In this document: one piece after another, positions 1-64,000 of the stretch | Position numbering within the stretch: position 1 is the first letter of the stretch | Layout: each line of letters begins with the position of its first letter | IMG/VR virus record: IMGVR_UViG_3300035158_000183 | Location: 64,001-128,000 of that record | DNA length: 64,000 nt | Source of the DNA: a virus | Strand: one strand, 5' to 3' | The notes under the pieces: generated by a model | Told to the model about the DNA's origin: nothing | Seen by the model: only the letters and a program-made list of their open reading frames with translations | Databases searched by the model: none | Program-made: the position numbers and the translations under genes

Positions 1-1064
1 ACGAAGTTCTGCTTATCGTAGCTATCTGGAGATATATAGTGTACGCCGTTTCCCAGCCCACACCATAGGGGGTCGTAAGATTTCATACCACTAATGATCA
101 TACGAAGCGTGGGTTCAGGGGAGGCATATTCGTACTCATACTCGTGGGCGCCCACTATAAAGGTTAAAGACACAGATAAGTCTTGAGCATCGCCGGTATA
201 AGGAGACTTATTGTCGACCATAATCTCAATCTCATCATCAAAGTCTACCGCATACTGGGCATCATCCACATCCACCCCTGTAGATGCAGGATCTGCTGCC
301 GCGTTTACATCCACTCCCTCGCCAGAGTTTGTGGTGAATACAGCATTCCCCCCAACGCTGATATTGACCCTTGGATCGGTGCTTGAGTCGGCTGCGTCAC
401 ATTTGGCTGCCATCCTAACTAGATGGGCCTCGCCCATATGCCACCTGATATACTGTTCCTCCTGGTTCTGAAGAGCCTGGGTATCGTCTGCATTATTAAA
501 GTTACCAGCTATCTTAAAGTCCATTTGGAAGCATCTAGCTGGGTCTCCATACTGGACCTCGTCTACCTTGACAATCTCGTATACATCACCATCATCCCAG
601 TCATCCTCACTGCCACCTGAAAGAGTAGCCGCTACCCATTCGTGGTCATTGCTAGTTATTGTTCCGCTGCTACTATCGGTAATATTATAGATCGTACCAC
701 CCACTAACTCGCCAAAGTTCCAGGGCCCAGATGAGTCTGTGAGATCACTACTATCGTTTCCGCCATCATGAGTGCCCGTCGAAATGATTCCGAATCTGCA
801 ACCCTCTACTGTCACTCGTAATGCTGTAGCCGACTGCTTGGCGACCGCAGTAACTATCGAATATCGCCAGAAACCATTGGTATTTCTAAATCGTATCGGT
901 GTGCCAGGCTGGAGAGCACTCATCATGCTAGGCGTCCAGTTGTTTACATCAAACTGGGTGTCGCTGACCCGCGCAATAGATGAGAGGTCGCCCCACGGCT
1001 TGAAGCTTTCCGACGACAATGGAGGAGAAAAACTATTCTGATTATCTGTTATGATATTTGTCAC
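1..1064 (-). CDS. Virion/tail-associated structural protein, partial (runs off the left edge)
   Basis: Not in the ORF track. Manual translation from GTG at 1064 (GGAGG 6 nt upstream) is open to position 1 (>=354 aa). Contains STGTHDGGNDSSDLTDSSGPWNFGELVGGTIYNITDSSSGTITSND...LSGGSEDDWDDGDVYEI, a beta-rich module of a type seen in phage tail/fibre proteins. Confidence 0.75.
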   Translation of the reverse strand, partial: MTNIITDNQNSFSPPLSSESFKPWGDLSSIARVSDTQFDVNNWTPSMMSALQPGTPIRFRNTNGFWRYSIVTAVAKQSATALRVTVEGCRFGIISTGTHDGGNDSSDLTDSSGPWNFGELVGGTIYNITDSSSGTITSNDHEWVAATLSGGSEDDWDDGDVYEIVKVDEVQYGDPARCFQMDFKIAGNFNNADDTQALQNQEEQYIRWHMGEAHLVRMAAKCDAADSSTDPRVNISVGGNAVFTTNSGEGVDVNAAADPASTGVDVDDAQYAVDFDDEIEIMVDNKSPYTGDAQDLSVSLTFIVGAHEYEYEYASPEPTLRMIISGMKSYDPLWCGLGNGVHYISPDSYDKQNF

Positions 1065-1076
1065 TTGATACCTCCA

Positions 1077-4000
1077 TTAGCCACCCTGGAGTCCGTGGTG
1101 CTCCACCACATCCAACGATCCATACCACCTAACGTCATCAGTCTCGTTGGAACCTTGATCAATAATAAATCTGATGCCAACACCATCCACTGCAACATCC
1201 AAGGTCCACTCTTCTTCGTAACCACTGATATTTGACCAGGCATAAGTATTTATATTTTTACCAATTAATACCTTAGTGCCATCATTCCTACAAGCCACCA
1301 GCACTTGGCCAGTCCAGCCCTTACCTGCCTGGTCCCTTGTCTGATCTGCACCAGTGGGCCTGGCGATCAGATTAATTACACAACCATAGACCTTATTCGG
1401 ATCCATGTATAGCCATCCGGTGCCTAGAGCTTGTTCGGGGTAGAGTTGCTGCGAGCCGCTACCATTAAAGGTATGACCAAAGAGATGAGTGGTTGAGCGC
1501 TGTGTCTCGCTTCCTGCACTCACAGTACCAGTGGCAATCGCGTGTACTTCTTGGCCCCACCACCTAGCCCGAGCATACCTACCCTTGGCTATGGAATAAT
1601 CTGTATTAGCACGACAGTCTTCACCCAGTGCCAGAGAGTTCTGTCCTGTCCCAAAAGCTTCCCATCCTATTGCAATACTTCCTTGGCCGTTAGTGCTGGC
1701 CCCATAACCTACTGCCACACAGTATTGACTATTAATCCCTATTGCTCCCTTGCCGATTACGACATTTCGGGATGAGTAAGACTTGCTCTCTGCTCCTATA
1801 ACAATATTCTCTACTCCATCATTCTCAAGCTGACGGCCGATAGAGATAGCATCTTGGTAGCTGACATATGTTTCATACCCGATAGCAATACCATATGTAG
1901 CACCAGAATCTGTTGAGGTCTGTGGCCCGATTGCTATAGCATAATTAGAAGCGACAGCAGCTGCTGCGCCGACAGCAACTCCCTGAGTACTATTTTCGAT
2001 ATTTGCACTGTACCCTACAGCTACAGCCTGATTCGAAGAGGCATCTATGATTGCCTCCGCTCCCAACGCCACAGCCTGACCGGATTCCACAGCTGCTTCT
2101 CGCCCTATCCCAATACTGTCTGTCGCCTGAGGGGATGCTGTGTATCCTATTCCTATACCGTCAGCTCCACTAACTGTCGCTGCTTGCCCTATCCCTATAC
2201 CTCTATCAGCCGATATATCTACTTGTCGACCAATCCCAATTGCATCCTGGCCAGCTGCGTTACCCTGCCTGCCTATTGTGATGGCATCTGTGGATGTATC
2301 AGAAACGACGTTGTAGCCAATTGCAATTGAGTAATCTGACGCGGCCTCTGCTAATGGCCCTAGAGCTACTGCGCCCATGCCAGTTGTACTGGTCGTGTTA
2401 CCAATGGCTATACCAGACTCGCCAGAATCTTCTACGTTTGCGTTGTAACCTATCGCAATGCCATATTGGCTTACCGCGCCCACTGCAGCTTGGTCGCCCA
2501 GGGCTAATGATGATGTGGATTCTGCGGAAGCAGATTGGCCAATGGCCATACTAGTTGTGCCGGTGGCTTCCGCACCATAACCTATAGCTATTGCATAGAT
2601 AGCCTGGACAGAAGCACTAGCACCCATAGCAATACTATAGTCTGCAGGATTGGGGGGAGCTGGAGCGGCCTCCGCGCCGTAGCCTATTACGACGGCCTGC
2701 TGGGCGACCTGTACACTGGTACCAGAACCAAGAGCTATCGAGTGATCCGAAGCATCATCTAATTCCGCACCCTGTCCTATGGCAAGACCGCTTACTGAAG
2801 CTGCCGTAGTGGTCAGACCTATTGCTATAGCATTGTCGGCTGATATAGCAGCACTGACACCCACGGCAATACCGAAGTCGGAGCCTGCTGATGCCCATCG
2901 TCCTATAGCCACCGCACTATCAGCACTTACCTCGCTATCAGCACCCAGAGCTATAGCACACGTCGAGCTAGTAGTGGCACCAGTACCTATTGATACTGAA
3001 GCCGACGTGCCTGCTATGGCTCCCCCGCCCACAGCAACGCAAGCTCCATCTGCACTAGAACTCGTGCCTATTGCCACAGGCGAAGAACCACCACTAGCAC
3101 TGGCAGAAAAACCCATTGCAATAGCATACTGGCCAGCTGTGGTGCTTCGTCCTATGGCGATACCGTCCAGGTTGTCTACTTCCGAACTACGACCAATAGC
3201 TATACCATCATTACCATATGATGCAGCTTGGTATCCTACTGCGATTGCATAGGCAGAGCTAGCATCAGCCTGATACCCAATAGCCGTAGTAAAAGGGGCT
3301 GCCGTGTCAGCAGAAGCGCCGATAGCGATTGAGCCTGTACCTGTAGCAGAACAATTATAACCTACTACTACACAGTTGGTCTGCAGCGCATCTGCTTGCC
3401 GTCCGATTGCAACACTATTACTGTTGTCGGCTACTGCACCCTCGCCAATGCTGACCGTCCTCAGGCCCGACGCTTCTGCATCCTTGCCTATAGCCACAGT
3501 ACCTGTTGCAGACGCTGCGGCTTGATATCCGACAGCAATAGTATATTCATCACTACCTTGAGCTATATAGCCTATTCCTATCGTATAATCATCGCCGGCA
3601 TCTCCAGCTTGATATCCTATTGCTATCCCGTAATGACCAGAGCTAGAGAATTGCGAGCCGATGCCGACACTATAGTCTCCATCAGTACTGGCCTGAGATC
3701 CTAGACCTATTGCCTCTTCGCCACTAGCACCTGCTTGGTTCCCGATAGCAGCCGCGCCCTCGCCACTAGCACTAGCCTGGTAGCCTAGAGCTAATGAGTT
3801 ATCTGCTGATGTGGTGGCTGATACGCCTGCCGCCAGGGAGGCTTCTCCAGAAGCATCTGCGTTCATACCAACAGCAGCAGCAAAGTCAGTATTAACCGTA
3901 GCGCCATGACCCAGAGCCAAACCGCTCTCGGCTGCTGCACCGGCACCATATCCGAATGCATGTCCGTAATCGACACTAGCTGAAGCATTCACACCTACTG

Positions 4001-5930
4001 CTGCTGCATTCTCCGCCGAGCTACTTACCTGAGCGCTAACACCTACAGCCACAGAGCCTTGGCCTTCTACTCCACAAGCATACCCCACAGCTACAGAGTT
4101 TTCCGAATTATCCTGGACACTTGTTTGGGTTCCGAACACCGCAGCATTATCAGCCGAGGTACCTACACTACAACTTCTTCCTACTGCAATTGCAGATTCA
4201 GAGTTACTAGCAGCGCTATAGCCCATTGCTACAGCATAATCTGCCGTGCCAGAACACACGTAACCTATAGCCACTACCTGCTCTGCAGTTGAGCTGGAAC
4301 TGTAGCCCACTACTGTGGAGGCACCATTGCTGGCACCGACTGTTGCTTGGTATCCTATAGCTATCGAATGGTCTGAGTCGGCTGCCACTTCCGCCGCGTT
4401 ACCAATTGCGTAACTGTAATTTGAGTACACTATCGCACTGGCGCCCAGAGCATACGAGTAGGATGCGGTCTCGGCCCCGGGTGCTTCTACCGAGGCCTGA
4501 TAGCCCAGAGCGTACGAATATGATGCATTTCCGCTAGCATTAGCTACTATAGAGGCGCTGTATCCCAACGCGTAACTATAACTAGTATTACCGCCAGTAT
4601 CACACTGGATCTTGGCCTGGTAACCGATAGCGAAGCTGCTGTTAAGAGTAGCCGATGTCGCCGCATCGACGTTGGCATCATCGCCGATAGCGAAGCAACC
4701 TGCAACAGCTGAATCCTGACCCGCACTTATCCAAGCAGCCCACCCAATAGCGAACGACGAACCTAATACAGCATCAGTGCCAGTAGTAGTGATATAGGAT
4801 GAAGTGCCAATGGCAAAACTGTTTCCAATAGCAGAATCTGTTGCTCCTGTGTCTGCTAAGACATAAGCGCCCGATCCTATGGCAAAGTTCCCATCTAGGT
4901 TAGTGCCATTCTCCTTAGCGTCTACGTAGGCAGTCGGGCCGAACGCTACTGAGTTTACTACTGCCCCAGTGCCTGACTGTTTAACTTCTGCTGTATGACC
5001 GATTGCAATAGACGATGCACCGTTCGTGAAAGCATCTGTACCAATAGAGATAGAATTATCGGAATCGCCACTACCATGGCTCGCGCCATACCCGATAGCT
5101 ACAGCAGCGTCACCCCATGACCTGGAGTCTGCACCGATTGCCACTCCTCTACTATTATAGACCGTGGCATTATACCCTATAGCTGTCCCCCAACTGGCAC
5201 TTATACTCGCCTCTGGGCCTATGGCAGTACCCAGTGTAGAGGTGCTGGCGTCGTAGCCTATAGCTATGCCTCTGTACCCGGCTGAAGTGCTATATCCGAA
5301 TGCGATGGCATGCTCGCCACTAGTGGTTGCCTGGTCCCCCAGGGCATATGAGTTCTCACCAGCTGCTGTGGAATTAGGTCCTATGGCGAATGAGTTATTT
5401 CCCGAAGCATCCGCACTGACACCCTTCCTCTGAGTAGAGTTGGAGCCGGAACCTGCTTCAAAGAGCCCCATCTCGGAGCGTAGCTCCCACTGTGCTGGTG
5501 GTGAAAGCGGGTCGTCTACAAAGACAGCATCATTATTCTCGTCGTCGACGTAACAGACCCAGCCCTCTTCTGGGGTCGTGGCCTTCCATACACCGCTCGT
5601 CCACTCCACAATATCATTAGCAGCTGCTCCGCCCCAGCCTGCGTGTGTGGTGCCTGTACTATCCAGAATATATCTATCGCCAGTACTTGGGCCGCCCGGG
5701 GGCGCTGCGGTATTATCACGAATTTCTATGACGCTAGCACGTCTATTCCCGCCCCCACTAGCAGCTTCCCAGCTGCCCACGGCGACACCATATACGTTAA
5801 TCTGGCGGACATACAGAACCTTATCAATATTATCAAGATAAAGATTACCTTTGACCGAAGAGGTGGGCGCACCGTTACCGAATTGAATCTTGGCCCAGTT
5901 GGCTCTATCTAATTTTGATCCGAGTGCCAT
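1077..5930 (-). CDS. Giant fibre/adhesin with YadA-like (Hep/Hag) head repeats and an N-terminal DUF2793-like module
   Basis: 1617 aa. About 1280 aa consist of ~14-residue repeats of the form A-x-G-x-x-S-x-A-I-G-x-x-A. The N-terminal PPGGPSTGDRYIL...W...NDIVEW...W...PEEGWVCYVDDE resembles DUF2793. No C-terminal autotransporter barrel. Confidence 0.85.
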   Translation of the reverse strand: MALGSKLDRANWAKIQFGNGAPTSSVKGNLYLDNIDKVLYVRQINVYGVAVGSWEAASGGGNRRASVIEIRDNTAAPPGGPSTGDRYILDSTGTTHAGWGGAAANDIVEWTSGVWKATTPEEGWVCYVDDENNDAVFVDDPLSPPAQWELRSEMGLFEAGSGSNSTQRKGVSADASGNNSFAIGPNSTAAGENSYALGDQATTSGEHAIAFGYSTSAGYRGIAIGYDASTSTLGTAIGPEASISASWGTAIGYNATVYNSRGVAIGADSRSWGDAAVAIGYGASHGSGDSDNSISIGTDAFTNGASSIAIGHTAEVKQSGTGAVVNSVAFGPTAYVDAKENGTNLDGNFAIGSGAYVLADTGATDSAIGNSFAIGTSSYITTTGTDAVLGSSFAIGWAAWISAGQDSAVAGCFAIGDDANVDAATSATLNSSFAIGYQAKIQCDTGGNTSYSYALGYSASIVANASGNASYSYALGYQASVEAPGAETASYSYALGASAIVYSNYSYAIGNAAEVAADSDHSIAIGYQATVGASNGASTVVGYSSSSTAEQVVAIGYVCSGTADYAVAMGYSAASNSESAIAVGRSCSVGTSADNAAVFGTQTSVQDNSENSVAVGYACGVEGQGSVAVGVSAQVSSSAENAAAVGVNASASVDYGHAFGYGAGAAAESGLALGHGATVNTDFAAAVGMNADASGEASLAAGVSATTSADNSLALGYQASASGEGAAAIGNQAGASGEEAIGLGSQASTDGDYSVGIGSQFSSSGHYGIAIGYQAGDAGDDYTIGIGYIAQGSDEYTIAVGYQAAASATGTVAIGKDAEASGLRTVSIGEGAVADNSNSVAIGRQADALQTNCVVVGYNCSATGTGSIAIGASADTAAPFTTAIGYQADASSAYAIAVGYQAASYGNDGIAIGRSSEVDNLDGIAIGRSTTAGQYAIAMGFSASASGGSSPVAIGTSSSADGACVAVGGGAIAGTSASVSIGTGATTSSTCAIALGADSEVSADSAVAIGRWASAGSDFGIAVGVSAAISADNAIAIGLTTTAASVSGLAIGQGAELDDASDHSIALGSGTSVQVAQQAVVIGYGAEAAPAPPNPADYSIAMGASASVQAIYAIAIGYGAEATGTTSMAIGQSASAESTSSLALGDQAAVGAVSQYGIAIGYNANVEDSGESGIAIGNTTSTTGMGAVALGPLAEAASDYSIAIGYNVVSDTSTDAITIGRQGNAAGQDAIGIGRQVDISADRGIGIGQAATVSGADGIGIGYTASPQATDSIGIGREAAVESGQAVALGAEAIIDASSNQAVAVGYSANIENSTQGVAVGAAAAVASNYAIAIGPQTSTDSGATYGIAIGYETYVSYQDAISIGRQLENDGVENIVIGAESKSYSSRNVVIGKGAIGINSQYCVAVGYGASTNGQGSIAIGWEAFGTGQNSLALGEDCRANTDYSIAKGRYARARWWGQEVHAIATGTVSAGSETQRSTTHLFGHTFNGSGSQQLYPEQALGTGWLYMDPNKVYGCVINLIARPTGADQTRDQAGKGWTGQVLVACRNDGTKVLIGKNINTYAWSNISGYEEEWTLDVAVDGVGIRFIIDQGSNETDDVRWYGSLDVVEHHGLQGG
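1585..5420 (-). repeat. Array of roughly 85-90 degenerate YadA-head-like 14-aa repeats (amino-acid-level repeat)
   Basis: Recurring (S/A/G)-(I/V/F/Y)-A-(I/V/L)-G motifs at ~14-aa spacing, with a block of longer 20-22-aa units at about 4450-5000. The count is estimated from length. Confidence 0.85.
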
Positions 5931-5942
5931 GTAACGCCCCTC

Positions 5943-7388
5943 CTAGAATAGTGCGATAACTTCAATAACCGCTGCCCCTGTCCAGATTTGCACTGTATTA
6001 TTGTCTAAGTGTACCACATTCAAGTCCACAGCAGGCGAGCCATACATACCCCAGTAGTCCTGTTCTTCAGGTGTCACATCCAGGACATGGATAATTGGCT
6101 TCCGGCCGGTTCCGTGATTGATTACGACTGGCGTCTGCTCCCTCTCAGTCTCCGACAGATGTGAACGGTCGTAGCTATAATCCTGTCGCACTACTGTGGT
6201 CCCAATCCAGTTATAGAGTGCATTGTCTAGCTCACCGATAGCCGTCTCCAGAGGTGCATTCTGAGTCACATAGTTTGTATGAGCATAATCTGGTGTGGCA
6301 TCGGTATTGCTATCCATACCAGTGAAAGCTCGCACTACATCGAAGACAGCATCCGCACCAGTGTTAGTGTAGTGGACACCGTGTGGGTTGGTTGCTGAAA
6401 CTGTACCAGACCCCGTATAATTCACATGCTGCTGCAAGTTGACAGTCGGGTTTGGTGCCCAAGGCGAAACCGCATCACTATACCAGCTACTCGAGCCCTT
6501 GACAGCTTGGATCTCGTACCGTAGCCTCTTGACCTCATTCTCCAGGGAAGTGTACGGTCCCACACGAGCTTGAACTGCTGCCGCTGGGGGTGGAGGTTTG
6601 ATGTCAGTAAACGGGTGGGTGTGCGCCGCTACCGGAAGACCAGCATGGCTCACACCTGCAGGATTGGCCCCCCAGCCACCTGATACATTGTGCAGCTTAA
6701 GTATCGCATCAAGCTGATCAGCTATACTATACTTGAGTGGCGTACCCAGCTGATATGTCGGATACACATCTGGGTCATAGATATCCTTATTCAGCTGTGC
6801 GACGTAGGTTTCTAGGGTACCGGTACGTGTGTCAAGGCTGCCCACTGCACCCACATAGGACCCGTCCCTATACCCTTCACCTATAGCTGCCCACAGAGGA
6901 TCCAGGTCCACCGTACCACCGGCAGCAGTTTCACCACTGACGTTGGCAATAGCCTCGTAAACGTCCTCAAACTTCTCAGCTATAGTCTTGGGTCTGTGGG
7001 TGGCAGAGTCCCAGTATCTCCCGTCAGCCTTAGTGGCGTCAGCGTCATTGAAGACGAATAGGGTAGACCCCTGTATGCCGTAGACAAAGCAGTCGATCTT
7101 CTCTGGGAGGCCCTTGCCAGCGGCCGTACTCCATCGTGCATCTGTGTTCCCTGCGGGCAGAGAATTGAGTATCGGATGAGTGTAATTTCTCCAATCACTA
7201 CGAATACTTTGGAGATTCTGCGCCACCGACCGGACAAAAGCATTGAGGTCTGAGGAGCTGATGGCTCCTGTGGACGGCGTATTAAATGAGAAAATAGTCC
7301 CACCGCCCTGACTCACCACGCTGGACGCACGGTTGGTTTCGGCGGCAGTTGCCATCCATGACCAGTTAAATCCGTATGAAGTCGCCAT
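5943..7388 (-). CDS. Tail fibre/baseplate-associated structural protein
   Basis: 481 aa. Has HTH(PFTDI) and NPHGV His motifs typical of trimeric fibres, short coiled coils, and a C-terminal INHGTGRKPIIHV...VVHLDNNTVQI module typical of phage fibre proteins. Confidence 0.6.
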   Translation of the reverse strand: MATSYGFNWSWMATAAETNRASSVVSQGGGTIFSFNTPSTGAISSSDLNAFVRSVAQNLQSIRSDWRNYTHPILNSLPAGNTDARWSTAAGKGLPEKIDCFVYGIQGSTLFVFNDADATKADGRYWDSATHRPKTIAEKFEDVYEAIANVSGETAAGGTVDLDPLWAAIGEGYRDGSYVGAVGSLDTRTGTLETYVAQLNKDIYDPDVYPTYQLGTPLKYSIADQLDAILKLHNVSGGWGANPAGVSHAGLPVAAHTHPFTDIKPPPPAAAVQARVGPYTSLENEVKRLRYEIQAVKGSSSWYSDAVSPWAPNPTVNLQQHVNYTGSGTVSATNPHGVHYTNTGADAVFDVVRAFTGMDSNTDATPDYAHTNYVTQNAPLETAIGELDNALYNWIGTTVVRQDYSYDRSHLSETEREQTPVVINHGTGRKPIIHVLDVTPEEQDYWGMYGSPAVDLNVVHLDNNTVQIWTGAAVIEVIALF

Positions 7389-7413
7389 ATTAGCCTCCGA
7401 GTTTAATTATACC

Positions 7414-9594
7414 CTAAACCCCTAGCTTGATTCTATACGACGAAAGTACTGGGCTGACTCCAGAGTCCTCTGTCCAGAGTCCGGCCTTAAGCCTAATATA
7501 TTGGTACATTTCGGCGTTAGAGGCGCCAGAGCGCCATTCCGCCACGAACAGTTCGTTAGACCAGTCCGTGTTGCTAGGGTCAAATTTGGCCACCACCGCC
7601 AGAACCGGGTTGGTTTCGTCTCCCACACCCCGCACGGCAAAGTATCCGTATTCCTGTATGTTATTCTCTAATTCGAACATGCTGGTTCGGGTAGCGTAGA
7701 ATTCCGCAGATCTGTCGGTACCGAGGTACTTCCTCTCACCCTTGAAATTAGTGCTATATGGGAAGCCTTCGATAACTAGTTTGTGGTTATGTGGGTATAG
7801 CGGATCTATAGCTCGCAGCTGCTCCTCATTCTGTAGAGTGGTACTGGGAAGCGCTGCTACCACAGCAATCAGATCCTCTGAAATATCCTTCCAATTATCA
7901 GCATCGGTGGCAAACTTATGTACGCCCTGTGATATTTTGACCACTCCGCTAGCCCTTGCCCCATCTATCACGCATTCCCTATCTCCGAAGTCTAGTAGTA
8001 TACCATCAGACGACACGACTTCGAAGTAGCATGTGTGCATGCTGCCGTCTATCCCCCAGCCCCGTGGATTGCCGCGCACCGTGAGGATGTCGGGATAGTC
8101 CGTGATGTCCTTGTGTCTCACATTTCTCCACACCACCACACTCCCACCTACAGGATCTGGGTCCTCATCTGGACTGATAATAATAGCTGTATTCACCACG
8201 CCATAGCTAATGCTCTTGAACCTATAGCCGAGAAGACTATCCCCTAAAGTAGCATTACTGAACGACCTGGTCAGCTTCATTTGTGCCCTGTCTGCTGTGG
8301 CTGTCTCGTCCAGAAGGTCCGTGTCGGTATCAGAGAGGTTGTCTTTCCAGTCTGCGCCGCTCAGGTTTATAATCTTAGGGTACAGTATCTCGTCGCTGTC
8401 TGCTGCCAGTATATTGAACCAGTCAGTCCAGGTAGAGTTGTCCTTCGAGGCTGAGATATAGTAATTAATACCTGTATTATCCGGTAGTTCCGAGCATACC
8501 TCCAGGGCTACCAGGGAGAAACGTACGGGATTCCCCTCCGCATTGAAGGCCTGGAGCCCCTGGGTGATCAGTGTATCACCGACTGAATCTGTGTAGTTGT
8601 TGCCGTAGAAGTGGATATGCGAGGCTGCGAACATATACTCATTAGCGGGGTTGTCCGGAGCAGGCTTGCGAAAGATGAACTTCACCCATCGCATTGTAGT
8701 CATCGGAAATAACCAGGACATATTTCTGCTGAGCGACTTGGTAGCCTCAGCAGTCCGCACCAAGCTCCAGGTATAGCCATCCTCTGACACCATACAGGTT
8801 ACAGTCGACTTGGTGGTGCCCAGCGGACCCACGAATCTCATAGTAATCTTGGATACTTCCAGGTCCTCATTGGCCAGCTTAGCCTTCAGCTCACAGACTA
8901 CCTCGCCTCCAGTATCCGAGTACACCTTACCCACCCAAGCAGAGTTATCGGCCTTGAAGATGTTGGAGAGGGCGTTGCCTTCATTGGTTGTGGTATACGC
9001 TATCCCTGGTCGAGTTGTAAGTGGTGAAAATGACACATCATTCTCGGTTATATCGGTGAGCTTGATGAGCGAGCCTGCATTCTCCAGCTCACTAAATGAA
9101 GGATCTATATAAACCGACGCTTCATGGAGATTAATCCTGGCTGTAGTCTCCTCGGTATCCACCTGGTTCATGTCAGCGAACACATCTCCTACAGCTGCAA
9201 AGAAGCCGGCTGTGTCCTGGTTCAGGAGCAGTAGCGCATCTACTCGATCCTCGAGCTTCCTGGCTGTCAAGCTGAGACGCTTTAGTTCTGTGGACCACCT
9301 GTCATAGAATCTGCTACTGGCCTCAGCTACTCTGTATATCTCGCGTGTCACAATACCCACATCCTGCGAGAACGTGTCAGCTATGCTCTGTATAAGGGCA
9401 GCGCTGGAATTGTTTCCGGAACCCACAGAGAAATCCATAGCCTTAGAAGTAGGCTCCTCTAGGTTAGGGTGCTCCTCCTGGTAGGCTGCCAAATCCGCTT
9501 CCAGCTGTTCTGCTGTGGGCACCTCACCGCTATACAGGTACTCCAGCATCAGCTGTTCGGTAATATACTCAGCATGCGTCTGGGCTAGGGACAT
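7414..9594 (-). CDS. Virion structural protein (coiled coil + discoidin-like beta-sandwich), paralogue 3 of a triplet
   Basis: 726 aa. Helical N-terminus, NALSNIFKADNSAW motif, C-terminal SPVLSSYRIK. Coupled to the upstream gene by a TAATG overlap. Confidence 0.6.
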   Translation of the reverse strand: MSLAQTHAEYITEQLMLEYLYSGEVPTAEQLEADLAAYQEEHPNLEEPTSKAMDFSVGSGNNSSAALIQSIADTFSQDVGIVTREIYRVAEASSRFYDRWSTELKRLSLTARKLEDRVDALLLLNQDTAGFFAAVGDVFADMNQVDTEETTARINLHEASVYIDPSFSELENAGSLIKLTDITENDVSFSPLTTRPGIAYTTTNEGNALSNIFKADNSAWVGKVYSDTGGEVVCELKAKLANEDLEVSKITMRFVGPLGTTKSTVTCMVSEDGYTWSLVRTAEATKSLSRNMSWLFPMTTMRWVKFIFRKPAPDNPANEYMFAASHIHFYGNNYTDSVGDTLITQGLQAFNAEGNPVRFSLVALEVCSELPDNTGINYYISASKDNSTWTDWFNILAADSDEILYPKIINLSGADWKDNLSDTDTDLLDETATADRAQMKLTRSFSNATLGDSLLGYRFKSISYGVVNTAIIISPDEDPDPVGGSVVVWRNVRHKDITDYPDILTVRGNPRGWGIDGSMHTCYFEVVSSDGILLDFGDRECVIDGARASGVVKISQGVHKFATDADNWKDISEDLIAVVAALPSTTLQNEEQLRAIDPLYPHNHKLVIEGFPYSTNFKGERKYLGTDRSAEFYATRTSMFELENNIQEYGYFAVRGVGDETNPVLAVVAKFDPSNTDWSNELFVAEWRSGASNAEMYQYIRLKAGLWTEDSGVSPVLSSYRIKLGV

Positions 9595-12500
9595 TACAAC
9601 TCCTCCAGGGTGTCAGCTGTCACAGCCTTCAGTGCGATATCCTTACAGATTGGTGAGAAATACGGCTCCAGGTCTTTTAGTGACTCTGTAGATTGTTTAT
9701 AGTACTCGTAAGCCAGCTTAATGAAGCCCGGCTGGGCCTGGAGAATTGAGGACATCTTCAAGAACCTCATCCCCAATGACGTACTGAACACAATAGTCTG
9801 GCCGGCCTCATCCACTTCTTTGATGTCACCATCAGGCACTACATCGGCCACATTGTAGAACGCGCTGTAGTTGGATACCTCGAACCTAATTTCTCCAGTA
9901 GTTTCAACAGCTTCAGCGAAATGCACTATAGCATTCTCGTAGTCAATGGAGTACAAGCCCGCGATATCCACACCAGGATCATCGTCCTGGGTTCTGTACG
10001 TGACCACATGGTCCTCCATGCCCGTGGTAGAGTAGACCGTGATGGTATTGGTTGTGTCATTAAATGCCCACTCGCCATCGTTAGACGGTGCACCTGTCAC
10101 AGGTGCGGTGAACTGGCTTTCTGGTGCAGACGGGCTAGTCTCAGAGCGAACTGGCGCAAAGCCAATGGTGCTGGCGATGACATTCTCACCCTTCAGGACA
10201 TAGGTGTACTTATCCCCACCTATATCAGTAAACGTCATAGCTTCATTGGATACCTGCACAATGCCATGTAGCTCCGTATCCCCATCTACATATAGCACTT
10301 CTGTGGGTCTTGCATCGTCAGGGAATAGCGCAGAGTCAATCTCCACCGTACCCTTAACTAGCCTCTGTTTGTACCAGTCGTGACCTCTAGCCTGGGTAGG
10401 GATAAGCTCCACGCTGTTTAATGGAGTAGCGGTCCCATCTACATTCTCTGTTCTCTTATGAGTCTTGACATACATGGGATCCAGGACAATTTTGCTAGTA
10501 TTTATCCTGCCATGGACGGAAGATCGGTAGTATTCCCACTTATCCATAGGGACAGTTGTGGTCTCTATCATCTTGCATCTTAGGATAATAGTACGGTCAT
10601 CAGGTGGTGTGCTGCCTAGATATACCATTCCGGAATATGCATCAAATGTATAGGTGCTTGGATCTTCTAGCCATTCGCCAGTGGAGCCGTCATAGGTTAG
10701 CAACTCCTGTTCACCGTCTATATGCTCCCTCTTGGTTGTGTAGATAGTATCCGGAGAGTATATCCGTGTACCGTCAAAGTTGTATTCCTCAATCTCAAAA
10801 TTATCCAGACCTGGTAATAATACTGGCGGTAGCTGTCCAGTCTGCTTCTCTGCTTCCCTAGCTTGCCCTATTTTGTCCTCTGTCAGTATGTCTGACGCCA
10901 CATAGGCAGTCACGTCTACAGCCGTATTAACATTTCCTATTGGTTCGCTTATGGGTGTCTCGTCTCCGATGCCGACAGAATCACTATAACTTGAATCTAT
11001 AGCAGCTGCTACCTTATATTTCGCTTTCTTTACTACCTTAATGTGATCCACAGCTTCAGCCTCGGATAGGGCATCCATAGCCACCAGGCTAACATTCTCC
11101 TTGAAGCCATCACTCCCAGCAGATAGATTCAGTACATAGCCCTGACCAGTCAGTTCCATCCGTGGGTTGTCGCCATCCAGACAGATCTGTATTTTGGCCC
11201 CACCTGGCGGGAGGAACCCTTTGCGCTCTAAAGTGCCAGCATTATCATATACGTAACCGAATTGTAACTGCCAGCGGCCTGCCTTAGTGAGGAAGAACAC
11301 CTTACTGTCTTCGCCTATCTCTTCATAACTGGTGATGCTGTGGTTGCCAGTCAGACCCATGCCCTCTGGGTCCTGTGGGCAATATTCTATGTGCTCGCCA
11401 TTCACAAAGACTCTCAAATGTTCCCGTAGGTTAGGTACATCCCTGTAGGGTAGATCGAAGCGCATAACGTCAACTGGAGATACATCTACAGAAAACTCCA
11501 AGAAATCCAGGGCCATAGGAGGCGGTAGCCCCCGAACCGTCGAACCATATCGTCCATAGGGACAACTGTAGCTGCCGTAGAACGGCAGAATAACCCGTAG
11601 GGTTTCTTTGATAGGCCGCTGAGTGGTATTAACCTCAAACTCTCCCCCTGTAGGCATGTTGACTACATCTATCTGGGTTATCTTCTCTTCCTTCACCACC
11701 AGATTGCCCTCAAAAGATTCTGGAGTTCGGCTCATGCCGATCTTATGACGAAGAGTGGTAACCTCAGACTCAGTTGTGATTGCCCCCTCGGCAATAGTAT
11801 TGAAGTCCACGACCTCTGGGATTTCCGCTCCAGAGCGTTTCTGCGGCTGTATGGGCCGCCATACCGCCCCGTCATTCTCTGATATGGAGTGAGTGATGTC
11901 AGCTAGCTCAGAGGCCTCTACAGGGTTCTCGGAAGCCCACAGAGCCACCTTCCTGACATCTCCTCCTGTGGTGAACGGTGCGGATATGATACTACCCTCA
12001 GTCTTGAACCGCCGGCCTAGGATATTGATGTCCCGGATGCCTATAGCATACCGCAGGCGCTCTCCACTCAGGGTCTGTATGGGATGAGGAGTGTGCTGTT
12101 CCAGAACAATATGTACGAACTGTACCTTTCGAGGCAGGAAGGAGTAGAATCCCTCCCCTGCGCCCTTGGCTGTCACCGGTGAAAGGTCGAATGTATTGTC
12201 TTCAGGCTCAGAGACAAAGTCCTTAATGGGCACCTCGTCCTTAATAGACCGGTATTCCAGCCCATCCTTGGAGGTCTCTAGCTTAGCGATATGAACTGGT
12301 GTAGGCGTCCCAAAGTTAATTGGATTCACATGTATATGATTAATTACAGATATACTGTCCAAGACTATGGTAAGGTCAAGTACCAGGGGCGTATCAGATT
12401 CGTAGGCCACCACACGCTCATACTCGTACCAGGTATTTGGCTCGGCATCTCCAATGGCCTCGATCTCATTCTTGCCCAGCACATCTAGCTCAAAGTTGTT

Positions 12501-13112
12501 GCCGGCATTGCCATTGCTGGGCTGGTTGATGATGTAGGACTTGATCTTGGGCCTGTCCGGCTCACCGTCCAACGGCAGCAGAACAATTCCCTCATCCTGA
12601 CCCAAGAAACATTCCTCCGAGTCTACTAAAGACGACCCTACTTCTATTAGCTCTGCGCTATTGAAGCTATCACCGAAGAAGAAACCTGCTCCTACTCCTA
12701 GACTTGGATCTGCGTATAGCAGATAGTCACCGAGCTTATTCGAGACACGCTTGGATATCTGGAGTACCTGGTCCTTCTCTGCCAGCATGGAGTTAAAGCT
12801 TGACACTACCAGCGCATCCAGGGCCCCTATCTCTGTGAACAGGGCCTCCAGGTCACGGGATAGGGAGTTTGTCACCACATTATAGTGGGAAGGGTCGGCC
12901 GGCATCCCCTTAAATATCTTGGAGGCACTCCTAAGTATAGAGCCATCCAGCGACTTCAGGAATATATCCATGGCTGCGTGGTAAGATGATACCAGATTCT
13001 CCTCTAGCACCATATCACCTGACTGATATAGCTTGTTAACGTCCTCTAGCAGCACTTTTAGTCTGGCCCTAAGCAGCTCCGTTGGGGGCTGTGTAGTGAG
13101 TTTGTTAGGCAT
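9594..13112 (-). CDS. Virion structural protein (coiled coil + discoidin-like beta-sandwich), paralogue 2 of a triplet
   Basis: 1172 aa, acidic and beta-rich. EAIGDAEPNTWY motif, YSIDYENAIVHF and YTFDAYSGMVYL baseplate-type hairpins, C-terminal SPICKDIALK. Confidence 0.6.
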   Translation of the reverse strand: MPNKLTTQPPTELLRARLKVLLEDVNKLYQSGDMVLEENLVSSYHAAMDIFLKSLDGSILRSASKIFKGMPADPSHYNVVTNSLSRDLEALFTEIGALDALVVSSFNSMLAEKDQVLQISKRVSNKLGDYLLYADPSLGVGAGFFFGDSFNSAELIEVGSSLVDSEECFLGQDEGIVLLPLDGEPDRPKIKSYIINQPSNGNAGNNFELDVLGKNEIEAIGDAEPNTWYEYERVVAYESDTPLVLDLTIVLDSISVINHIHVNPINFGTPTPVHIAKLETSKDGLEYRSIKDEVPIKDFVSEPEDNTFDLSPVTAKGAGEGFYSFLPRKVQFVHIVLEQHTPHPIQTLSGERLRYAIGIRDINILGRRFKTEGSIISAPFTTGGDVRKVALWASENPVEASELADITHSISENDGAVWRPIQPQKRSGAEIPEVVDFNTIAEGAITTESEVTTLRHKIGMSRTPESFEGNLVVKEEKITQIDVVNMPTGGEFEVNTTQRPIKETLRVILPFYGSYSCPYGRYGSTVRGLPPPMALDFLEFSVDVSPVDVMRFDLPYRDVPNLREHLRVFVNGEHIEYCPQDPEGMGLTGNHSITSYEEIGEDSKVFFLTKAGRWQLQFGYVYDNAGTLERKGFLPPGGAKIQICLDGDNPRMELTGQGYVLNLSAGSDGFKENVSLVAMDALSEAEAVDHIKVVKKAKYKVAAAIDSSYSDSVGIGDETPISEPIGNVNTAVDVTAYVASDILTEDKIGQAREAEKQTGQLPPVLLPGLDNFEIEEYNFDGTRIYSPDTIYTTKREHIDGEQELLTYDGSTGEWLEDPSTYTFDAYSGMVYLGSTPPDDRTIILRCKMIETTTVPMDKWEYYRSSVHGRINTSKIVLDPMYVKTHKRTENVDGTATPLNSVELIPTQARGHDWYKQRLVKGTVEIDSALFPDDARPTEVLYVDGDTELHGIVQVSNEAMTFTDIGGDKYTYVLKGENVIASTIGFAPVRSETSPSAPESQFTAPVTGAPSNDGEWAFNDTTNTITVYSTTGMEDHVVTYRTQDDDPGVDIAGLYSIDYENAIVHFAEAVETTGEIRFEVSNYSAFYNVADVVPDGDIKEVDEAGQTIVFSTSLGMRFLKMSSILQAQPGFIKLAYEYYKQSTESLKDLEPYFSPICKDIALKAVTADTLEEL

Positions 13113-15096
13113 AAAGGGCTCCTAGGATAGCATACTCACGAAGCTCTGGCGTGATCTTCTGGGATGCAGCATTCCGGCGTAAAGTAGCCTGCAAGTAAAG
13201 CTTACTTTCTATTGTAACATCTGGATTCTCTCTTCTAAAGTATACCCGACCACCCTCACCCAGAAAGGTCGTCTTGTCCTTATCCAGCCACACTGTATTA
13301 TCATCAATATATGTGTCGCTGGTACGTATGGTGTAGCTCACCGTATAGATAGATGTGGGGTCCAGTGTATCGGGGCCAATTTTGATCCACATCTTAGGCG
13401 GAGTTAGCTGGTACTCCGACCAGGTATTTGCACCGGTGAAGACGGTCTCCCAGTCTAGCTCATTATTGCTGTCCAGGTGGATTGCAAAGTACCATCCGTC
13501 GTCTCCACCCAGTGTCAGCGGCACACCATTCTGGTAGACCGTAATAGGTGCAGGGTCTCCGAAGTCCCAACTGGGATCCACATATGGACAGAACCTGAGC
13601 TGACCTGCGTCAGGCAGAATGGCTTGCTCATATTCATTCCTAGGTTCCTTCTTGGTCAACACCAGTCTCTCATGGACCACTGAGGTCTGGCCCAGTCGGG
13701 GTATAGGGAACTTGGTCTCCTTGTACTTCGGGCTGGTATCTACCTTGATAATCTCGTACTCAATGGAGTTCGGTACCACCTCGGGAGAATCAGTATACTC
13801 ATCCGACCTCACCGCCACTACACCGAAGTCTGATCCCTTCAGCGGCTTAGAGACGAATATGCCGCTGTCCTCATACAGACTATTGCCAAACCACACGTTG
13901 TCCAGGGAGAAAGCATACACGAATGAGTTGACACGGGTAGATACATCCTCAGGCACGTTAAGAATATCGCCGAGATGCTCTGAAGCCAGAACCTCACGCG
14001 CCAGTGGGCCCGCTGCCTCAGTTCTGGTGACATCGTCCTTAGAGGTCATCATTACCTCATGCAGTTCGGTCTCCTTGGACTGTGTATAGTGTTCCTCCCG
14101 CTGGTAGGAGTTCATTGAGAATGTGACCTGGACTGTTCTGGCCAGAGTGCGCGGAAAGTCTAGGCGTGTCCATCCGCTAACTTCTGTGGGCTCATCTAGG
14201 AGGTCTACCTTGTGGCCATCAGGAGCTACAGCCTTGACGGTCTCTATATAGAACGGCACCTGGGTAGCACCCTCCACGACCATATAATTAATATCTTGGG
14301 CTATCCCCAAACTGAACTCGAGGACAGTAGTCACCTTAGCCACCGGTTCTCCGAGATACACTTCACGAGTCCAGAATGTTCCCCTGGTTCCGTCTATCAC
14401 ATTAGCCAGATCATTATTAACACTGGTCTGGACCTGGGTGCCATGAGAATACTGGTCAGTCAGCATGGTAACCGAAACCGGCAGTACCCTAGGCTCGTTG
14501 GTAGAGCCAAGAATTAGCCGCTGCCCATGCTCAGACACCACAGCTCCTGGCAGCTCAACCTCGGTTGCAGTCTGGTAGGTGCGATTATCAAAGTAAAGAT
14601 TCTCTGCACCCACCTCACTCCGCGCTATCCTAAATAGCGAAGCAGAGGTGAAGGAATTAACTAGTGCTAGGGAGAACTCGTTAGAGCGGTCTGCCAACCA
14701 CTCAAGCCTACGTATCGTATTCTCCTGATCTGCCAGTGCTCGCTCTAGGTCGGCTGCCAAGTTCTTCATCACTAGCAAGTGGTGGTCGTCCACCTTTCCA
14801 CCTATCTCATCTACCTGCTGGAACAGTGCCTCCACATCATTCTTAGCGGCCTTCATCATCGTGTTATGAGCGTCAGAGGAAGTTAGTTGCCATATGAGAG
14901 CGCGGATCTGCTGGAAGGACGGCTTAGGGGCCTTGTCATTAATAAGGGTAGCCAGCTCCTGGAGTCGGAACTGGTATTCCTCAGCATCCCGTACTTCGCC
15001 GGAAGCTTTAAGGTCGTTTAGTAAATCGGTAATCTGCCGAGCCTGGACAGCCGGCATGACACGCAGGACGCTATCTAGATATATACTTGTGGTCAT
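13105..15096 (-). CDS. Virion structural protein (coiled coil + discoidin-like beta-sandwich), paralogue 1 of a triplet
   Basis: 663 aa. Coiled coil LERALADQENTIRRLEWL, NDLANVIDGTRGTFW (discoidin/F5-8C-like motif), C-terminal TPELREYAIL. Confidence 0.6.
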   Translation of the reverse strand: MTTSIYLDSVLRVMPAVQARQITDLLNDLKASGEVRDAEEYQFRLQELATLINDKAPKPSFQQIRALIWQLTSSDAHNTMMKAAKNDVEALFQQVDEIGGKVDDHHLLVMKNLAADLERALADQENTIRRLEWLADRSNEFSLALVNSFTSASLFRIARSEVGAENLYFDNRTYQTATEVELPGAVVSEHGQRLILGSTNEPRVLPVSVTMLTDQYSHGTQVQTSVNNDLANVIDGTRGTFWTREVYLGEPVAKVTTVLEFSLGIAQDINYMVVEGATQVPFYIETVKAVAPDGHKVDLLDEPTEVSGWTRLDFPRTLARTVQVTFSMNSYQREEHYTQSKETELHEVMMTSKDDVTRTEAAGPLAREVLASEHLGDILNVPEDVSTRVNSFVYAFSLDNVWFGNSLYEDSGIFVSKPLKGSDFGVVAVRSDEYTDSPEVVPNSIEYEIIKVDTSPKYKETKFPIPRLGQTSVVHERLVLTKKEPRNEYEQAILPDAGQLRFCPYVDPSWDFGDPAPITVYQNGVPLTLGGDDGWYFAIHLDSNNELDWETVFTGANTWSEYQLTPPKMWIKIGPDTLDPTSIYTVSYTIRTSDTYIDDNTVWLDKDKTTFLGEGGRVYFRRENPDVTIESKLYLQATLRRNAASQKITPELREYAILGALYA

Positions 15097-15568
15097 TGAT
15101 TCTGCCCTTAGCTAAAAAGCCTACATGCGGATGCTTCCTCTTGGACAGAACGATGGTGACCCACTTCCCTACATGTGAACTCTGGATGGGTTCGCTCATA
15201 AACTGATTCACTCCTGCTTCTTGTATTTCCTGGATAGCTGCCCAAACAAAACATCCTCCAATATCAAAACATACCAGCTGTTGGCCCACATGGTGCTGCT
15301 GGACTTCTGCCTGTATTGCCCTGTGAGTCCTCTTGGGAGTCTGTTCTCCTAATTGACTTAGATCTACCTGGAACCTATCGAACTGGTGCCAGTTAGTCTC
15401 CGGAACCACCAGGGTTACGGTCCAAAGATCGTGAAGGAGCTTGACGGACTGGATGCCGCCCAGCCTGCCCTTGGACCAAGACGCCTTACCGGCAGCAATA
15501 TCTACGTCGCTTCCACGCTCCGTAGTGCCATCGGTGAACTCCTTTATCCACATGGCGTCAGTTGCCAC
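15071..15568 (-). CDS. Hypothetical protein
   Basis: 165 aa. GTG start overlaps the upstream TAG (TAGTG). No recognisable motif. Confidence 0.6.
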   Translation of the reverse strand: MATDAMWIKEFTDGTTERGSDVDIAAGKASWSKGRLGGIQSVKLLHDLWTVTLVVPETNWHQFDRFQVDLSQLGEQTPKRTHRAIQAEVQQHHVGQQLVCFDIGGCFVWAAIQEIQEAGVNQFMSEPIQSSHVGKWVTIVLSKRKHPHVGFLAKGRINDHKYISR

Positions 15569-16044
15569 TACTCCTCAATTAGTTCATAGAGCAGATCCAT
15601 ATCTCCGCCCAGGACCTTCTCTGGCATATCCTCTAGCTTGATCTTATGGAATTCCACATTGATTTCTTCCTTCAGCAGCTCATTAAACTCTTCCTGCTGC
15701 TTCTCCATAACATCTAGCACTTCCTGATGCTCTTCCTTTAAGCCCTCCATCTTCTCGTCGAAGCCTGGACGCGCTTCCTCGGGAATCGCGAACTGTCCTG
15801 CGATGATCTTGGGGTTGCCCGCGTCATCCTTCTCGCACATCTCTTGACACATCTTCATGCGAGCATCCTCAAATGCTTGATACCCATCAGGTGGTGCTTG
15901 TGCCTTCTGCATCGAGTCGACTTCAGGTTCCAGGACACGCTTATTGCGGATGATCCCGAAGTGGAACTTCACATTGGTCTTCTCGCTGGCAAGACGCTGG
16001 AACAGACCCCACATCTGCAGTACTTTTTCCCTTGTGATTTTCAT
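15568..16044 (-). CDS. Small acidic helical phage protein (possible fibre assembly chaperone)
   Basis: 158 aa with a GAGGAG RBS. The KFHFGIIRNKRVLEPE...FNELLKEEINVEFHKIKLEDMP pattern resembles small proteins often found beside phage fibre genes. Function is inferred only. Confidence 0.5.
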   Translation of the reverse strand: MKITREKVLQMWGLFQRLASEKTNVKFHFGIIRNKRVLEPEVDSMQKAQAPPDGYQAFEDARMKMCQEMCEKDDAGNPKIIAGQFAIPEEARPGFDEKMEGLKEEHQEVLDVMEKQQEEFNELLKEEINVEFHKIKLEDMPEKVLGGDMDLLYELIEE

Positions 16045-16082
16045 GGATTACTCCTCGTTGGCGGCCAGTATGGCCCTCTTCT

Positions 16083-16091
16083 GTTATATCA
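16083..16091 (-). promoter_or_regulatory. Possible extended -10 promoter (TG-A-TATAAC)
   Basis: Lies in one of the few intergenic gaps (16045-16119), where the minus strand reads GATGATATAACAG. No correctly spaced -35 element. Confidence 0.25.
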
Positions 16092-16119
16092 TCATCCCAC
16101 AAAGATATGGGCATTGCAA

Positions 16120-17253
16120 CTATCTCGAAATCCACTTACTCCAGATCTCTATGTTGTTCTTAATACGTGGGATTTCGGCAGTCTCGTAGGCCTTCTCGGC
16201 CATCTGGATAGCCTTCTCATACTGCTTCAGATGGTTGTATACCATCGACAGCAGGTCATAGCGATCTACCATGTATATTCGCGGGGTTACGAACAGCCTG
16301 CACTTGGGCATCTCCATCTTGACACAATGCTCCAGCCACACCTGAGCCTCGTGATAGTGCTGCTGTTTGTAAGCCAAGTCAGCCATGTAGTAGTAGGCCT
16401 CTGCCATGGGTGGGAACTCTTCTATGGCCTTCACGAACTGCTCCCGGGCATTGTCTCGCTCGCCCCGATAACTGTAGCAAGTACCCATATTAACCCTTGC
16501 ATGCCAGCGCTCCTCATCCCACTTACTGATGAGCAGATACTCCTTGTAGGCTTCTATAGCAAGGGTCCACTTGGCGTTCTCCTTATAAGCATTCCCTAGA
16601 TAAAACCAGGAGCGTGAGTCCTGAGGATTTTGCTTTACGGCATCCTCGAACCCCTCTATCGTTGCCTTGGAGCGCTGCACATCACGAGCTTTCTTCGCAG
16701 ATTTGTTCTGATGCTGCTTATTATGCTCTACCACAAACTGCTCTGATACGTACTTCTTATGCTTCTGTAGCATCGGCGCATTGTGCTGAGAGTTCTGATA
16801 GCGTATGTTGGGCCCTAGAAGCCGAGCTTGTGTATACATAAGCTGTGGTATACCATACTGGTCTGGCTCGAAGTGTATCCATACTTCCACACCATCCTGA
16901 TTCTTACTCTCAGCCTCCTCAATAACTTTGTGTATATTCTCAGGATTCTTCACAGTCTCATGGCCATCAAGTATGAGCCTCCAGGTTCCTGGCTTGCAGA
17001 CAGCAAGCACCCTGTTCCTGGCTTTCGAGAAACCCCAGTCACCCTTATTCTTCCGAGGCCCCTGCTTGGCTAGCTCCTCATCCAGGTAGTGAGGAATTAC
17101 CCGGTCGGCTAACCTCTCAGCTATCTCACGAGTTCCGTCATTGGAGGCCTCGTCCACACCAATGATTACTTCGTCCACATGGTCCCTGACAGACTGTATT
17201 GTCTGCTCGAGGGTGTCCGCCTCATCCTTTACGATCATCGCTAGTGATAACAT
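16120..17253 (-). CDS. Family 2 glycosyltransferase with C-terminal TPR repeats
   Basis: GT2 N-terminus LSLAMIVKDEADTLEQTIQSVRDHVDEVIIGVDEASNDGTREIA...FSKARN...WRLILDGHE (DxD-position motif), followed by TPR helices (NPQDSRSWFYLGNAY, FPPMAEAYYYMADLAY). Confidence 0.9.
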   Translation of the reverse strand: MLSLAMIVKDEADTLEQTIQSVRDHVDEVIIGVDEASNDGTREIAERLADRVIPHYLDEELAKQGPRKNKGDWGFSKARNRVLAVCKPGTWRLILDGHETVKNPENIHKVIEEAESKNQDGVEVWIHFEPDQYGIPQLMYTQARLLGPNIRYQNSQHNAPMLQKHKKYVSEQFVVEHNKQHQNKSAKKARDVQRSKATIEGFEDAVKQNPQDSRSWFYLGNAYKENAKWTLAIEAYKEYLLISKWDEERWHARVNMGTCYSYRGERDNAREQFVKAIEEFPPMAEAYYYMADLAYKQQHYHEAQVWLEHCVKMEMPKCRLFVTPRIYMVDRYDLLSMVYNHLKQYEKAIQMAEKAYETAEIPRIKNNIEIWSKWISR

Positions 17254-17254
17254 A

Positions 17255-17770
17255 TTACACCGGATATTCTGTTTGTTTAAATACCTTGCTGGTTTTCAGG
17301 AAGAGCCTGATGTCGTTAGGTGTGACACTAGAGCACTCCCAGTTTTCTGTTTCGGGCACACCTGCTGCCTTCAGAAATTCTGCTATCAGCTCGAAGCAGG
17401 TCACCCTGGAGATGTTGTGAAACGGCTTGGTGATTTTGATCTTTAGCCATCTCCATATCATAATCCGGAATAGGCCCCAAAGCAAGTACTTTATGTCATA
17501 TTTGGTACCCACATAATTACGTATCTCTGGTAGGCCAAAACTGAGATCGGCAAGCGGCTCGTAGGTCTCGATGTAAGAGTACCTCTTCTTCGCCTCCTCG
17601 GCTGGTATCTTCACTACACGACCTAGTACATCGGCAGCCCACCAGCCTCCCCATAGAGGATCTTGGTACAGAAGAAATGCATGATTTACAGGCAGTTCCA
17701 AGACTCGGCGGATAGCTCTGCCATACCATTTTTCATGTGCCGCTAGACATATGCGAATATTAGAAGCCAT
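17255..17770 (-). CDS. Permuted papain-like (NlpC/P60, YiiX/YaeF-type) enzyme
   Basis: His precedes Cys: NHAFLLY ... YVGTKYD ... VTCFELIAEFLKAAG ... VTPNDI, the permuted NlpC/P60 signature. Confidence 0.75.
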   Translation of the reverse strand: MASNIRICLAAHEKWYGRAIRRVLELPVNHAFLLYQDPLWGGWWAADVLGRVVKIPAEEAKKRYSYIETYEPLADLSFGLPEIRNYVGTKYDIKYLLWGLFRIMIWRWLKIKITKPFHNISRVTCFELIAEFLKAAGVPETENWECSSVTPNDIRLFLKTSKVFKQTEYPV

Positions 17771-18342
17771 TACACGTCAGGATCCTCGTATATCTCTACG
17801 AAATATCGTGACCTTGCCATCTGAGCAGGGTCAGAGTTGTCGTCCTTGTAGGGTAGATCGTCTGCAATCTCAGCCGTCATATATTCCCATTTGGGGTTTC
17901 CCAGAATATCCACATGAGGATTGCCGCCAGTCACACCGGCAGAAGACCATATGATTACAGGTTTAGAGAAGTCAAACTTTAACTGGATTATAGGCTTATT
18001 AACGTCTCCGTTAATCGGTCCACTGTAGGCAATCCTATTCATTTCGTCTGCTCTAGCCATAAAGTCTGCCATCGAAGAATACTGAGCTAAAGTTATAGGG
18101 CTAGATGCCCACCCGTCTATATGGCCTTTGATTATCATGCCGCCACCGGAGTGGATAATCATATCCTCAGTGAACTTGATCAGGACACCGGTGACCTTGT
18201 AGACTTCATCGGCACCAGGTTGTAGGGTCCATACACTATTATCAGTAGCAGGCCATGCACTTGTGTCTGACCAGTCGTGAGACGTAATTGTATCAAAACC
18301 CTTTACGTTGCTGGGTAACCCATTGGGCTGAAAACCACTCAT
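17770..18342 (-). CDS. Hypothetical structural protein
   Basis: About 190 aa, beta-rich. The ATG at 18342 overlaps the upstream TGA (ATGA) and is preferred to the ORF-track start at 18357. Confidence 0.55.
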   Translation of the reverse strand: MSGFQPNGLPSNVKGFDTITSHDWSDTSAWPATDNSVWTLQPGADEVYKVTGVLIKFTEDMIIHSGGGMIIKGHIDGWASSPITLAQYSSMADFMARADEMNRIAYSGPINGDVNKPIIQLKFDFSKPVIIWSSAGVTGGNPHVDILGNPKWEYMTAEIADDLPYKDDNSDPAQMARSRYFVEIYEDPDV

Positions 18343-18962
18343 TCTGCTGCCTCCCAATCAAATTCTACTGAGGTAAGCCCCCAATTATCTCCCTTGCCGG
18401 TTCCTGTTACGGAGAACAAGAATCCATATCCTGTAATCTCCTCACAGTTTAGGTTAGCTGTGCCATCAAATATAACATTCGTAAAATTTATAGAAGAAGG
18501 TACCACAGCCTGTTTGGCAGGGAACTGAACAAAATCTCGATGAATCCTCCACCTACGCATTCCCCGTCTGCCGGAAAGAGTAAACACGTGATGCCCTGCG
18601 GGCATGCCTGTTGATATGTTCTTGCCGCGTATGGCAAATTGTTCGCTGGTAATATCACTTACAGAACCTCCGCTACAAGCAGGACATGTGGTAGGCGCTG
18701 ATACGGCAGATACCTTAAACCACTTGGCGCAATCGTCGCACCAGACACGATAAGATACAACCGCACTACCCTTGTCAAAGGTCTCGGTTGTTGAGTTCCA
18801 GGTCCACACCGTCTCGCGTGTCGGCTCATCGAAGTCGAACTCCTTCTCGACAATCTCTTCAGTCTGCGAATCAAACTGGCCGTCATTCTGGAAATCGCAG
18901 TATCCATGCCTCTTGACTATCTTGGAGGTCTTATCAATTACGTTCTTCTGTGAAATTCCCAT
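18339..18962 (-). CDS. Hypothetical protein with CxxC...CxxC zinc ribbon
   Basis: Contains YRVWCDDCAKWFKVSAVSAPTTCPACSG. The ATG at 18962 overlaps the upstream TAA (TAATG). Confidence 0.6.
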   Translation of the reverse strand: MGISQKNVIDKTSKIVKRHGYCDFQNDGQFDSQTEEIVEKEFDFDEPTRETVWTWNSTTETFDKGSAVVSYRVWCDDCAKWFKVSAVSAPTTCPACSGGSVSDITSEQFAIRGKNISTGMPAGHHVFTLSGRRGMRRWRIHRDFVQFPAKQAVVPSSINFTNVIFDGTANLNCEEITGYGFLFSVTGTGKGDNWGLTSVEFDWEAAE

Positions 18963-19744
18963 TACAGCGACTCCCAATACCCCTGGATGCGGACATCCAC
19001 CGAGTTTCCTGAGTCGACATAATATTCAAAAATCTGGCTGTCATCGAGCGGCACCCTGAAAATTCCCTCACACTGCTCATATCCACGGTGTGAGTACGGA
19101 ATGCCGATGGTGCTGCCATTCATCCTCCAGTTCAATCTGCACACAGCACCAGCGTCAAAAACAGTGAACCGGATATACCCAAGTCGACTGGTCGGCGGAA
19201 TCGCGACACTACAATCAACGTCTGTATAACTTGTAGCAGTGCCGCCTTCCAGAACCAGGACATCGTTATCAAACATAACCAGCCGACGCCGGCCACATGT
19301 GCACCTGCGTATCTGTCTGAAGTTGGAACTAGCGTCGTTGTAAATCGACCCAACTCTACGTTTCTTTGTGTATCCGGACGGCAACGTGGGACTTGTTGAA
19401 CTCAACGAAAACAGTCCTGCAACAGTATCAGTCGTTGGATTATAAATTATCCACACATAGTACCATGTTGACGCAGCCTCGGAGCCCGTATCAAGCCCGT
19501 TCGCACCGCTTGCCGTAATATCTATAGTCAGCTCGGAATCGGAAATTATGTTGCCGTCGTCGTCGTCATTTCTACACGCCCCATCTGGAATCTTCAGCTC
19601 TTGCTCTGGGGTTCCGGTGAAAGCACTGTAACAGTTGAGCCTGTAGATGTACCTGGTCGGGAATGCCGCGCCCTGGAGGTCGGCAACAGGTATATACTTT
19701 TCGACCTCAGTGTCGGTATCATGTGTCATTACCTGCTCAACCAT
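18962..19744 (-). CDS. Tail fibre-associated protein
   Basis: 260 aa. GANGLDTGSEAASTWYYVWII...AGLFSLSSTSPTLPSGYTKKRRVGSI is a module common in phage tail-fibre proteins. Confidence 0.65.
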   Translation of the reverse strand: MVEQVMTHDTDTEVEKYIPVADLQGAAFPTRYIYRLNCYSAFTGTPEQELKIPDGACRNDDDDGNIISDSELTIDITASGANGLDTGSEAASTWYYVWIIYNPTTDTVAGLFSLSSTSPTLPSGYTKKRRVGSIYNDASSNFRQIRRCTCGRRRLVMFDNDVLVLEGGTATSYTDVDCSVAIPPTSRLGYIRFTVFDAGAVCRLNWRMNGSTIGIPYSHRGYEQCEGIFRVPLDDSQIFEYYVDSGNSVDVRIQGYWESL

Positions 19745-19745
19745 T

Positions 19746-23282
<3,537 letters not shown>

Positions 23283-23296
23283 TCACAACCTCACAA

Positions 23297-23641
23297 TTAT
23301 ACGTCGTCGCCAATACCTGGAAGCTCCGACATGTTAAAACGCACAACTTGGTCATTACCTAATGTCTTGGTTGCCCAGGTCATATTATATGGAGCACCTG
23401 TCTGGTCATAATCATCATAATCTCCGACAAGCTCTATATTGCTGACCTGTCGGCTGCCTGCCAGCGAGGCGTGCGAGCCAAGGATGGTAGTTACTAGCCT
23501 TTGTGGCCCAATCCTCATCTGCAGACCAGAGTCGTCATTAACATTTGGCTCCTGGTAAATTGGCGGCAATATATCGACGGTAATCTTGTCAACACGGAGC
23601 GTTTCATTCGATCCGTTGTAGTATATTCTGGTAAGTTCCAT
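23297..23641 (-). CDS. Hypothetical protein
   Basis: 114 aa with a GGAGG RBS upstream. Confidence 0.6.
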   Translation of the reverse strand: MELTRIYYNGSNETLRVDKITVDILPPIYQEPNVNDDSGLQMRIGPQRLVTTILGSHASLAGSRQVSNIELVGDYDDYDQTGAPYNMTWATKTLGNDQVVRFNMSELPGIGDDV

Positions 23642-23654
23642 CTCTATAGGCCTC

Positions 23655-23711
23655 CTAACCGTTAGTGTTTACTGTCCAAACCTCTGAGGGTAATGTTCCT
23701 GGTGACACCAT
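23655..23711 (-). CDS. Putative 18-aa small ORF (MVSPGTLPSEVWTVNTNG)
   Basis: The minus strand reads TAGGAGG-TATTG-ATG...GGT-TAG-GAGG. The ORF fills the intergenic gap, has its own consensus RBS, and its stop overlaps the next RBS. Confidence 0.5.
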   Translation of the reverse strand: MVSPGTLPSEVWTVNTNG

Positions 23712-23720
23712 CAATACCTC

Positions 23721-24278
23721 CTAGGATGTGGCCGAATAAGCCATCACAAGTGTTACGGCCCTATAGCCAGCACCAGCAGGTACCGAAGCTGGCACATTCC
23801 ACTTGACCTGAACGTGCGCTTCACCAGCCAGGGGCACTACACCATCACCTGCTGGCGTACCCACGCTGATACTGTCCTCGTCCAGTATGAGTTGGTTGTT
23901 AATGTCTCCGTAGCCATTCTTGAAGACTTGCCATGTGTCAGGCGGCGCATCACTGTATGGCGGGTTGGAATCCCAGAATGGTCTCCCCTCGGTCCACCCT
24001 CCAGGAATTACCTGATTAATCATAAATCCGCCAGTGGCAGCATCTCCCCAACTCATCACTTCTGTAAAGTCATCATCTGCGTTATCGCCAAGATAGCTGG
24101 AACCCACGTAGCGCTGCAGATAGAAAGCGCAATCTGTGATCGGGTTCACCTGAGCATCGTGACGAATGAACAGATCCTGGATATCCGAGTCATTTCCTGG
24201 AGTTACAATACCCTGATCAACCGTATCAGCTAGGGAATCTCCACCCGAAGTATCCGAAATTGTAATGTTAACAGTCAT
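23721..24278 (-). CDS. Hypothetical structural protein (beta-sandwich)
   Basis: 185 aa, acidic and beta-rich, AGGAG RBS. Confidence 0.6.
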   Translation of the reverse strand: MTVNITISDTSGGDSLADTVDQGIVTPGNDSDIQDLFIRHDAQVNPITDCAFYLQRYVGSSYLGDNADDDFTEVMSWGDAATGGFMINQVIPGGWTEGRPFWDSNPPYSDAPPDTWQVFKNGYGDINNQLILDEDSISVGTPAGDGVVPLAGEAHVQVKWNVPASVPAGAGYRAVTLVMAYSATS

Positions 24279-24289
24279 TTATGCTCTCC

Positions 24290-24661
24290 TTAAATCTTGA
24301 TCTGGAACCCAATGACGTTGCCACCTGTAGGGCTAGGACGTCTATGTGGCTCAGCCAGCCCGCCCTCTAAACTGTCGACACTACTGTAACTATACCACCA
24401 TGAGTCGTATTTGTCATCGCATGTGACCTTGACGGAATAGTTGGTGTCTTGCTCGAGGCCATCAATGATGTACTCGTTATAGGCACGCTGGGCATAAGGC
24501 GCCGAAGGATTGACTTGTAACCCTCGGAGCAGGTCCAAAATGTCGTCTGTGAGACGCATGGCATTATGGCGTATCCACGGCCCTTCAGGCTTCAGTGCAT
24601 ACCATACCGCATAGGTGAACTCAGCACCCATCTTATCCCATTTGACTAATAAATCACTCAT
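24290..24661 (-). CDS. Small fibronectin type III-like protein
   Basis: LLVKWD...YAVWY...YIIDGLEQDTNYSVKV matches the FN3 pattern (W; Y; GL-x-x-x-T-x-Y-x-V). Confidence 0.6.
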   Translation of the reverse strand: MSDLLVKWDKMGAEFTYAVWYALKPEGPWIRHNAMRLTDDILDLLRGLQVNPSAPYAQRAYNEYIIDGLEQDTNYSVKVTCDDKYDSWWYSYSSVDSLEGGLAEPHRRPSPTGGNVIGFQIKI

Positions 24662-24663
24662 AG

Positions 24664-26904
24664 CTACTCAGTATCCGGACCGACATACCTAAGGTTCGGC
24701 TGATATCCGTAATATCGTATCAATGGTTGAACTCCTAGAGGCACGCTCTGCGCTACTATCTCCTGCACCTGCTGTTCTGTGAACCTCTGTAGTATATTTA
24801 CAGGCAACTTGACGACTACCACCGAGTCACCTGGATACGGTTGCCCGTCGAAGCGCCCAAACCCCGAGAACCATTGAACTTGTGGATTCAGAAGTTTGGC
24901 ATCCTCATACTTCTCTGGGTCCACTCCGCCACCGGCCTCCCTCACATCTATCATCACAGCATCCTTGTAGCTATGCGGTGGGTTGAGAGACATCTCGGCC
25001 AGTACAAAGTATCTGGAGTAAACCGAGGGGAAGAAGTCTGTTATCGCTGGAGCGTTAGCGTCCTCCTCTTCCCTATCACGACCAGTTAGGGTGGTACGCT
25101 CGTCCAGGAAATTAACCAGCTCTATGGTGGTGCCGCTGGCCAGAAAAATACCGCCAGCATCGTAAGCTACCTCTGAAGCGTCTGAAGACAGCGCTAGAGT
25201 AGTATCAGTGCGGCTGGTGAACTTCGCATACCGCATAGCAGTACCGTCATAAAATCTAATCCAACCACTCCTCGGAAATGCCGCCGCTGTCACCACATGC
25301 AAGCTTTTGCTATCTATAATCTCCTGTGTGCCACCAGTAGTGGTCGTCTGCGCGCTCCAGCTATAGTGCATACCAAGTGCACCGGTTAGGGCATAGCCAT
25401 CTGCTGTATCCAGCTCCACATCCACAGCTATATTCTCGTTACCCTCAGACCCGTCCTGGCTAGCGCCAGTGATAACTCCAGATGGTGTTACCCTCACCCA
25501 CTGGATGGCTGCAGTCTGTAAGCCTAAGTTGCCATTAGGAGTAGACTCCGGCACTAGATATATAGCCCTGACCTCATTCTGGGCAGTGGCATCGAAAGTA
25601 GGATTCATATTAAGGCCGGTCACCTGGTAATATATCTCCCGGTATGTATAGGTGGCAAAGATTTCGTGGTCGTCTGACAGGTCGAAGCTTACATGTGCCA
25701 TTCCGCTTCTGCGGTCAAGACCTAATAGTAGTGAGGAGTTCCATATAATGGGATCGTTGTTGCTGTCCAGTACAAGCTGATTCTCATAATCTCTATAGTC
25801 AGCACCATCAAGATTAGGGTCGTCAGTGATGGCATATTCCACTATCCCGTCTCTCTTAATCAGCATATAGAAGTATGAGTACAATGCTCCGCTCTGCAGC
25901 TCCTCATGGGCCAGCTTGATAAGGTGCTTGTCAATCTTGATAGCCGGTGCCTCTGGAGACAGCTTATATGGACTCATAGGGTTGAAGGCCTGGTTCTCAA
26001 ACTCCGGAATGTCATAAGATATAGCCTGGGCCCCGTAGCCTGTCTGGAACGAGCCATTCACCACTCGTGGGAACCATGGATCGATGTCGCTCTTGGCCGT
26101 AGGATTCTTAACACTAATTCGCTTCGTCTCCTCGTACCTTACCGCAAATATACTGCTCTGCGGCAGGGTGATGGTCAGACTGCTAGGCTCCCACAGATAG
26201 ACCCTGGCCCATGGTTTCAGACTCAGAGTCACGGACCAGATATCATCCCATGTGGCCTCCGTATACGCCAACTCATTACTCAATAACTCTGTATACACGT
26301 GCTCGACCCCGCTGACCACCTCGGTGTACTGGACAAAATATACTATATATTCACCCATATCATGATCGTAGGAGCTTTCAAGACTGTTGTAGAGCGAGTA
26401 TTGTGTATACTCTGGTGGGTCTACTGGATTACCTGTCGTCTCATCATACACTTGCTCCAGCACCAATTTGTACTTATCTGAGCTTACCAGGTTAAGATCT
26501 TGGTCATAAAGCCGTATAGACTCTGGTACTATATCTAGTGATAAGTTGTGGCGAAAGTAGAGAGGTATCGGTCCCGACTCAGCCTCATTGAACTCCTGGG
26601 TGACTAGAAAGTTCTGGTTCCGGACCGACATCGGCTGGTGCGAGCTGATTAACTCCTGCACCCGACCAATCCTGGAGTTGGCGTACAGCGTGTCGCTCCG
26701 GTCGCCAATAAAGAGGTTGTTATCAGCAGACAGCTCCTTGGTTCCCACATAGGCCAGCTTCACTGCGTCTGCAGGTGGGCTCTCCAAGTAGAGTATATTC
26801 TCGATACGCTTCTTGACATTTTGGCGGGTCCTGGACTGGAATGACAGCCCGTCTATGCCTGTCACACGTATCTGAAAACTCTGCTCGCTGCTTCCTATCG
26901 TCAT
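24664..26904 (-). CDS. Baseplate/tail structural protein
   Basis: 746 aa. C-terminal IDVREAGGG...FDGQPYPGDSVVVVKLP...VPLGVQPLIRY of baseplate-wedge character, within the baseplate cluster. Confidence 0.55.
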   Translation of the reverse strand: MTIGSSEQSFQIRVTGIDGLSFQSRTRQNVKKRIENILYLESPPADAVKLAYVGTKELSADNNLFIGDRSDTLYANSRIGRVQELISSHQPMSVRNQNFLVTQEFNEAESGPIPLYFRHNLSLDIVPESIRLYDQDLNLVSSDKYKLVLEQVYDETTGNPVDPPEYTQYSLYNSLESSYDHDMGEYIVYFVQYTEVVSGVEHVYTELLSNELAYTEATWDDIWSVTLSLKPWARVYLWEPSSLTITLPQSSIFAVRYEETKRISVKNPTAKSDIDPWFPRVVNGSFQTGYGAQAISYDIPEFENQAFNPMSPYKLSPEAPAIKIDKHLIKLAHEELQSGALYSYFYMLIKRDGIVEYAITDDPNLDGADYRDYENQLVLDSNNDPIIWNSSLLLGLDRRSGMAHVSFDLSDDHEIFATYTYREIYYQVTGLNMNPTFDATAQNEVRAIYLVPESTPNGNLGLQTAAIQWVRVTPSGVITGASQDGSEGNENIAVDVELDTADGYALTGALGMHYSWSAQTTTTGGTQEIIDSKSLHVVTAAAFPRSGWIRFYDGTAMRYAKFTSRTDTTLALSSDASEVAYDAGGIFLASGTTIELVNFLDERTTLTGRDREEEDANAPAITDFFPSVYSRYFVLAEMSLNPPHSYKDAVMIDVREAGGGVDPEKYEDAKLLNPQVQWFSGFGRFDGQPYPGDSVVVVKLPVNILQRFTEQQVQEIVAQSVPLGVQPLIRYYGYQPNLRYVGPDTE

Positions 26905-26916
26905 GTGGTTACCCTA

Positions 26917-29868
26917 TTAGTACTGCTTCTTCAGTTCTCTGATTTCATTACGCAGCTGCTTGATTTCATTTACAGCTGCTGCCAATATGCTATCTGGGTT
27001 GATTGACTCTGGCTCGCCGTCTGAGTTGTTCACAACAAGTTCGGGGCAAATCTCGGCTAAATCTTCTGCAATGAACCCAAACTGTGCTGCATCTGGCTGG
27101 CTCTTGAAGCTAAATGATACCGGCTTCAGATCATATAGCCATGAGCTATCTTGCATAGCTTGTATGTTATTTTTATATCTGCGTGACGACGACCATGGTT
27201 TTAACTGGCCGAAACCATCTATTGCAATTCGAGTACCCGAGCCGGGCGTCGTAGCAAGTATGGCACCAGAATATACCGCATTGCCATTTAGTCGTATCGA
27301 TGCGCTAGTGCCTTCGATAGTGACCGTATTCTGCGCTATGATGCCAAGGATGCCAGTAGCAGGATCCATAGAGATTGCTGCCTGCTGGACATTAGATGCA
27401 TCATACGTTCGTATCAAGAGTCCGGTAGTATCACTCTTGTGATACATCTCAGTAAAACTAGTAGCAACATTCTTTCTTATACGTATAGTGTCATCGTCTG
27501 CAGCTGGCGCGGCCTCGTTCCCGTATGCTGTTAGGGTGATTTCTTTGCCTGCTGCAACATTAGTCGAGCTGGCCAGCGACCAGACAATTACGCTTCCAGC
27601 GGAAGTAATTGATGCTGAAGTAGTACCACTTAACCCAGCAGTACCACCACAGGCTAAAGTGATGTCATCCCCAAAGATAGCAGGTGTTTGTGGGCTGCCC
27701 CCTGAATACGTTACGAACTTATACCTAGAGTTGTCTGGTTCGTAATAGAGACCTGCTGGCTGGTCGTTACTCGGATTATCGAACCAGCCGGCTCCTCGAT
27801 CATGCAGAGAAGTGAATTTTCCATCTCCCTGCTCAGAGAAGAAGATGGCGTTACTGTAGACGTTGAAGAAGTCCGCACCTACTATACCAGGAGAAGTAAA
27901 GTACTTCTCAAACTCTGTGGAAACCGCCCCTAAGCCATTATTCGTTGCTGTCCAACAACGAGCACCGCCCCGGAACCTCCACTCTCTGAGCTGCTCTACA
28001 CTAAGTGAATTAGATAGGCTTGGAGTAATGCTGTGCGGAGTACCCCAGGTAGACTGTCCAGTATTAGCAGGCTGGTTAGCCTTGTCGGATCCGTCGCTGT
28101 CAGTAGATCTTATCCCAGCCAATAGCTTAATATAATTCAGCTCCATCTGGCGACCTAAGTCGAAACCTATATATGCACCAGTAAAGTCTAGGTATCCTTC
28201 ACCCTTACGAGTGCGTAGATACAGAGAAGGGGCTGTGTCATACGATGTGATTGCCAGAGCACCATATTCGTAATCACGTGGTTTGGGATTTGCGCCCAAG
28301 GCTCGGATGCCAAATCCAACTCTATGAGCTATGCCATCATCTTTAGAGTAAGTACCCGGATGAGACCAACTACTGATATCCTTCCCGCCTATCCACTGGA
28401 TAGAGGGATGATTGAAGTATACATGCGTGCCGGCTCCACCGAATCGTATGGCTGGTGTGGTAGTAGCCAGTCCTGTTACCGAGGAAGCATAAGAGGAGCC
28501 GCTGCCAAGCTCAAATGTAGTAGAGCGTGTGAACACAAGGTCGCCACGCATGGCATTCCCACTATTACCATTTACATCATCAGCCATATAACCAGCACGA
28601 TGTAGATACTGTGGATGCGGATTGGTGGGATAGTCAGAAGCTCTGAAATAATATCTCTCTGGGTCAGCGATAGCCGATGGGATATCCCCAGTAAACAGAT
28701 TGGTCAGGTGGTCGTGTGACAGAGGCATACTGTAGTGCATTGTGTCAACGTGCTGACCCTGGTGCAGGCCAGTGCGCCGACTTTCCCTAACTACTGTAGC
28801 CAGGTAGTTCACAGTCTCTGCCATACTTGACCCAGTTAGAATCAGCCTTGCGGTATCGCCTTCTGTCAACCAGCCCGCTGACGTTACTGCCTTCACGCTA
28901 TACTCATCGATGTAATAGAAGGTTACTGAAGGGAGCATCCGACCAGCGTTGTTGTCCCACAAATGCATGAAACCTTCTGGGATCTCGTCGTCTGCTGCTA
29001 GAACAGAAGTAAGAGCATAAGGTAGCCGGTATTTTGCTCCCTCGCCGAAGGTTGTCGCGTAGATCTGCACTCGCGTTGTTTCATACTCTTCGGGCGCACC
29101 ATACATTGATGACCCCGAAGATCTACGTGGGGCTGCAGACACCTCTGGCAAGGTAATTGTATATGTAGAAAGCCCTCCGGATGGCGAGCCTACTTCTTTA
29201 ATATTACAAAGTGCTACTGTCTCCTGCCATGTGGGGATCACATTATGGGTTGACCAGGGTGCTCCTGGCCCCATCACATGAGCATTGGCAATCTCTAGCT
29301 CAATTACAGCAGTGGGCCGACTGTAGGACGTGATAACACCCTTGTAATAATCTACATGGAAATCGCCATGCACCTCCAGGTCTTCTATATCACCCTTTGG
29401 AGTCCCCGCCAATACACCGCTAGCGTCGCTTACTACAGTAATATCAGTGCCCCAGGTCAGAGTAACCACTTTGCCGGTACCGCTGTCAGATGGCGCCAGA
29501 TCAGATGAGAGTTTGACCAGTGGCATGCCCAGGCACCAACTATTCTGGTAGTTATTCAGCCGTACCTCGAAACCAGTAGTCTGCGGTTCCTGAAACGAAG
29601 CTCCTCTGGGGGATACATAATCAGACGGCCCCATAAACCTAGCCAAGCTAGCTTGTGCTAGCCGCTCAGGGCTCAGATTATAGGCTGTATCTGACGGGCC
29701 ACCCGTATGTACTTGGTACTCCCACGGGTCGCCAATAGCTTTTGTGACCCTGGAGAAGGCCGTATCAGCCTGCTTGACGCCACCCGTCATCTTGGTGCCG
29801 GTTGGCTGCTCACCCTTCACATAGTCAAAATTGACAGGGAAGACATCTTGCATCTGGTCTCTCGACAT
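26917..29868 (-). CDS. Tail fibre/spike with C-terminal intramolecular chaperone (peptidase S74)
   Basis: C-terminal SSRRYKNNIQ...LKPVSFSFK...FGFIAEDLAEICPELV followed by a coiled coil (about 26920-27192). Internal HDHL and NPHPQYL fibre motifs. Confidence 0.85.
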   Translation of the reverse strand: MSRDQMQDVFPVNFDYVKGEQPTGTKMTGGVKQADTAFSRVTKAIGDPWEYQVHTGGPSDTAYNLSPERLAQASLARFMGPSDYVSPRGASFQEPQTTGFEVRLNNYQNSWCLGMPLVKLSSDLAPSDSGTGKVVTLTWGTDITVVSDASGVLAGTPKGDIEDLEVHGDFHVDYYKGVITSYSRPTAVIELEIANAHVMGPGAPWSTHNVIPTWQETVALCNIKEVGSPSGGLSTYTITLPEVSAAPRRSSGSSMYGAPEEYETTRVQIYATTFGEGAKYRLPYALTSVLAADDEIPEGFMHLWDNNAGRMLPSVTFYYIDEYSVKAVTSAGWLTEGDTARLILTGSSMAETVNYLATVVRESRRTGLHQGQHVDTMHYSMPLSHDHLTNLFTGDIPSAIADPERYYFRASDYPTNPHPQYLHRAGYMADDVNGNSGNAMRGDLVFTRSTTFELGSGSSYASSVTGLATTTPAIRFGGAGTHVYFNHPSIQWIGGKDISSWSHPGTYSKDDGIAHRVGFGIRALGANPKPRDYEYGALAITSYDTAPSLYLRTRKGEGYLDFTGAYIGFDLGRQMELNYIKLLAGIRSTDSDGSDKANQPANTGQSTWGTPHSITPSLSNSLSVEQLREWRFRGGARCWTATNNGLGAVSTEFEKYFTSPGIVGADFFNVYSNAIFFSEQGDGKFTSLHDRGAGWFDNPSNDQPAGLYYEPDNSRYKFVTYSGGSPQTPAIFGDDITLACGGTAGLSGTTSASITSAGSVIVWSLASSTNVAAGKEITLTAYGNEAAPAADDDTIRIRKNVATSFTEMYHKSDTTGLLIRTYDASNVQQAAISMDPATGILGIIAQNTVTIEGTSASIRLNGNAVYSGAILATTPGSGTRIAIDGFGQLKPWSSSRRYKNNIQAMQDSSWLYDLKPVSFSFKSQPDAAQFGFIAEDLAEICPELVVNNSDGEPESINPDSILAAAVNEIKQLRNEIRELKKQY

Positions 29869-29880
29869 AATGACTCCTCA

Positions 29881-32157
29881 CTAAATATTTATCTGGAACC
29901 CTATACTCTTGAATGGAGCAGAGGCCCAGTCTGGGCTTGTGGTACCTTGCACCAGGTCAATGATTCTGTATGGACCGGAGTGCGGGTTAATTGTGATAAA
30001 GGTCATGCCATCAAGCCCTGCGGCAACATTGTCAGTATCGGTTGGCAGCTTCCACCCGAATGGTATTTCCTGCATAAGTGAATTTATATACACTCCAAGC
30101 AGGTAATCCGGCAATGTTATCCGAGCAACAATCTCATTACTATAGATTATACGATTATAGTGGGCACTCCAGCAATGTGCGCGGAAGGTTATTAGCCTCG
30201 TCGAGGCCAGCCAGTACCCACCCAGGTTGTTATTCGCGTCATCTGGATCACAATCTGGGACTGCATCCTCTGGGTATAGTGCTCTCCAGAGTCCATTATA
30301 GGGGTCGCCTGCACTGTCAATCTTCTCAACCAGTGTTGGTCGCACCGGCATCACAGCTCCCGGAAGACCCGTAACAGGGTTGATGGCGTAGGGATCTAGA
30401 TTATCCGTAGTCGGGTCTATCTTGTAAACTACTACCTTCCGACCTGCAATAGTGCCATCAGCCTGTACTCCAGCCCACTCCTTAAGGTCGTATTCAGCAA
30501 TTAACTCTTCCTTCCATCGGGCATAGGATGTAGCGTCTACTACCCATGCCGGATAGTCGAGGTTCTGGTATATCCAGTTATCCAGAGTGCTGTAGCCTAG
30601 CAGTACATCATTCTTCAGTACCTGGTAGAGGTATATCTCATCCTCTCGGCCCTCTAAGCCTGTCTCGCCCATAGTGATAATCAAATCCTTATGATTTGGG
30701 TAGTATGGGTTAGTGCTGCTCCTAATGGTAGTAGTGTAGAATCCCAGCTCATTGGCTGATACAGGTGGCTGGTATGGTGCATAGGCCTCGCCGCGAGTGT
30801 TGGTAGCACCTGTAGTTGTTGCCGCTCCGGCTAGGTATCCAATACTAGAAGGGCTCATTGTAAATCCGACCTCTGTATGTGGTACTGGCAAGCCAGAAGG
30901 ACTAGTGACAGTAGCCTTAAGAATGCCATGATCAGAGCCGGTCAGAATAGGACCATACTCACGAGGACTATGGGTAAACGGTATAGCTGCCTTGTTGATT
31001 TCCAGGCGGATATACGCTGGTTCAATTATATCGTGGGTCAGGCAAACAAAGCCCTGGTTAAGCTGCTGGGCCACCGGACTGACGTCAGCTGACCACGCCT
31101 CTACCTCTGTCGACCGGTCAACCTCCTCGTACTCGATTCGCAGTGTGGTTGTATAGGCCGCTACTAGGGTGCTGCCAAGCGGCGGGATGCCTCCCTGCAC
31201 CCCGGAACCGGTATAAATGATACCCAGGTCCTTGTCCAGGAAATAGCGATTCTGGTTGGGGTAAGCTGCTGTCAGTAGCTCAAACCATGTGTCGACCCGC
31301 TCCCACTCTTCCCAAGTGTACCCACTAACCACATATAGATGGAATGAATCGTCAGCCAGTACCGGAAAATGAGGTAGACGGAACACCTGGTAATTGGTTC
31401 CATTAGAGAGCCCAAGTATCTTACAGGCCGCAAGATCCTGGAAGGTCTGCGGGACCACACCGTAAGTTCGAGTATAGTCCTTATTGAACCGCAGAATTGT
31501 CTGGCCCTCCTTGGTGTGGTCGACAATAAACTCCTTCTTGTTGGTGTCCACATTGCTCCAATTCACCCTGCCTAATGCCGTGACTGTCTCCTGCTCTTCC
31601 TCATCCACGTAAATCCCTGAAAATGTATATGATTGCTGCGCCTTAACCATGTACGATGGCGTGCCAGTGGTAGGATGACGCTTGAACGTTGCTGCCAAGA
31701 TTGGGTCTGCCATCTCTGGCTCAGCTGCTAACTCTATGTAGTTACGGCCATCCTTGTTCTGAGCCGGATCTACATACTCCACACGGCTGTTATCTCCATA
31801 CAGGAAGAACGGTATCCGGTAACGCGCATAGTGGCCGTGGCGGATTATGGGTACCCAGTGCCGCTCGTGATTCTGGATTAGCTCATCTATCTCGTCCACC
31901 ATAAGACCGCCGCCGTCCACGTCTACTACACCAGACTTGAAATACTCTGAGTCTGATACGCCTTGCGAGGATGCGTCGGCCAGCCTCGGCATCGTCGGTA
32001 GCCTCAGGTCAAAGAAACTGCACCAGCGCTTGATATCATATCTCCAGCCGTCAGGCTCCAGGCTAGGGTGCTCGAAGCCCACATAAGGGTCCATGCTCTC
32101 GCGGTGGTATACGACCTGGCGAGTTCGGAAGTTGATATTTGGTCTGTTTACGGCCAT
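29881..32157 (-). CDS. Baseplate/tail structural protein with an Ig-like segment
   Basis: 758 aa. LGLSNGTNYQVFRLPHFPV and RYFLDKDLGIIYTGSGVQGGIPPLG are baseplate-wedge-type motifs. LKATVTSPSGLPVPHTEVGF...TNTRGEA is a Big-1-like Ig strand pattern. Confidence 0.6.
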   Translation of the reverse strand: MAVNRPNINFRTRQVVYHRESMDPYVGFEHPSLEPDGWRYDIKRWCSFFDLRLPTMPRLADASSQGVSDSEYFKSGVVDVDGGGLMVDEIDELIQNHERHWVPIIRHGHYARYRIPFFLYGDNSRVEYVDPAQNKDGRNYIELAAEPEMADPILAATFKRHPTTGTPSYMVKAQQSYTFSGIYVDEEEQETVTALGRVNWSNVDTNKKEFIVDHTKEGQTILRFNKDYTRTYGVVPQTFQDLAACKILGLSNGTNYQVFRLPHFPVLADDSFHLYVVSGYTWEEWERVDTWFELLTAAYPNQNRYFLDKDLGIIYTGSGVQGGIPPLGSTLVAAYTTTLRIEYEEVDRSTEVEAWSADVSPVAQQLNQGFVCLTHDIIEPAYIRLEINKAAIPFTHSPREYGPILTGSDHGILKATVTSPSGLPVPHTEVGFTMSPSSIGYLAGAATTTGATNTRGEAYAPYQPPVSANELGFYTTTIRSSTNPYYPNHKDLIITMGETGLEGREDEIYLYQVLKNDVLLGYSTLDNWIYQNLDYPAWVVDATSYARWKEELIAEYDLKEWAGVQADGTIAGRKVVVYKIDPTTDNLDPYAINPVTGLPGAVMPVRPTLVEKIDSAGDPYNGLWRALYPEDAVPDCDPDDANNNLGGYWLASTRLITFRAHCWSAHYNRIIYSNEIVARITLPDYLLGVYINSLMQEIPFGWKLPTDTDNVAAGLDGMTFITINPHSGPYRIIDLVQGTTSPDWASAPFKSIGFQINI

Positions 32158-33105
32158 TTACACACCCCAGAATACTTCTGTCTCTGTAAATAGTTGGTGA
32201 TATATTTCGGCGCCCTCGACATTTGGGAGAGCATTAACCTCTGCCCCAGAATCTAGTGTGGCCTTATGGAACAGCTCAGACTGAAAATCCTCGTCCTGGA
32301 AAGTGAATATCTGTACCGGCACAGCCTCTACCTCCAATGGGAAGATATTGGCATGGTATGAGCAGCTGCCCTCACCGTCAGGTAGGTCGTAGGCGTGCAC
32401 GCGTCCATTCACATAGTCCACTGAGAACTCTCCTGAGGCTGCTGGGTTGCCTGTAATTTCAGTATTGAATACAGTCTTCTCTGTGAAGGCTAGGCTACTA
32501 CGTGCAATGTATTCGTGGTCCAACTTCGATTGCCTATCTGCACGAATTGGGTCATCTCTGATGATAATTCCGGAAGTTATCCGCACCAGAGTGGAAGCAA
32601 TGAGGTTGGGCCGCGTGTCCTGTAGGATGGTAGCAGAGAAGCATTGAGACTGGTTTATGGCTGCCACTAAATCATCCAGGTAGTATCCCTCGTCACCCAA
32701 CTGGTAGGTGCGAATCTCCTTGTCGATCACTTCCGTACCGTCCGGCCGCCAGTCGCTATAGAGAATAACCCTGTTAGCTCGCATCTCGAATCTAGGGCTC
32801 ACTGCGATAGGGCCGCCGGCACTATCGAGTTTAAGATCTATCTCCATTGCTGGCTGTCTGAGATATCCTAAATCCCTGGCTATACTACTTGCCACACCTT
32901 GGTACAGTGGACTACCTGGATGCACTGAAACATCCCACAAGCGTTTCCGATACTCGGCATTGCTTTCTCCCTCGAGCCTCTTCAGGGTAAGGGTCACACC
33001 CGAAAGGTCAAACTTGTTGACTACATTTCTAAGCTCTGGAGTGCCCACTATTTGTGTCGGCAAGCTAATATTAATAGAGAATCCTATGGTTTTACGGCCA
33101 GACAT
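32158..33105 (-). CDS. Baseplate wedge protein
   Basis: LKRLEGESNAEYRKRL motif typical of wedge (gp6/gp7-like) proteins, plus FSVDYVNGRV. Confidence 0.6.
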   Translation of the reverse strand: MSGRKTIGFSINISLPTQIVGTPELRNVVNKFDLSGVTLTLKRLEGESNAEYRKRLWDVSVHPGSPLYQGVASSIARDLGYLRQPAMEIDLKLDSAGGPIAVSPRFEMRANRVILYSDWRPDGTEVIDKEIRTYQLGDEGYYLDDLVAAINQSQCFSATILQDTRPNLIASTLVRITSGIIIRDDPIRADRQSKLDHEYIARSSLAFTEKTVFNTEITGNPAASGEFSVDYVNGRVHAYDLPDGEGSCSYHANIFPLEVEAVPVQIFTFQDEDFQSELFHKATLDSGAEVNALPNVEGAEIYHQLFTETEVFWGV

Positions 33106-34749
33106 TTATGGTACCACCCTAACAGAAGAATAGTTCTCCCGCAACCATACCGCCTTACGCTCGTAATCGGCGATAAAGTAATCATAATAGATATTTGCTA
33201 GTATCAGGTCGTCATTCACCAGCAACCACAGCTGTCCGTCCGAATCCATCATCATACCATCAGCATTCTGCAGCGCAGCTGGCAATGATATAGCTGTCTC
33301 AGCCTGTATGGCTGGTACGTATAATACGTATCTTGTGGTTAACGTGAAGGACTCGGATGACTTTTCCGGGTCTGTGTAGAGACATTCCAGTGTGAGGATA
33401 TACACCCCAACTTTGTCTAGCAGTATATCAATCCGCTGTTCCCGCCAGCTGTTACCTTCCCATAGGTCATTTTCTATCCATGCGTCAGTAGTAGTCGGCC
33501 ATTTCGAGCCATCCAGGCCCAGGTAGTATTCTTGACCATCAGGCTCCAGCAATGTCCAGCGTACCTTCCAAGGCGTCACAGATATATCTAGGATATCCGT
33601 CTTGACAGTAGCTGTGGCATCGCGCGGATATACCCACCTATCTGAGTAGATATCCATCTTGGTATCCGGGCTCTCTGCCTGTAGGGTAGTCAGATCAGGA
33701 TAAGGCAGTCTGGTGTTGTAAACATAGAATGTATCGGCGTCCACCGCAAACATATAGTCTGTGTGAGGCTTGAGCACAGCAGCACGCAGATCTACATTAT
33801 TACCCGAAGTGTCCAGTAACTCAACCTCGTGCTCTATGTCCTTGGTATCAAAGCCCAGCTGCACAACACCTATCTCGCTGACAGTGAAGCTCTTAGAGAC
33901 CATTGAGGAGCCCCAGGTCTGAGTGCCCAGGGTGACAAAACGCCATGCTTCTGTGCCGCTTGGCGGCACTACCAGGTTTCTGGTATCCAGCATGTCATCA
34001 CGGTCGAACGGCAAGACCTCTAGAGTAATCTCAGCGTCATCATCCATATAGCTGATGTACACCGACTCCACGGACTTCCACTGGTTGACGGTTCTGAATG
34101 TGCCGTTATATCTAATTGGCACTGCTTCTCTTACTAGTGTTCCCTTGCGTGTGATACCGTTAATAAATACCTTGGTATAATAGATTCTATTCCGGGCCCG
34201 CTGTTCCCAGGTTGTGTTCCCCCTCACAGTCACATAGAGGTGGCCCTCGATAACCATATCTTCCGGCGTAGCGCTACTGATATCTGCTGCAGCTGTCCTG
34301 GGAATTACTTCTTGATACTGATAGCTTGTCTCTCCATCTTCTATTCGAGATGGCACAGCCTGATACCATAAGAATTCCAGACTGTTATGCGGCGCCATGG
34401 TAATCTCGTACTCGACCTCGCTGATAGTTCCATAAACTGTTGGTGGGGTGTATACAGGAATCCCATCTTGTTGCTCCGTATTGGTAAATTCCATCCCCGT
34501 GCCTAGCTCTATCCTATATAGCTGGCTCATCAGGTCTATATTAGCAGCGCTCATATAGATATTATCTCGCTCTTCCACCAGCTGCTGGTTGACCCTCTCC
34601 ATGTCAATGGCTATCGGGTTGATCACCTGCTGCATTACTGAGAATGGACACTTACGCGCATGGGTGTACTCCGGAGCCCTATTCGCTAGCCTCTGAGTCA
34701 TCCATGAAAGATGGTGTCTGTCCTGTGGCCACACTCCAAGTTTTGTCAT
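33106..34749 (-). CDS. Baseplate structural protein
   Basis: 547 aa directly after the J-like gene. Assignment is by position only. Confidence 0.5.
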   Translation of the reverse strand: MTKLGVWPQDRHHLSWMTQRLANRAPEYTHARKCPFSVMQQVINPIAIDMERVNQQLVEERDNIYMSAANIDLMSQLYRIELGTGMEFTNTEQQDGIPVYTPPTVYGTISEVEYEITMAPHNSLEFLWYQAVPSRIEDGETSYQYQEVIPRTAAADISSATPEDMVIEGHLYVTVRGNTTWEQRARNRIYYTKVFINGITRKGTLVREAVPIRYNGTFRTVNQWKSVESVYISYMDDDAEITLEVLPFDRDDMLDTRNLVVPPSGTEAWRFVTLGTQTWGSSMVSKSFTVSEIGVVQLGFDTKDIEHEVELLDTSGNNVDLRAAVLKPHTDYMFAVDADTFYVYNTRLPYPDLTTLQAESPDTKMDIYSDRWVYPRDATATVKTDILDISVTPWKVRWTLLEPDGQEYYLGLDGSKWPTTTDAWIENDLWEGNSWREQRIDILLDKVGVYILTLECLYTDPEKSSESFTLTTRYVLYVPAIQAETAISLPAALQNADGMMMDSDGQLWLLVNDDLILANIYYDYFIADYERKAVWLRENYSSVRVVP

Positions 34750-34758
34750 AACTTATCC

Positions 34759-36009
34759 CTAAAAAGTAATGAACTGTATTCCGCGATACCGCCCTGAGGT
34801 TTCGAGGATTATCCTCTCGTTGTAAAGCGGCGAAAGCCATTCCCCAAATGTCAGTGTACGCACGCTGCCCTCACCGGTAGGAGAGGCCTTGTGCAGATAA
34901 ATCTCCTCGAACTTGTTGGGCCTATTGCGCCCAATCCTATATGCCAGAGGAGCTGCCTCCAGCATAGAATCTATTATGTTAACCATCTCGATATCTTCAC
35001 CGATGTCCAGGGCATTAATGACTTCTTCTACTGCCTCCCGCATCGCAACATAACCGAAGGCAATCTCCTCAGCCTTAGCACGAGGTGACCAGTTTACGGC
35101 TGCCACTAGCTCTAACCCTAGAGGTCTGGGAGCAGATATGAATGGCCGTATGCCATAGCCTGTTACTAGATTGACAGATTGTGTGACTTCACGTATCAGG
35201 TCAGGACTTACTGTCGGCGTGATACCCTTGATATATAACGCGAATGTACCTGGCCCTTGCTCGGCGTTTACCAGATAGACATCAGCCACACCTGGTATGG
35301 CTAGTGCTGCGAGCCTAATCGAAGCCATAACTGCCATTGTCCGAGAGCGGAACACATTAGATAGGCGGTATCGATATGATTCATCCTCTTCACGATCTAC
35401 ACCATTATCAATTGCGTATCTGTTTGTACACTTCAGCCGCTGAGTGTCCGAGAGCGTATAGGAATTAAAGCCATGTACATTCAATACGTTACGAGGCACA
35501 GAAGAATCTATACCCTCAAGGGCGGACCTGACAGGTGCATAAACAAAGCTGGTGTCGGCTTCGCCTGTAACCGGCACGAGGGTCGAATAGCTGACAACAG
35601 GCTGCTCGGCAATTCCTGGAGTAACAATCTCGCCAGAAAATGATTCCGTGGAGACGCTTGTGCCAGCTGGTATAGAGATGGCTGCGCCATTATTGATATC
35701 GCCAAATGTTCCCGAATCTACGTAGAACATCAAGTTGTCATCTTCAGCTATGGCGTGGGCAGCTTCCAGCCTAGGGACGTTCAACATATCGCCAAAGAAG
35801 TCTAGGAAGCGTCCCTCTGCGTAGTGGATGTAGGGCTGTAGTAGATTCTCGTCAAACAGTCTCTGCTGTTTCGCCTGCTCCCGAGCTGTGGTAGACAAGA
35901 AGAAGCGTGCCTTGCCGCCAGGTGCCATTTGATTAATGTTGGTGTCGCGGTCTAGGCGTTCCAGCGATTCGTTGATAATTTCTCTCTCTTCTCTAGGGAA
36001 AAATGGCAT
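34759..36009 (-). CDS. Baseplate J-like wedge protein
   Basis: AEGRFLDFFGDMLNVPRLEA, IPAGTSV, TNRYAIDNGVDREEDESYRYRL and ALAIPGVADV are classic baseplate-J motifs. Confidence 0.9.
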   Translation of the reverse strand: MPFFPREEREIINESLERLDRDTNINQMAPGGKARFFLSTTAREQAKQQRLFDENLLQPYIHYAEGRFLDFFGDMLNVPRLEAAHAIAEDDNLMFYVDSGTFGDINNGAAISIPAGTSVSTESFSGEIVTPGIAEQPVVSYSTLVPVTGEADTSFVYAPVRSALEGIDSSVPRNVLNVHGFNSYTLSDTQRLKCTNRYAIDNGVDREEDESYRYRLSNVFRSRTMAVMASIRLAALAIPGVADVYLVNAEQGPGTFALYIKGITPTVSPDLIREVTQSVNLVTGYGIRPFISAPRPLGLELVAAVNWSPRAKAEEIAFGYVAMREAVEEVINALDIGEDIEMVNIIDSMLEAAPLAYRIGRNRPNKFEEIYLHKASPTGEGSVRTLTFGEWLSPLYNERIILETSGRYRGIQFITF

Positions 36010-36013
36010 TATC

Positions 36014-36454
36014 CTACGCTCCTATGAAATATACGTTATTGTCCGAATAGTTATACAGGAAATGTCTAATAAGTACTTCGGAACTAGCATTTCTGGCTGT
36101 TGGGGCAACGCTTATTGAGGCCCGTACTAGTAATTTATCACGAGCCACAGGCATATACTGTAACTTTATGTCCTGTGTATGCACAAAGCCGTTCCGAGCA
36201 AAAGCAGCCGTAATACGAGTCTTGATTAGCTCTGCTGTCTGTTCATCATTAGGTTCTCCCACAAAATCTCTGAGATTGGCTCCGACATCCTCAAACACCC
36301 TCCAGTCACCCTGGTCGGCCTCTACCCGAGTCTTCATCTCCTGTAACAATGACCTGAGAGGATCGTGCTGGGTGTCCATGAGATCACCCTCGCTGATAAA
36401 ATAGTCTCCCCGGGATGTCCAGAGCATGTCTATCTTATCGTATATACGAGGCAT
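36014..36454 (-). CDS. gp25-like baseplate wedge / sheath initiator
   Basis: GDLMDT...LLQEMKTRVEADQGDWRVFEDVGANLRDFVGEPN matches the gp25/GPW family pattern. Confidence 0.8.
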   Translation of the reverse strand: MPRIYDKIDMLWTSRGDYFISEGDLMDTQHDPLRSLLQEMKTRVEADQGDWRVFEDVGANLRDFVGEPNDEQTAELIKTRITAAFARNGFVHTQDIKLQYMPVARDKLLVRASISVAPTARNASSEVLIRHFLYNYSDNNVYFIGA

Positions 36455-36462
36455 CTAATCAC

Positions 36463-36798
36463 CTAGCCTAAGGCTTGAAAGCTTGTGAGGAGACCTATGA
36501 AGACAGCCGCATCCTTCATGAGACTGGCGAACTGTCTCACAGGCGGGTTGATCATCATGACTGGAGTTGGCGTAGCCATAGTAGACGGTAATGACAGCAT
36601 AATCTCATTATTCATGGTCCACAGGCTGCTGAATCTCATCTGTCCCGAGCCTGCCACAAGGCTCATTGGGCCGCCTATCGTAGTGCCCTTGGTATCAGTC
36701 TGGACGTAATTCTCCTTATTGCCATGCATACGCACTGACCTAGAGTCAATCACCTGACCGGCTTCTGCTTCTGGCGAGGCTTTTATGTGTCTTGTCAT
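36463..36798 (-). CDS. Small baseplate protein (possible spike component)
   Basis: 111 aa between the hub-proximal gene and gp25. Short beta-strand repeats. Confidence 0.4.
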   Translation of the reverse strand: MTRHIKASPEAEAGQVIDSRSVRMHGNKENYVQTDTKGTTIGGPMSLVAGSGQMRFSSLWTMNNEIMLSLPSTMATPTPVMMINPPVRQFASLMKDAAVFIGLLTSFQALG

Positions 36799-36815
36799 GG
36801 ACTTCTCCTACGTAA

Positions 36816-37247
36816 TTATACTATACCACTACCTGGAGGGGCGAATGCTGCCCCCTGGATGGCCACTTGATTAGTCTGTTCAGTGATTTCTTTATCATCC
36901 GTCAGCGGTCTAACTATTGAAGCGGTGCCACGATTGACCGAGTCACCCTTATAATCTATCCGACAAACGAATTTGCCCACCAGCTCATCCGGAGGGCCAT
37001 AGTTGGCTGCCAAGAACATAGGATGCTCCTTGAGCGGGATCGGTTTGGTAGTCAGCTGGGGCTTGCCGTCTGAGCCAATAATTTCCAGTATTACTGTATA
37101 AACCCCTTGGCCCTTCTTGCGGCCCACAACTTCCTTGATAATACCATACTTTATACGAGACTTGGATATTCGTGTCTCGTCCTGCTTGTTGCCAATCTTG
37201 TTAAGGATGGCCCCCATCGGGGTATTCCCGCCAACTTCTCTAGGCAT
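36816..37247 (-). CDS. Baseplate protein (possible spike OB-fold)
   Basis: 143 aa directly after the hub. YGIIKEV...YTVILEI resembles the start of a spike OB-fold. Confidence 0.4.
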   Translation of the reverse strand: MPREVGGNTPMGAILNKIGNKQDETRISKSRIKYGIIKEVVGRKKGQGVYTVILEIIGSDGKPQLTTKPIPLKEHPMFLAANYGPPDELVGKFVCRIDYKGDSVNRGTASIVRPLTDDKEITEQTNQVAIQGAAFAPPGSGIV

Positions 37248-37257
37248 AACCTACTCC

Positions 37258-40200
37258 TTATAATTCGGCCTCTTCGAGCCCTCCTGTATCTCCCAAGAAG
37301 CCCCAGAAACTCTCTGATATATCCAGAGCAGCACCGAATAGCTCCTCGCCAATATCCAACTTATCCCAAGCTGTCTCGAGATCATCCCAGTACTGGTACC
37401 ACCTACCGTGTAGGCCCACAAATAATGAGGACCTGCCTGCTCCACAGGCCACACTAACAAATGGCTTACCACCAAGGGTCAGTGGGTTGGTTATTACCGG
37501 CACGGCGTCCTGAGTCCAGTTAATGATCTTCACTGCTGCAGTCATAGCCATAAGTGGCAGGGGGCTTGTGAGTGCTGTAAGGCTAACACCTGACTGTGGC
37601 TGGTCGAATCCGTAAGCATATGATAGTGCCTCGCAAGCTGTATCTATGGCCGCCTGGGCATAGAAGTCATTCACCACCACACACATGTCCGGTGTGATAA
37701 TGGATATAAAACCAAAGTCTCGGTTAAAAACTTGCTCTACGGCTTCCACCTCTATAGGGCCAATCATGTTAATGCTAGAATCATTAATGAGACATACATC
37801 ATATGGCTTAAGCTTCTCGTTGCCTGTTACAATCAACTCGCCCTGATATGCATCACGCAGATGACGCGCGAACAGGCCTTGTACATATCTCTTGGCCATG
37901 TCTACTGTTATACAGCTTGGGAACTCTTCCCTATACGACCGCAAATACTCGTCTGGAATATTCTCGTCCAGTTTGCAAGCAAGCACTCCGCTATCACTTC
38001 TCTGCAGTGCCTGCAGATTGTCAACGAGATCCTCAGCATCCTCTTCTTCCAGAAGATTATCATTGTCGAAATACAGAACCTCTACTTCATTCGGTACCCC
38101 ATTCCGGTTAGTGCGGATAGTGTTCTTCAGAATATGGTGAACCGAGTCAAAGTAATGGTAATTACGGAATGGCTTATATCGGCCGAACAGAGCACTGACT
38201 TGGGTTTCAACACTGTGTGCCGGTGCTGAGCTGGTAAGGGCGATGGCTATTGCATTAGCCATCTTAGGATTGGCGGCTGCTAGCTTACGCATACTGCTGC
38301 GAAACTCTTCATTTGGTATCAGCTTGGAGACCTCCAATCCTTTGAGGTGTCGTATGCCCCTAGTGGCGCTATCTGCCAAAAGCATTTCCATATCACTTGG
38401 CGGTCTTGACCAGTAGTGCTGGCCCTTGGCTCCGAAGAACATGGTCATACGCGGAGAGTGGCCATATGGTATAGCCAGCGCTGCATATCCAGGATGTCGC
38501 AGCTCATGCTCGCGGAATATTTCCCATGGTGTTTGCTTGATGGGCCTATATGCGCAAGCATTATCCCAATATTTCATCCAAGTAGTGGCATACACCTTAG
38601 GAGGGGGCGCGAAGATGTTATCATCCTGGGGCTCATTACGATGTGGATTCTTAAATAACTGGGATAGCGTTTCTCTGCGTCCCCATTCAGTGATAAGGCT
38701 TGCGGGGTTAAGTTGATATAGTATACTCTGGCCATGGCCACCCCTAAGCTTGTGGCGTATCTCGCTTGTTAGGAATCGGTTATAGTCGCTGCGGCGCCCA
38801 AAGTGTACGATACTGGGATGTAGAATAGCTCCCGACAACACTTCCTGAGACGAGTAAAACACTTTGCCATCGCTCAGTGGGCCCAGCTCCACACCCTCAA
38901 GCTCGGCACCATATCCCTGACACACGATCTCCAGGATCTTTCCATCTTCCGACGGAGCTATTTCTACAATACTACCCAAGAACACTGACTCTAGCAGATC
39001 TGGATTGGCTGCATATCCCAACCGAATCTGCACTTTAACTCCATCCTGAAGAATCATATTTTCAAATGGATTCTCCAGTTCAGTATCGGCGAATATTCCA
39101 GTGGCTCTTTCAGCATTAATACCATACTTCGCCTCGTGATCCTTGATGTATTGTGCCTTCTCACCCCAGCGTCGCCTCAGCAAAGTGTCCCCGATATTAG
39201 TGATGCGAATGATGGCAAGATCAGCCGCCACCTTACGAGAACGTATTATACGTATCTCCTGTACACAGGAGTATGAATAGAAGTCATCGAAGGCCCGAAC
39301 GACTCGACCGTTAACCTTAATATCCTCGTCAGCATCATCTTCGATGAAGTATATCTTGAAGGTAGGGAAAGCCCGCCTCATACTGAGATCATTCTTCTTA
39401 TTGCCTAGAGCTATACTAGTACCCAGTGCTGCTGTATTCTTAACCTTGCTGCCTTCACCGAACTTGCCCTTGGCCACATCATGGTCCAGCCCCTTCAGGA
39501 TTTCAGTTATGCCTCCAGCTCGTATCAGGTTAGCACGATTCTCCGCCTTCTGGTCAACTAATTTCTGTACGTCACCGATAGCTTCTACCGCCATTGCCAG
39601 TGGATTGATCCCTAGTTTACCAGCAAGACGTGTAACCCCACCAAGAAGTGCGAAATATTGGTCTTTCACCACACCCCAGGCACTTGGCTGTGCATCTGCA
39701 GCAGCCTGTACCTCTTCTTTATTGTTCCCAACAGTGTACGACCCATCAGATAATCGGGTAGCTCTAGGGCCCAGGTCTCCCCACTCCACGAAACCACCAG
39801 CCCTCTTAATCTCTTCCTTAGACTTCTGGGTCTGTTGACTATCTGGTGTACCTGACAACTTCTTGTCAGCTGTCTTATAATCTGGATTTGGCCCAAAGGA
39901 CAGAGCCCTCCAGTTCACGTCGTACATAGCCTCAATTAATTTCTCAGGCTCTGGCATTACGTCACTACTGTGCCATTCAAGTGGGCGGCCTGACTGAACA
40001 TATTCACTCATATGTGTCAGATTTTGCATAAAGTTGAACTGCGCTGTGGTGTAGTCAGTAGCTTTAAGCCCCGTACTGACAGTTTTGAACCATGCTGCAG
40101 GCCCTTTGGCCTGGTAGTCCGGGTCATCTGGACGGTAATATACGGGCTCCCATGCATTAGTACCTTCCTGCATCATCTGTTCGTAGTCTAAAAAGGTTAT

Positions 40201-43200
40201 CTCACCGGCTGCACGATCTACTCCAGCAAATTTCTCCAGATATATCTTCCTGCTCTCGAGTATGCGAGGTAAGTTGTATGACAGATACGAGCCACCCAGC
40301 ATGGTGTCATGAAGATATCGCTGGATAGATGCAACCTCATTGCGGACGTGACGGCGTAAGAAGGTTTCCATGTTATTCACATCGGTTAGAGCGGATACCA
40401 CTGAATCTTCTTTGGAGTCATCATATATATAGAACTCAGGCGGAAGCGGTATGGCAGGCAAGCGTTGCTGTGAGTCTGTGCCTTCAGAAACAAGGGGCAC
40501 CTCCGGCAGGTTCATATCTGCGTAACATTCACCCACCGCTAACGCTGTGGCTTCTAGCCTCTGCTGTCTGATACCTGGAAAGTAATTATCGAACCTCTCA
40601 TCTAAAACATGTGACTGTACCTGTCTGATTACGCGCTCCATACTGTTCAGCCACTTGTTAAACACTCTTGCATGCTCACGGTTGGTGGCCCAGGCACCAT
40701 TGGTACTAAACTTCCCATTATACATATCGTTCCATGTACCTACACGGTCATGTTTGACCCTAGTATAGTGAGAGCGTGGTGAGTCTAGTTCAGCCATCAT
40801 TTCCGCTTGAGCAGCAGGGCCCTTCTTGACTATTGCAGTACTAGGCTTGTCCTCATTAGGAATATTCTTAACTTGTCCAAATAATACCCCTTCTGCTCCC
40901 CAGGTGCGATATGCTGTCTCCCAAGTCTCGTTGCTATCAGGAGCAGTTTTCCAGACAACTGGCGGCATCTCATTCTGTGTTTTCTGACATATATCTGCGG
41001 CCTGAATCACTGCTTCTGCCAGCCAACCAGGGAAATATGGATCCTTTACTTTCCATGGCCTGCCATGACCTGCCACCCAGTACCCTTGTTCCTGCTTGAC
41101 CTGATTCTCATGCGCTACCTCGTAGAGCCGTGGCTCGATGATGCTAGGTTTAGGTATTATATTGCGGCGATCATCATCCTGTGGATCGTTAGATAGCTTC
41201 TTGGGCTTCTCAGACTTCAAGAACTTCATAATGCCAGAAACAATTTGTCGCTTAGCACTTATATCTGTAGGTATGTATCTATCAAGACGTTCTTCAGCGA
41301 AATCCTGGGTGATGAAGCTAACATTCATTTGGTGTTGGTCCACCGAACCTTCCACGCTTGATTCCTGTACATCTGTGACAACGATATCTCGTATGCTCAG
41401 AAGGGCCAAAATATTATTGGTCTCATCTGTGACAGGATGGCTTGACTCTACTCGCATAGAGCCAGCGTAGGGTATCATAGCATTGAACCTGCGAGCATTT
41501 TCCCTCGCGCGAAATATCATCTTCTTAAGGGCGTCAGCTCCCTCCCTGCCTTCTACACCTGTAAATGTGAACGACAAAGTACCGGTCTTATTGCCGGCTC
41601 CCAGGAACTGCCAGGTATATGTATCCTGACTCAATAACTTTATCGGTACTATCCTATGACCGAAAGTCACGGAGAGTCCGGAGAGTACCATGTTCTTGGC
41701 AAACACAGAATCTCGGTAATCATCTGGATTGCTAGATACGTATAGCTGTACATCCTTGGCAAATATATTCCGTAACTTAGGATCCTCGGAATAGTAATAC
41801 CAACCCTTGGCATTATAAGAAGCAATCCATTTGTTTCGTGCCTGCTGACTGCGCACATCCTTAGGTAATTCAGTGGGCTTGCCCGGGATAGCCTCAGACT
41901 TGGCCGCAGTACCCTCAGTGGGTTGGGGCCTAGGCTTCTTCTGCTCTTGTTGCTTGGTCTGCTCGGGCTTCTTCTCATTAGGGCCCTTGGAGACATCCAT
42001 ATGCTGTGTACGCTTGGCAAGCTTAGGTCTCACACCTATAGGCAGAGCCTGGAATATTTCGATTCCACTTTTCGTATTAGATGCTAAACGTGTTTTAGGC
42101 GGTCCGGCACGTTTGGACTTCTGGTCAACTGCCTGACAGTATATGGATATAATAGTCTTGTCAGCAGCATAGCCTATATGATGTACTCTAGTCAGCAACA
42201 TAACGTGCTTAGACCACACAATGCCAACAGGAATTCCGGCATCAATTACTTTCTGTATATTCTTAGCTGACTGGCCTGTCAGACGCAGCAGCCACCTCGC
42301 ATTATGCTGTGCAGCTCTAACAGTCTGCCTGCACCCGAAGTAGCCGAAACCCTTACCCTTCGCTCGTGCCTGAATTGGAACCTGATACCCAGCACGATGC
42401 AGGGTCTCGTAGAACATGATATTGCATTTCTCTTTATGCTCATAATGAACGGTCTCGCCAGTCTCTTTATCTGCCAAGTGTGGGCTTAGCTGTTTCCCTA
42501 ACTCAAGCTTACCTCTCTTCCTCCAGGGTTCCCTGTCCCACTTCCATAGTTCTTCTCTGGCCGATTGCCACGAGCGCTTACTGCGCTTTAAGAATACTGG
42601 CACCTCTTGTCCTGGTACAGATGCCTGCTTGGCAGCCTGCTGGGTGGCAGTCGTTATTTGCCCCTGGGAGTCAGTCTCGACCAATGGTGCATTGGTGGCG
42701 TTGTATATTGCTGCCGCTGAAGGGAATCCGTCCTGTTCCTTCAACACATCGGCTACCACACCTCGGCCAAGTTTTTGGGTCTTGTCTGGAGGATTGTGAT
42801 GCTCCAGCATCTGTAGAGTGAAACCTACAATATCGCTATTAGTTGTACCGACACCTGGAGTATTCTTCTGCATATGGTCTGCATAATACATCCATGCATC
42901 AGAAGCTCCAGGGAAATTTACTGGTACATTAGGTTCCTCGCCACGTAATGGCAGAAGACCTTCGCGAATATCATTGACCATCTTCTCAGCTTCATAATCC
43001 AAAGAGTGGGCCGATGCTTCATAGGAGGTCAGGTCCCCCAGTAGCAACTCACGTTCTGGAGTAGGTCGGCGTTTCGAGACATTTGGAAACGTAGTATTGT
43101 ACCAGAAATGATTACTAAATGGTTTGAAGTTAAAGTGATGTAGTGTCAGCGTCAGTATCAGCTGGCCAGGAGTAGCTGAATTAGATAAGGTGCCGGTCTC

Positions 43201-43728
43201 AAGAACAAATATCGTATTTATAGCTGGGCTAGAAACACCAAGTGATTTACGCACCTTACCGTTAAACACATATACTAGTGGATTGTGAGTAAGCTCAGCT
43301 ATCAAACGATGAAGCTTTACTGATTGCGCAGGACCCTCTGGGAAAACTAGTGTTATAGTAAGCACCATGTCTTGTAGGCCTTTGGTGGCCACTACCGGGG
43401 ACTCTGATCTAAGCGTTTCGGCTACGAATACATCATTGTGGGACTCGATCTGGATGGCATTCATTGGCACATCAGACAGCGTGATATCATTGAGCATCAG
43501 GAAGTCGTCAGCAAATTCACGGTATCCTAGCTCGGAGAGAAACTCCTGTTCCTGGAGAGCAGCCGTAGGTCTGATAGTCCTTGCCCGTGCTTCCTGGAAC
43601 TCTAACTCCAGCAGCTCTTTAGGCACAGGGATTGACTGACCTAGAGGGTCCGGTAGCTCCATCTCATCAGAGATTGGGTCTCCATGTTCATCTAGTACAG
43701 GTAACTCATCTGAGGTTTTTCTAGGCAT
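37258..43728 (-). CDS. Giant baseplate hub (gp27-like) protein with an internal papain-like cell-wall hydrolase domain
   Basis: 2156 aa. C-terminal GVKVQIRLGY...VFLGSIVEI...IVCQGYGAEL and YQGELIVTGNEKLKPYD...IEVEAVEQVF are hub motifs. Internal KCNIMFYETLHRAGYQVP (Cys435) and WSKHVMLL (His508). Confidence 0.75.
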   Translation of the reverse strand: MPRKTSDELPVLDEHGDPISDEMELPDPLGQSIPVPKELLELEFQEARARTIRPTAALQEQEFLSELGYREFADDFLMLNDITLSDVPMNAIQIESHNDVFVAETLRSESPVVATKGLQDMVLTITLVFPEGPAQSVKLHRLIAELTHNPLVYVFNGKVRKSLGVSSPAINTIFVLETGTLSNSATPGQLILTLTLHHFNFKPFSNHFWYNTTFPNVSKRRPTPERELLLGDLTSYEASAHSLDYEAEKMVNDIREGLLPLRGEEPNVPVNFPGASDAWMYYADHMQKNTPGVGTTNSDIVGFTLQMLEHHNPPDKTQKLGRGVVADVLKEQDGFPSAAAIYNATNAPLVETDSQGQITTATQQAAKQASVPGQEVPVFLKRSKRSWQSAREELWKWDREPWRKRGKLELGKQLSPHLADKETGETVHYEHKEKCNIMFYETLHRAGYQVPIQARAKGKGFGYFGCRQTVRAAQHNARWLLRLTGQSAKNIQKVIDAGIPVGIVWSKHVMLLTRVHHIGYAADKTIISIYCQAVDQKSKRAGPPKTRLASNTKSGIEIFQALPIGVRPKLAKRTQHMDVSKGPNEKKPEQTKQQEQKKPRPQPTEGTAAKSEAIPGKPTELPKDVRSQQARNKWIASYNAKGWYYYSEDPKLRNIFAKDVQLYVSSNPDDYRDSVFAKNMVLSGLSVTFGHRIVPIKLLSQDTYTWQFLGAGNKTGTLSFTFTGVEGREGADALKKMIFRARENARRFNAMIPYAGSMRVESSHPVTDETNNILALLSIRDIVVTDVQESSVEGSVDQHQMNVSFITQDFAEERLDRYIPTDISAKRQIVSGIMKFLKSEKPKKLSNDPQDDDRRNIIPKPSIIEPRLYEVAHENQVKQEQGYWVAGHGRPWKVKDPYFPGWLAEAVIQAADICQKTQNEMPPVVWKTAPDSNETWETAYRTWGAEGVLFGQVKNIPNEDKPSTAIVKKGPAAQAEMMAELDSPRSHYTRVKHDRVGTWNDMYNGKFSTNGAWATNREHARVFNKWLNSMERVIRQVQSHVLDERFDNYFPGIRQQRLEATALAVGECYADMNLPEVPLVSEGTDSQQRLPAIPLPPEFYIYDDSKEDSVVSALTDVNNMETFLRRHVRNEVASIQRYLHDTMLGGSYLSYNLPRILESRKIYLEKFAGVDRAAGEITFLDYEQMMQEGTNAWEPVYYRPDDPDYQAKGPAAWFKTVSTGLKATDYTTAQFNFMQNLTHMSEYVQSGRPLEWHSSDVMPEPEKLIEAMYDVNWRALSFGPNPDYKTADKKLSGTPDSQQTQKSKEEIKRAGGFVEWGDLGPRATRLSDGSYTVGNNKEEVQAAADAQPSAWGVVKDQYFALLGGVTRLAGKLGINPLAMAVEAIGDVQKLVDQKAENRANLIRAGGITEILKGLDHDVAKGKFGEGSKVKNTAALGTSIALGNKKNDLSMRRAFPTFKIYFIEDDADEDIKVNGRVVRAFDDFYSYSCVQEIRIIRSRKVAADLAIIRITNIGDTLLRRRWGEKAQYIKDHEAKYGINAERATGIFADTELENPFENMILQDGVKVQIRLGYAANPDLLESVFLGSIVEIAPSEDGKILEIVCQGYGAELEGVELGPLSDGKVFYSSQEVLSGAILHPSIVHFGRRSDYNRFLTSEIRHKLRGGHGQSILYQLNPASLITEWGRRETLSQLFKNPHRNEPQDDNIFAPPPKVYATTWMKYWDNACAYRPIKQTPWEIFREHELRHPGYAALAIPYGHSPRMTMFFGAKGQHYWSRPPSDMEMLLADSATRGIRHLKGLEVSKLIPNEEFRSSMRKLAAANPKMANAIAIALTSSAPAHSVETQVSALFGRYKPFRNYHYFDSVHHILKNTIRTNRNGVPNEVEVLYFDNDNLLEEEDAEDLVDNLQALQRSDSGVLACKLDENIPDEYLRSYREEFPSCITVDMAKRYVQGLFARHLRDAYQGELIVTGNEKLKPYDVCLINDSSINMIGPIEVEAVEQVFNRDFGFISIITPDMCVVVNDFYAQAAIDTACEALSYAYGFDQPQSGVSLTALTSPLPLMAMTAAVKIINWTQDAVPVITNPLTLGGKPFVSVACGAGRSSLFVGLHGRWYQYWDDLETAWDKLDIGEELFGAALDISESFWGFLGDTGGLEEAEL

Positions 43729-43734
43729 TTCTTG

Positions 43735-46700
43735 CTACAACCTCTCATGGATTCTATTAGCCAGACGTTGCGGACTCAAGGCCTCTCGGTTGTCTACTGT
43801 TCTAATCCGGGTCCGACCGCCTAAGTCTCCAGCTTGTCTCATGAAATTCTGGCCCATCTGGTTCGCATCAGGTGTAGGTATTCTAATACTAGCACGAGAT
43901 GCGGATCTCATTCCACTCATGTCGTACACCTTAGGCGACTGCATTATCCTTGCTGTTGGAGGACTCATACCCTGTCCGGCTGCAGGACCAATATAGTCGT
44001 CCCCCAGGTTCCTGCCACCAGCTGCTCCCTCTTTCGGTGCCGACAGCGAACCAGATACTGATGGGGCTGCTAGCATTACGCCGGCCGCCAGACTAGCCCC
44101 TATCATCAGTGGGGCTCTGGCATGGCGCAAAGCCCCGAAGACAGCTGAAGTTCTAGTCTTAGCCATACGCAAGGCCCTGGTGGCATTTTCGGTGAGGCTC
44201 GGCTGCCCGTAAGCTTGTCGCTGCATGACTGCTTGTGCCACATCGAGGGAACCCGTACGACGCTTGTAATACATGTGTATTAAGGTATTTAAGTCATCTG
44301 GCACGCGGCCTTTGGCCAACTGTGCTTCCTTGACAGCAACGTCTACATCTGCACCAACTGCACGTACACCACTTATGATGTCTTCCGCAGCCTGTCTGGG
44401 GCTGAATTTCAGTGTTCTAGCACCCTCCCGACCGGTCACAGGATTAGTGATGCTACCAGATACTACACGATCTTCTTCGCCCATTATTCTCTTCAGCACA
44501 CTCTCCATCCCACTTGCATCTTGTTGCTGTATAGCATGGGCAATATCTTGATACATCTGACTCTGGTAGGCTCCGTGCTTACCACCAATAGCGGCTTCTT
44601 CTAGGTGCCAGAACAATTCAGCCATTGGACGATACTTCTCTGGAGCTGCGTACTGTAGGCCCAGTTTGGCTTTCTGTAAAGCTATATTAACCTGCGGGGT
44701 GGCTATTTTGGCTGTTGTGAGGTTCGCAGCTCCCTGCATCATAGCCTCACGTCTTGTCATTTCAGCGATACCCTTAACCCCTCCAAGCTTTGCTGCCTGG
44801 CTCTTGATCAGATCTTTCATAGCATAATGATTGAATAAATAGCTGGTATATCCTTCAGCAATTTCACTATCCATCTTGCGGGTTAGTCTGTTAAAGGTGT
44901 CTCTGTCTGATATAGCAGCTATAGAAAACGCATCTTTATCAAAATCACCTTTCATACCTACCATGGGAGATATATCTACTTGGCGTTGTACGCCACCAAT
45001 AGTCAATGACCCCTCTTGGTATGGTGAGGCTATTAGCTCGTCTGCTAGATTCCGGTCTACCTGAAACCGCGCGAATTGGAAACTCTCTGGTCCGGTGAGA
45101 GGGTGGCGCCAGACACCCGCAACCACAGCCTGATTCTTCTTTAGCAACATTTCTTTCTGGAACTTCAATAGCTCTCGCTGGTCATCCGTCTTGGCATTCT
45201 CCAGCAACTCATCCATCATTCTCTGGGCGGTGCGTGGGGAGACACGGAAAGCTCCAGCAGCTTGGGCTGTCTGTTCCGCAGTTTGTCGGACACCTGTCAG
45301 ATACCTGGTTCCCAACAGCTTGCCTTTAGCAATGGTTGCCTGGCGCTCTGTGGCAGCTACAACCTTGCTCCGTAATGAGGCAGCTGCGGCCTCAATTTCT
45401 TCTGTAGCCGCCCCTCTAGCTAGCTGATAGCGTAAATTTTGTAGTTCCTGCATAACATCCGTATCAATCATACGGCCGCCCTGAGCACGGAACTGCTGCA
45501 TAAGCTCTGGGGCTTCCTCAAAACCTGGCACATATAGCCGCTTGGCGCCCCCTAAAGCTTCTATATCCTGGCCTAACGGGACATACCTTCCTTGTGCTCT
45601 CCGCAAGTCTTCTTGGGTCATCTGTGCCAGTGTTTTCTCAGCAGTAGGTATATCCCCAGTCCATCGTTCGACAAGGCCTTCTTCACCCAGCACAGTGCCC
45701 ATCATACGATTAGCTGCTACTAAGTCAGTTTTGCCATAGGCTCGAGTACCCAGCTCTGCTGCCAATGCTTGGCCCTCCGCACCCTTCATGGCTAACAAGC
45801 GCATGCCAGCTTGCTCAATTGTAGCCATGCCACCTGCACCACCTTCAGCTGCTAGATCACCCAGACGACCCTTCATAAGCCCCATCACACCAGTGGAGTC
45901 TGCCACTGCCTGACCAATGCCGAGGCTATCTGCTACACCCTGATCCATCAGACCGAAAGTGAGGCCCATCTCTTCAGCAGTAAACCCAAAACGCTTGGCT
46001 GTTCTTGTCATACGCCGCTGCAGATCGAATACAGCACGGTCAGCAGTTGCTGCGTTCAGGCTACTGACTCCCATGATACGAGCTGGATCCTCTAAAAAGC
46101 TTCGGGCCACAGCCTCGCTTCCAGCCAGTGTGCCGGCATCTATCTTGCCAGCGGTTATGAGAGACATAGCCTCCATCTGCTGAGTCAGCTGGGCCATTAG
46201 GTTACGTTGGACCAGCTTGCCAGACCACATAGCCTGCACGGCCTGTCCGCCTATCTCTGTAGGTGCGCCGGCTACCCCGAGCATGCCAGCTAATTCTTTC
46301 TGCGTTTGAGCCCTACCCATGAACTTAATATCTTCACTGAAAAATTTCCACCACTTATCTCGACCTATGCGGTGCCGTTCGCGTACGTACACCGTAGCGG
46401 CATGATCGTCCGTAAGTTCGGCTGCAATAACTTCAGCAGCTTCCCCGCCTGCTTGAGCCTCTGCCCATAGCGGTGCGCCAGTGTGGCGCTCAACTCCTAT
46501 AAACCCTTCTTGTCCTATAGGAGTAGCGAATTCTCGCACTTCTCCGATGCGAGCACCCTTAAGCTTAGCCAGTATCTCTTCATTCACCCTGAGGCCTTCT
46601 CGTAGGTTTATCTTCTTTGCTACAACACGCTCATACTCCATCATATCGGCTGCTTGCTCTGCGATAAGTCCCTCTTCCAGGAACATTCTCTTGTTCAGTT

Positions 46701-48228
46701 CCTCAGCGAGAAAGTTTCCTTCGACCATTCCTCTCTGTAGGGCCTGCTTCTCGTTAGCAGTCTTGGCATAGAACGTTACTAGCTGAGGAGCAGTATAAGC
46801 CTCGGCTGCCGTAGCCGCATGTCCACCGTGTACCATTCTCTGATAGGCTGGGCCCTGAATCTTGCGTTCTAACCGGCTATAGTATTCGCCAAAAGTACCA
46901 GCGAATGGTGTGGCCTTAGCCTTAGCTTCCGCCGTGACACCCCACTCTCCCCTAATAAACTGGAAAGGTTGTTGTTCAGTACCCACTAAACGGCCTAGTG
47001 GGCCATATAGCTCTTCGGCAGGTGTCATACGCTCGTGCACGCCTGCCATAAATACACCTCTGGCTACGGGATCCGGACCGCCAACAGGCCACAACTGCCG
47101 TCCGCCTGCTGCAGCTTCCTCCACCATCTTTCCGCGTAATTCTTCAGTCATTTTGCCTGCATACACTGCTTGCTGGCCCAACATCCGTGCTCTAGCCCTG
47201 CCTCCAGAAGGCAGCACTGCTTCAGGCAAGGACCAAACTGCCATTGCTCTGTGTGATGCGTCCCGGTCATGAAGAGCTTCTATGATTCGATGATTTATCT
47301 CAATTACTGTGTTCTTAACACCTGTAGTGGTCTTCTGTCTGGATATGGCGTTGGCCAGAAGATCTACGTACTCATCAGCATAGTTGCGTATAGCTCCTGT
47401 CTCACCATAGGCACGCCGGGTTCTATATCTGGCTGTGAGTCGCTGTCCGCCATAGGCCATCCCTGCACCCTCTAGCGGAATATTTATAGCTTCTCTTCCG
47501 ATAGCCGCTCTTAGTACAGGAACTTCAGCAAACTTACCGCCACCTAGTGCTTCCCGGACCATCTCCACACCACGCCAGTCTATCTCCCCGCCAGCTTTGC
47601 GCATAGCTTCATCCAGCCTCTCCTGTATGGCCACGGCTTTGGGAAAGTCTTGAATAGGTTTTACTGGTCTGTCAATGGTCGTGCCCACAAACTCGCCCGG
47701 TGATATGGCTGCCTCCGCTCTGGCCGCCCATGGAGTGCGTCCGCCTAGAGTGGGATCTGCTGTTAGAGACCGCAGGCGCCCAGCAAAGACATCAGCATCA
47801 CCCAGCAAATCCTGAATCTCAGCAGCAGCTTGCCCATAAGCCTTCTTGTATGTAGACTGGCCCATGATATTTTGGAAAGCTGTGTAAGCTTCCTCTTCAC
47901 TATAACGGCCACCTGCCATAATAGCTTCATAGGCGGCAGCGGCTATATCATGCTGCAGCACCTTGCCGCCTGGGCCAATCTTGGATAGCTCGTGAATAGC
48001 CAGATCTGATGTGTCCACCGTGCTCTTGATGGTGCGTTGCAGGTTGAACCCACCCATACCAGGTACTCTTGCCGCTACTTCGCCAGCAATATCTCTGGGC
48101 ATTGTAGTGAAAAGACCCCTGAGAGCGGGATGGGCCCGGTACAAACCTACGCCAGCACCTCCCAGCAGAGCTGCACCTGCAGTAAACCCCCAGAGTGGTG
48201 AACGTTCTTGATAATTGTTATCTGGCAT
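43735..48228 (-). CDS. Putative single-chain two-barrel (beta+beta' DPBB) RNA polymerase, likely virion-associated
   Basis: 1497 aa. Beta-like motifs in order: FLEEGLI, VYVRERHRIGRDKWWKFFSEDIK, GQAVQAMWSGKLVQRNLMAQ, GGMATIEQAGMRLLAMKGA. Then beta'-like motifs: GKLLGTRY, VSPRTAQRM, WRHP, SPMVGMKGDFDKD (44932-44949). Hydrophobic segments at both ends. Confidence 0.72.
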   Translation of the reverse strand: MPDNNYQERSPLWGFTAGAALLGGAGVGLYRAHPALRGLFTTMPRDIAGEVAARVPGMGGFNLQRTIKSTVDTSDLAIHELSKIGPGGKVLQHDIAAAAYEAIMAGGRYSEEEAYTAFQNIMGQSTYKKAYGQAAAEIQDLLGDADVFAGRLRSLTADPTLGGRTPWAARAEAAISPGEFVGTTIDRPVKPIQDFPKAVAIQERLDEAMRKAGGEIDWRGVEMVREALGGGKFAEVPVLRAAIGREAINIPLEGAGMAYGGQRLTARYRTRRAYGETGAIRNYADEYVDLLANAISRQKTTTGVKNTVIEINHRIIEALHDRDASHRAMAVWSLPEAVLPSGGRARARMLGQQAVYAGKMTEELRGKMVEEAAAGGRQLWPVGGPDPVARGVFMAGVHERMTPAEELYGPLGRLVGTEQQPFQFIRGEWGVTAEAKAKATPFAGTFGEYYSRLERKIQGPAYQRMVHGGHAATAAEAYTAPQLVTFYAKTANEKQALQRGMVEGNFLAEELNKRMFLEEGLIAEQAADMMEYERVVAKKINLREGLRVNEEILAKLKGARIGEVREFATPIGQEGFIGVERHTGAPLWAEAQAGGEAAEVIAAELTDDHAATVYVRERHRIGRDKWWKFFSEDIKFMGRAQTQKELAGMLGVAGAPTEIGGQAVQAMWSGKLVQRNLMAQLTQQMEAMSLITAGKIDAGTLAGSEAVARSFLEDPARIMGVSSLNAATADRAVFDLQRRMTRTAKRFGFTAEEMGLTFGLMDQGVADSLGIGQAVADSTGVMGLMKGRLGDLAAEGGAGGMATIEQAGMRLLAMKGAEGQALAAELGTRAYGKTDLVAANRMMGTVLGEEGLVERWTGDIPTAEKTLAQMTQEDLRRAQGRYVPLGQDIEALGGAKRLYVPGFEEAPELMQQFRAQGGRMIDTDVMQELQNLRYQLARGAATEEIEAAAASLRSKVVAATERQATIAKGKLLGTRYLTGVRQTAEQTAQAAGAFRVSPRTAQRMMDELLENAKTDDQRELLKFQKEMLLKKNQAVVAGVWRHPLTGPESFQFARFQVDRNLADELIASPYQEGSLTIGGVQRQVDISPMVGMKGDFDKDAFSIAAISDRDTFNRLTRKMDSEIAEGYTSYLFNHYAMKDLIKSQAAKLGGVKGIAEMTRREAMMQGAANLTTAKIATPQVNIALQKAKLGLQYAAPEKYRPMAELFWHLEEAAIGGKHGAYQSQMYQDIAHAIQQQDASGMESVLKRIMGEEDRVVSGSITNPVTGREGARTLKFSPRQAAEDIISGVRAVGADVDVAVKEAQLAKGRVPDDLNTLIHMYYKRRTGSLDVAQAVMQRQAYGQPSLTENATRALRMAKTRTSAVFGALRHARAPLMIGASLAAGVMLAAPSVSGSLSAPKEGAAGGRNLGDDYIGPAAGQGMSPPTARIMQSPKVYDMSGMRSASRASIRIPTPDANQMGQNFMRQAGDLGGRTRIRTVDNREALSPQRLANRIHERL

Positions 48229-51200
48229 TACCTAACTCCCATCCTCTTGTGGGTTTCTCGCACTAATTCATCTCTAGAGTCAACGATTTCAATATCATAC
48301 TCATCCGGTCCTTTAGTAGCCAGACCACACCGCATCACCCTGCTGCCACTACCTCCATGGACCTTGGCTAGTGTTTCAGCATTCAGCTTGTGTATCATAA
48401 CATCTTCTAGCTCAGCACGGGCTTGCATATCTCGTATAAGGTCTTCATTAATATACGGTTTTCTAGCTAGGGCTCGCTTCCGAGCACCCCAAAGATCGAA
48501 CTCATGATGGTCGAGTCCGGCCATCTGCACATACTGAAGCTTAACATCCTCCATATCAACTGATGGACTATTATGATAGATTCCAATTGGAGAACAATAC
48601 ATGTGCTGGTCTTCAACTTCAAAATCGAGCACCGTGCCTTCGTATTGGGATCTTTCAATGGTCTCTACTCGATAAGCTATAAAGTTTTCACCTACTATAG
48701 CTGAAAGAGAAGAGCTAAGTGACTCTACTGCATATTGGGCTTTACCATTTCTCTTCTTTGGCCCATGCAAACTAGCAGGAATACCTTGTGCCTCATATAG
48801 CCGTTTGGCCATATAGCATAATTGTCTATTAGCAAGAATAAGTCTCCCCCGCTCATCTTTAGAAGCATCCCCTGTATTAAGGCCATCTAATAAAGCTGCT
48901 TGGCTCTTCTGAGTAATATTCTCTAACCAAGAAGGAGAATATTTTTGATCACAATATCTACCTACCCAATGATTAATAAGCCAACCGAAAATACTATTTG
49001 CTACTACTAAATATGCGCTTTCACTCTTAGGCTTCTTCTTAAATCTGATGATGCTATCTAATCCAAATTTATCTTTAATGATTTTTTGAGCTAATTCTAG
49101 AATTGGGACTTCATCTATATGCGCTGTAAACTGTACTCCTCTCATTCTGTCTCCAACAGCCCATGTGTTCCCTCCTGCTAAGTAATAGCCAATTAACCAA
49201 CAAGTAGCTTCATCTAATTTGATAAATCTATTGATTGGTTTAATTCTTCCTGTCTTCGGACGTAAAGTATCATCAAGTATCAGAGTATTGTTTGGAAAAC
49301 AATTAAGCTTACCAATATCTATTACTGGATCTTCATCAGTATGTTTTAGTAAAGGAATAGGCAAGTACGTATTTGTTGTAAGTTTACCTATAGGCATCCA
49401 TTTAGCAGAATAAGATTCATAATGCTTTGTAGTACAGAAATTACATTTCCACATTGTTGTTGCATGCGTGCATACAGATTCAGGCTTTAAATTGTATTTG
49501 CATCGTTCAGTCTGAATCCCAAGCACAATATGATTCTCTGTTGCTGCCATACAATAAACACTGTTGTGATGAGTTTTAACAATTATAATATCTTCATTTG
49601 TCTGTCTCTCAAAAACTTGTTTCACTTGGTTTTCTCCTTGCAAGGTAGTTAAAGACTGATCTAATTTTACGTCACTTGCATGGAGAATTCTACCATCTGA
49701 TGTTAAGATATCTTGTTTCGGAGGAACACACCACCCTAGCCAGTCTGCGCCTGGCAAGGAGTGGGTTTTGAAGTATTCCTTAGCCTTAAGTTCGCGTATC
49801 CATTCATCAAATGGGATCTTTCCATCTGTCTCGGCTCGCCACTGCTCTTCCATCTCCGGTGTGGCCCCGAAGCCTTCGGTCTTGCGCATAAGAGCAGTCG
49901 TAATTAGTGTCTGCTCATCTTCCTTGGTGGCTATACCCGCCTGCTCCTTAGCTCTAGCAGCTCCTGCTTCCTGTTGTAACCACTTGGACATATACAGCCG
50001 TTGTTCATTCTCAGGTATCAGGGACAGTATCTCCTCGCGCTCTTCTGGTGATCTGGCACCTGTGAAAGCAGCAAAGAAGTCACGCTCTCTGCGCGGCAAG
50101 GCCCTCATAGCAGCCACTGGTGACCCGAAGACGTCCAGCCCGAACATGGTCCGCTGCTGGAGTTCCTGTTCCTCCCTCACATCTGACCACCTATTATTGT
50201 GGCGCGCAATACGTTCTGCACGCTCTGCCTTCACCCAATCCAGCATATCGAAATATTCATTAATGTCACGACGTTGGCGAATTTGTTCAGGAATTCTGTT
50301 GAAACCTATAGCGTGTAGTGCCATGTCGGCTGCTGGCTGTAGAAAGTTCTCCACAGGACGATTCCAAAATGCTGCCTGGGTGCCAATAGCCTCTGAAGCT
50401 ATGTACTCCTCAATGGCTGATCGTTGTCTGATAAGCTTGGATGCCGGAGACATAGGCGTTAGATACTCCATAGGGGTCTCAATACCATGCAAGATAGTCT
50501 CGCTCATGCGTCCAGCCAAACGCTCAGCAGGAGTAAATCTTAGCTGCTCGAATTCATCGCGTAGCTCCTTGGCCTCGGCATACTTCTGCTCCGCCAGGAC
50601 TTGCCCGTAGTCCTGGTCGCCCATCATGGCTACAGCCTTCATGCGGCTGCCGCGCTTGGTCACATCATAGCGGCGGGACTCCATCTGAGGAGCCTTGATA
50701 GTAATCTTCTGCCCCTCAAAGTGCTCAGTGGCGAAGTCCATTGCCTTCTGCATGTTGGTGATGGCGCCCACGCCCTGCAGCTCGATAACCATGTCGCCGA
50801 ATTCTGCTGCCTTGATACGACGTGGATCTAAGACCTCTGTGACGGTGATATCCCTGGTGCCTAGTAGCTCTGGTCTGAAGCGATACTCAGTTATCTTGCG
50901 GCGCTGCTTCCTGGACTTGACCTGTTCCTCAACAGTTCTGACTAGCTGCTTATCTTGATCCGATAGCCTACCAAAGTTTCGCTTAGCCTTCTGTAGCGTC
51001 CACTTATATTCGTCTGACCACATAGCCACATCGCCCAGGATTTTAAGGCGGTGGACGAGTGGATACTCCTCTGGGTGGACCCCAGCTACCTCAGGATGCA
51101 GAGCCTCGTACCCAGGACCCGGCAGTCTGATTTCAGCTTCCTTGATCTTCTGGAATGGATTGCCATACTTCAGATCTAAGAAGTAGTCTTCGGGCATCCA

Positions 51201-54200
51201 GGACGGCATGGTATTCTTTAGAGGGTTATAGGTCTCAAGATAGCTTCTGGTGCGCGGAATAAAACGTCTCACTGGCTCCGAGTTGTGCAGAAGTAAATAA
51301 TCCCCAACAAAACAATGAGACTCTTCAACTTCTATATCAAAAACTTTAACTCCCGTGGCAGGCTCGGCTTTTACATTTCTAACTGAGTAATATAAAAACC
51401 CATCCTGAGTAAACTGCCTACCATTAGAGTGTTCGAAACTTTCTTCCCAATCATTGTCGAGAATAATGCGGCAATATCTATCATGTTGGTCTTTGCTAAA
51501 CTTAAGATAGGATCTAAGAGTTGGCTTGCGTTGTTCGCCCTGCGGATATTGATTGTTAGGTTTGGGAATTTCCAAGTAGTCATCTGTCACTGTGGCAAAT
51601 ACACCAAGTCTTGCCAGGACAATCCAAAGATCTCGCACTAGCCGATTAGACTTACTAGTAAACCCTCCTGAGTATTTCTCTTTATTACTCCACCCATCGC
51701 CACCAATTAAACCAGCAATTAGCTTAGGCAATAAAGAGATGGGCAGATCAATAAGCCACGCCAATTTCTTAGTGCCGGCATCGGTGCCGAATTGCTTAAG
51801 CCATCGTGCTAAAGGAATATTGTGTAGCCTTAAAGCACAACTTCCTTGTTCGGGTTTCGTAGATATGTTATAGCTAAATCCAAATCTGGCTGTGTATATT
51901 TCGCCCAAAATATGAGCTATATCCAGCTCTTCTAAAGCAAGAGTAAAAGTAATATCTCCAGCCTGTGGGTCAGCACTACCCTCAGCAATCCACCACCCCA
52001 CAAACCAAGCAAGATCACGACCGAATACAACCTTACGTGGAGTTCTTTTGGGAGAGTGCTTTTTCCGGTATGAATTTAATGCTTCCTTCGCATATTGATC
52101 GGGAACGATTTCTCTTAAATCTTTCCGAGACATAAGGGGATTATTCTCTAGTGCTTCTATAGCTTTGGCAAAATGTTTAGTGGCCCTAGAATAGATATAG
52201 TCGTCTGTCACCGTTGCTGTAGAAGCAGCGTAGGGACCAAAATCTATAGATATATCTTCGGAAGTAATACCACCGGGCAGCGGCATTACCACAAAATCAT
52301 TTGGCTCAATAGCATCAGCTCGAACCCATTGCCACGCAATCTCTGTGTCACACAATCCACAAACACTGCAATGTTTCTTAGGGCTATGTGGGGTGCATGG
52401 TCTGGCATGACTATCTCTACAGGGAATACGTTTATAAACAGCAACAGGGTGATTCCCCGTAACTCTTACCGTCTTATTACCAACCCTGGTATTGATAGTA
52501 ATCATCTGTTCGTCGGAGCCGCAGATCCTTTCAAAAACATTAAGTACTTGCTTTGTCTTCATACGGTGATCATAAACAGCATCACCTACTTGAATATCCT
52601 CGATGTTCTTCAGGCCATCCGGAGTAAAAACCTTCTCTCCGGCAGGTAAGCATGCACCTAGCGCACCACCCACATTGAGATGGCTCCATAGCCAGTACTC
52701 AGATCCGGTCTCCTTGCCCATGACGCCTAATGTTTGTAGGTTCTGGAAGAACTCCTCCCTACCCGTCATGGCATGCTCAATAGCTCCCTCAGCAAAACCG
52801 ACAAGACCTACAGCCTCACGTCTGCGGTACATAAGCTCGTTGAACAACTGGCTACCTTCTTCGGGTACTACCGGCGCTCCAGGACGCAAGCCCCCAAGCT
52901 CATACGCTGGCTCGGTTTCCTTGCGGACATCCGGTCGATGTACATACTCTCCCTCATCTAGCATCCATTCCTCAGGACGTATTAGCTTGCGAGGCTTGAG
53001 AGCTTTGCCCACTGTTGCCGCAACAAGAGGACCGAAAAATGGTACATCTTTACCGTAAGTGCCTGCAAGCGGGGCCGGCCGCTCATACTGATATTTTCTT
53101 TCGTAGTGGTACTTCCACTCGTCTGACCCGAACAGGGCCTTTAATGGATGGAGCCATGGGTCGTGTTCCCACTTCTCTTCTTCAGTACCATACATGCCCT
53201 TCTGGAATGCTCTGGTCCGCAACCTCTCCATGAAGTGAGGGCGGTAGTATTCTATGCGGCCACCCTCGTAAGGAGTAGAATTGTGCACCAAGAATGTACC
53301 CGCCTGGAATAGATGATCCGGGTGATCTACTTCGAAGTCATAGACAATATCATCATAATCTTCTGTTTCTATCGCGCAAATAACAGAGTAAAGTTTAGAA
53401 TTACAAACTTTATAGAAATATGGAATCCTACCTGGAGTCCACTTGATCCTATGCCTCCCCCTATAATCATTCTTCTCAAACTTACAAAGATAAGGATATT
53501 CTCCTAAGTTTAACAATATAGAGAATATTGCATCAAGAAGCCCTCGTCTACAAGAAGAGATAACACAGGTTCTTTGATCTAGATGTCCATCTCCACGCCG
53601 ATAACCCTCAACCAATTGTTCTTTAAAAGCTTTTGGTGCAGACATAAATACTTGTGGAAATATTTTGTCTTGTTGGCGCTCGCTATTATAAAACAGCTCA
53701 AAGAACATTCTGGCAAGCAAAGAACTGCAGATCCTTACGACCCAACAGCCTTCGTTTGTTTTCTTCTTGCCTTTCTTAAACCTTACTGTTGGTGTAATGC
53801 CAAATTCTTTCTCAGATATAGAGACAACATCATCAACTATCCATCGTTCTGATTTAGCGTGAACAGTTTCTATCATGTGGGGAATATCATTCTTATAAGA
53901 AATATTGCCTTCTGCTAAGAAGTAACCGAATAGACGGCCTAGTTCTGGTGTTAATGTTACAACTCTAGGGATTGAAGCCCCCCTAGATCTTTGAACCTTG
54001 CCACTATACCAATTCTTCTGTGCGGGGAGAAGAATATCTTCACAGATTAAGAAAAGACCAGTCTTTATCAAATCTTCAGAAATAAGCTCAGTTGATGTTT
54101 CCTTTAGCTGTGGGATAGGTATCTCTACTCTGTCGTTTACTCGAAGCCCTTTCGCTTCTACTTCAACAATTTCTTCTCCTCTAAGAACCGGAACCTTATG

Positions 54201-56060
54201 ATTCCCTGTTAGCTTGGTCTCTGTAATCCAACTAGCTCTTGTTTTGAATTTGATAATATTACCAGAAAACTTTCTTGTAAATATATTGACGACCTTAGCC
54301 TCTTCGCCATCTCTGCCTATTAAGACATCACCAATACGAACTTCATGGGCTTCCTTAAATGTTCCGGCATAACACATTGGAATCATTGAGGAATTCGCCA
54401 AGCACCTCCCGAACTCCCACCACCTACCCTTCCTGATGGGCACTTCCTTCTCACCAGAGTAAATTGCCTCCAGCTCCTCGGAAGTCTCAGTAGTACCCAG
54501 CAAGTTGAGTCCAGGTATAGCCGCCATTAGATTGCCAGAAAGCAGTCCCATGCCAGTGCTAAGGGCGCCCCAGGCTGCCACTCCACCTAGAAACCCTAGA
54601 GCCATTGGGTGCCTAGCCTTAGCAAGCAATCTACCCCCGGGTAGTTTCTTGACAGCTTTACCCAGCTTAGACTCCCATACGGCGTCAGCTATCTTATCAA
54701 CATGTTCTTTACGCAGATCTTCAGTAATATCTGCGAAGGCACGCTCGGGGCCTGCTGCGTGGCGTTGCCGAACTGCTGCACCCAATAAACCACCATAGCC
54801 GGCCAGGCCCCCCGCCAGCATACCTACGCCACCGAACCCTACGGCAGTCTTAAGGGATACCAGCCCAGGTGTCACAGCTTCCTGTTCTCGCAATGATTCT
54901 GATAGACCCAAAGCTTCTGATGCTCTTGCCCGTGCAAGGTTCAAATCAGTAAACATAGAAGCGACGCCGTAGAATAGACCTTCATCAAATCTAGGGGCTA
55001 GGGCCGTATAGAGACCGGTTGCCGCCCCAATAGCCAGACCAGCAGGTCTAAACATTTGTCCTGGTCGCTTGAACAGAAAGGCGCCAGCTGCGGCACCACC
55101 GGCAGTACCAAGGGCTGGTGCCCAAGCACTACCTTCCGCCCTCAAATAATCGTAATATTCTAGACCCTTATACGCAGCGGCCAGTCCTAAACCTTTCATC
55201 ATATACCGGCCGGCCATCTGCATAGCAGAGCCAGGCTGGACCTTCATGCTGCTGACCACAGGTATACGATTTAGGATAGGAAACACCTCGAACGGCTTCG
55301 AGAGTAGCATGTTAAGACGGCCCGCCGTAGTAGCCGCCTTGGCACGCATCAGCTTCCCAAGTATTTCACCCTTAGCCACTCGGCGCTGCATCTTCTCACT
55401 GAGCTGTATATCTTTACCAAAAATCCTAATCTTCTCGCGGAACTTGGCTCCCAATATCAGCTTGCGACGTCTCTCCGAAGGAGCCATCTCATCCAGCCAC
55501 TCCTTGTAGTCTATCGGGAGATCTAGCATCTCATATTCGCTTCTTAATAGAGCCTCATTGAGTGACTGATATTCTCCTAGTTTGGTCTTGCTAAGCCGTG
55601 CGTAGTAGTCGGCAATGGCAGAACCCTTCTGAGTGCCTGCAGTGATCTGCAGCCCCATCCCGATAGCTTTACTCTCGCGCGTTACATCACCAAATATCGC
55701 ACCGGTACGCTCCATCGTCAGACCGCCACCTGTACCAAAGATATTTCGGAGATATCCTCCGTACTGGCCTGCAGCCTTCAGCTGGGCCTCTGGCAGATCT
55801 ATTCTAGACCAGGTTTCTAGGGGCGATAGGAACTCAGAGATACGGAAGGTTCTGAGTATAGCTGCAGGGAAGGCTGTCTCGGCTGTTCTAATTCCCTGTA
55901 GGTAAACATCCCACAGTCTCCCGCCACCGTAAGGTATAAATCCAGACGCCATTATACCTGCACTAGCGAATCCCAGTTTAGCTAGCGGGGATAGTGTCTC
56001 GCTTGGTTGTGGGGGCTGTGGCCCGAAGGCTGTTATCGGATCAGCTGGCAATAATTTCAC
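48228..56060 (-). CDS. Tape-measure-position / ejection protein interrupted by three inteins (1391 aa after splicing)
   Basis: 2610 aa directly after the tail chaperones. Several Gly/Ala-rich hydrophobic helices in the first ~520 aa, three C...HN|S inteins, and a degenerate SNase-like domain at about 50570-50852. Confidence 0.75.
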   Translation of the reverse strand: MKLLPADPITAFGPQPPQPSETLSPLAKLGFASAGIMASGFIPYGGGRLWDVYLQGIRTAETAFPAAILRTFRISEFLSPLETWSRIDLPEAQLKAAGQYGGYLRNIFGTGGGLTMERTGAIFGDVTRESKAIGMGLQITAGTQKGSAIADYYARLSKTKLGEYQSLNEALLRSEYEMLDLPIDYKEWLDEMAPSERRRKLILGAKFREKIRIFGKDIQLSEKMQRRVAKGEILGKLMRAKAATTAGRLNMLLSKPFEVFPILNRIPVVSSMKVQPGSAMQMAGRYMMKGLGLAAAYKGLEYYDYLRAEGSAWAPALGTAGGAAAGAFLFKRPGQMFRPAGLAIGAATGLYTALAPRFDEGLFYGVASMFTDLNLARARASEALGLSESLREQEAVTPGLVSLKTAVGFGGVGMLAGGLAGYGGLLGAAVRQRHAAGPERAFADITEDLRKEHVDKIADAVWESKLGKAVKKLPGGRLLAKARHPMALGFLGGVAAWGALSTGMGLLSGNLMAAIPGLNLLGTTETSEELEAIYSGEKEVPIRKGRWWEFGRCLANSSMIPMCYAGTFKEAHEVRIGDVLIGRDGEEAKVVNIFTRKFSGNIIKFKTRASWITETKLTGNHKVPVLRGEEIVEVEAKGLRVNDRVEIPIPQLKETSTELISEDLIKTGLFLICEDILLPAQKNWYSGKVQRSRGASIPRVVTLTPELGRLFGYFLAEGNISYKNDIPHMIETVHAKSERWIVDDVVSISEKEFGITPTVRFKKGKKKTNEGCWVVRICSSLLARMFFELFYNSERQQDKIFPQVFMSAPKAFKEQLVEGYRRGDGHLDQRTCVISSCRRGLLDAIFSILLNLGEYPYLCKFEKNDYRGRHRIKWTPGRIPYFYKVCNSKLYSVICAIETEDYDDIVYDFEVDHPDHLFQAGTFLVHNSTPYEGGRIEYYRPHFMERLRTRAFQKGMYGTEEEKWEHDPWLHPLKALFGSDEWKYHYERKYQYERPAPLAGTYGKDVPFFGPLVAATVGKALKPRKLIRPEEWMLDEGEYVHRPDVRKETEPAYELGGLRPGAPVVPEEGSQLFNELMYRRREAVGLVGFAEGAIEHAMTGREEFFQNLQTLGVMGKETGSEYWLWSHLNVGGALGACLPAGEKVFTPDGLKNIEDIQVGDAVYDHRMKTKQVLNVFERICGSDEQMITINTRVGNKTVRVTGNHPVAVYKRIPCRDSHARPCTPHSPKKHCSVCGLCDTEIAWQWVRADAIEPNDFVVMPLPGGITSEDISIDFGPYAASTATVTDDYIYSRATKHFAKAIEALENNPLMSRKDLREIVPDQYAKEALNSYRKKHSPKRTPRKVVFGRDLAWFVGWWIAEGSADPQAGDITFTLALEELDIAHILGEIYTARFGFSYNISTKPEQGSCALRLHNIPLARWLKQFGTDAGTKKLAWLIDLPISLLPKLIAGLIGGDGWSNKEKYSGGFTSKSNRLVRDLWIVLARLGVFATVTDDYLEIPKPNNQYPQGEQRKPTLRSYLKFSKDQHDRYCRIILDNDWEESFEHSNGRQFTQDGFLYYSVRNVKAEPATGVKVFDIEVEESHCFVGDYLLLHNSEPVRRFIPRTRSYLETYNPLKNTMPSWMPEDYFLDLKYGNPFQKIKEAEIRLPGPGYEALHPEVAGVHPEEYPLVHRLKILGDVAMWSDEYKWTLQKAKRNFGRLSDQDKQLVRTVEEQVKSRKQRRKITEYRFRPELLGTRDITVTEVLDPRRIKAAEFGDMVIELQGVGAITNMQKAMDFATEHFEGQKITIKAPQMESRRYDVTKRGSRMKAVAMMGDQDYGQVLAEQKYAEAKELRDEFEQLRFTPAERLAGRMSETILHGIETPMEYLTPMSPASKLIRQRSAIEEYIASEAIGTQAAFWNRPVENFLQPAADMALHAIGFNRIPEQIRQRRDINEYFDMLDWVKAERAERIARHNNRWSDVREEQELQQRTMFGLDVFGSPVAAMRALPRRERDFFAAFTGARSPEEREEILSLIPENEQRLYMSKWLQQEAGAARAKEQAGIATKEDEQTLITTALMRKTEGFGATPEMEEQWRAETDGKIPFDEWIRELKAKEYFKTHSLPGADWLGWCVPPKQDILTSDGRILHASDVKLDQSLTTLQGENQVKQVFERQTNEDIIIVKTHHNSVYCMAATENHIVLGIQTERCKYNLKPESVCTHATTMWKCNFCTTKHYESYSAKWMPIGKLTTNTYLPIPLLKHTDEDPVIDIGKLNCFPNNTLILDDTLRPKTGRIKPINRFIKLDEATCWLIGYYLAGGNTWAVGDRMRGVQFTAHIDEVPILELAQKIIKDKFGLDSIIRFKKKPKSESAYLVVANSIFGWLINHWVGRYCDQKYSPSWLENITQKSQAALLDGLNTGDASKDERGRLILANRQLCYMAKRLYEAQGIPASLHGPKKRNGKAQYAVESLSSSLSAIVGENFIAYRVETIERSQYEGTVLDFEVEDQHMYCSPIGIYHNSPSVDMEDVKLQYVQMAGLDHHEFDLWGARKRALARKPYINEDLIRDMQARAELEDVMIHKLNAETLAKVHGGSGSRVMRCGLATKGPDEYDIEIVDSRDELVRETHKRMGVR
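48570..49730 (-). mobile_element. Intein 3 with probably degenerate LAGLIDADG endonuclease (387 aa)
   Basis: Junctions DWLGW|CVPPKQDILTSDG and PIGIYHN|SPSV. Block B ATENHIV, motifs LIGYYLAGGN and LLDGLNTGDAS, block F VLDFEVED. Confidence 0.93.
51282..52652 (-). mobile_element. Intein 2 with LAGLIDADG homing endonuclease (457 aa)
   Basis: Junctions GGALGA|CLPAGEKVFTPDGLKNIEDIQVGD and DYLLLHN|SEPV. Block B VTGNHPV, LAGLIDADG motifs FVGWWIAEGS and LIAGLIGGDGW, block F VFDIEVEE. Confidence 0.95.
53280..54404 (-). mobile_element. Intein 1 with LAGLIDADG homing endonuclease (375 aa)
   Basis: Junctions WWEFGR|CLANSSMI and AGTFLVHN|STPY. Block B LTGNHKV, LAGLIDADG motifs LFGYFLAEGN and LVEGYRRGDGH, block F VYDFEVD. 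AT-richer than the exteins. Confidence 0.95.
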
Positions 56061-56773
56061 CTGCCTCGGCGATACATTTTGCGCTTAAATTCCAGCTCTT
56101 GCTGTCTGGCACGCTGGATAGCTTCTTCTCTAATCTTCTGCATACGTGCTCTACCCTCAGGATCTTCGTCGGCCGGCCTATCAAACTCTTGATATGCTTC
56201 GGTATCTTGCCTAAGCACATCTTCTACCAGATATGGCTTCTCCACCTCATCCTCAGGCTTCTGAAATGCATGTTCTTCTTCTATTATACCGCGATCTAAC
56301 AGGACTTTCTCGGCTTGGATGAAGTTATAGACTAGCTGTTGATAGTTGAGGCTGTCCAGAGATTCGAATGTATATCCAGCAAATACAATGCAGATTACAC
56401 GCTTCATGTAATCGGCAGTAACATTCAGCTGTTTCCGGTAGGTCTTGTATAGCTCTTCGGTATAATCTTGAGAATCAACATCTACACCTGACAAAAACAG
56501 TGCAAGCCTGGCAGTGGTCTCTGAGATGCCTGCCGGTAACTGATTGAAATTCTTCTCAGTTTGCCACTCATTCTCGACTATCTGCTCGAAGATACTATCA
56601 TATATAGCACTTTTCAGGCTAACCTTGGGGGCCATATCCAGAAGCAAGGCATATTGGCTGGCCTGCTTTATAGATGGCAGACGGAAGATAACCTCTACAC
56701 CCTCTACTTCGAAGGCATACAGGTCTTCGGATTTCTTCTGGATTGCCTCCAGGGCCCGCGTGAGACCATCCAT
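56057..56773 (-). CDS. Tail assembly chaperone-like protein 2
   Basis: 238 aa. VIFRLPS...LPAGISETTARLALFLSG is paralogous to the upstream gene. Lies between the tube genes and the tape-measure-position gene. Confidence 0.6.
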   Translation of the reverse strand: MDGLTRALEAIQKKSEDLYAFEVEGVEVIFRLPSIKQASQYALLLDMAPKVSLKSAIYDSIFEQIVENEWQTEKNFNQLPAGISETTARLALFLSGVDVDSQDYTEELYKTYRKQLNVTADYMKRVICIVFAGYTFESLDSLNYQQLVYNFIQAEKVLLDRGIIEEEHAFQKPEDEVEKPYLVEDVLRQDTEAYQEFDRPADEDPEGRARMQKIREEAIQRARQQELEFKRKMYRRGR

Positions 56774-56776
56774 CGG

Positions 56777-57517
56777 CTACATCTTGATAGTCATCTGGGC
56801 GACGAACCCTGGCTCCAGGAATAGACTCTGGAGACGGACCTGCTGGACAACCATCCCCATAGCACCAGCGGGTAGTGCCGCTCGCTGTACAGGATCCATC
56901 CCAGGCCACAGGACACACTTATCAAAGATCATTTCTTCGACCTGATGCTCCTGCATCTCGTTGAATCGCGGGTTTGCGTTGATCTGAATCCACTCCTGGC
57001 GCTTCAGATAACGGTAAATAAACACATGATTCTCGATGTTTAGCAGGAATACGTCCCCATGCATACGCTTCCACTCCATTATTGCCTGTGGACCTGGAGC
57101 ATTGGGATTGATTTGCTTCAGCCTCTCACAGATAGCCTTGACTCTCTCCACAGGGTCCTCTGGGAAGTCCTCAGGCGGCTCCTGGGGAGATGTAGTCGCT
57201 GGTGCGACCTCTGAAGCCTCCGGCATCTGTGGGACGGCTGTAGCGGTCTCTGGGGCCGCTGGGGGAACCTCAGGGACTGCTGCAGGCGGAGCGTTATTAG
57301 CTTCCGCATCAGCTACCTGCTCGGCCGTGAGCATACCGGCACCGCCGCCGAATCCAGCTGCACTCATAGCAGCCTTGTCCGCACCCATGTCAAAGGGCTT
57401 GTCGTCGCCATAGACCTCACTGAAAGACTTCTTGCCAGCCTTCATCATCTTCTCGGCCTTACGGGCGAGTTCCTGCTCTCGTGGCCCTACCGCCACTTTG
57501 CGTTTCTGTTTAGTCAT
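56777..57517 (-). CDS. Tail assembly chaperone-like protein 1
   Basis: 246 aa. Disordered Pro/Ala/Glu N-terminal half, then IMEWKRMHGDVF...FIYRYLKRQEW...KCVLWP...LPAG. Confidence 0.65.
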   Translation of the reverse strand: MTKQKRKVAVGPREQELARKAEKMMKAGKKSFSEVYGDDKPFDMGADKAAMSAAGFGGGAGMLTAEQVADAEANNAPPAAVPEVPPAAPETATAVPQMPEASEVAPATTSPQEPPEDFPEDPVERVKAICERLKQINPNAPGPQAIMEWKRMHGDVFLLNIENHVFIYRYLKRQEWIQINANPRFNEMQEHQVEEMIFDKCVLWPGMDPVQRAALPAGAMGMVVQQVRLQSLFLEPGFVAQMTIKM

Positions 57518-57532
57518 GTTGTAACTCCTTGG

Positions 57533-58399
57533 TTAAACGATATTTCTTGCTATGAATTGGAACTCTTCTAGGATGGGCTCCCCTGAGACTTCTATTGACT
57601 GAGATTGCCCCGTGAAGGAGACATCCATGAGTTTCTTGACTGTATGATTGGCAGACGGCTTGCTGGTGTCGCCGTACACGATCCAAATGTCTATAGGTGG
57701 GTACTGGTCTGCTCTGCGGTGCGAAAGAGCATCCTCAGTGGCCAACAGCTGGTCCTCAGGGAGGTTTTTACTAAAGAGCCGCTCCCTGAGCAGGGGGTTG
57801 GCAGTATCACTGCCATACCATATGGCATCCTCAAATACTTCCGCCCACTGCTCGAACCTATCGTCTGGTAAGTTACCGAGATCTCTAAAGAATTGATTGT
57901 ATGCCTGCTGGGCATTCTTCTTATCCTTAGCAGCAGCCCATTCCATGGACTGCTCCACATTGGCCTTCATAGTCTTATGTTTCTCAGCTTCACGAGCAGC
58001 TGAAAGGAATGTGCCAGGTGTGTCTCCTACCCTATATCCTTTAGTCAGACGGCCTTCCTTATTCAGGGTGTAGCGGGGAGTAGTCCACTCTCCACCAAGT
58101 TTGAGGTTCTGGTAGCGTATCATCGGATAGCTGAGATATCCGGATTCCTTGAAGGCCAACATGATAGCTCCTTGTACCACAACCTTGCCTTCTCCTACAA
58201 ATGAATAGTACTGGCTGGCGTATCCCCATACAGGTGTCTTCTGCTGAACCGCATTAAAGCTTACAGCGACAGCTGAGTCTATGACTACATCTCCGAACAT
58301 CACATTGATCTGTGACCCAGAGAAGTAATCGTACTCATACGTTGTCTCCCCTACGAATGGAGGAGTAATAAGCTCGCCTTTATGGTTCCTGAGTGCCAT
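57533..58399 (-). CDS. Tail tube-fold paralogue (tube initiator-like)
   Basis: YFSGSQINV...QQKTPVWGYAS...GKVVVQGAI...ADQYPPIDI...FIARNI shares motifs with the tube protein. Confidence 0.7.
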   Translation of the reverse strand: MALRNHKGELITPPFVGETTYEYDYFSGSQINVMFGDVVIDSAVAVSFNAVQQKTPVWGYASQYYSFVGEGKVVVQGAIMLAFKESGYLSYPMIRYQNLKLGGEWTTPRYTLNKEGRLTKGYRVGDTPGTFLSAAREAEKHKTMKANVEQSMEWAAAKDKKNAQQAYNQFFRDLGNLPDDRFEQWAEVFEDAIWYGSDTANPLLRERLFSKNLPEDQLLATEDALSHRRADQYPPIDIWIVYGDTSKPSANHTVKKLMDVSFTGQSQSIEVSGEPILEEFQFIARNIV

Positions 58400-59355
58400 T
58401 AAATAAATGGATTCCTACGTCTGATATGAGCTGAAAACATCTGCTCCTTCATAAGATCAGATGCTGTCTTATTCCAGCTCTTGCTTACCCCATGACCGTC
58501 GATGGCTCGGGTTTCCACAAGCCTCATGGGGTCTAGGTCTCTTGCCACATACTGTACCACGTTCTCTGAGTAGATGTCTTCTATAGAGAAGGTCTGGCCT
58601 TCCTGGAAGAACTCTACCCCCCACAGGCCCATATGAGAAATAGCACCATACTCATTAGCGAAAACCAGGCTGATATCAATGGGAGGCATCTGGTCGGCCA
58701 GCATGGTGGTGTAAAGCTGATTGTCGAAGTCACTAGAGCCAGTACTAAACTGTCTAAGTTTAAGCCGCATAATGTCTGCGAATACGTGTTCATGGAAGAT
58801 AGTAAATACCATACTACCTGAGATAGTACGAGGCCCTCTGGTATATGCACGCGGATACACAGCCCCCAAGGGTCGGACTGGAGCTTTATCCCTAAAACTG
58901 CCTATAGAGATAGTCTGAATGTCTCCCAGTGTCTTGGATGTAGGTAAATTCCGGATGTTTTGCAGGATTGCATCCAGTTCACTCAATTCACTATTTCTTA
59001 CCTGCTGAGCTTGTATATAGTCGGCAAGCTGTTTGGTGGTCAAGATCTCCCGATTGTTTTCATACCAAATTTCTGCCTTTATGGCCTCTTTCTCTATCGC
59101 CCACATCTCGTCCAGCAACAGCTTGTCGTCTATAGGGTCATGGGGATAGTGAACTACTACCTTGATGTCAGCGCCACTATATGTCCCATAGAATTTGGCG
59201 TAATCTGATACGACAGCAGGATTCTTGCTATTCTGGGCCTTCTTGGCCATAGGGCTATCCGGATGTGGCGGCGGGGGTGGCTTATACACATAGTGTCGTG
59301 CAAGGGCGTCCTCGCTGGGCATGGGGCGCTTGGCGACTATACTAGAATAAACCAT
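58399..59355 (-). CDS. Tail tube-fold paralogue (tube initiator-like)
   Basis: YSGADIK...IQTISI...RDKAPVRPLG...TRGPRTISGSMVF...ADQMPPIDISLVFANEYG is a clear paralogue of the tube protein. Confidence 0.75.
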   Translation of the reverse strand: MVYSSIVAKRPMPSEDALARHYVYKPPPPPHPDSPMAKKAQNSKNPAVVSDYAKFYGTYSGADIKVVVHYPHDPIDDKLLLDEMWAIEKEAIKAEIWYENNREILTTKQLADYIQAQQVRNSELSELDAILQNIRNLPTSKTLGDIQTISIGSFRDKAPVRPLGAVYPRAYTRGPRTISGSMVFTIFHEHVFADIMRLKLRQFSTGSSDFDNQLYTTMLADQMPPIDISLVFANEYGAISHMGLWGVEFFQEGQTFSIEDIYSENVVQYVARDLDPMRLVETRAIDGHGVSKSWNKTASDLMKEQMFSAHIRRRNPFI

Positions 59356-59380
59356 ATTTTAGACCTTCAGGAGATGGGAG

Positions 59381-59410
59381 AACCGGGTCAGGCTTAGTCC
59401 TGACCCGGTT
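59381..59410 (-). terminator. Perfect 12-bp hairpin downstream of the tube gene (terminator or RNA-stabilising stem)
   Basis: AACCGGGTCAGG-cttagt-CCTGACCCGGTT, 21 nt after the tube stop codon. Followed on the minus strand by CTCCCATCTCC, with no long U tract. Confidence 0.6.
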
Positions 59411-59431
59411 TATGGGCAGATTGAACACAGA

Positions 59432-60112
59432 TTACGATGGGTTAATACCCTGCATTGCTACGTGCTGACCCTGGGACTGCCAAGGAAGCATACCGTGAGC
59501 AATATATGTGAAACTGTGCTCGGAGACAATATCGTCAACTGATACCCCGTAGCCGGAGTTCATCAGCTCGACGCCTAGAATCTTCATGATGGCTAGTGCG
59601 CCGTACTCATTTGCAGCTGCTAGTACGATATCGAATGGTGGAATCTGGTCAGCGTACCATGGAATCGCTGGCTTCTGATCAGAACCTGCCGATGTTATCT
59701 CACTCTCCTGCTGTTGTGCTGTAGCACCCGGGACGTTGATACCTTCAGGATCTGCCGCTACACTTGTCTCTCCGACAACGATTTCCTGACTGTACTCTGG
59801 ACGCAGGTCGTCTACATCGGACAGGAAGTAGAGGCGTCTTGCTTCTTCTCCTGGTGCTCGGTTCGCAAGCTCCCACATCAATGGGTCTTCGTCGAACTGG
59901 ATGAATACCAGTGACCCTGCGATGCCACGCTTGCCTCTTGCGAAGGCACGTGGGTCCGCAGATCCCATTGTATAGATGGGCGCTTTCTCTCGAGAGATAG
60001 AATAGCTGATTCCCTGTAGGGTACCGATCACCTTGGTCCCGAATGTGGCCTTGATGTCGATCCCAGAGAAGCTATTATACCCTCTGGTGAATTCGCTCTG
60101 TTGTACTGCCAT
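59432..60112 (-). CDS. Major tail tube protein
   Basis: Directly after the sheath gene with a GGAGG RBS. SFSGIDIKATFG...LQGISYSISREKAPIYTMGSADPRAFARGKRGIAGSLVF...ADQIPPFDI...ANEYG. Confidence 0.8.
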   Translation of the reverse strand: MAVQQSEFTRGYNSFSGIDIKATFGTKVIGTLQGISYSISREKAPIYTMGSADPRAFARGKRGIAGSLVFIQFDEDPLMWELANRAPGEEARRLYFLSDVDDLRPEYSQEIVVGETSVAADPEGINVPGATAQQQESEITSAGSDQKPAIPWYADQIPPFDIVLAAANEYGALAIMKILGVELMNSGYGVSVDDIVSEHSFTYIAHGMLPWQSQGQHVAMQGINPS

Positions 60113-60133
60113 AGTCTATCTCGACCTCCCTAG

Positions 60134-62050
60134 TTAGCCTGATTTCGAAACCGAAACCGTTACTGTGACCTGACGCAGCTCGAAAGCTGGGATCAGAGTC
60201 AGATTGATATCAGCTTTACCCTGAACCTCCATCTGAGGTGTCTGGATAATCTCGAATGGACGGTAGTCCTGGAGGTAACGAGCTGTCTTGGCTGCCAAGA
60301 GAACCTTCTCTACAGATGTCTGCATAGAGGCCCTTGTGGCATCCGACATACCCTCGCCCAGGAACGGATCGACTGCAGCACGTACTCCGTCAATGACGGC
60401 CTTCACAATACGTACTGTGGACAGGCGGTTCCAGTCACTGGTTGGCAGGGCGGCTGTGGGAGCATCTGCTACTACCAGACCAGTTGTCTTCTGGCGGAGG
60501 CAGGTGTACCCGGCACCGGCCATATCATCCAGAGCCTGGAGACCGAGACGGAAGATCAGTGTCGAGTTAGCTACCCGCTTGTTTGTGGGTGCGCTAGCTG
60601 GCGACATGTTGATATAGAACCCGCCGTATGAGGCTGCGAAGCTTGCCGGATAGGCGGTTGAGCTAAAACTGTTTCTGAGCAGTGGGTAATCCACCACAAC
60701 AGAGAAGTATTTACCGAGGTCTACCGGAATCTCGTTATCGTCTTCGATCTCGGCTCCGGAGTCCATGAATTTACCTTCTGTAGCGATGAAGCCACCGCCG
60801 AAGGCACCTGAGCGATGCTCATACTTGCCAGCCATAAACTTATTACCAACCAGACCACTGCCGTTATCATTGGCAGAGGCGATGTGATAGAGGCCAGACG
60901 CCGTATCGAGCGTCCATGTGGGCTCGCGGCCCACCCAACGTGCCTTGTCTACGAGGGAGTTGGAAGCTGGTGGCAGAACGCCAATAACACCCGTCGCATC
61001 CACGACATTGGTGGAGTACTCATACAGGAAGCGGCCCAGCTGATAAGCGAAGTTGACCTCGTGGAAGTCATCTCCAGTCAGAGTTGTGCCGTCAATCTTG
61101 GTTGTGGCTGTTGCAGAACCTGGAGCATCCGTCGGCCATATATCAGCCGAGGCAAATACGCCAGAACCGTCATTGAACCACCACCAGAAGTAGTACTCGC
61201 CCTCATACTCTTCTACGAAGAGCCTACCCAGAGCATCGACATCCTGACCTGGACGATAGCGGCCCTTGGTCGGGTATGTGTTGGCGGATGGAGACTCAGG
61301 CGTAATAGCACCCAGGTAGTGTCCCTGATTAACTACATTGTAGTCATCTAGGTAGACATCCATTGGTACGATCACGTCGAAGTCTGTTTGCTTGATGTTC
61401 TCGTATGCTACGTAAAGCTCCTCGTACATCTCCATTCTGGACATACCCAGGCCATCATCCCCAGCTGTGAAGGAAGTCCCTGCATATGTGCTCGGGTCCA
61501 CGTCTTCGAGGTTGATAAAGGCACTTGCTGAGCCAATGTCCGGTCCGCCACCAGAGTGACGATAACCGCTAACGATTACCTCGTATCTCTCGATGGGGCT
61601 GGTCTCGTCATTATCGAAAACAATGACGTCGTCCGTGTTGCGCTTCACTACCAGGCGGTCGGTACTGTCGTCGTAATACATAGCGTAGTTACCACCAGCA
61701 TCTGCGTCTTGCTCGACAGTCTCAATCTTGTAACCGCCTGCACCACCTGCAGAGTTACCTACACCCTCCAGAATGGCGGGCTTGGAACCAATACGGTACA
61801 TGGCGATTTCGTCTGCGCCTGCAGCTTTGACTTCCCACATACCGCGAAGTAGTGTACCGTCATTGCCAAACTCAGACTTAGCCTGTGTGGTAGAGGGGAC
61901 CAGGTATGTTAGGTGGCCTTGCCCCTTCCCCGATGTACCTACGATCATAGCCCTTGGGGCAACAGCTGTAGCCTCGGGGGCGAGGTTGCCGTCGTTCTTG
62001 TAAACGATCACACCAGCGAGATTTTCATACTGCACGCTTGTGTCGGTCAT
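60134..62050 (-). CDS. Contractile tail sheath protein
   Basis: 638 aa. N-terminal MIVGTSGKG...AKSEFG...GTL, C-terminal SAPTNK...LSTVRIVKAVIDGVRAAVDPFLGE...INLTLIPAFELRQVTVTVSV. Confidence 0.92.
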   Translation of the reverse strand: MTDTSVQYENLAGVIVYKNDGNLAPEATAVAPRAMIVGTSGKGQGHLTYLVPSTTQAKSEFGNDGTLLRGMWEVKAAGADEIAMYRIGSKPAILEGVGNSAGGAGGYKIETVEQDADAGGNYAMYYDDSTDRLVVKRNTDDVIVFDNDETSPIERYEVIVSGYRHSGGGPDIGSASAFINLEDVDPSTYAGTSFTAGDDGLGMSRMEMYEELYVAYENIKQTDFDVIVPMDVYLDDYNVVNQGHYLGAITPESPSANTYPTKGRYRPGQDVDALGRLFVEEYEGEYYFWWWFNDGSGVFASADIWPTDAPGSATATTKIDGTTLTGDDFHEVNFAYQLGRFLYEYSTNVVDATGVIGVLPPASNSLVDKARWVGREPTWTLDTASGLYHIASANDNGSGLVGNKFMAGKYEHRSGAFGGGFIATEGKFMDSGAEIEDDNEIPVDLGKYFSVVVDYPLLRNSFSSTAYPASFAASYGGFYINMSPASAPTNKRVANSTLIFRLGLQALDDMAGAGYTCLRQKTTGLVVADAPTAALPTSDWNRLSTVRIVKAVIDGVRAAVDPFLGEGMSDATRASMQTSVEKVLLAAKTARYLQDYRPFEIIQTPQMEVQGKADINLTLIPAFELRQVTVTVSVSKSG

Positions 62051-62052
62051 TA

Positions 62053-62769
62053 TTAACCCTCCTCAATGTTAGTTGATACATTTACGTTCAGCGCCAGACG
62101 CTTAAGCTCCTGAGAGCCGAACTGATACGTATCTTCAGTCCTTACCATGAAGGTAATAGGATATTTAGTTAGTGGCAGCTCGCCAATGGTTACTCTCGCT
62201 CTGTCTCCAACGCCCTCTTCAATAGTCTTAATCCTGTGCAGTCCGAAATACCATCGGTAGCTATCCATCACGTTCTCAAACCATAAGACACGCTTAAAAG
62301 CTGTGTAGTCGTCTCGGGCGTATATATTAAATACAACCCAGTTATCATAGAAGCGCCCCATGGTCACCAGCTTCTCACTTGGATGTTCGGGGTGCTGTTG
62401 TATACTTCTTACATGGGCTACTACTTCTCGCACTCTTCCAGTACCCGCAGGGCCCTTATTAAACTGTCCTGGCGCTCGGGCCCTCATGAAGAAGGTGATA
62501 GCCTCTGTGTCAACGGACTCAGGCGGGTCATCCGCCAGAACCAGCAGCCTCTTGTCATCTGGTACATGCTCGGAGGCCTGCCTGGAAGCGACAGCTTCCT
62601 GGACAAGCTCGTAGAAGCCCAGAAGATTGGCTCCTGGGTGTGTGGCAGTATCTACAGCACCGATGTTCTGGATATATCTATTGATAGCCAGAGCAGCGTC
62701 TGCTTCAGAAAGCCTAACAGCCCCTCCTAGATCTGGAATAGCTGTTATATTGTCTGTTTTTGACACCAT
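62053..62769 (-). CDS. Tail completion/terminator-like protein
   Basis: About 238 aa directly upstream of the sheath gene. GRFYDNWVVFNIYAR pattern. Alternative GTG start at 62778. Confidence 0.55.
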   Translation of the reverse strand: MVSKTDNITAIPDLGGAVRLSEADAALAINRYIQNIGAVDTATHPGANLLGFYELVQEAVASRQASEHVPDDKRLLVLADDPPESVDTEAITFFMRARAPGQFNKGPAGTGRVREVVAHVRSIQQHPEHPSEKLVTMGRFYDNWVVFNIYARDDYTAFKRVLWFENVMDSYRWYFGLHRIKTIEEGVGDRARVTIGELPLTKYPITFMVRTEDTYQFGSQELKRLALNVNVSTNIEEG

Positions 62770-63286
62770 ACCATACACTCCACTCGCGTCTATACTGCGC
62801 CGTGACTTGCCAAAATTCTACCCTTCCTCTATCGGCCCTAAACTGGTCAGCGCTCACAATCTCGTAAACTGCACTGCGCTCCACCGGCTGTGCGGGCCGG
62901 CCTTCATTATCTAACACGACTTCGACTATAAAGTCGCTTGATGAGACATCCACATTGTACTCGAGGTAGAATAATCCCTTACCTCCATCTTGGAATGACT
63001 CATTATTCTTATAATACACTATTTTGTACTCATCCCAAAAGTATCCATGCCCATGACAGTACCGGCAAAAGCTGTCTCTGTCGGGTTCATCCGTGATCCT
63101 GCTTCGACACGGACACCTCAATAGCTCACCATCACTGCCTTCCCGCATCTTCCTCAGCAGACCTACCTTCCCCTTGGCTATTTCGCCTGCCGATCCATAC
63201 AATAACTGGCTCAGCTCCTCCCGGAGGTCCAGCTCGATACCGCCGCTGCGGGCGGTACCATATGGATTAGTCATACTCGCGGTCAT
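62714..63286 (-). CDS. Neck/head-closure protein with CPC...CxxCxGxG zinc-binding motif
   Basis: RCPCRSRITDEPDRDSFCRYCHGHGYFW, a motif typical of neck proteins of large myoviruses. Alternative ATG at 63274. Confidence 0.6.
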   Translation of the reverse strand: MTASMTNPYGTARSGGIELDLREELSQLLYGSAGEIAKGKVGLLRKMREGSDGELLRCPCRSRITDEPDRDSFCRYCHGHGYFWDEYKIVYYKNNESFQDGGKGLFYLEYNVDVSSSDFIVEVVLDNEGRPAQPVERSAVYEIVSADQFRADRGRVEFWQVTAQYRREWSVWYGVKNRQYNSYSRSRRGC

Positions 63287-64000
63287 AACTCGACTCTCTA
63301 CGTTTCCTAAATGTCCTCAGATCTCTGCGGCCTGAGGCATATCGTGAGCTGTTGGCAGCCGACTGACTGCTATGCACGCCCACGCCTGATGTGGGCTCCC
63401 ATTGTCTATTTACAAATATGAAATCCTCTGCCAAAGCACCCTTGACCGAGTACTGCGGTTTCAGGCTACCGGCAGGATGTATCTCGCCGCCAGACTGGAC
63501 AGATACTTCCCAGCTGGCTGCACAGTCTTCTAGCTGTGCTAGAATATTACGTAAATTGCCTGGTCCACCAGCTCTGGACACACTGAGGTCTCCCAGGGTC
63601 TTGGACATCCTATCCGCCAGACTGCTGTCGCCCAGAAGGGCTCTAACCAGTATGAACTCTGCCAGGCATGTGGTGTACTGTCTGCGAGCTTGATTAAAGA
63701 AGGTAGCTTGGGTAATGGTCTTGAATCTGATGGCATCAGCCTGAAGGCTGGCCTCTAGGATAGCCAGCATAATGGTCTCATCAGGTACATCCACCAGAAG
63801 CGGACCCAGGTCAAGACGGATACGCCTTAGGCTCGAGTATAGTGGTGTATAAGGTGTTGTAAAGTAAGATTCATAATCCGAGCCCAAAGCGTTTCCGTTT
63901 AAGTCAGCTATATCCTTATCGAGCTTTAAGCGAACTATATTATTCTCGTACAGCTGCCCTGGGTCCAATTGGATTGTCAGGACACTGCCCGCTAGCGTGG
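63267..64000 (-). CDS. Head-tail adaptor-like protein with an N-terminal Ig-like segment, partial (start outside the window)
   Basis: The frame is open to the right edge (...TLAGSVLTIQLDPGQ...). IADLNGNALGSDYESYFTT is a Big_5-like end, followed by an adaptor-like helical domain with SKTLGDLSVS. Confidence 0.6.
   Translation of the reverse strand, partial: TLAGSVLTIQLDPGQLYENNIVRLKLDKDIADLNGNALGSDYESYFTTPYTPLYSSLRRIRLDLGPLLVDVPDETIMLAILEASLQADAIRFKTITQATFFNQARRQYTTCLAEFILVRALLGDSSLADRMSKTLGDLSVSRAGGPGNLRNILAQLEDCAASWEVSVQSGGEIHPAGSLKPQYSVKGALAEDFIFVNRQWEPTSGVGVHSSQSAANSSRYASGRRDLRTFRKRRESSYDREYD

Follow-up and report, generated by a model that had tools for sequence, protein, structure and literature searches.

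The whole 64,000-nt stretch of viral DNA analysed here (the window) comes from an uncultured phage with a contractile tail and carries a tightly packed tail operon in the order sheath, tube, chaperonins, gp145-like virion protein, P0001 and baseplate hub. The genes of this operon are as follows.

60134-62050, minus strand: tail sheath (PHROG sheath match; synteny with 0305phi8-36 and ME3).
57533-60112, minus strand: three tube-like paralogues (PHROG match, 0305phi8-36 tube family; synteny with 0305phi8-36 and ME3).
56057-57517, minus strand: two small genes in the chaperonin position (synteny with 0305phi8-36 and ME3).
48228-56060, minus strand: upstream gene, encoding a 2,610-aa gp145-type virion protein with three inteins (Pfam intein and LAGLIDADG).
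43735-48228, minus strand: whole gene of P0001, a predicted 1,497-aa single-chain two-barrel RNA polymerase (RNAP)-like protein (open reading frame and translation).
37258-43728, minus strand: downstream gene, encoding a 2,156-aa baseplate hub or cell-wall hydrolase (phrog_20474; tblastn).

The ATG of P0001 overlaps the stop codon of the upstream gene (TAATG), and 6 nt separate it from the next gene. The exteins of the upstream gene are collinear with intein-free homologues (1,285-1,414 aa), ME3 gp35 and 0305phi8-36 gp145, and tblastn of the downstream gene matched hub proteins of ME3, 0305phi8-36, KLEB27-3 and MTATph1. The block formed by the gp145-type gene, P0001 and the hub is also found for distant homologues. 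By synteny, P0001 occupies the position of 0305phi8-36 orf146, one gene away from the chaperonins. The first-pass annotation had placed it between the tape-measure-position gene and the hub. This placement is corrected here because synteny with 0305phi8-36 identifies the upstream gene as gp145 type and P0001 as the occupant of the gp146 slot. The assignment agrees with a C-terminal module common to the P0001 family and 0305phi8-36 gp146, a "hypothetical tape measure protein" (conditional E 9e-7). Its place in the tape-measure slot brings P0001 closer to the tape-measure-fused RNAP of phage P23-45 than was at first assumed.

The reading frame, its translation and the residue counts agree with the Ala/Gly-rich protein described initially (14.7% Ala, 10.7% Gly and no Cys). 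P0001 had no match in Pfam (nothing at E<=1), PHROG, NCBIfam or PDB sequences, and none was obtained by tblastn against 50,697 phage records. Its homologues number about 45-60, are metagenomic, measure about 1,430-1,610 aa throughout and extend down to 23% identity. The RNAP-like motifs quoted by the first-pass annotation (E518/E519, K625/K628/K635, WRHP with R1041 and DFDKD at 1095-1099) all lie at the residues given there; profile-sequence comparison did not recover its by-eye alignments to E. coli RpoB and RpoC (hhalign probability 0.1-0.2). The mere occurrence of DxDxD carries no significance, as 10 of the 62 ORFs of at least 250 aa in the genome have such a string. What lifts the observation above chance is residue conservation together with the predicted fold.

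Conservation was counted across 36 aligned homologues, down to about 23% identity. The residues K628, K635, Q683, R1041, D1095, D1097, D1099 and E1210 were invariant (36/36), P1043, S1049 and K1217 were each kept in 35 homologues, and H1218 was kept in 33. The key residues proposed initially are therefore conserved only in part: the three Asp, R1041, K628 and K635 hold throughout the family, whereas E518/E519 and K625 are conserved in close relatives only. In every distant homologue DxDxD occurs once only, at the corresponding position. Position 1098 is variable (K, R, N, G, A, D, L or Q), and the equivalent of DFDKD is DFDGD in P0063 and DYDGD in P0088.

In the structural models, the chain presents a beta-like module (aa ~476-796) and then a beta'-like module (aa ~970-1340), and this core is flanked by an N-terminal region of ~470 aa and a C-terminal region of ~160 aa. 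The following features were defined along P0001.

48133-48201, minus strand: N-terminal Gly/Ala-rich, weakly hydrophobic segment (aa 10-32; from the sequence).
45841-46803, minus strand: predicted beta-like module with one double-psi beta-barrel (DPBB-B) and a helical insertion (aa 476-796).
46321-46350, minus strand: W-K-F-F-S-x-x-x-K motif with the invariant K628 and K635, candidate basic pair of DPBB-B.
44911-45312, minus strand: beta'-like DPBB-A (aa 973-1106; DPBB fold by structural match).
45073-45111, minus strand: W-R-H-P-x-x-G-P-E-S-x-Q-F motif (aa 1040-1052; R1041 in 36/36).
44932-44946, minus strand: DFDKD (D1095, D1097, D1099), candidate Mg2+-binding triad (Asp in 36/36).
44587-44754, minus strand: two long helices after DPBB-A (aa 1159-1214), bridge-helix candidate.
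44563-44604, minus strand: helix-loop-helix with E1210 and G-K-H-G (K1217, H1218), trigger-loop candidate.
44053-44121, minus strand: C-terminal hydrophobic, membrane-span-like segment (aa 1370-1392; Kyte-Doolittle).
43738-43809, minus strand: conserved extreme C-terminal tail, I-R-x-x-D-x-R-x-x-L ... I-H-E-R-L (conservation).

The AlphaFold model of aa 476-835 (pLDDT 89.8) matched only second-largest RNAP subunits (beta/Rpb2 type) and minimal DPBBs, which points to a second, beta-type DPBB with two conserved basic residues. In this confident domain model the W-K-F-F-S-x-x-x-K motif forms two short strands, and ME3 gp36 has KFFSVGSK at the aligned position. K628 and K635 would be the structural equivalents of E. 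coli K1065 and K1073. For the other half, aa 797-1338 matched only largest subunits (beta'/Rpb1 type), QDE-1/RDR2, P74-26 gp62 and P23-45 gp96, and the best 50 Foldseek matches were all beta' chains. By structural match, this half contains a beta'-type double-psi beta-barrel with the invariant DxDxD as its candidate metal-binding loop. Its W-R-H-P-x-x-G-P-E-S-x-Q-F motif is one that we take, by eye, to resemble the beta' strand N-R-A-P-T-L-H-R-x-x-x-Q-A-F of E. coli. The bridge-helix candidate consists of helices at model residues 760-795 and 797-815, with N1181, Q1185 and K1188 invariant among the 27 closer members; structural alignments to Rpb1/beta' pass through it and reach about aa 1338. 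The large model covering these helices has a pTM of 0.48, and the tip of the trigger-loop candidate (model residues 818-820) is modelled at low confidence.

The two halves thus match beta-type and then beta'-type subunits in the order proposed by the first-pass annotation, and its two-barrel RNAP reading gains support from these fold matches and from the invariance of the three Asp, R1041, K628 and K635. The two-barrel fold of P0001 is well supported by the models; its catalysis and template specificity we infer.

The flanking regions share features with other slot proteins. A segment comparable to the N-terminal one of P0001, which falls under the strict Kyte-Doolittle threshold, is present in distant homologues (G24 in 34/36). 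The C-terminal hydrophobic segment has a Kyte-Doolittle mean of 1.5-1.7 over 19 residues with G1377 and P1389 conserved, and was found in three of the eight homologues scanned (P0016, P0045 and P0063); 0305phi8-36 gp146 and ME3 gp36 have a comparable segment. In the extreme C-terminal tail, 27 members share D1479, R1481, L1489, A1490, I1493, E1495 and R1496 without exception, and this tail can also be recognised by eye in KLEB27-3 gp034 and Moorella phage CDS0031.

Taken as a whole, these results are best explained by a new family of single-chain two-barrel RNAPs residing in the tape-measure-slot protein of 0305phi8-36/ME3-like myoviruses, made late and ejected, and we regard this explanation as fairly probable. 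Virion delivery is suggested by the gene context. P0001 would be produced late, at the same time as the tail, become part of the tail or virion and be ejected on contraction. Its hydrophobic segment(s) would then hold it at the membrane, where the genes of the 174-kb genome that enter first would be its templates, and it might also help to pull the DNA in. This scheme is the mechanism proposed for P23-45 gp96 (PMC10770324). The phage lineage probably carries its own transcription enzyme, which is possibly injected. We put forward tentatively that the whole 0305phi8-36/ME3-like lineage (170-235 kb) has evolved, independently of P23-45, an active RNAP within its tape-measure-slot protein, one that passes down the tail, is anchored at the membrane and transcribes during genome entry. 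The 174-kb genome gave no match to the profiles PF00940, PF00623, PF00562, PF05183 and Sigma70_r2, and some other genes seem to rely on the sigma70 enzyme of the host. On the tentative lineage-wide reading, relatives in which the slot RNAP was lost, such as 0305phi8-36, would have made up for it with a separate early RNAP (gp99).

Alternatively, P0001 might be a true two-barrel RNAP that is made late and acts inside the cell (e.g., in transcription at a late or very late stage) and that is encoded in the tail operon only incidentally. Non-virion single-chain RNAPs exist (P23-45 gp64, 0305phi8-36 gp99 and YonO; PMC10770324, PMC2147016, PMC5467207), and because profile searches identified no other RNAP in the genome, P0001 might serve all phage-specific transcription. 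This is nonetheless unlikely: an enzyme that first appears when a late tail operon is expressed cannot be the one that starts infection, and in every relative examined a structural gene lies on either side of this gene. Moreover, P0001 has its slot, its hydrophobic C-terminal segment and its tail motif in common with gp146 of 0305phi8-36, which mass spectrometry identified as a virion protein (PMC2147016). It is quite improbable that P0001 is a structural tape-measure or ejection protein with an exapted, catalytically irrelevant two-barrel scaffold, since what stays unchanged even at 23% identity is precisely the catalytic set (the three Asp, the Arg and the two Lys), a pattern that has no structural reason. 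Searches of P0001 for Pfam tape-measure and peptidase domains found none, and its chain is mostly globular alpha/beta in the models as opposed to one long helix. A structural role would agree with the annotation of the slot as tape measure in 0305phi8-36, whose gp146 is without DxDxD (the slot proteins of ME3 and KLEB27-3 have this signature), with the very uniform length of the homologues (about 1,450-1,600 aa) and with weak language-model leads (scores 0.76-0.80) from the N-terminal 475 aa to tape-measure clusters. Finally, a two-barrel polymerase of other specificity, be it RNA-dependent (QDE-1/RDR2-like), a primase-like initiator or a PolD-like DNA polymerase, is very improbable, as multisubunit DNA-dependent RNAP subunits align over more residues in both halves (217-347 vs 89-223 for QDE-1) and no PolD chain is among the matches listed. 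A Pol III alpha polymerase and a DnaG-type primase-helicase are moreover present in the 174-kb genome, and it is not evident what a dsDNA phage would do with an RNA-dependent RNA polymerase.

Single-chain relatives of cellular RNAP are rare, and YonO, crAss gp66 and P23-45 gp96/gp64 are each informative on minimal transcription machinery and RNAP origins. Searches with Pfam, PHROGs, NCBIfam and PDB sequences do not reveal the P0001 family. If P0001 is an ejected RNAP, it would be the second one linked to the tape-measure slot and, within the literature reached by our search, the first from a phage with a contractile tail. This would raise the question of how an enzyme core of roughly 900 residues passes through, or sits in, the tail tube. 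It would explain how infection starts in these large phages without a recognisable polymerase or sigma factor. Structural and mechanistic studies would gain a two-barrel RNAP that has no cysteine and is compact, with a core of about 100 kDa. The claim is directly testable, as ME3 gp36 is a cultured and tractable family member.

The nearest precedent for P0001 is gp96 of P23-45, the tape-measure-fused virion RNAP of a Thermus siphophage (PMC10770324; PDB 8H2M/8H2N). That protein has 5,002 aa, its N-terminal RNAP leading into a tape-measure part of about 3,800 aa that includes a metallopeptidase, whereas P0001 has 1,497 aa, a central RNAP core and no peptidase domain. The gp96-type architecture, an RNAP with a long tape-measure body bearing peptidase and transmembrane domains, was not found in P0001, and a search for longer fused relatives found none, which is weak evidence. 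The two proteins share no sequence similarity, and cellular-type RNAP subunits match P0001 better than gp96 does. P23-45 is a siphovirus with a second RNAP, gp64, whereas the phage of P0001 has a contractile tail and profile searches of its 174-kb genome found no gp64-like second RNAP.

Like P0001, phi14:2 gp66 of the crAss-like phages is large, single-chain, DFDxD-bearing and missed by standard annotation (bioRxiv 10.1101/2020.03.07.982082), and both are encoded beside giant proteins that are ejected or probably so. However, in crAss-like phages, which resemble podoviruses, gp66 is packaged in the head, whereas P0001 is encoded in a myovirus tail operon. No PHROG match and no tblastn match in the 50,697 phage records placed P0001 in the gp66 family; gp66 is absent among the 50 VIA matches listed, which says nothing against like folds. 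The virion and non-virion RNAPs of phiKZ and AR9 consist of four or five polypeptides, are Pfam-detectable and are packaged in the head (PMC7598289), whereas P0001 is predicted to hold both barrels in one chain that no Pfam model matches.

The cultured member of the P0001 family is ME3 gp36 (AND75197, Acinetobacter phage vB_AbaM_ME3, "hypothetical protein"), which is matched by the family HMM at E 1.3e-7 (nominal database of 1e6 sequences) and whose BFVD model matches at E 7e-6. It has 1,603 aa, is very divergent from P0001 and belongs to a phage of 235 kb; it occupies the same slot, shares the KFFSxxxK motif and carries R-E-P...GGDHDQD motifs. No function for it was found in the literature within reach of our search (PMC5000817, PMC7824862).

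YonO of SPbeta and 0305phi8-36 gp99, the latter from a phage of the same structural lineage, are RdRP-like (PF05183) single-chain RNAPs (PMC5467207, PMC2147016, PMC7824862), and with P0001, by its predicted fold, all three are single-chain two-barrel phage enzymes. Membership of P0001 in this clade was rejected for want of a PF05183 profile match; the same search detected gp99 (E 1e-20), in 0305phi8-36 only. Since its likeness to cellular beta/beta' is greater than that to YonO or QDE-1, P0001 could derive from the multisubunit enzyme, as a minimal version fused into one chain and free of cysteine.

The predicted structure of P0001, a 1,497-aa protein encoded at 43735-48228 (-), very probably represents a two-barrel RNA polymerase (RNAP) fold. 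Residues 400-1340 were modelled with AlphaFold2 (mean pLDDT 75, pTM 0.48), and the best 50 Foldseek matches of this model in the PDB were all RNAP beta' chains (E-values from 5.6e-5, probability ~1). An independent all-against-all structural search divided the model into two halves. Model residues 1-396 matched second-largest subunits (phiKZ non-virion RNAP chain C, 9.2; Pol I A135 697-1042, 8.5; ASFV RPB2, 7.4), and the beta'-type half also aligned with QDE-1 and RDR2 (8.2), P74-26 gp62 (7.2) and P23-45 gp96 (6.3). Minimal domains of the double-psi beta-barrel (DPBB) type, namely designed DPBBs and the N-domains of CDC48/VAT, superposed on model residues 574-707 with an rmsd of 2.0-2.8. RNAP families were found again among the structural neighbours of P0001 in ESM-Atlas and BFVD. 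Neither crAss gp66 nor PolD is among the structural matches listed, which says nothing about a difference in fold. The matches of the two halves indicate that both barrels are present in P0001. The first-pass annotation had proposed a hidden single-chain polymerase of this type, and the structural matches to the predicted model agree with it on the two barrels, on their beta-then-beta' order and on the resemblance of each to the correct subunit. For the N-terminal 475 aa, the leads returned by an ESM-Atlas feature search were all weak (0.76-0.80); tape-measure clusters were among them.

At the sequence level, P0001 had no match in Pfam, PHROGs or NCBIfam, nor among PDB sequences using phmmer and a profile. 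When 50,697 phage records were searched by tblastn, neither P0001 nor its distant homologue P0092 found a match. All the motifs quoted in the first-pass annotation do sit at the positions given in the P0001 translation. The alignments that it made by eye to E. coli RpoB and RpoC were not reproduced when the family profile was compared to these sequences (probability 0.1-0.2). Since these profile comparisons gave no meaningful alignment, the residue-by-residue equivalences with E. coli are tentative, by-eye assignments. The protein is rich in Ala (14.7%) and Gly (10.7%) and contains no Cys, in contrast to cellular beta', which carries zinc-binding Cys clusters. A lone DxDxD string has little meaning by itself because 10 of the 62 large ORFs of the same genome have one.

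We identified homologues of P0001 in 45 clusters with a word-indexed search and 61 representatives with an exhaustive HMMER search. The full-length members, all ~1,430-1,610 aa long, are encoded on metagenomic contigs, the longest of which reaches 198 kb. No core-related proteins of 2,621-5,000 aa were found, which is weak evidence against fused longer forms. Across an alignment of 36 members with identity down to ~23%, K628, K635, Q683, R1041, D1095, D1097, D1099 and E1210 were present in every sequence; P1043, S1049 and K1217 were found in 35 and H1218 in 33. Each distant member has exactly one DxDxD, always at the equivalent place; its fourth residue varies freely, and two members present the canonical DFDGD or DYDGD. 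The three Asp, R1041 and the two Lys (K628 and K635), which had been expected to be conserved in a true polymerase, are therefore nearly the sole conserved residues of the family, and the proposed E518/E519 and K625 are conserved among close relatives only. We consider it likely that P0001 is catalytically competent.

The structural module of a myovirus lies on the minus strand of the window, with the following gene order:

60134-62050 (-), tail sheath
after the sheath (-), three tube-family paralogues
after the tube paralogues (-), two small genes in the chaperonin position
48228-56060 (-), 2,610-aa gene with three inteins, directly upstream of P0001
43735-48228 (-), P0001, RNAP-like gene between the intein gene and the hub
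37258-43728 (-), 2,156-aa hub/hydrolase, directly downstream of P0001
after the hub (-), baseplate wedge gene and fibre genes

The P0001 ATG overlaps the stop codon of the upstream gene (TAATG) and the next start lies 6 nt past the P0001 stop, so the gene belongs to a compact operon as one of its cistrons. The sheath and hub proteins match only Bacillus phage 0305phi8-36, Acinetobacter phage ME3, Moorella phage MTATph1 and three other Bacillus jumbo phages, and the gene order in these phages is identical to that of the window. A 1,176-aa collagen-like tail fibre gene at 19746-23276 (-), with very strong PHROG matches, coincides with a local GC peak (0.57-0.63 vs ~0.50) and a strong AT skew.

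The inteins of the gene upstream of P0001 lie at about aa 565-928, 1140-1590 and 2160-2498 and carry LAGLIDADG domains. Its exteins (~1,390 aa) are collinear with 0305phi8-36 gp145, ME3 gp35 and intein-free metagenomic homologues of 1,285-1,414 aa; they lack any known domain and present several Gly/Ala-rich hydrophobic stretches in the N-terminal third. An ESM-Atlas feature search of this gp145-type protein gave no usable match. Mass spectrometry has identified gp145 of 0305phi8-36 as a virion protein. In the same phage, Hardies et al. took orf146 to be the tape measure, noting its position 'one gene removed' from the chaperonins (PMC2147016). Because the upstream exteins are collinear with gp145, the P0001 gene occupies the slot of orf146. 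The gp146 protein has no DxDxD; it shares with P0001 a C-terminal module composed of a hydrophobic segment, ~100 aa and an N-I-x-D-D-R-S-type tail. The block of gp145-like, RNAP-like and hub genes is kept in distant homologues, one of which (locus L013) has a NUMOD3 homing-endonuclease gene at 7984-8760 between the first two.

Among cultured phages, ME3 gp36, a 1,603-aa protein labelled 'hypothetical protein', belongs to the family: it matches the family HMM with an E-value of 1.3e-7 (nominal database of 1e6 sequences), its BFVD model was matched at 7e-6, and it has KFFSxxxK at the aligned position as well as R-E-P...GGDHDQD. The same slot in Bacillus phage vB_BauM_KLEB27-3 (OM634661, 35003-42307; 4055-11359 of locus L017) encodes gp034, a 2,434-aa 'structural protein' with the textbook beta' barrel signature N-R-Y-P-T...S-x-Q...A-D-Y-D-G-D and the C-terminal tail motif of the P0001 family. 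Judging from these motifs, gp034 probably represents a different subfamily of RNAPs embedded in this slot. The family profile gave no meaningful alignment to gp034, to full-length gp146 or to gp99, a separate RNAP of 0305phi8-36. In MTATph1 (L016 4904-12260, CDS0027-CDS0031), a transposase gene seems to interrupt the slot gene; CDS0031 ends with the family tail motif and CDS0027 (1,309 aa) lacks DxDxD. Outside this group, Microcystis phage Ma-LMM01 presents Q-R-T-P...G-D-A-D-G-D in ORF064 (1,673 aa; L015 3811-8832) and G-D-F-D-G-D at residue 2537 of the giant ORF080 (3,562 aa; L015 17700-28388), and the BFVD structural neighbours include the MaMV-DC homologue and the LMM01 protein. These cyanophages may carry two-barrel RNAPs that have escaped recognition and lie outside the tail module.

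The 174-kb record containing P0001, estimated to be 91% complete, showed no match to T7-type RNAP, Rpb1/Rpb2 domains, the RdRP/YonO family or Sigma70 region 2. It encodes Pol III alpha, a DnaG-DnaB primase-helicase, RecA and a class II RNR, and inteins are present in several of these. Inteins and LAGLIDADG elements are unusually abundant in this genome: intein or homing-endonuclease domains occur in the class II RNR, RecA, DNA Pol III alpha and a 1,085-aa late protein (27715-32676, 34230-36323, 39309-43883 and 134881-138138 of the record, outside the window; loci L004, L005 and L007). Among five related or compared phages, PF05183 (YonO/RdRP-like) matched only 0305phi8-36 gp99, a known YonO-like early RNAP (PMC2147016, PMC7824862). 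This phage possesses gp99 and a slot protein without the Asp triad, whereas ME3, KLEB27-3 and the phage studied here present the opposite pattern. Although very few genomes are involved, this either/or pattern is suggestive and may reflect functional replacement. No over-represented k-mer indicative of a phage-specific promoter was found upstream of genes in the 174-kb genome, where only Shine-Dalgarno-like and tRNA-derived words were enriched. Three upstream regions at 18060-19890 (+) of the record, outside the window, present sigma70-like TTGACA/TAGACA and TAnnnT boxes ~17 nt apart; host RNAP therefore probably transcribes part of this genome.

Our results show that the tape-measure slot of a contractile tail operon encodes a two-barrel RNAP fold, as modelled, whose catalytic signature is strictly conserved; the hydrophobic segment near the C terminus and the tail motif of the protein are conserved as well. 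We lean towards P0001 being delivered in the virion. The protein would be assembled into the tail or virion, ejected upon tail contraction and held by its hydrophobic segment(s) at the membrane, where it would transcribe the first-entering DNA; it may also help to internalise the long genome. The same model of ejection, anchoring and transcription has been proposed for P23-45 gp96 (PMC10770324). We found no description of the P0001 family or of ME3 gp36 as RNAPs in the searchable literature, although the family may already figure among the 23 published two-barrel families. ME3, Microcystis phages and 0305phi8-36 are not named in the text supplements of PMC10770324. The tape-measure-fused virion RNAP of P23-45 is the closest concept to the P0001 family. 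That enzyme belongs to a siphovirus and is 5,002 aa long, its RNAP at the N terminus being followed by a long tape-measure body (PMC10770324); its sequence is not similar to those of the P0001 family. Single-chain relatives also include crAss gp66 and YonO/gp99, whose sequence-membership tests do not recover the P0001 family. By extent of structural alignment, the family is nearer to multisubunit beta/beta' than to QDE-1.

What the first reader, a model, noticed from the sequence alone, without database searches (positions are those of the whole stretch)
43735..56060. Candidate coupled ejection module: membrane-active tape-measure-position protein plus RNAP with hydrophobic termini
Seen: the two genes are translationally coupled (TAATG overlap at 48228). 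The upstream protein has about six Gly/Ala-rich hydrophobic stretches, e.g. VGFGGVGMLAGGLAGYGGLLGAAV and MALGFLGGVAAWGALSTGMGLLSG. The RNAP-like protein has LWGFTAGAALLGGAGVGLY at its N-terminus and PLMIGASLAAGVMLAAP near its C-terminus, which is unusual for a polymerase. Inference: both are ejected, one forming a membrane conduit and the other being tethered at the entry site to transcribe, and perhaps pull in, the incoming genome. This is analogous to crAss cargo proteins.
Basis: inference. Interest (0 to 1): 0.7.

Follow-up and report, generated by a model that had tools for sequence, protein, structure and literature searches.

The report
Tail-operon RNA polymerase with membrane anchors
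In the tail operon of an uncultured 174-kb contractile-tailed phage, a virion protein with glycine-rich hydrophobic segments is followed directly by a one-chain RNA polymerase with hydrophobic ends, so the phage probably injects its own transcription enzyme through the tail, which has been shown experimentally only for one unrelated long-tailed phage.

Summary
The genes at 48228-56060 and 43735-48228 (minus strand) overlap in TAATG. The quoted hydrophobic stretches are there and recur at the same positions in relatives.

The 1497-aa protein is a real single-chain two-barrel RNA polymerase. Its AlphaFold model matches beta-type chains with its N-terminal half and beta'-type chains with its C-terminal half. 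The catalytic residues are kept in about 100 of 103 diverged family representatives.

The upstream protein (1391 aa after removing three inteins) is the homologue of gp145 of Bacillus phage 0305phi8-36, a virion protein by mass spectrometry. Its C-terminal 860 aa are predicted to be compact, not a stretched tape measure.

The polymerase sits where 0305phi8-36 has gp146, its presumed tape measure and also a virion protein. The two share only a C-terminal module: a hydrophobic segment plus a tail of about 100 aa.

Gene order is identical in 11 uncultured relatives. Acinetobacter phage ME3 keeps the pair, its polymerase-like gp036 and the TAATG junction.

Ejection and membrane tethering remain inference. 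The segments are only marginally hydrophobic, and tight gene spacing is normal in this operon. The closest precedent is the tape-measure-fused polymerase of Thermus phage P23-45, not crAss cargo. This scan already noted the same family on another genome (e1-5819745, e1-5819750).

The parts
56777..57517 (-). First of two small genes between the tube paralogues and the giant genes, in the position of the 0305phi8-36 tail chaperonin genes orf143/144
   Evidence: No Pfam or PHROG hit. Conserved in all 11 related loci. Position matches orf143/144 'hypothetical tail chaperonin' (PMC2147016).
56057..56773 (-). Second small chaperone-position gene. It overlaps the start of the 2610-aa gene by 4 nt.
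   Evidence: No detectable similarity to its neighbour.
48228..56060 (-). 2610-aa gene: a gp145-like virion protein (1391-aa extein) interrupted by three inteins
   Evidence: Intein and LAGLIDADG Pfam hits. Intein-free orthologues of about 1390 aa in relatives. tblastn to 0305phi8-36 ORF145, ME3 gp035 and Moorella CDS0026. ORF145 is annotated 'identified as virion protein by mass spectrometry'. 112 homologues, with no Pfam family on the extein.
54534..55976 (-). Region of extein 1 holding five Gly/Ala-rich uncharged stretches: residues 29-47, 310-330, 339-356, 405-430 and 485-509 (nt 55920-55976, 55071-55133, 54993-55046, 54771-54848, 54534-54608)
   Evidence: five against 0.22 expected, 0 of 2000 shuffles. 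The same positions are occupied in relatives.
53280..54404 (-). Intein 1 (C553-N927, +1 Ser)
   Evidence: Absent from most orthologues; an insert at the same place in L002, L011 and L012.
51282..52652 (-). Intein 2 (C1137-N1593, +1 Ser), with a LAGLIDADG domain
   Evidence: No orthologue among the 11 loci carries it.
48570..49730 (-). Intein 3 (C2111-N2497, +1 Ser)
   Evidence: An insert at the same place in L004 and L009.
50526..50864 (-). Staphylococcal-nuclease/Tudor-SN-like OB domain in extein 3. Coordinates are approximate, mapped from residues 900-1012 of the orthologue in L003.
   Evidence: AlphaFold model of the orthologue (pLDDT 84.6, pTM 0.80). VIA-align against all PDB representatives: 1sta_A Z 9.3, rmsd 2.9, 106 aligned; 3bdl_A Z 9.4. 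Foldseek hits to SND1 and SNase.
48226..48230 (-). TAATG stop/start overlap between the two genes, with GGGAG just upstream
   Evidence: In relatives the spacing is -1 to +4 nt with a conserved GGAG. ME3 gp035/gp036 also meet in TAATG.
43735..48228 (-). 1497-aa single-chain two-barrel RNA polymerase. Its family has no Pfam or PHROG model.
48139..48201 (-). N-terminal hydrophobic segment of the polymerase (residues 10-30)
   Evidence: Present in 66 of 103 full-length representatives.
45829..47568 (-). Beta/Rpb2-like half (residues 221-800), holding the two invariant lysines K628 and K635 in WKFFSEDIKFMG (nt 46315-46350)
   Evidence: VIA-align: 2e2h_B Z 9.6, rmsd 5.8, 421 aligned over model residues 11-580. 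K628 in 101 of 103 and K635 in 96 of 103.
44227..45687 (-). Beta'/Rpb1-like half (residues 848-1334), with WRHP..GPES (residues 1040-1049, within nt 45073-45111) and GDFDKD (residues 1094-1099, nt 44932-44949)
   Evidence: VIA-align: 7o4i_A Z 9.7, rmsd 4.3, 271 aligned over model residues 629-1114. R1041 in 103 of 103, P1043 in 101 of 103, and D1095, D1097 and D1099 each in 103 of 103.
43738..44235 (-). C-terminal module (residues 1332-1497): hydrophobic segment 1372-1398 (nt 44035-44115) plus a conserved tail of about 100 aa ending ...LANRIHERL. The module is shared with 0305phi8-36 gp146.
   Evidence: A profile of 103 C-termini hits gp146 residues 2378-2519 at E 8.2e-10; the best shuffled control gives E 1.7. 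BLASTP of gp146 to family member P0236 gives E 1e-6. gp146 is a virion protein by mass spectrometry.
37258..43728 (-). 2156-aa hub/lysin-like protein that follows the pair; homologue of 0305phi8-36 gp147
   Evidence: phrog_20474 'endolysin' at 8e-39. Conserved downstream neighbour in all loci. gp147 holds a T4 gp27 hub domain according to PMC2147016.

Best explanation
This is part of a conserved block of giant genes in the tail operon of a contractile-tailed phage of the 0305phi8-36/ME3 lineage. The order is sheath, three tube paralogues, two chaperone-position genes, a gp145-like virion protein, a single-chain two-barrel RNA polymerase, then a gp27-like hub/lysin and the baseplate.

Shown here:
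- The second giant protein has the fold and the invariant catalytic residues of a two-barrel RNA polymerase, so it is very probably an active enzyme.
- It is flanked by conserved Gly/Ala-rich hydrophobic segments.
- It ends in a module shared with gp146 of 0305phi8-36, that phage's presumed tape measure and a virion protein.
- The upstream protein combines an N-terminal region of five such hydrophobic segments with a compact C-terminal body that contains a nuclease-like OB domain.

Inferred:
- Both proteins are made late and built into the tail, with the shared C-terminal module serving as the incorporation or docking element.
- Both are expelled on sheath contraction.
- The hydrophobic segments insert into the host membrane, so that the polymerase sits at the entry site and transcribes the first genes of the incoming DNA without the host enzyme.

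This is the model proposed for the tape-measure-fused polymerase of Thermus phage P23-45, here split into separate genes and placed in a myovirus.
For: Polymerase identity:
- AlphaFold model of residues 221-1400: pLDDT 72.5, pTM 0.64.
- All 50 listed Foldseek PDB hits are bacterial RNAP beta' or beta chains, best E 2.7e-4.
- VIA-align places model residues 11-580 on Rpb2 (Z 9.6, 421 aligned) and 629-1114 on Rpb1 (Z 9.7, 271 aligned).
- In a Foldseek-independent scan of 48,161 PDB representatives, the first 15 rows are all two-barrel polymerases. They include QDE-1 (Z 9.0, 437 aligned) and P74-26 gp62 (Z 7.9, 413 aligned). P23-45 gp96 appears lower, at rank 32 (Z 6.5, 289 aligned).
- Among 103 full-length representatives of 153 family hits, D1095, D1097, D1099 and R1041 are kept in 103 of 103, P1043 and K628 in 101, and K635 in 96. 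That is seven of the eight residues listed as universal for this superfamily in PMC2919709.

Linkage:
- The same gene order is found in 11 IMG/VR loci at 28-53% identity.
- The junction is -1 to +4 nt with GGAG in all of them.
- ME3 keeps the pair, the TAATG junction and a polymerase-like gp036: family profile E 6e-7 and BFVD fold hits at 1.6e-5 and 6.7e-5.

Virion location (indirect):
- gp145 and gp146 of 0305phi8-36 are annotated as found in virions by mass spectrometry.
- gp145 is the homologue of the upstream protein.
- gp146 shares the polymerase's C-terminal module at E 8.2e-10.

Other support:
- Hydrophobic segments are conserved.
- The search for a YonO-type (PF05183) enzyme in the 174-kb record (91% complete) found none, and no other ORF of 400 aa or more carries the aspartate motif in a polymerase-like protein.
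- Precedent: P23-45 gp96 (PMC10770324).
Against: - There is no direct evidence that either protein is in this phage's virion or is ejected.
- gp146 shares only the C-terminal module with the polymerase, not the polymerase body.
- The hydrophobic segments are about 49% Gly+Ala and give positive (unfavourable) Hessa insertion sums. Only one window reaches Kyte-Doolittle 1.6. No dedicated transmembrane predictor could be run.
- Both proteins are predicted to be compact and too large to pass a tail tube folded, so unfolding or a metastable state must be assumed.
- The overlap is not specific to this pair.
- The equivalent of the eighth universal residue (Rpb2 D837) was not identified.
- No repeated promoter-like motif was seen in a crude 11-mer count.
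Confidence: 0.55

Rival explanations
1. The polymerase is an ordinary non-virion phage RNA polymerase that merely happens to be encoded in the tail operon. It acts in the cytoplasm of the cell in which it is made, and its hydrophobic ends have no role in entry.
For: No virion data exist for this phage. Phages of this lineage can carry non-virion two-barrel polymerases, such as the YonO-like orf99 of 0305phi8-36 (PMC2147016).
Against: The gene is fixed between virion genes in all relatives. Its C-terminal module is shared with a proven virion protein. An enzyme made only together with late tail proteins would arrive too late to drive the infection that produced it.
Confidence: 0.15
2. The protein is a structural tail-lumen or hub-associated component (a tape-measure equivalent) descended from a polymerase but no longer catalytic. 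The hydrophobic ends and C-terminal module serve tail assembly only.
For: It lies at the position of the presumed tape measure gp146 and shares its C-terminal module. The Gly of the canonical DFDGD is replaced by Lys here.
Against: The three aspartates, the R-x-P motif and two lysines are essentially invariant over 103 representatives that are otherwise down to about 28% identical. Only the fourth motif position drifts (A 33, G 22, K 11, R 9, D 8, N 5). That is the pattern of a conserved active site, not of a relic. The fold is compact, not extended.
Confidence: 0.1
3. Both proteins are virion-borne and ejected, but the Gly/Ala-rich segments are not membrane anchors. They could contact the tube lumen, the chaperones or each other during assembly, or act as flexible linkers. 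The polymerase would then work free in the cytoplasm.
For: Hydrophobicity is marginal (Hessa sums of +3.3 to +6.9). The N-terminal segment is detectable in only 66 of 103 family members.
Against: The stretches are uncharged and 17-27 residues long, with many small-xxx-small spacings, at conserved positions across 28-53% identity. P23-45 gp96 also has membrane domains.
Confidence: 0.2

Closest known systems
Thermus phage P23-45 gp96, the tape-measure-fused virion RNA polymerase (PDB 8H2M/8H2N; Chaban et al. 2024, PMC10770324)
   Same: It is a single-chain two-barrel polymerase encoded in the tail module at the tape-measure locus and associated with membrane segments. The published model has it tethered at the entry pore and transcribing pre-early genes. 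Structural match to our model: Z 6.5, 289 aligned.
   Different: gp96 is one 5002-aa polypeptide in a non-contractile-tailed phage, with a canonical DFDGD and a flat, clamp-less shape. Here the polymerase is a separate 1497-aa gene in a myovirus. It has hydrophobic segments at both ends, no long helical tape region and DFDKD. No sequence similarity was detectable.
Bacillus phage 0305phi8-36 gp145-gp146-gp147 block (Thomas et al. 2007; Hardies et al. 2007, PMC2147016)
   Same: It has the same operon order. gp145 is homologous to the upstream protein and gp147 to the downstream hub/lysin. gp146 shares the C-terminal module. gp145 and gp146 are virion proteins by mass spectrometry.
   Different: The body of gp146 is not a polymerase. 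It and Moorella phage CDS0027 carry a DEDD-exonuclease-like region instead. 0305phi8-36 has a separate YonO-like polymerase, orf99, which this genome lacks.
Acinetobacter phage vB_AbaM_ME3 gp035/gp036
   Same: The pairing, the TAATG junction, a polymerase-like fold, a DxDxD loop (DHDQD), the KFFS..K motif and a C-terminal hydrophobic segment are all shared.
   Different: The relationship is very distant: the family profile gives only E 6e-7 and BLAST gives nothing. gp036 is annotated only as a hypothetical protein. No paper found here describes it as a polymerase.
QDE-1/RDR2 and YonO-type single-chain two-barrel polymerases
   Same: These give the best whole-length structural alignments: QDE-1 Z 9.0 with 437 aligned, RDR2 Z 8.7 with 463 aligned. 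The domain order is beta-like then beta'-like in one chain.
   Different: There is no hit to Pfam RdRP PF05183. These enzymes have no hydrophobic termini and no tail-operon context.
crAss-like phage phi14:2 gp66 and neighbouring cargo proteins; N4 gp50
   Same: They are virion-carried polymerases that must be unfolded and expelled with other ejection proteins.
   Different: They are carried in podovirus heads, not encoded among tail-tube and baseplate genes. No sequence similarity was found, and gp66 did not appear among the listed structural matches, which does not exclude similarity.

Membership tests
Two-barrel (double-psi beta-barrel) RNA polymerase superfamily | DxDxD metal-binding triad in the beta'-like barrel | tested here: met
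   D1095, D1097 and D1099 are each kept in 103 of 103 full-length representatives (99 of 103 by hmmalign, the rest being gaps).
Two-barrel (double-psi beta-barrel) RNA polymerase superfamily | Invariant Arg and Pro upstream of the triad (Rpb1 R446, P448; PMC2919709) | tested here: met
   R1041 in 103 of 103 and P1043 in 101 of 103, lying 54 residues before the triad.
Two-barrel (double-psi beta-barrel) RNA polymerase superfamily | Two invariant lysines in the beta-like barrel (Rpb2 K979, K987) | tested here: met
   K628 (101 of 103) and K635 (96 of 103) lie in the half that aligns to Rpb2. Their spacing is 7, not 8. Assigning them to the barrel rests on position, not on inspected coordinates.
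Two-barrel (double-psi beta-barrel) RNA polymerase superfamily | Invariant Asp of the beta-like subunit (Rpb2 D837) | tested here: inconclusive
   No Asp in the N-terminal half reaches 85% conservation in the 103-sequence alignment. Misalignment is possible.
Two-barrel (double-psi beta-barrel) RNA polymerase superfamily | Overall fold: beta-like and beta'-like modules around two barrels | tested here: met
   Z 9.0-9.7 to Rpb1, Rpb2 and QDE-1. All of the first 15 rows of an unbiased scan of 48,161 chains are such polymerases.
Two-barrel (double-psi beta-barrel) RNA polymerase superfamily | Template-dependent RNA synthesis | not testable with these tools
   Needs recombinant protein.
Virion RNA polymerases (N4 gp50, phi14:2 gp66, P23-45 gp96) | Protein present in purified virions | not testable with these tools
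   Only indirect evidence: the C-terminal module is shared with the mass-spectrometry-verified virion protein gp146.
Virion RNA polymerases (N4 gp50, phi14:2 gp66, P23-45 gp96) | Encoded within the late/structural gene block | tested here: met
   The gene lies between the chaperone-position genes and the hub in the window and in 11 loci.
Virion RNA polymerases (N4 gp50, phi14:2 gp66, P23-45 gp96) | Early transcription resistant to rifampicin and independent of new protein synthesis | not testable with these tools
   Needs an infection experiment.
Tape-measure-fused polymerase (P23-45 gp96 type) | Polymerase and a long tape-measure region in one polypeptide | tested here: not met
   The polymerase is a separate 1497-aa ORF. 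The frame relation to the upstream gene varies among relatives (spacing -1 to +4 nt), so no conserved frameshift fusion is likely. Residues 221-1334 are filled by the polymerase fold.
Tail tape measure protein (for the upstream 1391-aa extein) | Gene directly after the tail chaperone genes | tested here: met
Tail tape measure protein (for the upstream 1391-aa extein) | Similarity to known tape-measure families, or a long extended helical architecture | tested here: not met
   No Pfam or PHROG tape-measure hit. The C-terminal 860 aa are predicted as a compact multidomain body (pLDDT 84.6, pTM 0.80). The N-terminal 530 aa were not folded.
Integral-membrane helices (for the hydrophobic stretches) | Segments of about 19 or more residues hydrophobic enough to insert | tested here: inconclusive
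   Uncharged runs of 18-27 residues. Kyte-Doolittle 19-residue means are 1.4 or more in only two of the segments (1.51 in the upstream protein, 1.70 at the polymerase C-terminus). Hessa sums are +3.3 to +6.9. DeepTMHMM and TMHMM were not available.
Inteins (three inserts in the upstream gene) | Cys1, C-terminal His-Asn followed by Ser, Hint domain, optional homing endonuclease, and presence/absence among orthologues | tested here: met
   Pfam Intein_splicing at 3.9e-23 and LAGLIDADG_3 at 1.7e-20. Boundaries as. Orthologues lack or carry them at the same sites.

The most novel reading that the evidence does not exclude
The middle gene of this tail block is a swappable enzyme-cargo slot. A shared C-terminal module (a hydrophobic segment plus a docking tail of about 100 aa) loads whatever enzymatic body is attached into the tail. 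That body is a two-barrel RNA polymerase in this lineage and in Acinetobacter phage ME3, and a DEDD exonuclease-like body in the Firmicute phages 0305phi8-36 and Moorella MTATph1. After contraction the cargo is anchored, together with the multi-segment gp145-like protein, in the host inner membrane. Genome entry is then coupled directly to transcription (or to nucleic-acid processing) at the pore. This would be a general tail-delivered enzyme platform in myoviruses.
Probability: 0.3. Interest if true: 0.85.

Novelty: new variant of a known kind. Interest (0 to 1): 0.62.

Why it matters
Virion-delivered RNA polymerases let a phage start its programme without the host enzyme. They are established for N4-like, crAss-like, phiKZ-like and P23-45-like phages. 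This finding adds a large, unannotated family: 153 clusters at 50% identity, with no Pfam or PHROG model. The family is encoded inside the tail operon of contractile-tailed phages.

One member, gp036 of Acinetobacter phage ME3, belongs to a cultured phage, so the idea is directly testable. The hydrophobic ends and the module shared with the presumed tape measure of 0305phi8-36 suggest how a large enzyme could be loaded into, and released from, a tail. That question was left open for P23-45.

It also means that 'tape measure' or 'minor tail protein' labels in this lineage hide enzymes.

Tried and rejected
- Sequence searches with the polymerase found nothing in Pfam or PHROGs, in PDB sequences or in 50,697 phage records by tblastn.
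- The narrow family profile found nothing in the ME3, 0305phi8-36 or Moorella phage genomes. hhalign against single sequences was uninformative. Only a broader 103-sequence profile and the fold search linked ME3 gp036.
- The extein of the upstream protein has no Pfam hit and no PDB sequence hit. The ESM Atlas gave only scores of 0.83 or less for extein 1.
- The two chaperone-position proteins show no mutual similarity, unlike gp143/gp144 as described in PMC2147016.
- A second polymerase was sought. There is no PF05183 in the genome. Other large ORFs with D-x-D-x-D are DnaE and a kinase/RNase-H-like protein.
- The BFVD hit to a second 798-aa ME3 protein could not be tied to a gene with an acidic triad, and it has no counterpart here.
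- A crude count of repeated 11-mers found no promoter-like motif.
- A conserved frameshift fusion of the two genes was rejected because the frame relation varies among relatives.
- The crAss cargo analogy was rejected as the closest one because no similarity was found and the genomic context differs.
Full report
**Setting.** The window is bases 64001-128000 of a 174,034-bp IMG/VR virus record estimated to be 91% complete. Every sizeable gene in the window lies on the minus strand. Read 5' to 3' on that strand, the order is:
- a tail sheath (60134-62050; phrog_16991 at 3e-63);
- three paralogous tube-type proteins (phrog_9206, whose 0305phi8-36 members are noted as tail tube in the GenBank record);
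- two small genes without family hits (56777-57517 and 56057-56773);
- the 2610-aa gene (48228-56060);
- the 1497-aa gene (43735-48228);
- a 2156-aa protein with an endolysin-type PHROG hit (37258-43728);
- three small genes, a baseplate-J-like protein (phrog_6) and fibres.

So the finding lies in the tail operon of a myovirus.

**Observation.** The stop of the 2610-aa gene and the start of the 1497-aa gene share one base in TAATG, with GGGAG a few bases upstream. The quoted hydrophobic stretches are all present.

In the upstream protein there are five runs of 18 or more residues without charged or amide side chains: 29-47, 310-330, 339-356, 405-430 and 485-509. Shuffles give 0.22 on average, and 0 of 2000 reach five. 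In the 1497-aa protein there are two, at residues 10-30 and 1372-1398. That count is only weakly unusual by itself (90 of 2000 shuffles).

The seven segments are 49% Gly+Ala and rich in small-xxx-small spacings. Sums on the Hessa biological scale over 19 residues are +3.3 to +6.9. Only two of the segments hold a window that reaches a Kyte-Doolittle mean of 1.4. They are therefore marginally hydrophobic, not classical membrane helices. No dedicated predictor was available.

Tight spacing is the rule in this operon, so the overlap is not special to this pair.

**The upstream protein.** Pfam finds only intein and LAGLIDADG domains. Most orthologues are intein-free proteins of about 1390 aa. Some carry an insert at the first or third site.

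The extein has no Pfam, PHROG or PDB-sequence match. By tblastn, however, its C-terminal two thirds match ORF145 of Bacillus phage 0305phi8-36, gp035 of Acinetobacter phage ME3 and a Moorella phage protein. ORF145 is annotated as identified in virions by mass spectrometry.

An AlphaFold model of the last 860 residues of an intein-free orthologue is confident and compact (pLDDT 84.6, pTM 0.80). Its only recognisable domain is a staphylococcal-nuclease/Tudor-SN-like OB fold (Z 9.3-9.5). This is not the extended helical architecture expected of a tape measure. The hydrophobic N-terminal 530 residues were not modelled.

**The downstream protein.** It has no Pfam, PHROG, PDB-sequence or phage-record match, but 30 homologues at 28-53% identity. 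An exhaustive profile search found 153 cluster representatives, 103 of them full-length at 1355-1696 aa.

A model of residues 221-1400 (pLDDT 72.5, pTM 0.64) gives these matches:
- Foldseek: all 50 listed hits are bacterial RNAP beta' or beta chains.
- VIA-align: the N-terminal half aligns to Rpb2-type chains (2e2h_B: Z 9.6, rmsd 5.8, 421 aligned) and the C-terminal half to Rpb1-type chains (7o4i_A: Z 9.7, rmsd 4.3, 271 aligned).
- A Foldseek-independent scan of 48,161 PDB representatives: the first 15 rows are all two-barrel polymerases. QDE-1 (Z 9.0, 437 aligned), plant RDR2 (Z 8.7, 463 aligned) and P74-26 gp62 (Z 7.9, 413 aligned) give whole-length alignments. P23-45 gp96 scores Z 6.5 at rank 32.

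Over the 103 representatives, D1095, D1097, D1099 and R1041 are invariant. P1043 and K628 are kept in 101, K1217 in 101, and K635 and S1049 in 96. That covers seven of the eight residues given as universal for the superfamily (PMC2919709); the eighth was not located.

The Lys that replaces the usual Gly in DFDGD is one of many residues tolerated at that position in this family: A 33, G 22, K 11, R 9, D 8, N 5. This pattern argues for an active enzyme.

**Linkage.** Eleven IMG/VR loci keep the whole order from sheath to baseplate. In all ten loci examined (L010 repeats L005), the two genes are separated by -1 to +4 nt with GGAG upstream. Because the frame relation varies, a conserved frameshift fusion is unlikely.

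In ME3 the gp035/gp036 junction is again TAATG. gp036 (1603 aa, 'hypothetical protein') carries R-E-P...S-S-Q, G-G-D-H-D-Q-D and K-F-F-S..K motifs in the same order, plus N- and C-terminal hydrophobic segments. It is hit by the 103-sequence family profile at E 6e-7, against more than 1 for shuffles. Both halves of its BFVD model match our model, at 1.6e-5 and 6.7e-5.

**Which gene is the 'tape measure'?** In 0305phi8-36 the order is chaperonins orf143/144, gp145, gp146 ('hypothetical tape measure protein', a virion protein by mass spectrometry), then gp147 (hub with lysin domains). The polymerase therefore sits in the gp146 position.

A profile of the last 170 residues of the polymerase family hits the C-terminus of gp146 (residues 2378-2519) at E 8.2e-10, against a best shuffled control of 1.7. 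The alignment extends well past the hydrophobic segment into the conserved tail; see also the BLASTP hit at 1e-6.

The bodies differ. gp146 shows no polymerase similarity. It is homologous to the Moorella phage protein in the same position over a DEDD-exonuclease-like region (E 7e-11). That Moorella protein reaches the Pfam RNase_T cut-off (24.2 bits against a cut-off of 24).

So the middle gene of the block looks modular: a shared C-terminal module with a variable enzymatic body.

**Interpretation.**

Shown:
- a conserved pair of genes;
- an apparently active two-barrel polymerase;
- conserved marginally hydrophobic segments in both proteins;
- homology of one partner, and of the other's C-terminal module, to proteins found in virions of a related phage.

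Inferred:
- both are built into the tail;
- both are expelled on contraction;
- the hydrophobic segments insert into the host membrane;
- the polymerase transcribes the entering DNA there.

This is essentially the model proposed for P23-45 gp96, whose polypeptide also contains membrane domains. That model leaves the same open problem of how a large folded enzyme passes a tail tube.

The search for a YonO-type enzyme in this genome found none, which fits a need for an injected enzyme. Host-polymerase use cannot be excluded, however. The idea that transcription pulls the genome in is untested. Hardies et al. thought such a mechanism too slow for genomes of this size.

**Novelty.** Searches of the held literature found the P23-45 work as the only description of a polymerase at a tape-measure locus. 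Nothing was found on a myovirus tail-operon polymerase, nor on ME3 gp036 as a polymerase. The same scan had already noted and followed up this family on another, 198-kb, genome, with the same reading (e1-5819745, e1-5819750).

I rate it a new variant of a known kind. The specific additions of this finding are partly confirmed as observations: the paired membrane-segment protein, the hydrophobic termini and the shared C-terminal module. They remain hypotheses as mechanism.

Noticed in passing
window 48570-54404: Three full inteins (two with clear LAGLIDADG hits) interrupt a virion structural gene at conserved motifs. Orthologues carry none, or one at the first or third site, so the inteins are mobile within this gene family.
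   Followed up: partly
G000:C1:27715-32676 and 39309-43883 (outside the window; loci L013, L014): The ribonucleotide reductase and the DnaE-type polymerase of the same genome also carry intein/LAGLIDADG inserts. This is an intein-rich phage.
   Followed up: no
L017:14624-22237 (0305phi8-36 gp146) and L018:17300-21229 (Moorella phage CDS0027): The 'hypothetical tape measure' of 0305phi8-36 and its Moorella counterpart contain a DEDD/RNase-T-like exonuclease region. gp146 shares only the C-terminal module with the polymerase family.
   Followed up: partly
L019:16385-21196 (Acinetobacter phage ME3 gp036): This protein is annotated as hypothetical but is a distant member of the polymerase family by profile and by predicted fold. 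It offers a cultured system in which to test the idea.
   Followed up: partly
BFVD entries A0A7R7G2L5, A0A8S5SD80 ('Minor tail protein', Siphoviridae sp. ctnpt50) and A0A075BUT7 (Microcystis phage MaMV-DC): These are the best viral fold matches of the polymerase model (E 1.5e-9, 2.2e-9 and 1e-4). One is labelled a minor tail protein and one comes from a cyanophage, so the family may reach further than the loci examined.
   Followed up: no
window 57533-60112: Three tandem paralogues match phrog_9206, labelled 'major head protein'. The 0305phi8-36 members are noted as tail tube in the GenBank record, so the PHROG label is probably a mis-annotation.
   Followed up: no
window 50526-50864: A staphylococcal-nuclease-like OB domain lies inside the gp145-like protein. 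Whether its catalytic residues are kept was not checked.
   Followed up: partly
G000:C1:145250-150166 (outside the window; locus L015): A 1638-aa protein has weak RNase-H-superfamily and ABC1/protein-kinase-like hits.
   Followed up: no
window 19746-23276: A collagen-like, GC-rich (up to 62%) tail-fibre gene has many PHROG tail-fibre hits.
   Followed up: no

What the first reader, a model, noticed from the sequence alone, without database searches (positions are those of the whole stretch)
48570..54404. Three full-length inteins in a virion structural (tape-measure-position) protein
Seen: inteins of 375, 457 and 387 aa (1219 of 2610 aa, about 47% of the gene), each with Cys1, a terminal His-Asn, a +1 Ser and LAGLIDADG motifs. 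All are visibly AT-richer than the exteins. They share the motif blocks but otherwise look dissimilar by eye, which suggests independent invasions. Established: inteins mostly target conserved sites of replication/nucleotide enzymes and terminases. Inference: the insertion sites (GRWWEFGR|STPY, GGALGA|SEP, WLGW|SPSVD) mark highly conserved functional motifs, which is unexpected for a plain tape measure. Three splicing events would also be required before tail assembly, which could act as a conditional switch.
Basis: partly seen in the sequence, partly recalled or inferred. Interest (0 to 1): 0.75.

Follow-up and report, generated by a model that had tools for sequence, protein, structure and literature searches.

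The report
Three inteins in phage tail protein
One giant tail-module gene of an uncultured large phage is interrupted by three separate self-splicing mobile protein elements (inteins), and its protein family, of unknown function, proves to be an unusually dense intein target across related phages.

Summary
ORF 48228-56060 (-) encodes a 2610-aa precursor with three in-frame inteins of 375, 457 and 387 aa. Each has Cys1, a TxxH block B, a terminal His-Asn, a +1 Ser and two LAGLIDADG motifs. They coincide with the only three low-GC stretches in the 64-kb window.

Removing them gives a 1391-aa protein. It matches intein-free alleles of 1386-1393 aa residue for residue across all three junctions. 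One such allele lies in identical gene order.

The host protein is the homologue of Bacillus phage 0305phi8-36 gp145, annotated in that record as a virion protein found by mass spectrometry. It sits between the tail chaperonins and the gene called tape measure there. Its C-terminal two thirds are predicted to be compact, not ruler-like, and the core domain matches no solved fold.

The three inteins are 20-27% identical to each other, against 36-77% for inteins at the same site in other phages. Intein and extein identities disagree, which indicates horizontal homing.

Across relatives I mapped at least 15 insertion sites, and 45 of 120 representatives carry one to three inteins. The "splicing switch" idea remains untested. 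First-reader notes of this scan describe the same family on two other genomes. The inteins are canonical; the host family and the hot spot appear new.

The parts
48228..56060 (-). Precursor ORF, 2610 aa (about 295 kDa). After splicing it is 1391 aa (about 156 kDa). Its start overlaps the upstream chaperonin gene by 4 nt, and its stop overlaps the start of the downstream 1497-aa gene by 1 nt.
54405..56060 (-). Extein 1 (aa 1-552). Basic (pI 9.8), rich in Gly, Ala and Leu, with three uncharged glycine-zipper-like stretches (aa 310-330, 405-430, 485-522). It ends in the conserved KGRWWEFGR motif.
53280..54404 (-). Intein 1 (375 aa) at family site a (P0002 551|552). It has Cys1, TGNH block B (54192-54209), LAGLIDADG motifs FLAEGN (53901-53933) and RRGDGH (53583-53615), and ends FLVHN|S.
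52653..53279 (-). Extein 2 (209 aa). This is the first part of the conserved core domain, which has no solved fold relative.
51282..52652 (-). Intein 2 (457 aa) at site d (760|761). It has Cys1, TGNH (52443-52460), a Cys-rich insert just after block B (52350-52421), LAGLIDADG motifs WIAEGS (51972-52004) and IGGDGW (51690-51722), and ends LLLHN|S.
49731..51281 (-). Extein 3 (517 aa). It holds the rest of the core domain, an SNase/OB-like domain (about 50529-50867) and the helical C-terminal domain ending in DWLGW.
48570..49730 (-). Intein 3 (387 aa) at site i (1277|1278). It has Cys1, TENH (49524-49541) and a Cys4 insert (49434-49502). The first LAGLIDADG motif reads YLAGGN (49164-49196): the catalytic Glu is Gly here (codon GGA), whereas all 10 same-site inteins keep Glu or Asp. 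The second motif is NTGDAS (48861-48893). It ends GIYHN|S.
48231..48569 (-). Extein 4 (113 aa), the C-terminal tail that begins SPSVDMEDVK.
56057..57517 (-). Context: two genes (238 and 246 aa) in the position of the two-gene tail chaperonin gp143/gp144 of 0305phi8-36.
   Evidence: PMC2147016
43735..48228 (-). Context: the translationally coupled downstream 1497-aa gene. It sits in the position of 0305phi8-36 gp146 ('hypothetical tape measure'). An earlier AI follow-up reads it as a two-barrel virion RNA polymerase.

Best explanation
The gene encodes the gp145-type virion protein of a 0305phi8-36-like contractile-tailed phage of about 174 kb. It is translated as a 295-kDa precursor carrying three unrelated class-1 inteins.

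Splicing. Each intein should excise itself by the standard route: a Cys1 N-S acyl shift, transesterification to the +1 Ser, cyclisation of the terminal Asn, then an O-N shift. This leaves a seamless 1391-aa mature protein and three free LAGLIDADG homing endonucleases.

Homing. In mixed infections these endonucleases cut the empty site in intein-less alleles of related phages, and the intein is copied in by repair. The gene is a favoured target because it is essential and its core is very strongly conserved. Across the family this has produced at least 15 insertion sites, and about 37% of sampled representatives are invaded.

What is shown: the anatomy, the precise empty-site alleles, same-site intein lineages, intein/extein incongruence, and homology and shared gene order with a protein annotated as a mass-spectrometry-verified virion protein.

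What is inferred: that splicing and homing are active. In this copy intein 3's endonuclease has probably lost one of its two catalytic sites.

Also inferred, with lower confidence (about 0.4): the mature protein is a tail-lumen or ejected 'pilot' protein. On this reading its N-terminal glycine-zipper helices act on the membrane and its globular core enters the cell with the DNA. It would not be the length ruler.
For: - Boundaries, catalytic residues and composition.
- Pfam intein and LAGLIDADG matches.
- 179 homologues, including many intein-free alleles of 1386-1393 aa. The spliced junctions match the empty-site allele L014 at 19-20 of 20 aa and 45-48 of 60 nt. An intein-free allele lies in identical gene order on a 198-kb contig.
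- Sites mapped.
- Same-site inteins are 36-77% identical, against 20-27% between the three. Examples of incongruence: P0027 has intein 77% and extein 56%; P0011 has intein 47% and extein 64%.
- Intein 3's detectable relatives are nearly all at this same site of this family.
- Mini-inteins occur at sites a and d, and intein 3 carries a Glu-to-Gly change, so the stages of the usual intein life cycle are all present.
- hhalign to 0305phi8-36 gp145: probability 100%, E 4.6e-74. Shared gene order with 0305phi8-36, ME3, WH1 and MTATph1.
- Conservation percentiles of the sites.
Against: - No experiment shows that splicing or endonuclease activity occurs.
- Intein 3 scores below Pfam's curated cut-off, and its first LAGLIDADG motif lacks the acidic residue.
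- At site i the +1 Ser replaces the His found in 33 of 43 intein-free alleles, so the spliced product is not identical to the usual allele.
- The role proposed for the mature protein rests only on gene position, composition and predicted structure. No known fold, Pfam, NCBIfam or PDB relative was found for the core.
Confidence: 0.85

Rival explanations
1. The host protein is the true tape measure (length ruler), so these are inteins in a tape measure protein, as recently listed for actinobacteriophages.
For: - It is the first gene after the tail chaperonins, the classic tape measure slot.
- Its N-terminal 520 aa are helical, rich in Gly and Ala, and carry glycine-zipper stretches typical of tape measures.
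- If the downstream gene is an RNA polymerase (AI note e1-5743155), no other ruler candidate remains in the module.
- Length is nearly constant among close relatives.
Against: - Hardies et al. assign the ruler to the next gene, gp146, and say the chaperonins are 'one gene removed' from it (PMC2147016).
- The C-terminal ~870 aa fold as compact domains (pLDDT 82-87, pTM 0.77-0.84), not as an extended helix.
- The core is far more conserved than tape measures usually are.
- No tape measure Pfam or NCBIfam match was found.
- Language-model features of the downstream protein, not this one, resemble tape measure clusters. This is weak, at score 0.78.
Confidence: 0.25
2. Splicing is conditional. The Cys-rich inserts next to block B in inteins 2 and 3 would sense zinc or redox state, so the three splicing events would gate tail assembly.
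For: - A four-Cys insert directly after the TxxH block is conserved in all 11 site-i inteins and in 3 of 4 site-d inteins, including a mini-intein that has lost its endonuclease.
- From my own knowledge, redox- and zinc-modulated inteins are known.
Against: - Intein 1 and one site-d intein (P0029) lack the insert.
- 75 of 120 family representatives have no intein at all, so no intein-based control is needed.
- Such inserts may simply be DNA-binding zinc ribbons serving the endonuclease.
- Nothing was tested experimentally.
Confidence: 0.08
3. The inteins are dead remnants, and the gene is inactivated or makes a protein that retains the inserts.
For: - Intein 3 has lost one endonuclease catalytic residue.
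- Intein 3 scores weakly in Pfam.
Against: - All splicing residues (Cys1, TxxH, the block F and G His-Asn, and the +1 Ser) are intact in all three inteins and conserved across same-site inteins.
- The 7.8-kb frame is open.
- The gene is translationally coupled to both neighbours.
- The genome is estimated to be 91% complete.
Confidence: 0.03

Closest known systems
Bacillus phage 0305phi8-36 gp145 (YP_001429636 / ABS83703), with positional homologues in Acinetobacter phage ME3 (gp035), Bacillus phages WH1, Edson and KLEB27-3, and Moorella phage MTATph1
   Same: - The conserved core is homologous (hhalign probability 100%, E 4.6e-74), including the KGRWW, RRF(I/L)P, NP..NTMP.W(L/M)P and RLPG.GY motifs.
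- Gene order is the same: sheath, tube paralogues, two chaperonins, this gene, a second giant gene, then the hub.
- The GenBank record annotates gp145 as a virion protein identified by mass spectrometry.
   Different: - None of the four cultured-phage homologues scanned (0305phi8-36, ME3, WH1, MTATph1) carries an intein.
- They are only about 28-37% identical, and several have large extra insertions (1930-2025 aa without inteins).
- Their function is also unknown.
Class-1 LAGLIDADG inteins in actinobacteriophage virion genes, including tape measure, portal and minor capsid proteins (bioRxiv 10.1101/2025.01.02.630785)
   Same: - Canonical inteins with homing endonucleases in phage structural genes.
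- The same logic applies: a conserved insertion site and local dissemination by homing.
   Different: - The host family is different and unannotated.
- There are three inteins in one protein.
- The family has at least 15 sites. The survey text has no hits for 'two inteins', 'three inteins' or 'multiple inteins'.
Multi-intein, multi-site hosts such as ribonucleotide reductase and replicative enzymes (my own knowledge). The class II RNR of this same phage carries probably two inteins, and its RecA carries one.
   Same: - Several independent inteins sit at different conserved sites of one essential protein.
- Empty, full-length, endonuclease-degenerate and mini forms coexist in the population.
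   Different: - Those hosts are nucleotide-handling enzymes, and the sites lie at known active sites.
- Here the host is a virion protein whose core has no known fold or activity.
Thermus phage P23-45 gp96, a tape measure fused to a virion RNA polymerase (PMC10770324)
   Same: - Giant tail-module proteins that combine a membrane-active or ruler part with a globular module thought to be delivered into the host.
- An earlier AI follow-up note reads the gene downstream of ours as a related two-barrel RNA polymerase.
   Different: - I detected no homology to gp96.
- Here the two functions, if real, lie on two translationally coupled genes.
- I did not verify the RNA polymerase reading of the neighbour.

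Membership tests
Intein (class 1 protein-splicing element) | An in-frame insertion that is absent from homologues, with the flanks contiguous in intein-free alleles | tested here: met
   All three junctions match the empty-site allele L014 at 19-20 of 20 aa. 75 of 120 representatives are intein-free.
Intein (class 1 protein-splicing element) | Cys or Ser at position 1, a block B TxxH, a penultimate His with terminal Asn, and Cys, Ser or Thr at +1 | tested here: met
   Cys1, then TGNH, TGNH and TENH, then HN, then +1 Ser in all three inteins. These are conserved in same-site inteins.
Intein (class 1 protein-splicing element) | A significant match to Hint/intein splicing-domain profiles | tested here: met
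   PF14890 E-values are 8.1e-11 (above the cut-off), 2.3e-8 (1.4 bits below it) and 4.6e-5 (below it). The whole protein scores 82.4 bits over 3 stretches.
Intein (class 1 protein-splicing element) | Actual protein splicing | not testable with these tools
   This needs expression of the precursor, or mass spectrometry of junction peptides.
LAGLIDADG homing endonuclease (double-motif, intein-embedded) | Two LAGLIDADG motifs, each ending in an acidic residue followed by Gly | tested here: met
   This row covers inteins 1 and 2: LAEGN with RGDGH, and IAEGS with GGDGW. PF14528 E-values are 1.4e-8 and 2.8e-9.
LAGLIDADG homing endonuclease (double-motif, intein-embedded) | The same feature, in intein 3 | tested here: not met
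   The first motif reads LAGGN (codon GGA), whereas all 10 same-site inteins have LAEGN or LADGH. The second motif, TGDAS, is intact. The endonuclease is probably inactive or a nickase. PF14528 is weak (E 0.0024).
Tail tape measure protein | The gene lies directly downstream of the tail assembly chaperone genes | tested here: met
   However, a second giant gene follows, and in 0305phi8-36 that gene is the one assigned as the ruler.
Tail tape measure protein | A mostly extended alpha-helical protein, and a match to tape measure profile families | tested here: not met
   Residues equivalent to 560-1320 are predicted to form compact domains (pTM 0.77 and 0.84). No tape measure Pfam or NCBIfam match was found for this protein or its intein-free allele at E <= 0.01, nor for six other relatives in Pfam at E <= 0.1. 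The N-terminal 520 aa remain compatible with a short ruler segment.
Tail tape measure protein | Protein length proportional to tail length | not testable with these tools
   There is no virion image for this uncultured phage.
0305phi8-36 gp145-like virion protein family (unnamed) | Profile homology over the conserved core, and conserved gene order | tested here: met
   hhalign probability 100%. The only strong BFVD fold matches (E 1e-15 to 2e-28) include A7KUR9, which I take to be 0305phi8-36 gp145, and look like members of the same family. Gene order.

The most novel reading that the evidence does not exclude
The intein-dense core is about 370 aa, is confidently predicted, and has no solved fold relative. 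It occurs in about 1400 sequence clusters and is repeatedly joined to SNase-type domains. The most novel reading is that it is a new enzymatic or DNA-handling module of an ejected pilot protein that works with the translationally coupled downstream giant protein, which may be a virion RNA polymerase. On this reading the 15 or more intein sites would outline its active or interaction surface.
Probability: 0.3. Interest if true: 0.8.

Novelty: new member of a known kind. Interest (0 to 1): 0.6.

Why it matters
Inteins are usually described as parasites of replication, repair and packaging enzymes. Here a virion protein of unknown function is among the most heavily invaded families I could document. 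It has at least 15 insertion sites and up to three inteins per chain. About 37% of sampled representatives are invaded, and every stage of the intein life cycle is present.

This has three consequences.
- It flags a very widespread, strongly constrained domain of unknown fold in the tail module of large phages as functionally important.
- It gives a natural system, with many sites and many lineages in one gene, for studying homing and site switching among co-infecting phages.
- It supplies dozens of new Cys1/Ser+1 inteins and LAGLIDADG endonucleases whose natural target sites are known.

The finding does not change what is understood about how inteins work.

Tried and rejected
Searches on the extein that found nothing:
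- PHROGs. Its only hits lie inside intein 2.
- NCBIfam.
- Pfam on this protein at E <= 0.01 and on seven relatives at E <= 0.1. Only sub-threshold Gly-zipper and ANIS5 hits appeared.
- A PDB profile search.
- ESM Atlas, which returned only unnamed viral clusters at score 0.76.

Fold searches:
- For the 986-aa model, Foldseek against PDB and VIA-wide gave only the SNase/OB domain (Z about 10) and generic helical hairpins.
- For the isolated 373-aa core, the best VIA Z was 4.8 and Foldseek E was above 1. This does not prove that the fold is new.

Other negative or failed steps:
- tblastn of extein 1 against cultured phages found nothing, so the N-terminal part is lineage-specific.
- Pairwise BLAST of the downstream 1497-aa protein against 0305phi8-36 gp146 and ME3 gp036 gave no significant similarity. 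A PDB sequence search with it found nothing either.
I used the search for related loci instead.

Ideas considered and rejected:
- A recent arrival of the inteins from a very close donor. The closest same-site inteins are only 77% identical.
- The YonO-like RNA polymerase that Iyer et al. report in 0305phi8-36 (ABS83659.1) being gp146. Its accession differs from gp146's (ABS83704.1), and by accession order it falls about 45 genes earlier.

Full report
**Observation.** The minus-strand ORF 48228..56060 is open for 2610 codons.
- aa 553-927 (window 53280-54404, 375 aa)
- aa 1137-1593 (51282-52652, 457 aa)
- aa 2111-2497 (48570-49730, 387 aa)

Each begins with Cys. Each has a TxxH block B (TGNH, TGNH, TENH). 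Each ends in His-Asn and is followed by Ser. Pfam finds the intein splicing domain three times, together with LAGLIDADG_3. Intein 3 scores weakest (23.7 bits, E 4.6e-5).

Intein GC is 0.36-0.43, against 0.47-0.54 in the exteins. At third codon positions it is 0.25-0.35 against 0.41-0.57. In the whole 64-kb window, the only 1-kb stretches below 44% GC are the three that overlap the inteins.

**Empty sites.** Removing the inteins leaves 1391 aa. A search with extein 3 found 179 relatives. Many are 1386-1393 aa with no intein domain; the closest, P0002, is 73% identical over extein 3. Others run to about 1770, 2170 and 2560 aa and carry intein Pfam domains.

The DNA of P0002's gene (locus L014) shows the three sites empty. 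The window's spliced junction peptides match it at 19-20 of 20 residues and 45-48 of 60 bases. A second intein-free allele (L015, on a 198-kb contig) lies in identical gene order.

**What the host protein is.** tblastn against cultured phages hits only a small group: Bacillus phages 0305phi8-36, WH1, Edson and KLEB27-3, Acinetobacter phage ME3 and Moorella phage MTATph1. In all of them the gene order is the same: sheath, tube and tube paralogues, two tail chaperonins, this gene, a second giant gene, then a giant gp27-like hub. The tube paralogues are mislabelled 'major head protein', and PHROG 9206 inherits that label.

A profile of the intein-free alleles aligns to 0305phi8-36 gp145 with hhalign probability 100% and E 4.6e-74 over the core. 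The GenBank record annotates gp145 as a virion protein identified by mass spectrometry. The own genome is a 174-kb virus record, estimated 91% complete. None of the four cultured homologues scanned (0305phi8-36, ME3, WH1, MTATph1) has an intein here.

**Is it the tape measure?**
- By position it occupies the classic slot. But Hardies et al. (PMC2147016) assign the ruler to the next gene, gp146, and note that the chaperonins are one gene removed from it.
- An AlphaFold2 model of a natural 986-aa fragment of the family, equivalent to residues 415-1390, is confident (pLDDT 81.8, pTM 0.77). It is compact rather than an extended helix.
- The 373-aa core alone gives pLDDT 87 and pTM 0.84.
- The only recognisable fold is an SNase/OB-like domain (Z about 10), at about window 50529-50867. 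The core matches nothing solved (best Z 4.8).
- No Pfam, NCBIfam, PHROG or PDB sequence relative was found for the extein.
- The N-terminal 520 aa are basic and rich in Gly and Ala, with three uncharged glycine-zipper stretches. That is the part that resembles tape measure or ejection proteins.

I therefore read the protein as a conserved tail-associated protein that is probably ejected, rather than the ruler. My confidence in that reading is only about 0.4-0.6.

An earlier AI follow-up (e1-5743155) reads the translationally coupled downstream 1497-aa gene as a two-barrel virion RNA polymerase like P23-45 gp96 (PMC10770324). I only confirmed that a GDFDKD motif exists. I also found that language-model features of that protein weakly resemble tape measure clusters (score 0.78, a lead only).

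**The inteins are independent, and each belongs to one site.** The three are 20-27% identical to each other. Inteins at the same site in other phages are 44-77% identical at site a, 36-66% at site d, and 40-77% at site i.

Intein and extein identities disagree. P0027 has intein 77% and extein 56%. P0075 has 66% and 50%. P0011 and P0014 have 47% and 62-64%. That is the signature of horizontal homing between diverged phages. Site i holds two intein lineages. A database search with intein 3 found nine relatives, all in this family and, where I mapped them, at this site, plus one distant primase intein.

**A family-wide hot spot.** I mapped insertions against P0002 in 120 representatives.
- 75 have no intein, 36 have one, 7 have two and 2 have three. 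The two with three are this window (sites a, d, i) and P0014 (sites a, f, i).
- The 56 inteins occupy ten sites: 551|552, 557|558, 744|745, 760|761, 786|787, 818|819, 842|843, 1274|1275, 1277|1278 and 1295|1296.

A phmmer search of the core against 1.84 billion representatives gave 1394 hits at E <= 1e-3 and 419 at E <= 1e-30. Mapping the best 132 new proteins added sites at 622|623, about 654, about 704, 791|792 and 803|804, plus one only partly resolved at about 710. That gives at least 15 sites. It also revealed another three-intein protein, P0123 (2643 aa).

Mini-inteins of 150-192 aa occur at sites a and d. In P0010, at site d, the alignment shows the endonuclease domain cleanly removed.

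In this window, intein 3's first LAGLIDADG motif reads LAGGN (codon GGA), whereas all ten same-site inteins keep Glu or Asp. Its endonuclease has probably lost one active site. So the family shows empty sites, full inteins, decaying endonucleases and mini-inteins, which are the stages of the usual intein life cycle.

**Are the sites 'functional motifs'?** I scored a +/-5 residue window around each junction for conservation across 43 intein-free alleles. The percentiles are:
- site a: 95th
- site d: 71st, although invariant Gly, Glu and two Arg residues flank it
- site i: 99th
- sites f, g and h: 96th to 99th

Sites a and d fall in conserved loops that the model predicts with low confidence. 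This would fit partner- or ligand-contact loops, but that is an inference.

At sites a and d, Ser or Thr at +1 is native. At site i, 33 of 43 intein-free alleles have His, so the Ser appears to come with the intein. The same holds at sites f, g, h and j.

High conservation of an essential gene is enough to explain the targeting. No catalytic signature was found. Some relatives carry bona fide Pfam SNase domains, which hints at nucleic-acid handling.

**Literature.**
- A 2025 survey lists tape measure, portal and minor capsid proteins among actinobacteriophage intein hosts (bioRxiv 10.1101/2025.01.02.630785).
- The jumbo-phage overview I checked mentions an intein only in a ribonucleotide reductase.
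- The MIJ3 paper reports one in a DNA polymerase.
- The phiCbK inteins are in TerL and RNR.

I found no report of inteins in the gp145 family. However, the search covers only open-access text.

**Verdict.** These are three canonical class-1 LAGLIDADG inteins, acquired independently, in a conserved virion protein of unknown function. The real added value is that this protein family is an intein hot spot and contains a widespread, strongly constrained core domain with no solved relative. The 'conditional switch' remains speculation. First-reader notes of this scan describe the same family on other DNA: e1-5819747 is an intein-free 1390 + 1489 aa gene pair, and e1-5893390 and e1-5893400 describe two inteins at my sites b and j.

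Noticed in passing
own genome outside the window: G000:C1:27715-32676 (L012:1716-6677) and G000:C1:34230-36323 (L005:865-2958): The same phage also carries inteins in a class II ribonucleotide reductase (1653 aa, probably two inteins, with a TSCPD domain) and in RecA (697 aa, one LAGLIDADG_2 intein). The genome therefore holds probably six inteins.
   Followed up: partly
window 43735-48228 (-): The downstream 1497-aa gene overlaps the stop codon of the intein-bearing gene by one base. It contains a GDFDKD motif. An earlier AI follow-up calls it a two-barrel virion RNA polymerase. ESM Atlas features weakly resemble tape measure clusters (score 0.78). The ME3 gene in the same position has a GGDHDQD stretch, which BLAST happened to align to this motif.
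   Followed up: partly
window 52350-52421 and 49434-49502 (-): Inteins 2 and 3 carry Cys-rich inserts (four Cys or more) directly after the block B His. The insert is conserved in all 11 site-i inteins and in 3 of 4 site-d inteins, including a mini-intein without an endonuclease. It may be a zinc ribbon; its role is unknown.
   Followed up: partly
window about 50529-50867 (-): Extein 3 contains an SNase/OB-like domain (VIA Z about 10 to staphylococcal nuclease and Tudor-SN). Several family members lack this region. Other relatives (P0174, P0243) carry bona fide Pfam SNase domains at other positions.
   Followed up: partly
window 49164-49196 (-): In intein 3's first LAGLIDADG motif the catalytic Glu is replaced by Gly (GGA, one base away from GAA). 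This change is unique among the 11 same-site inteins and is a sign that the endonuclease is starting to decay.
   Followed up: yes
window 57533-60112 (-): Three tandem paralogues (288, 318 and 226 aa) match PHROG 9206, labelled 'major head protein'. The notes in the 0305phi8-36 record call the corresponding genes tail tube and tube paralogue, so the PHROG and GenBank product label is misleading.
   Followed up: partly
relatives P0123 (2643 aa) and P0014 (2560 aa): Two other uncultured phages carry three inteins in the same gene, in different site combinations (622/818/1277 and 551/818/1277).
   Followed up: yes
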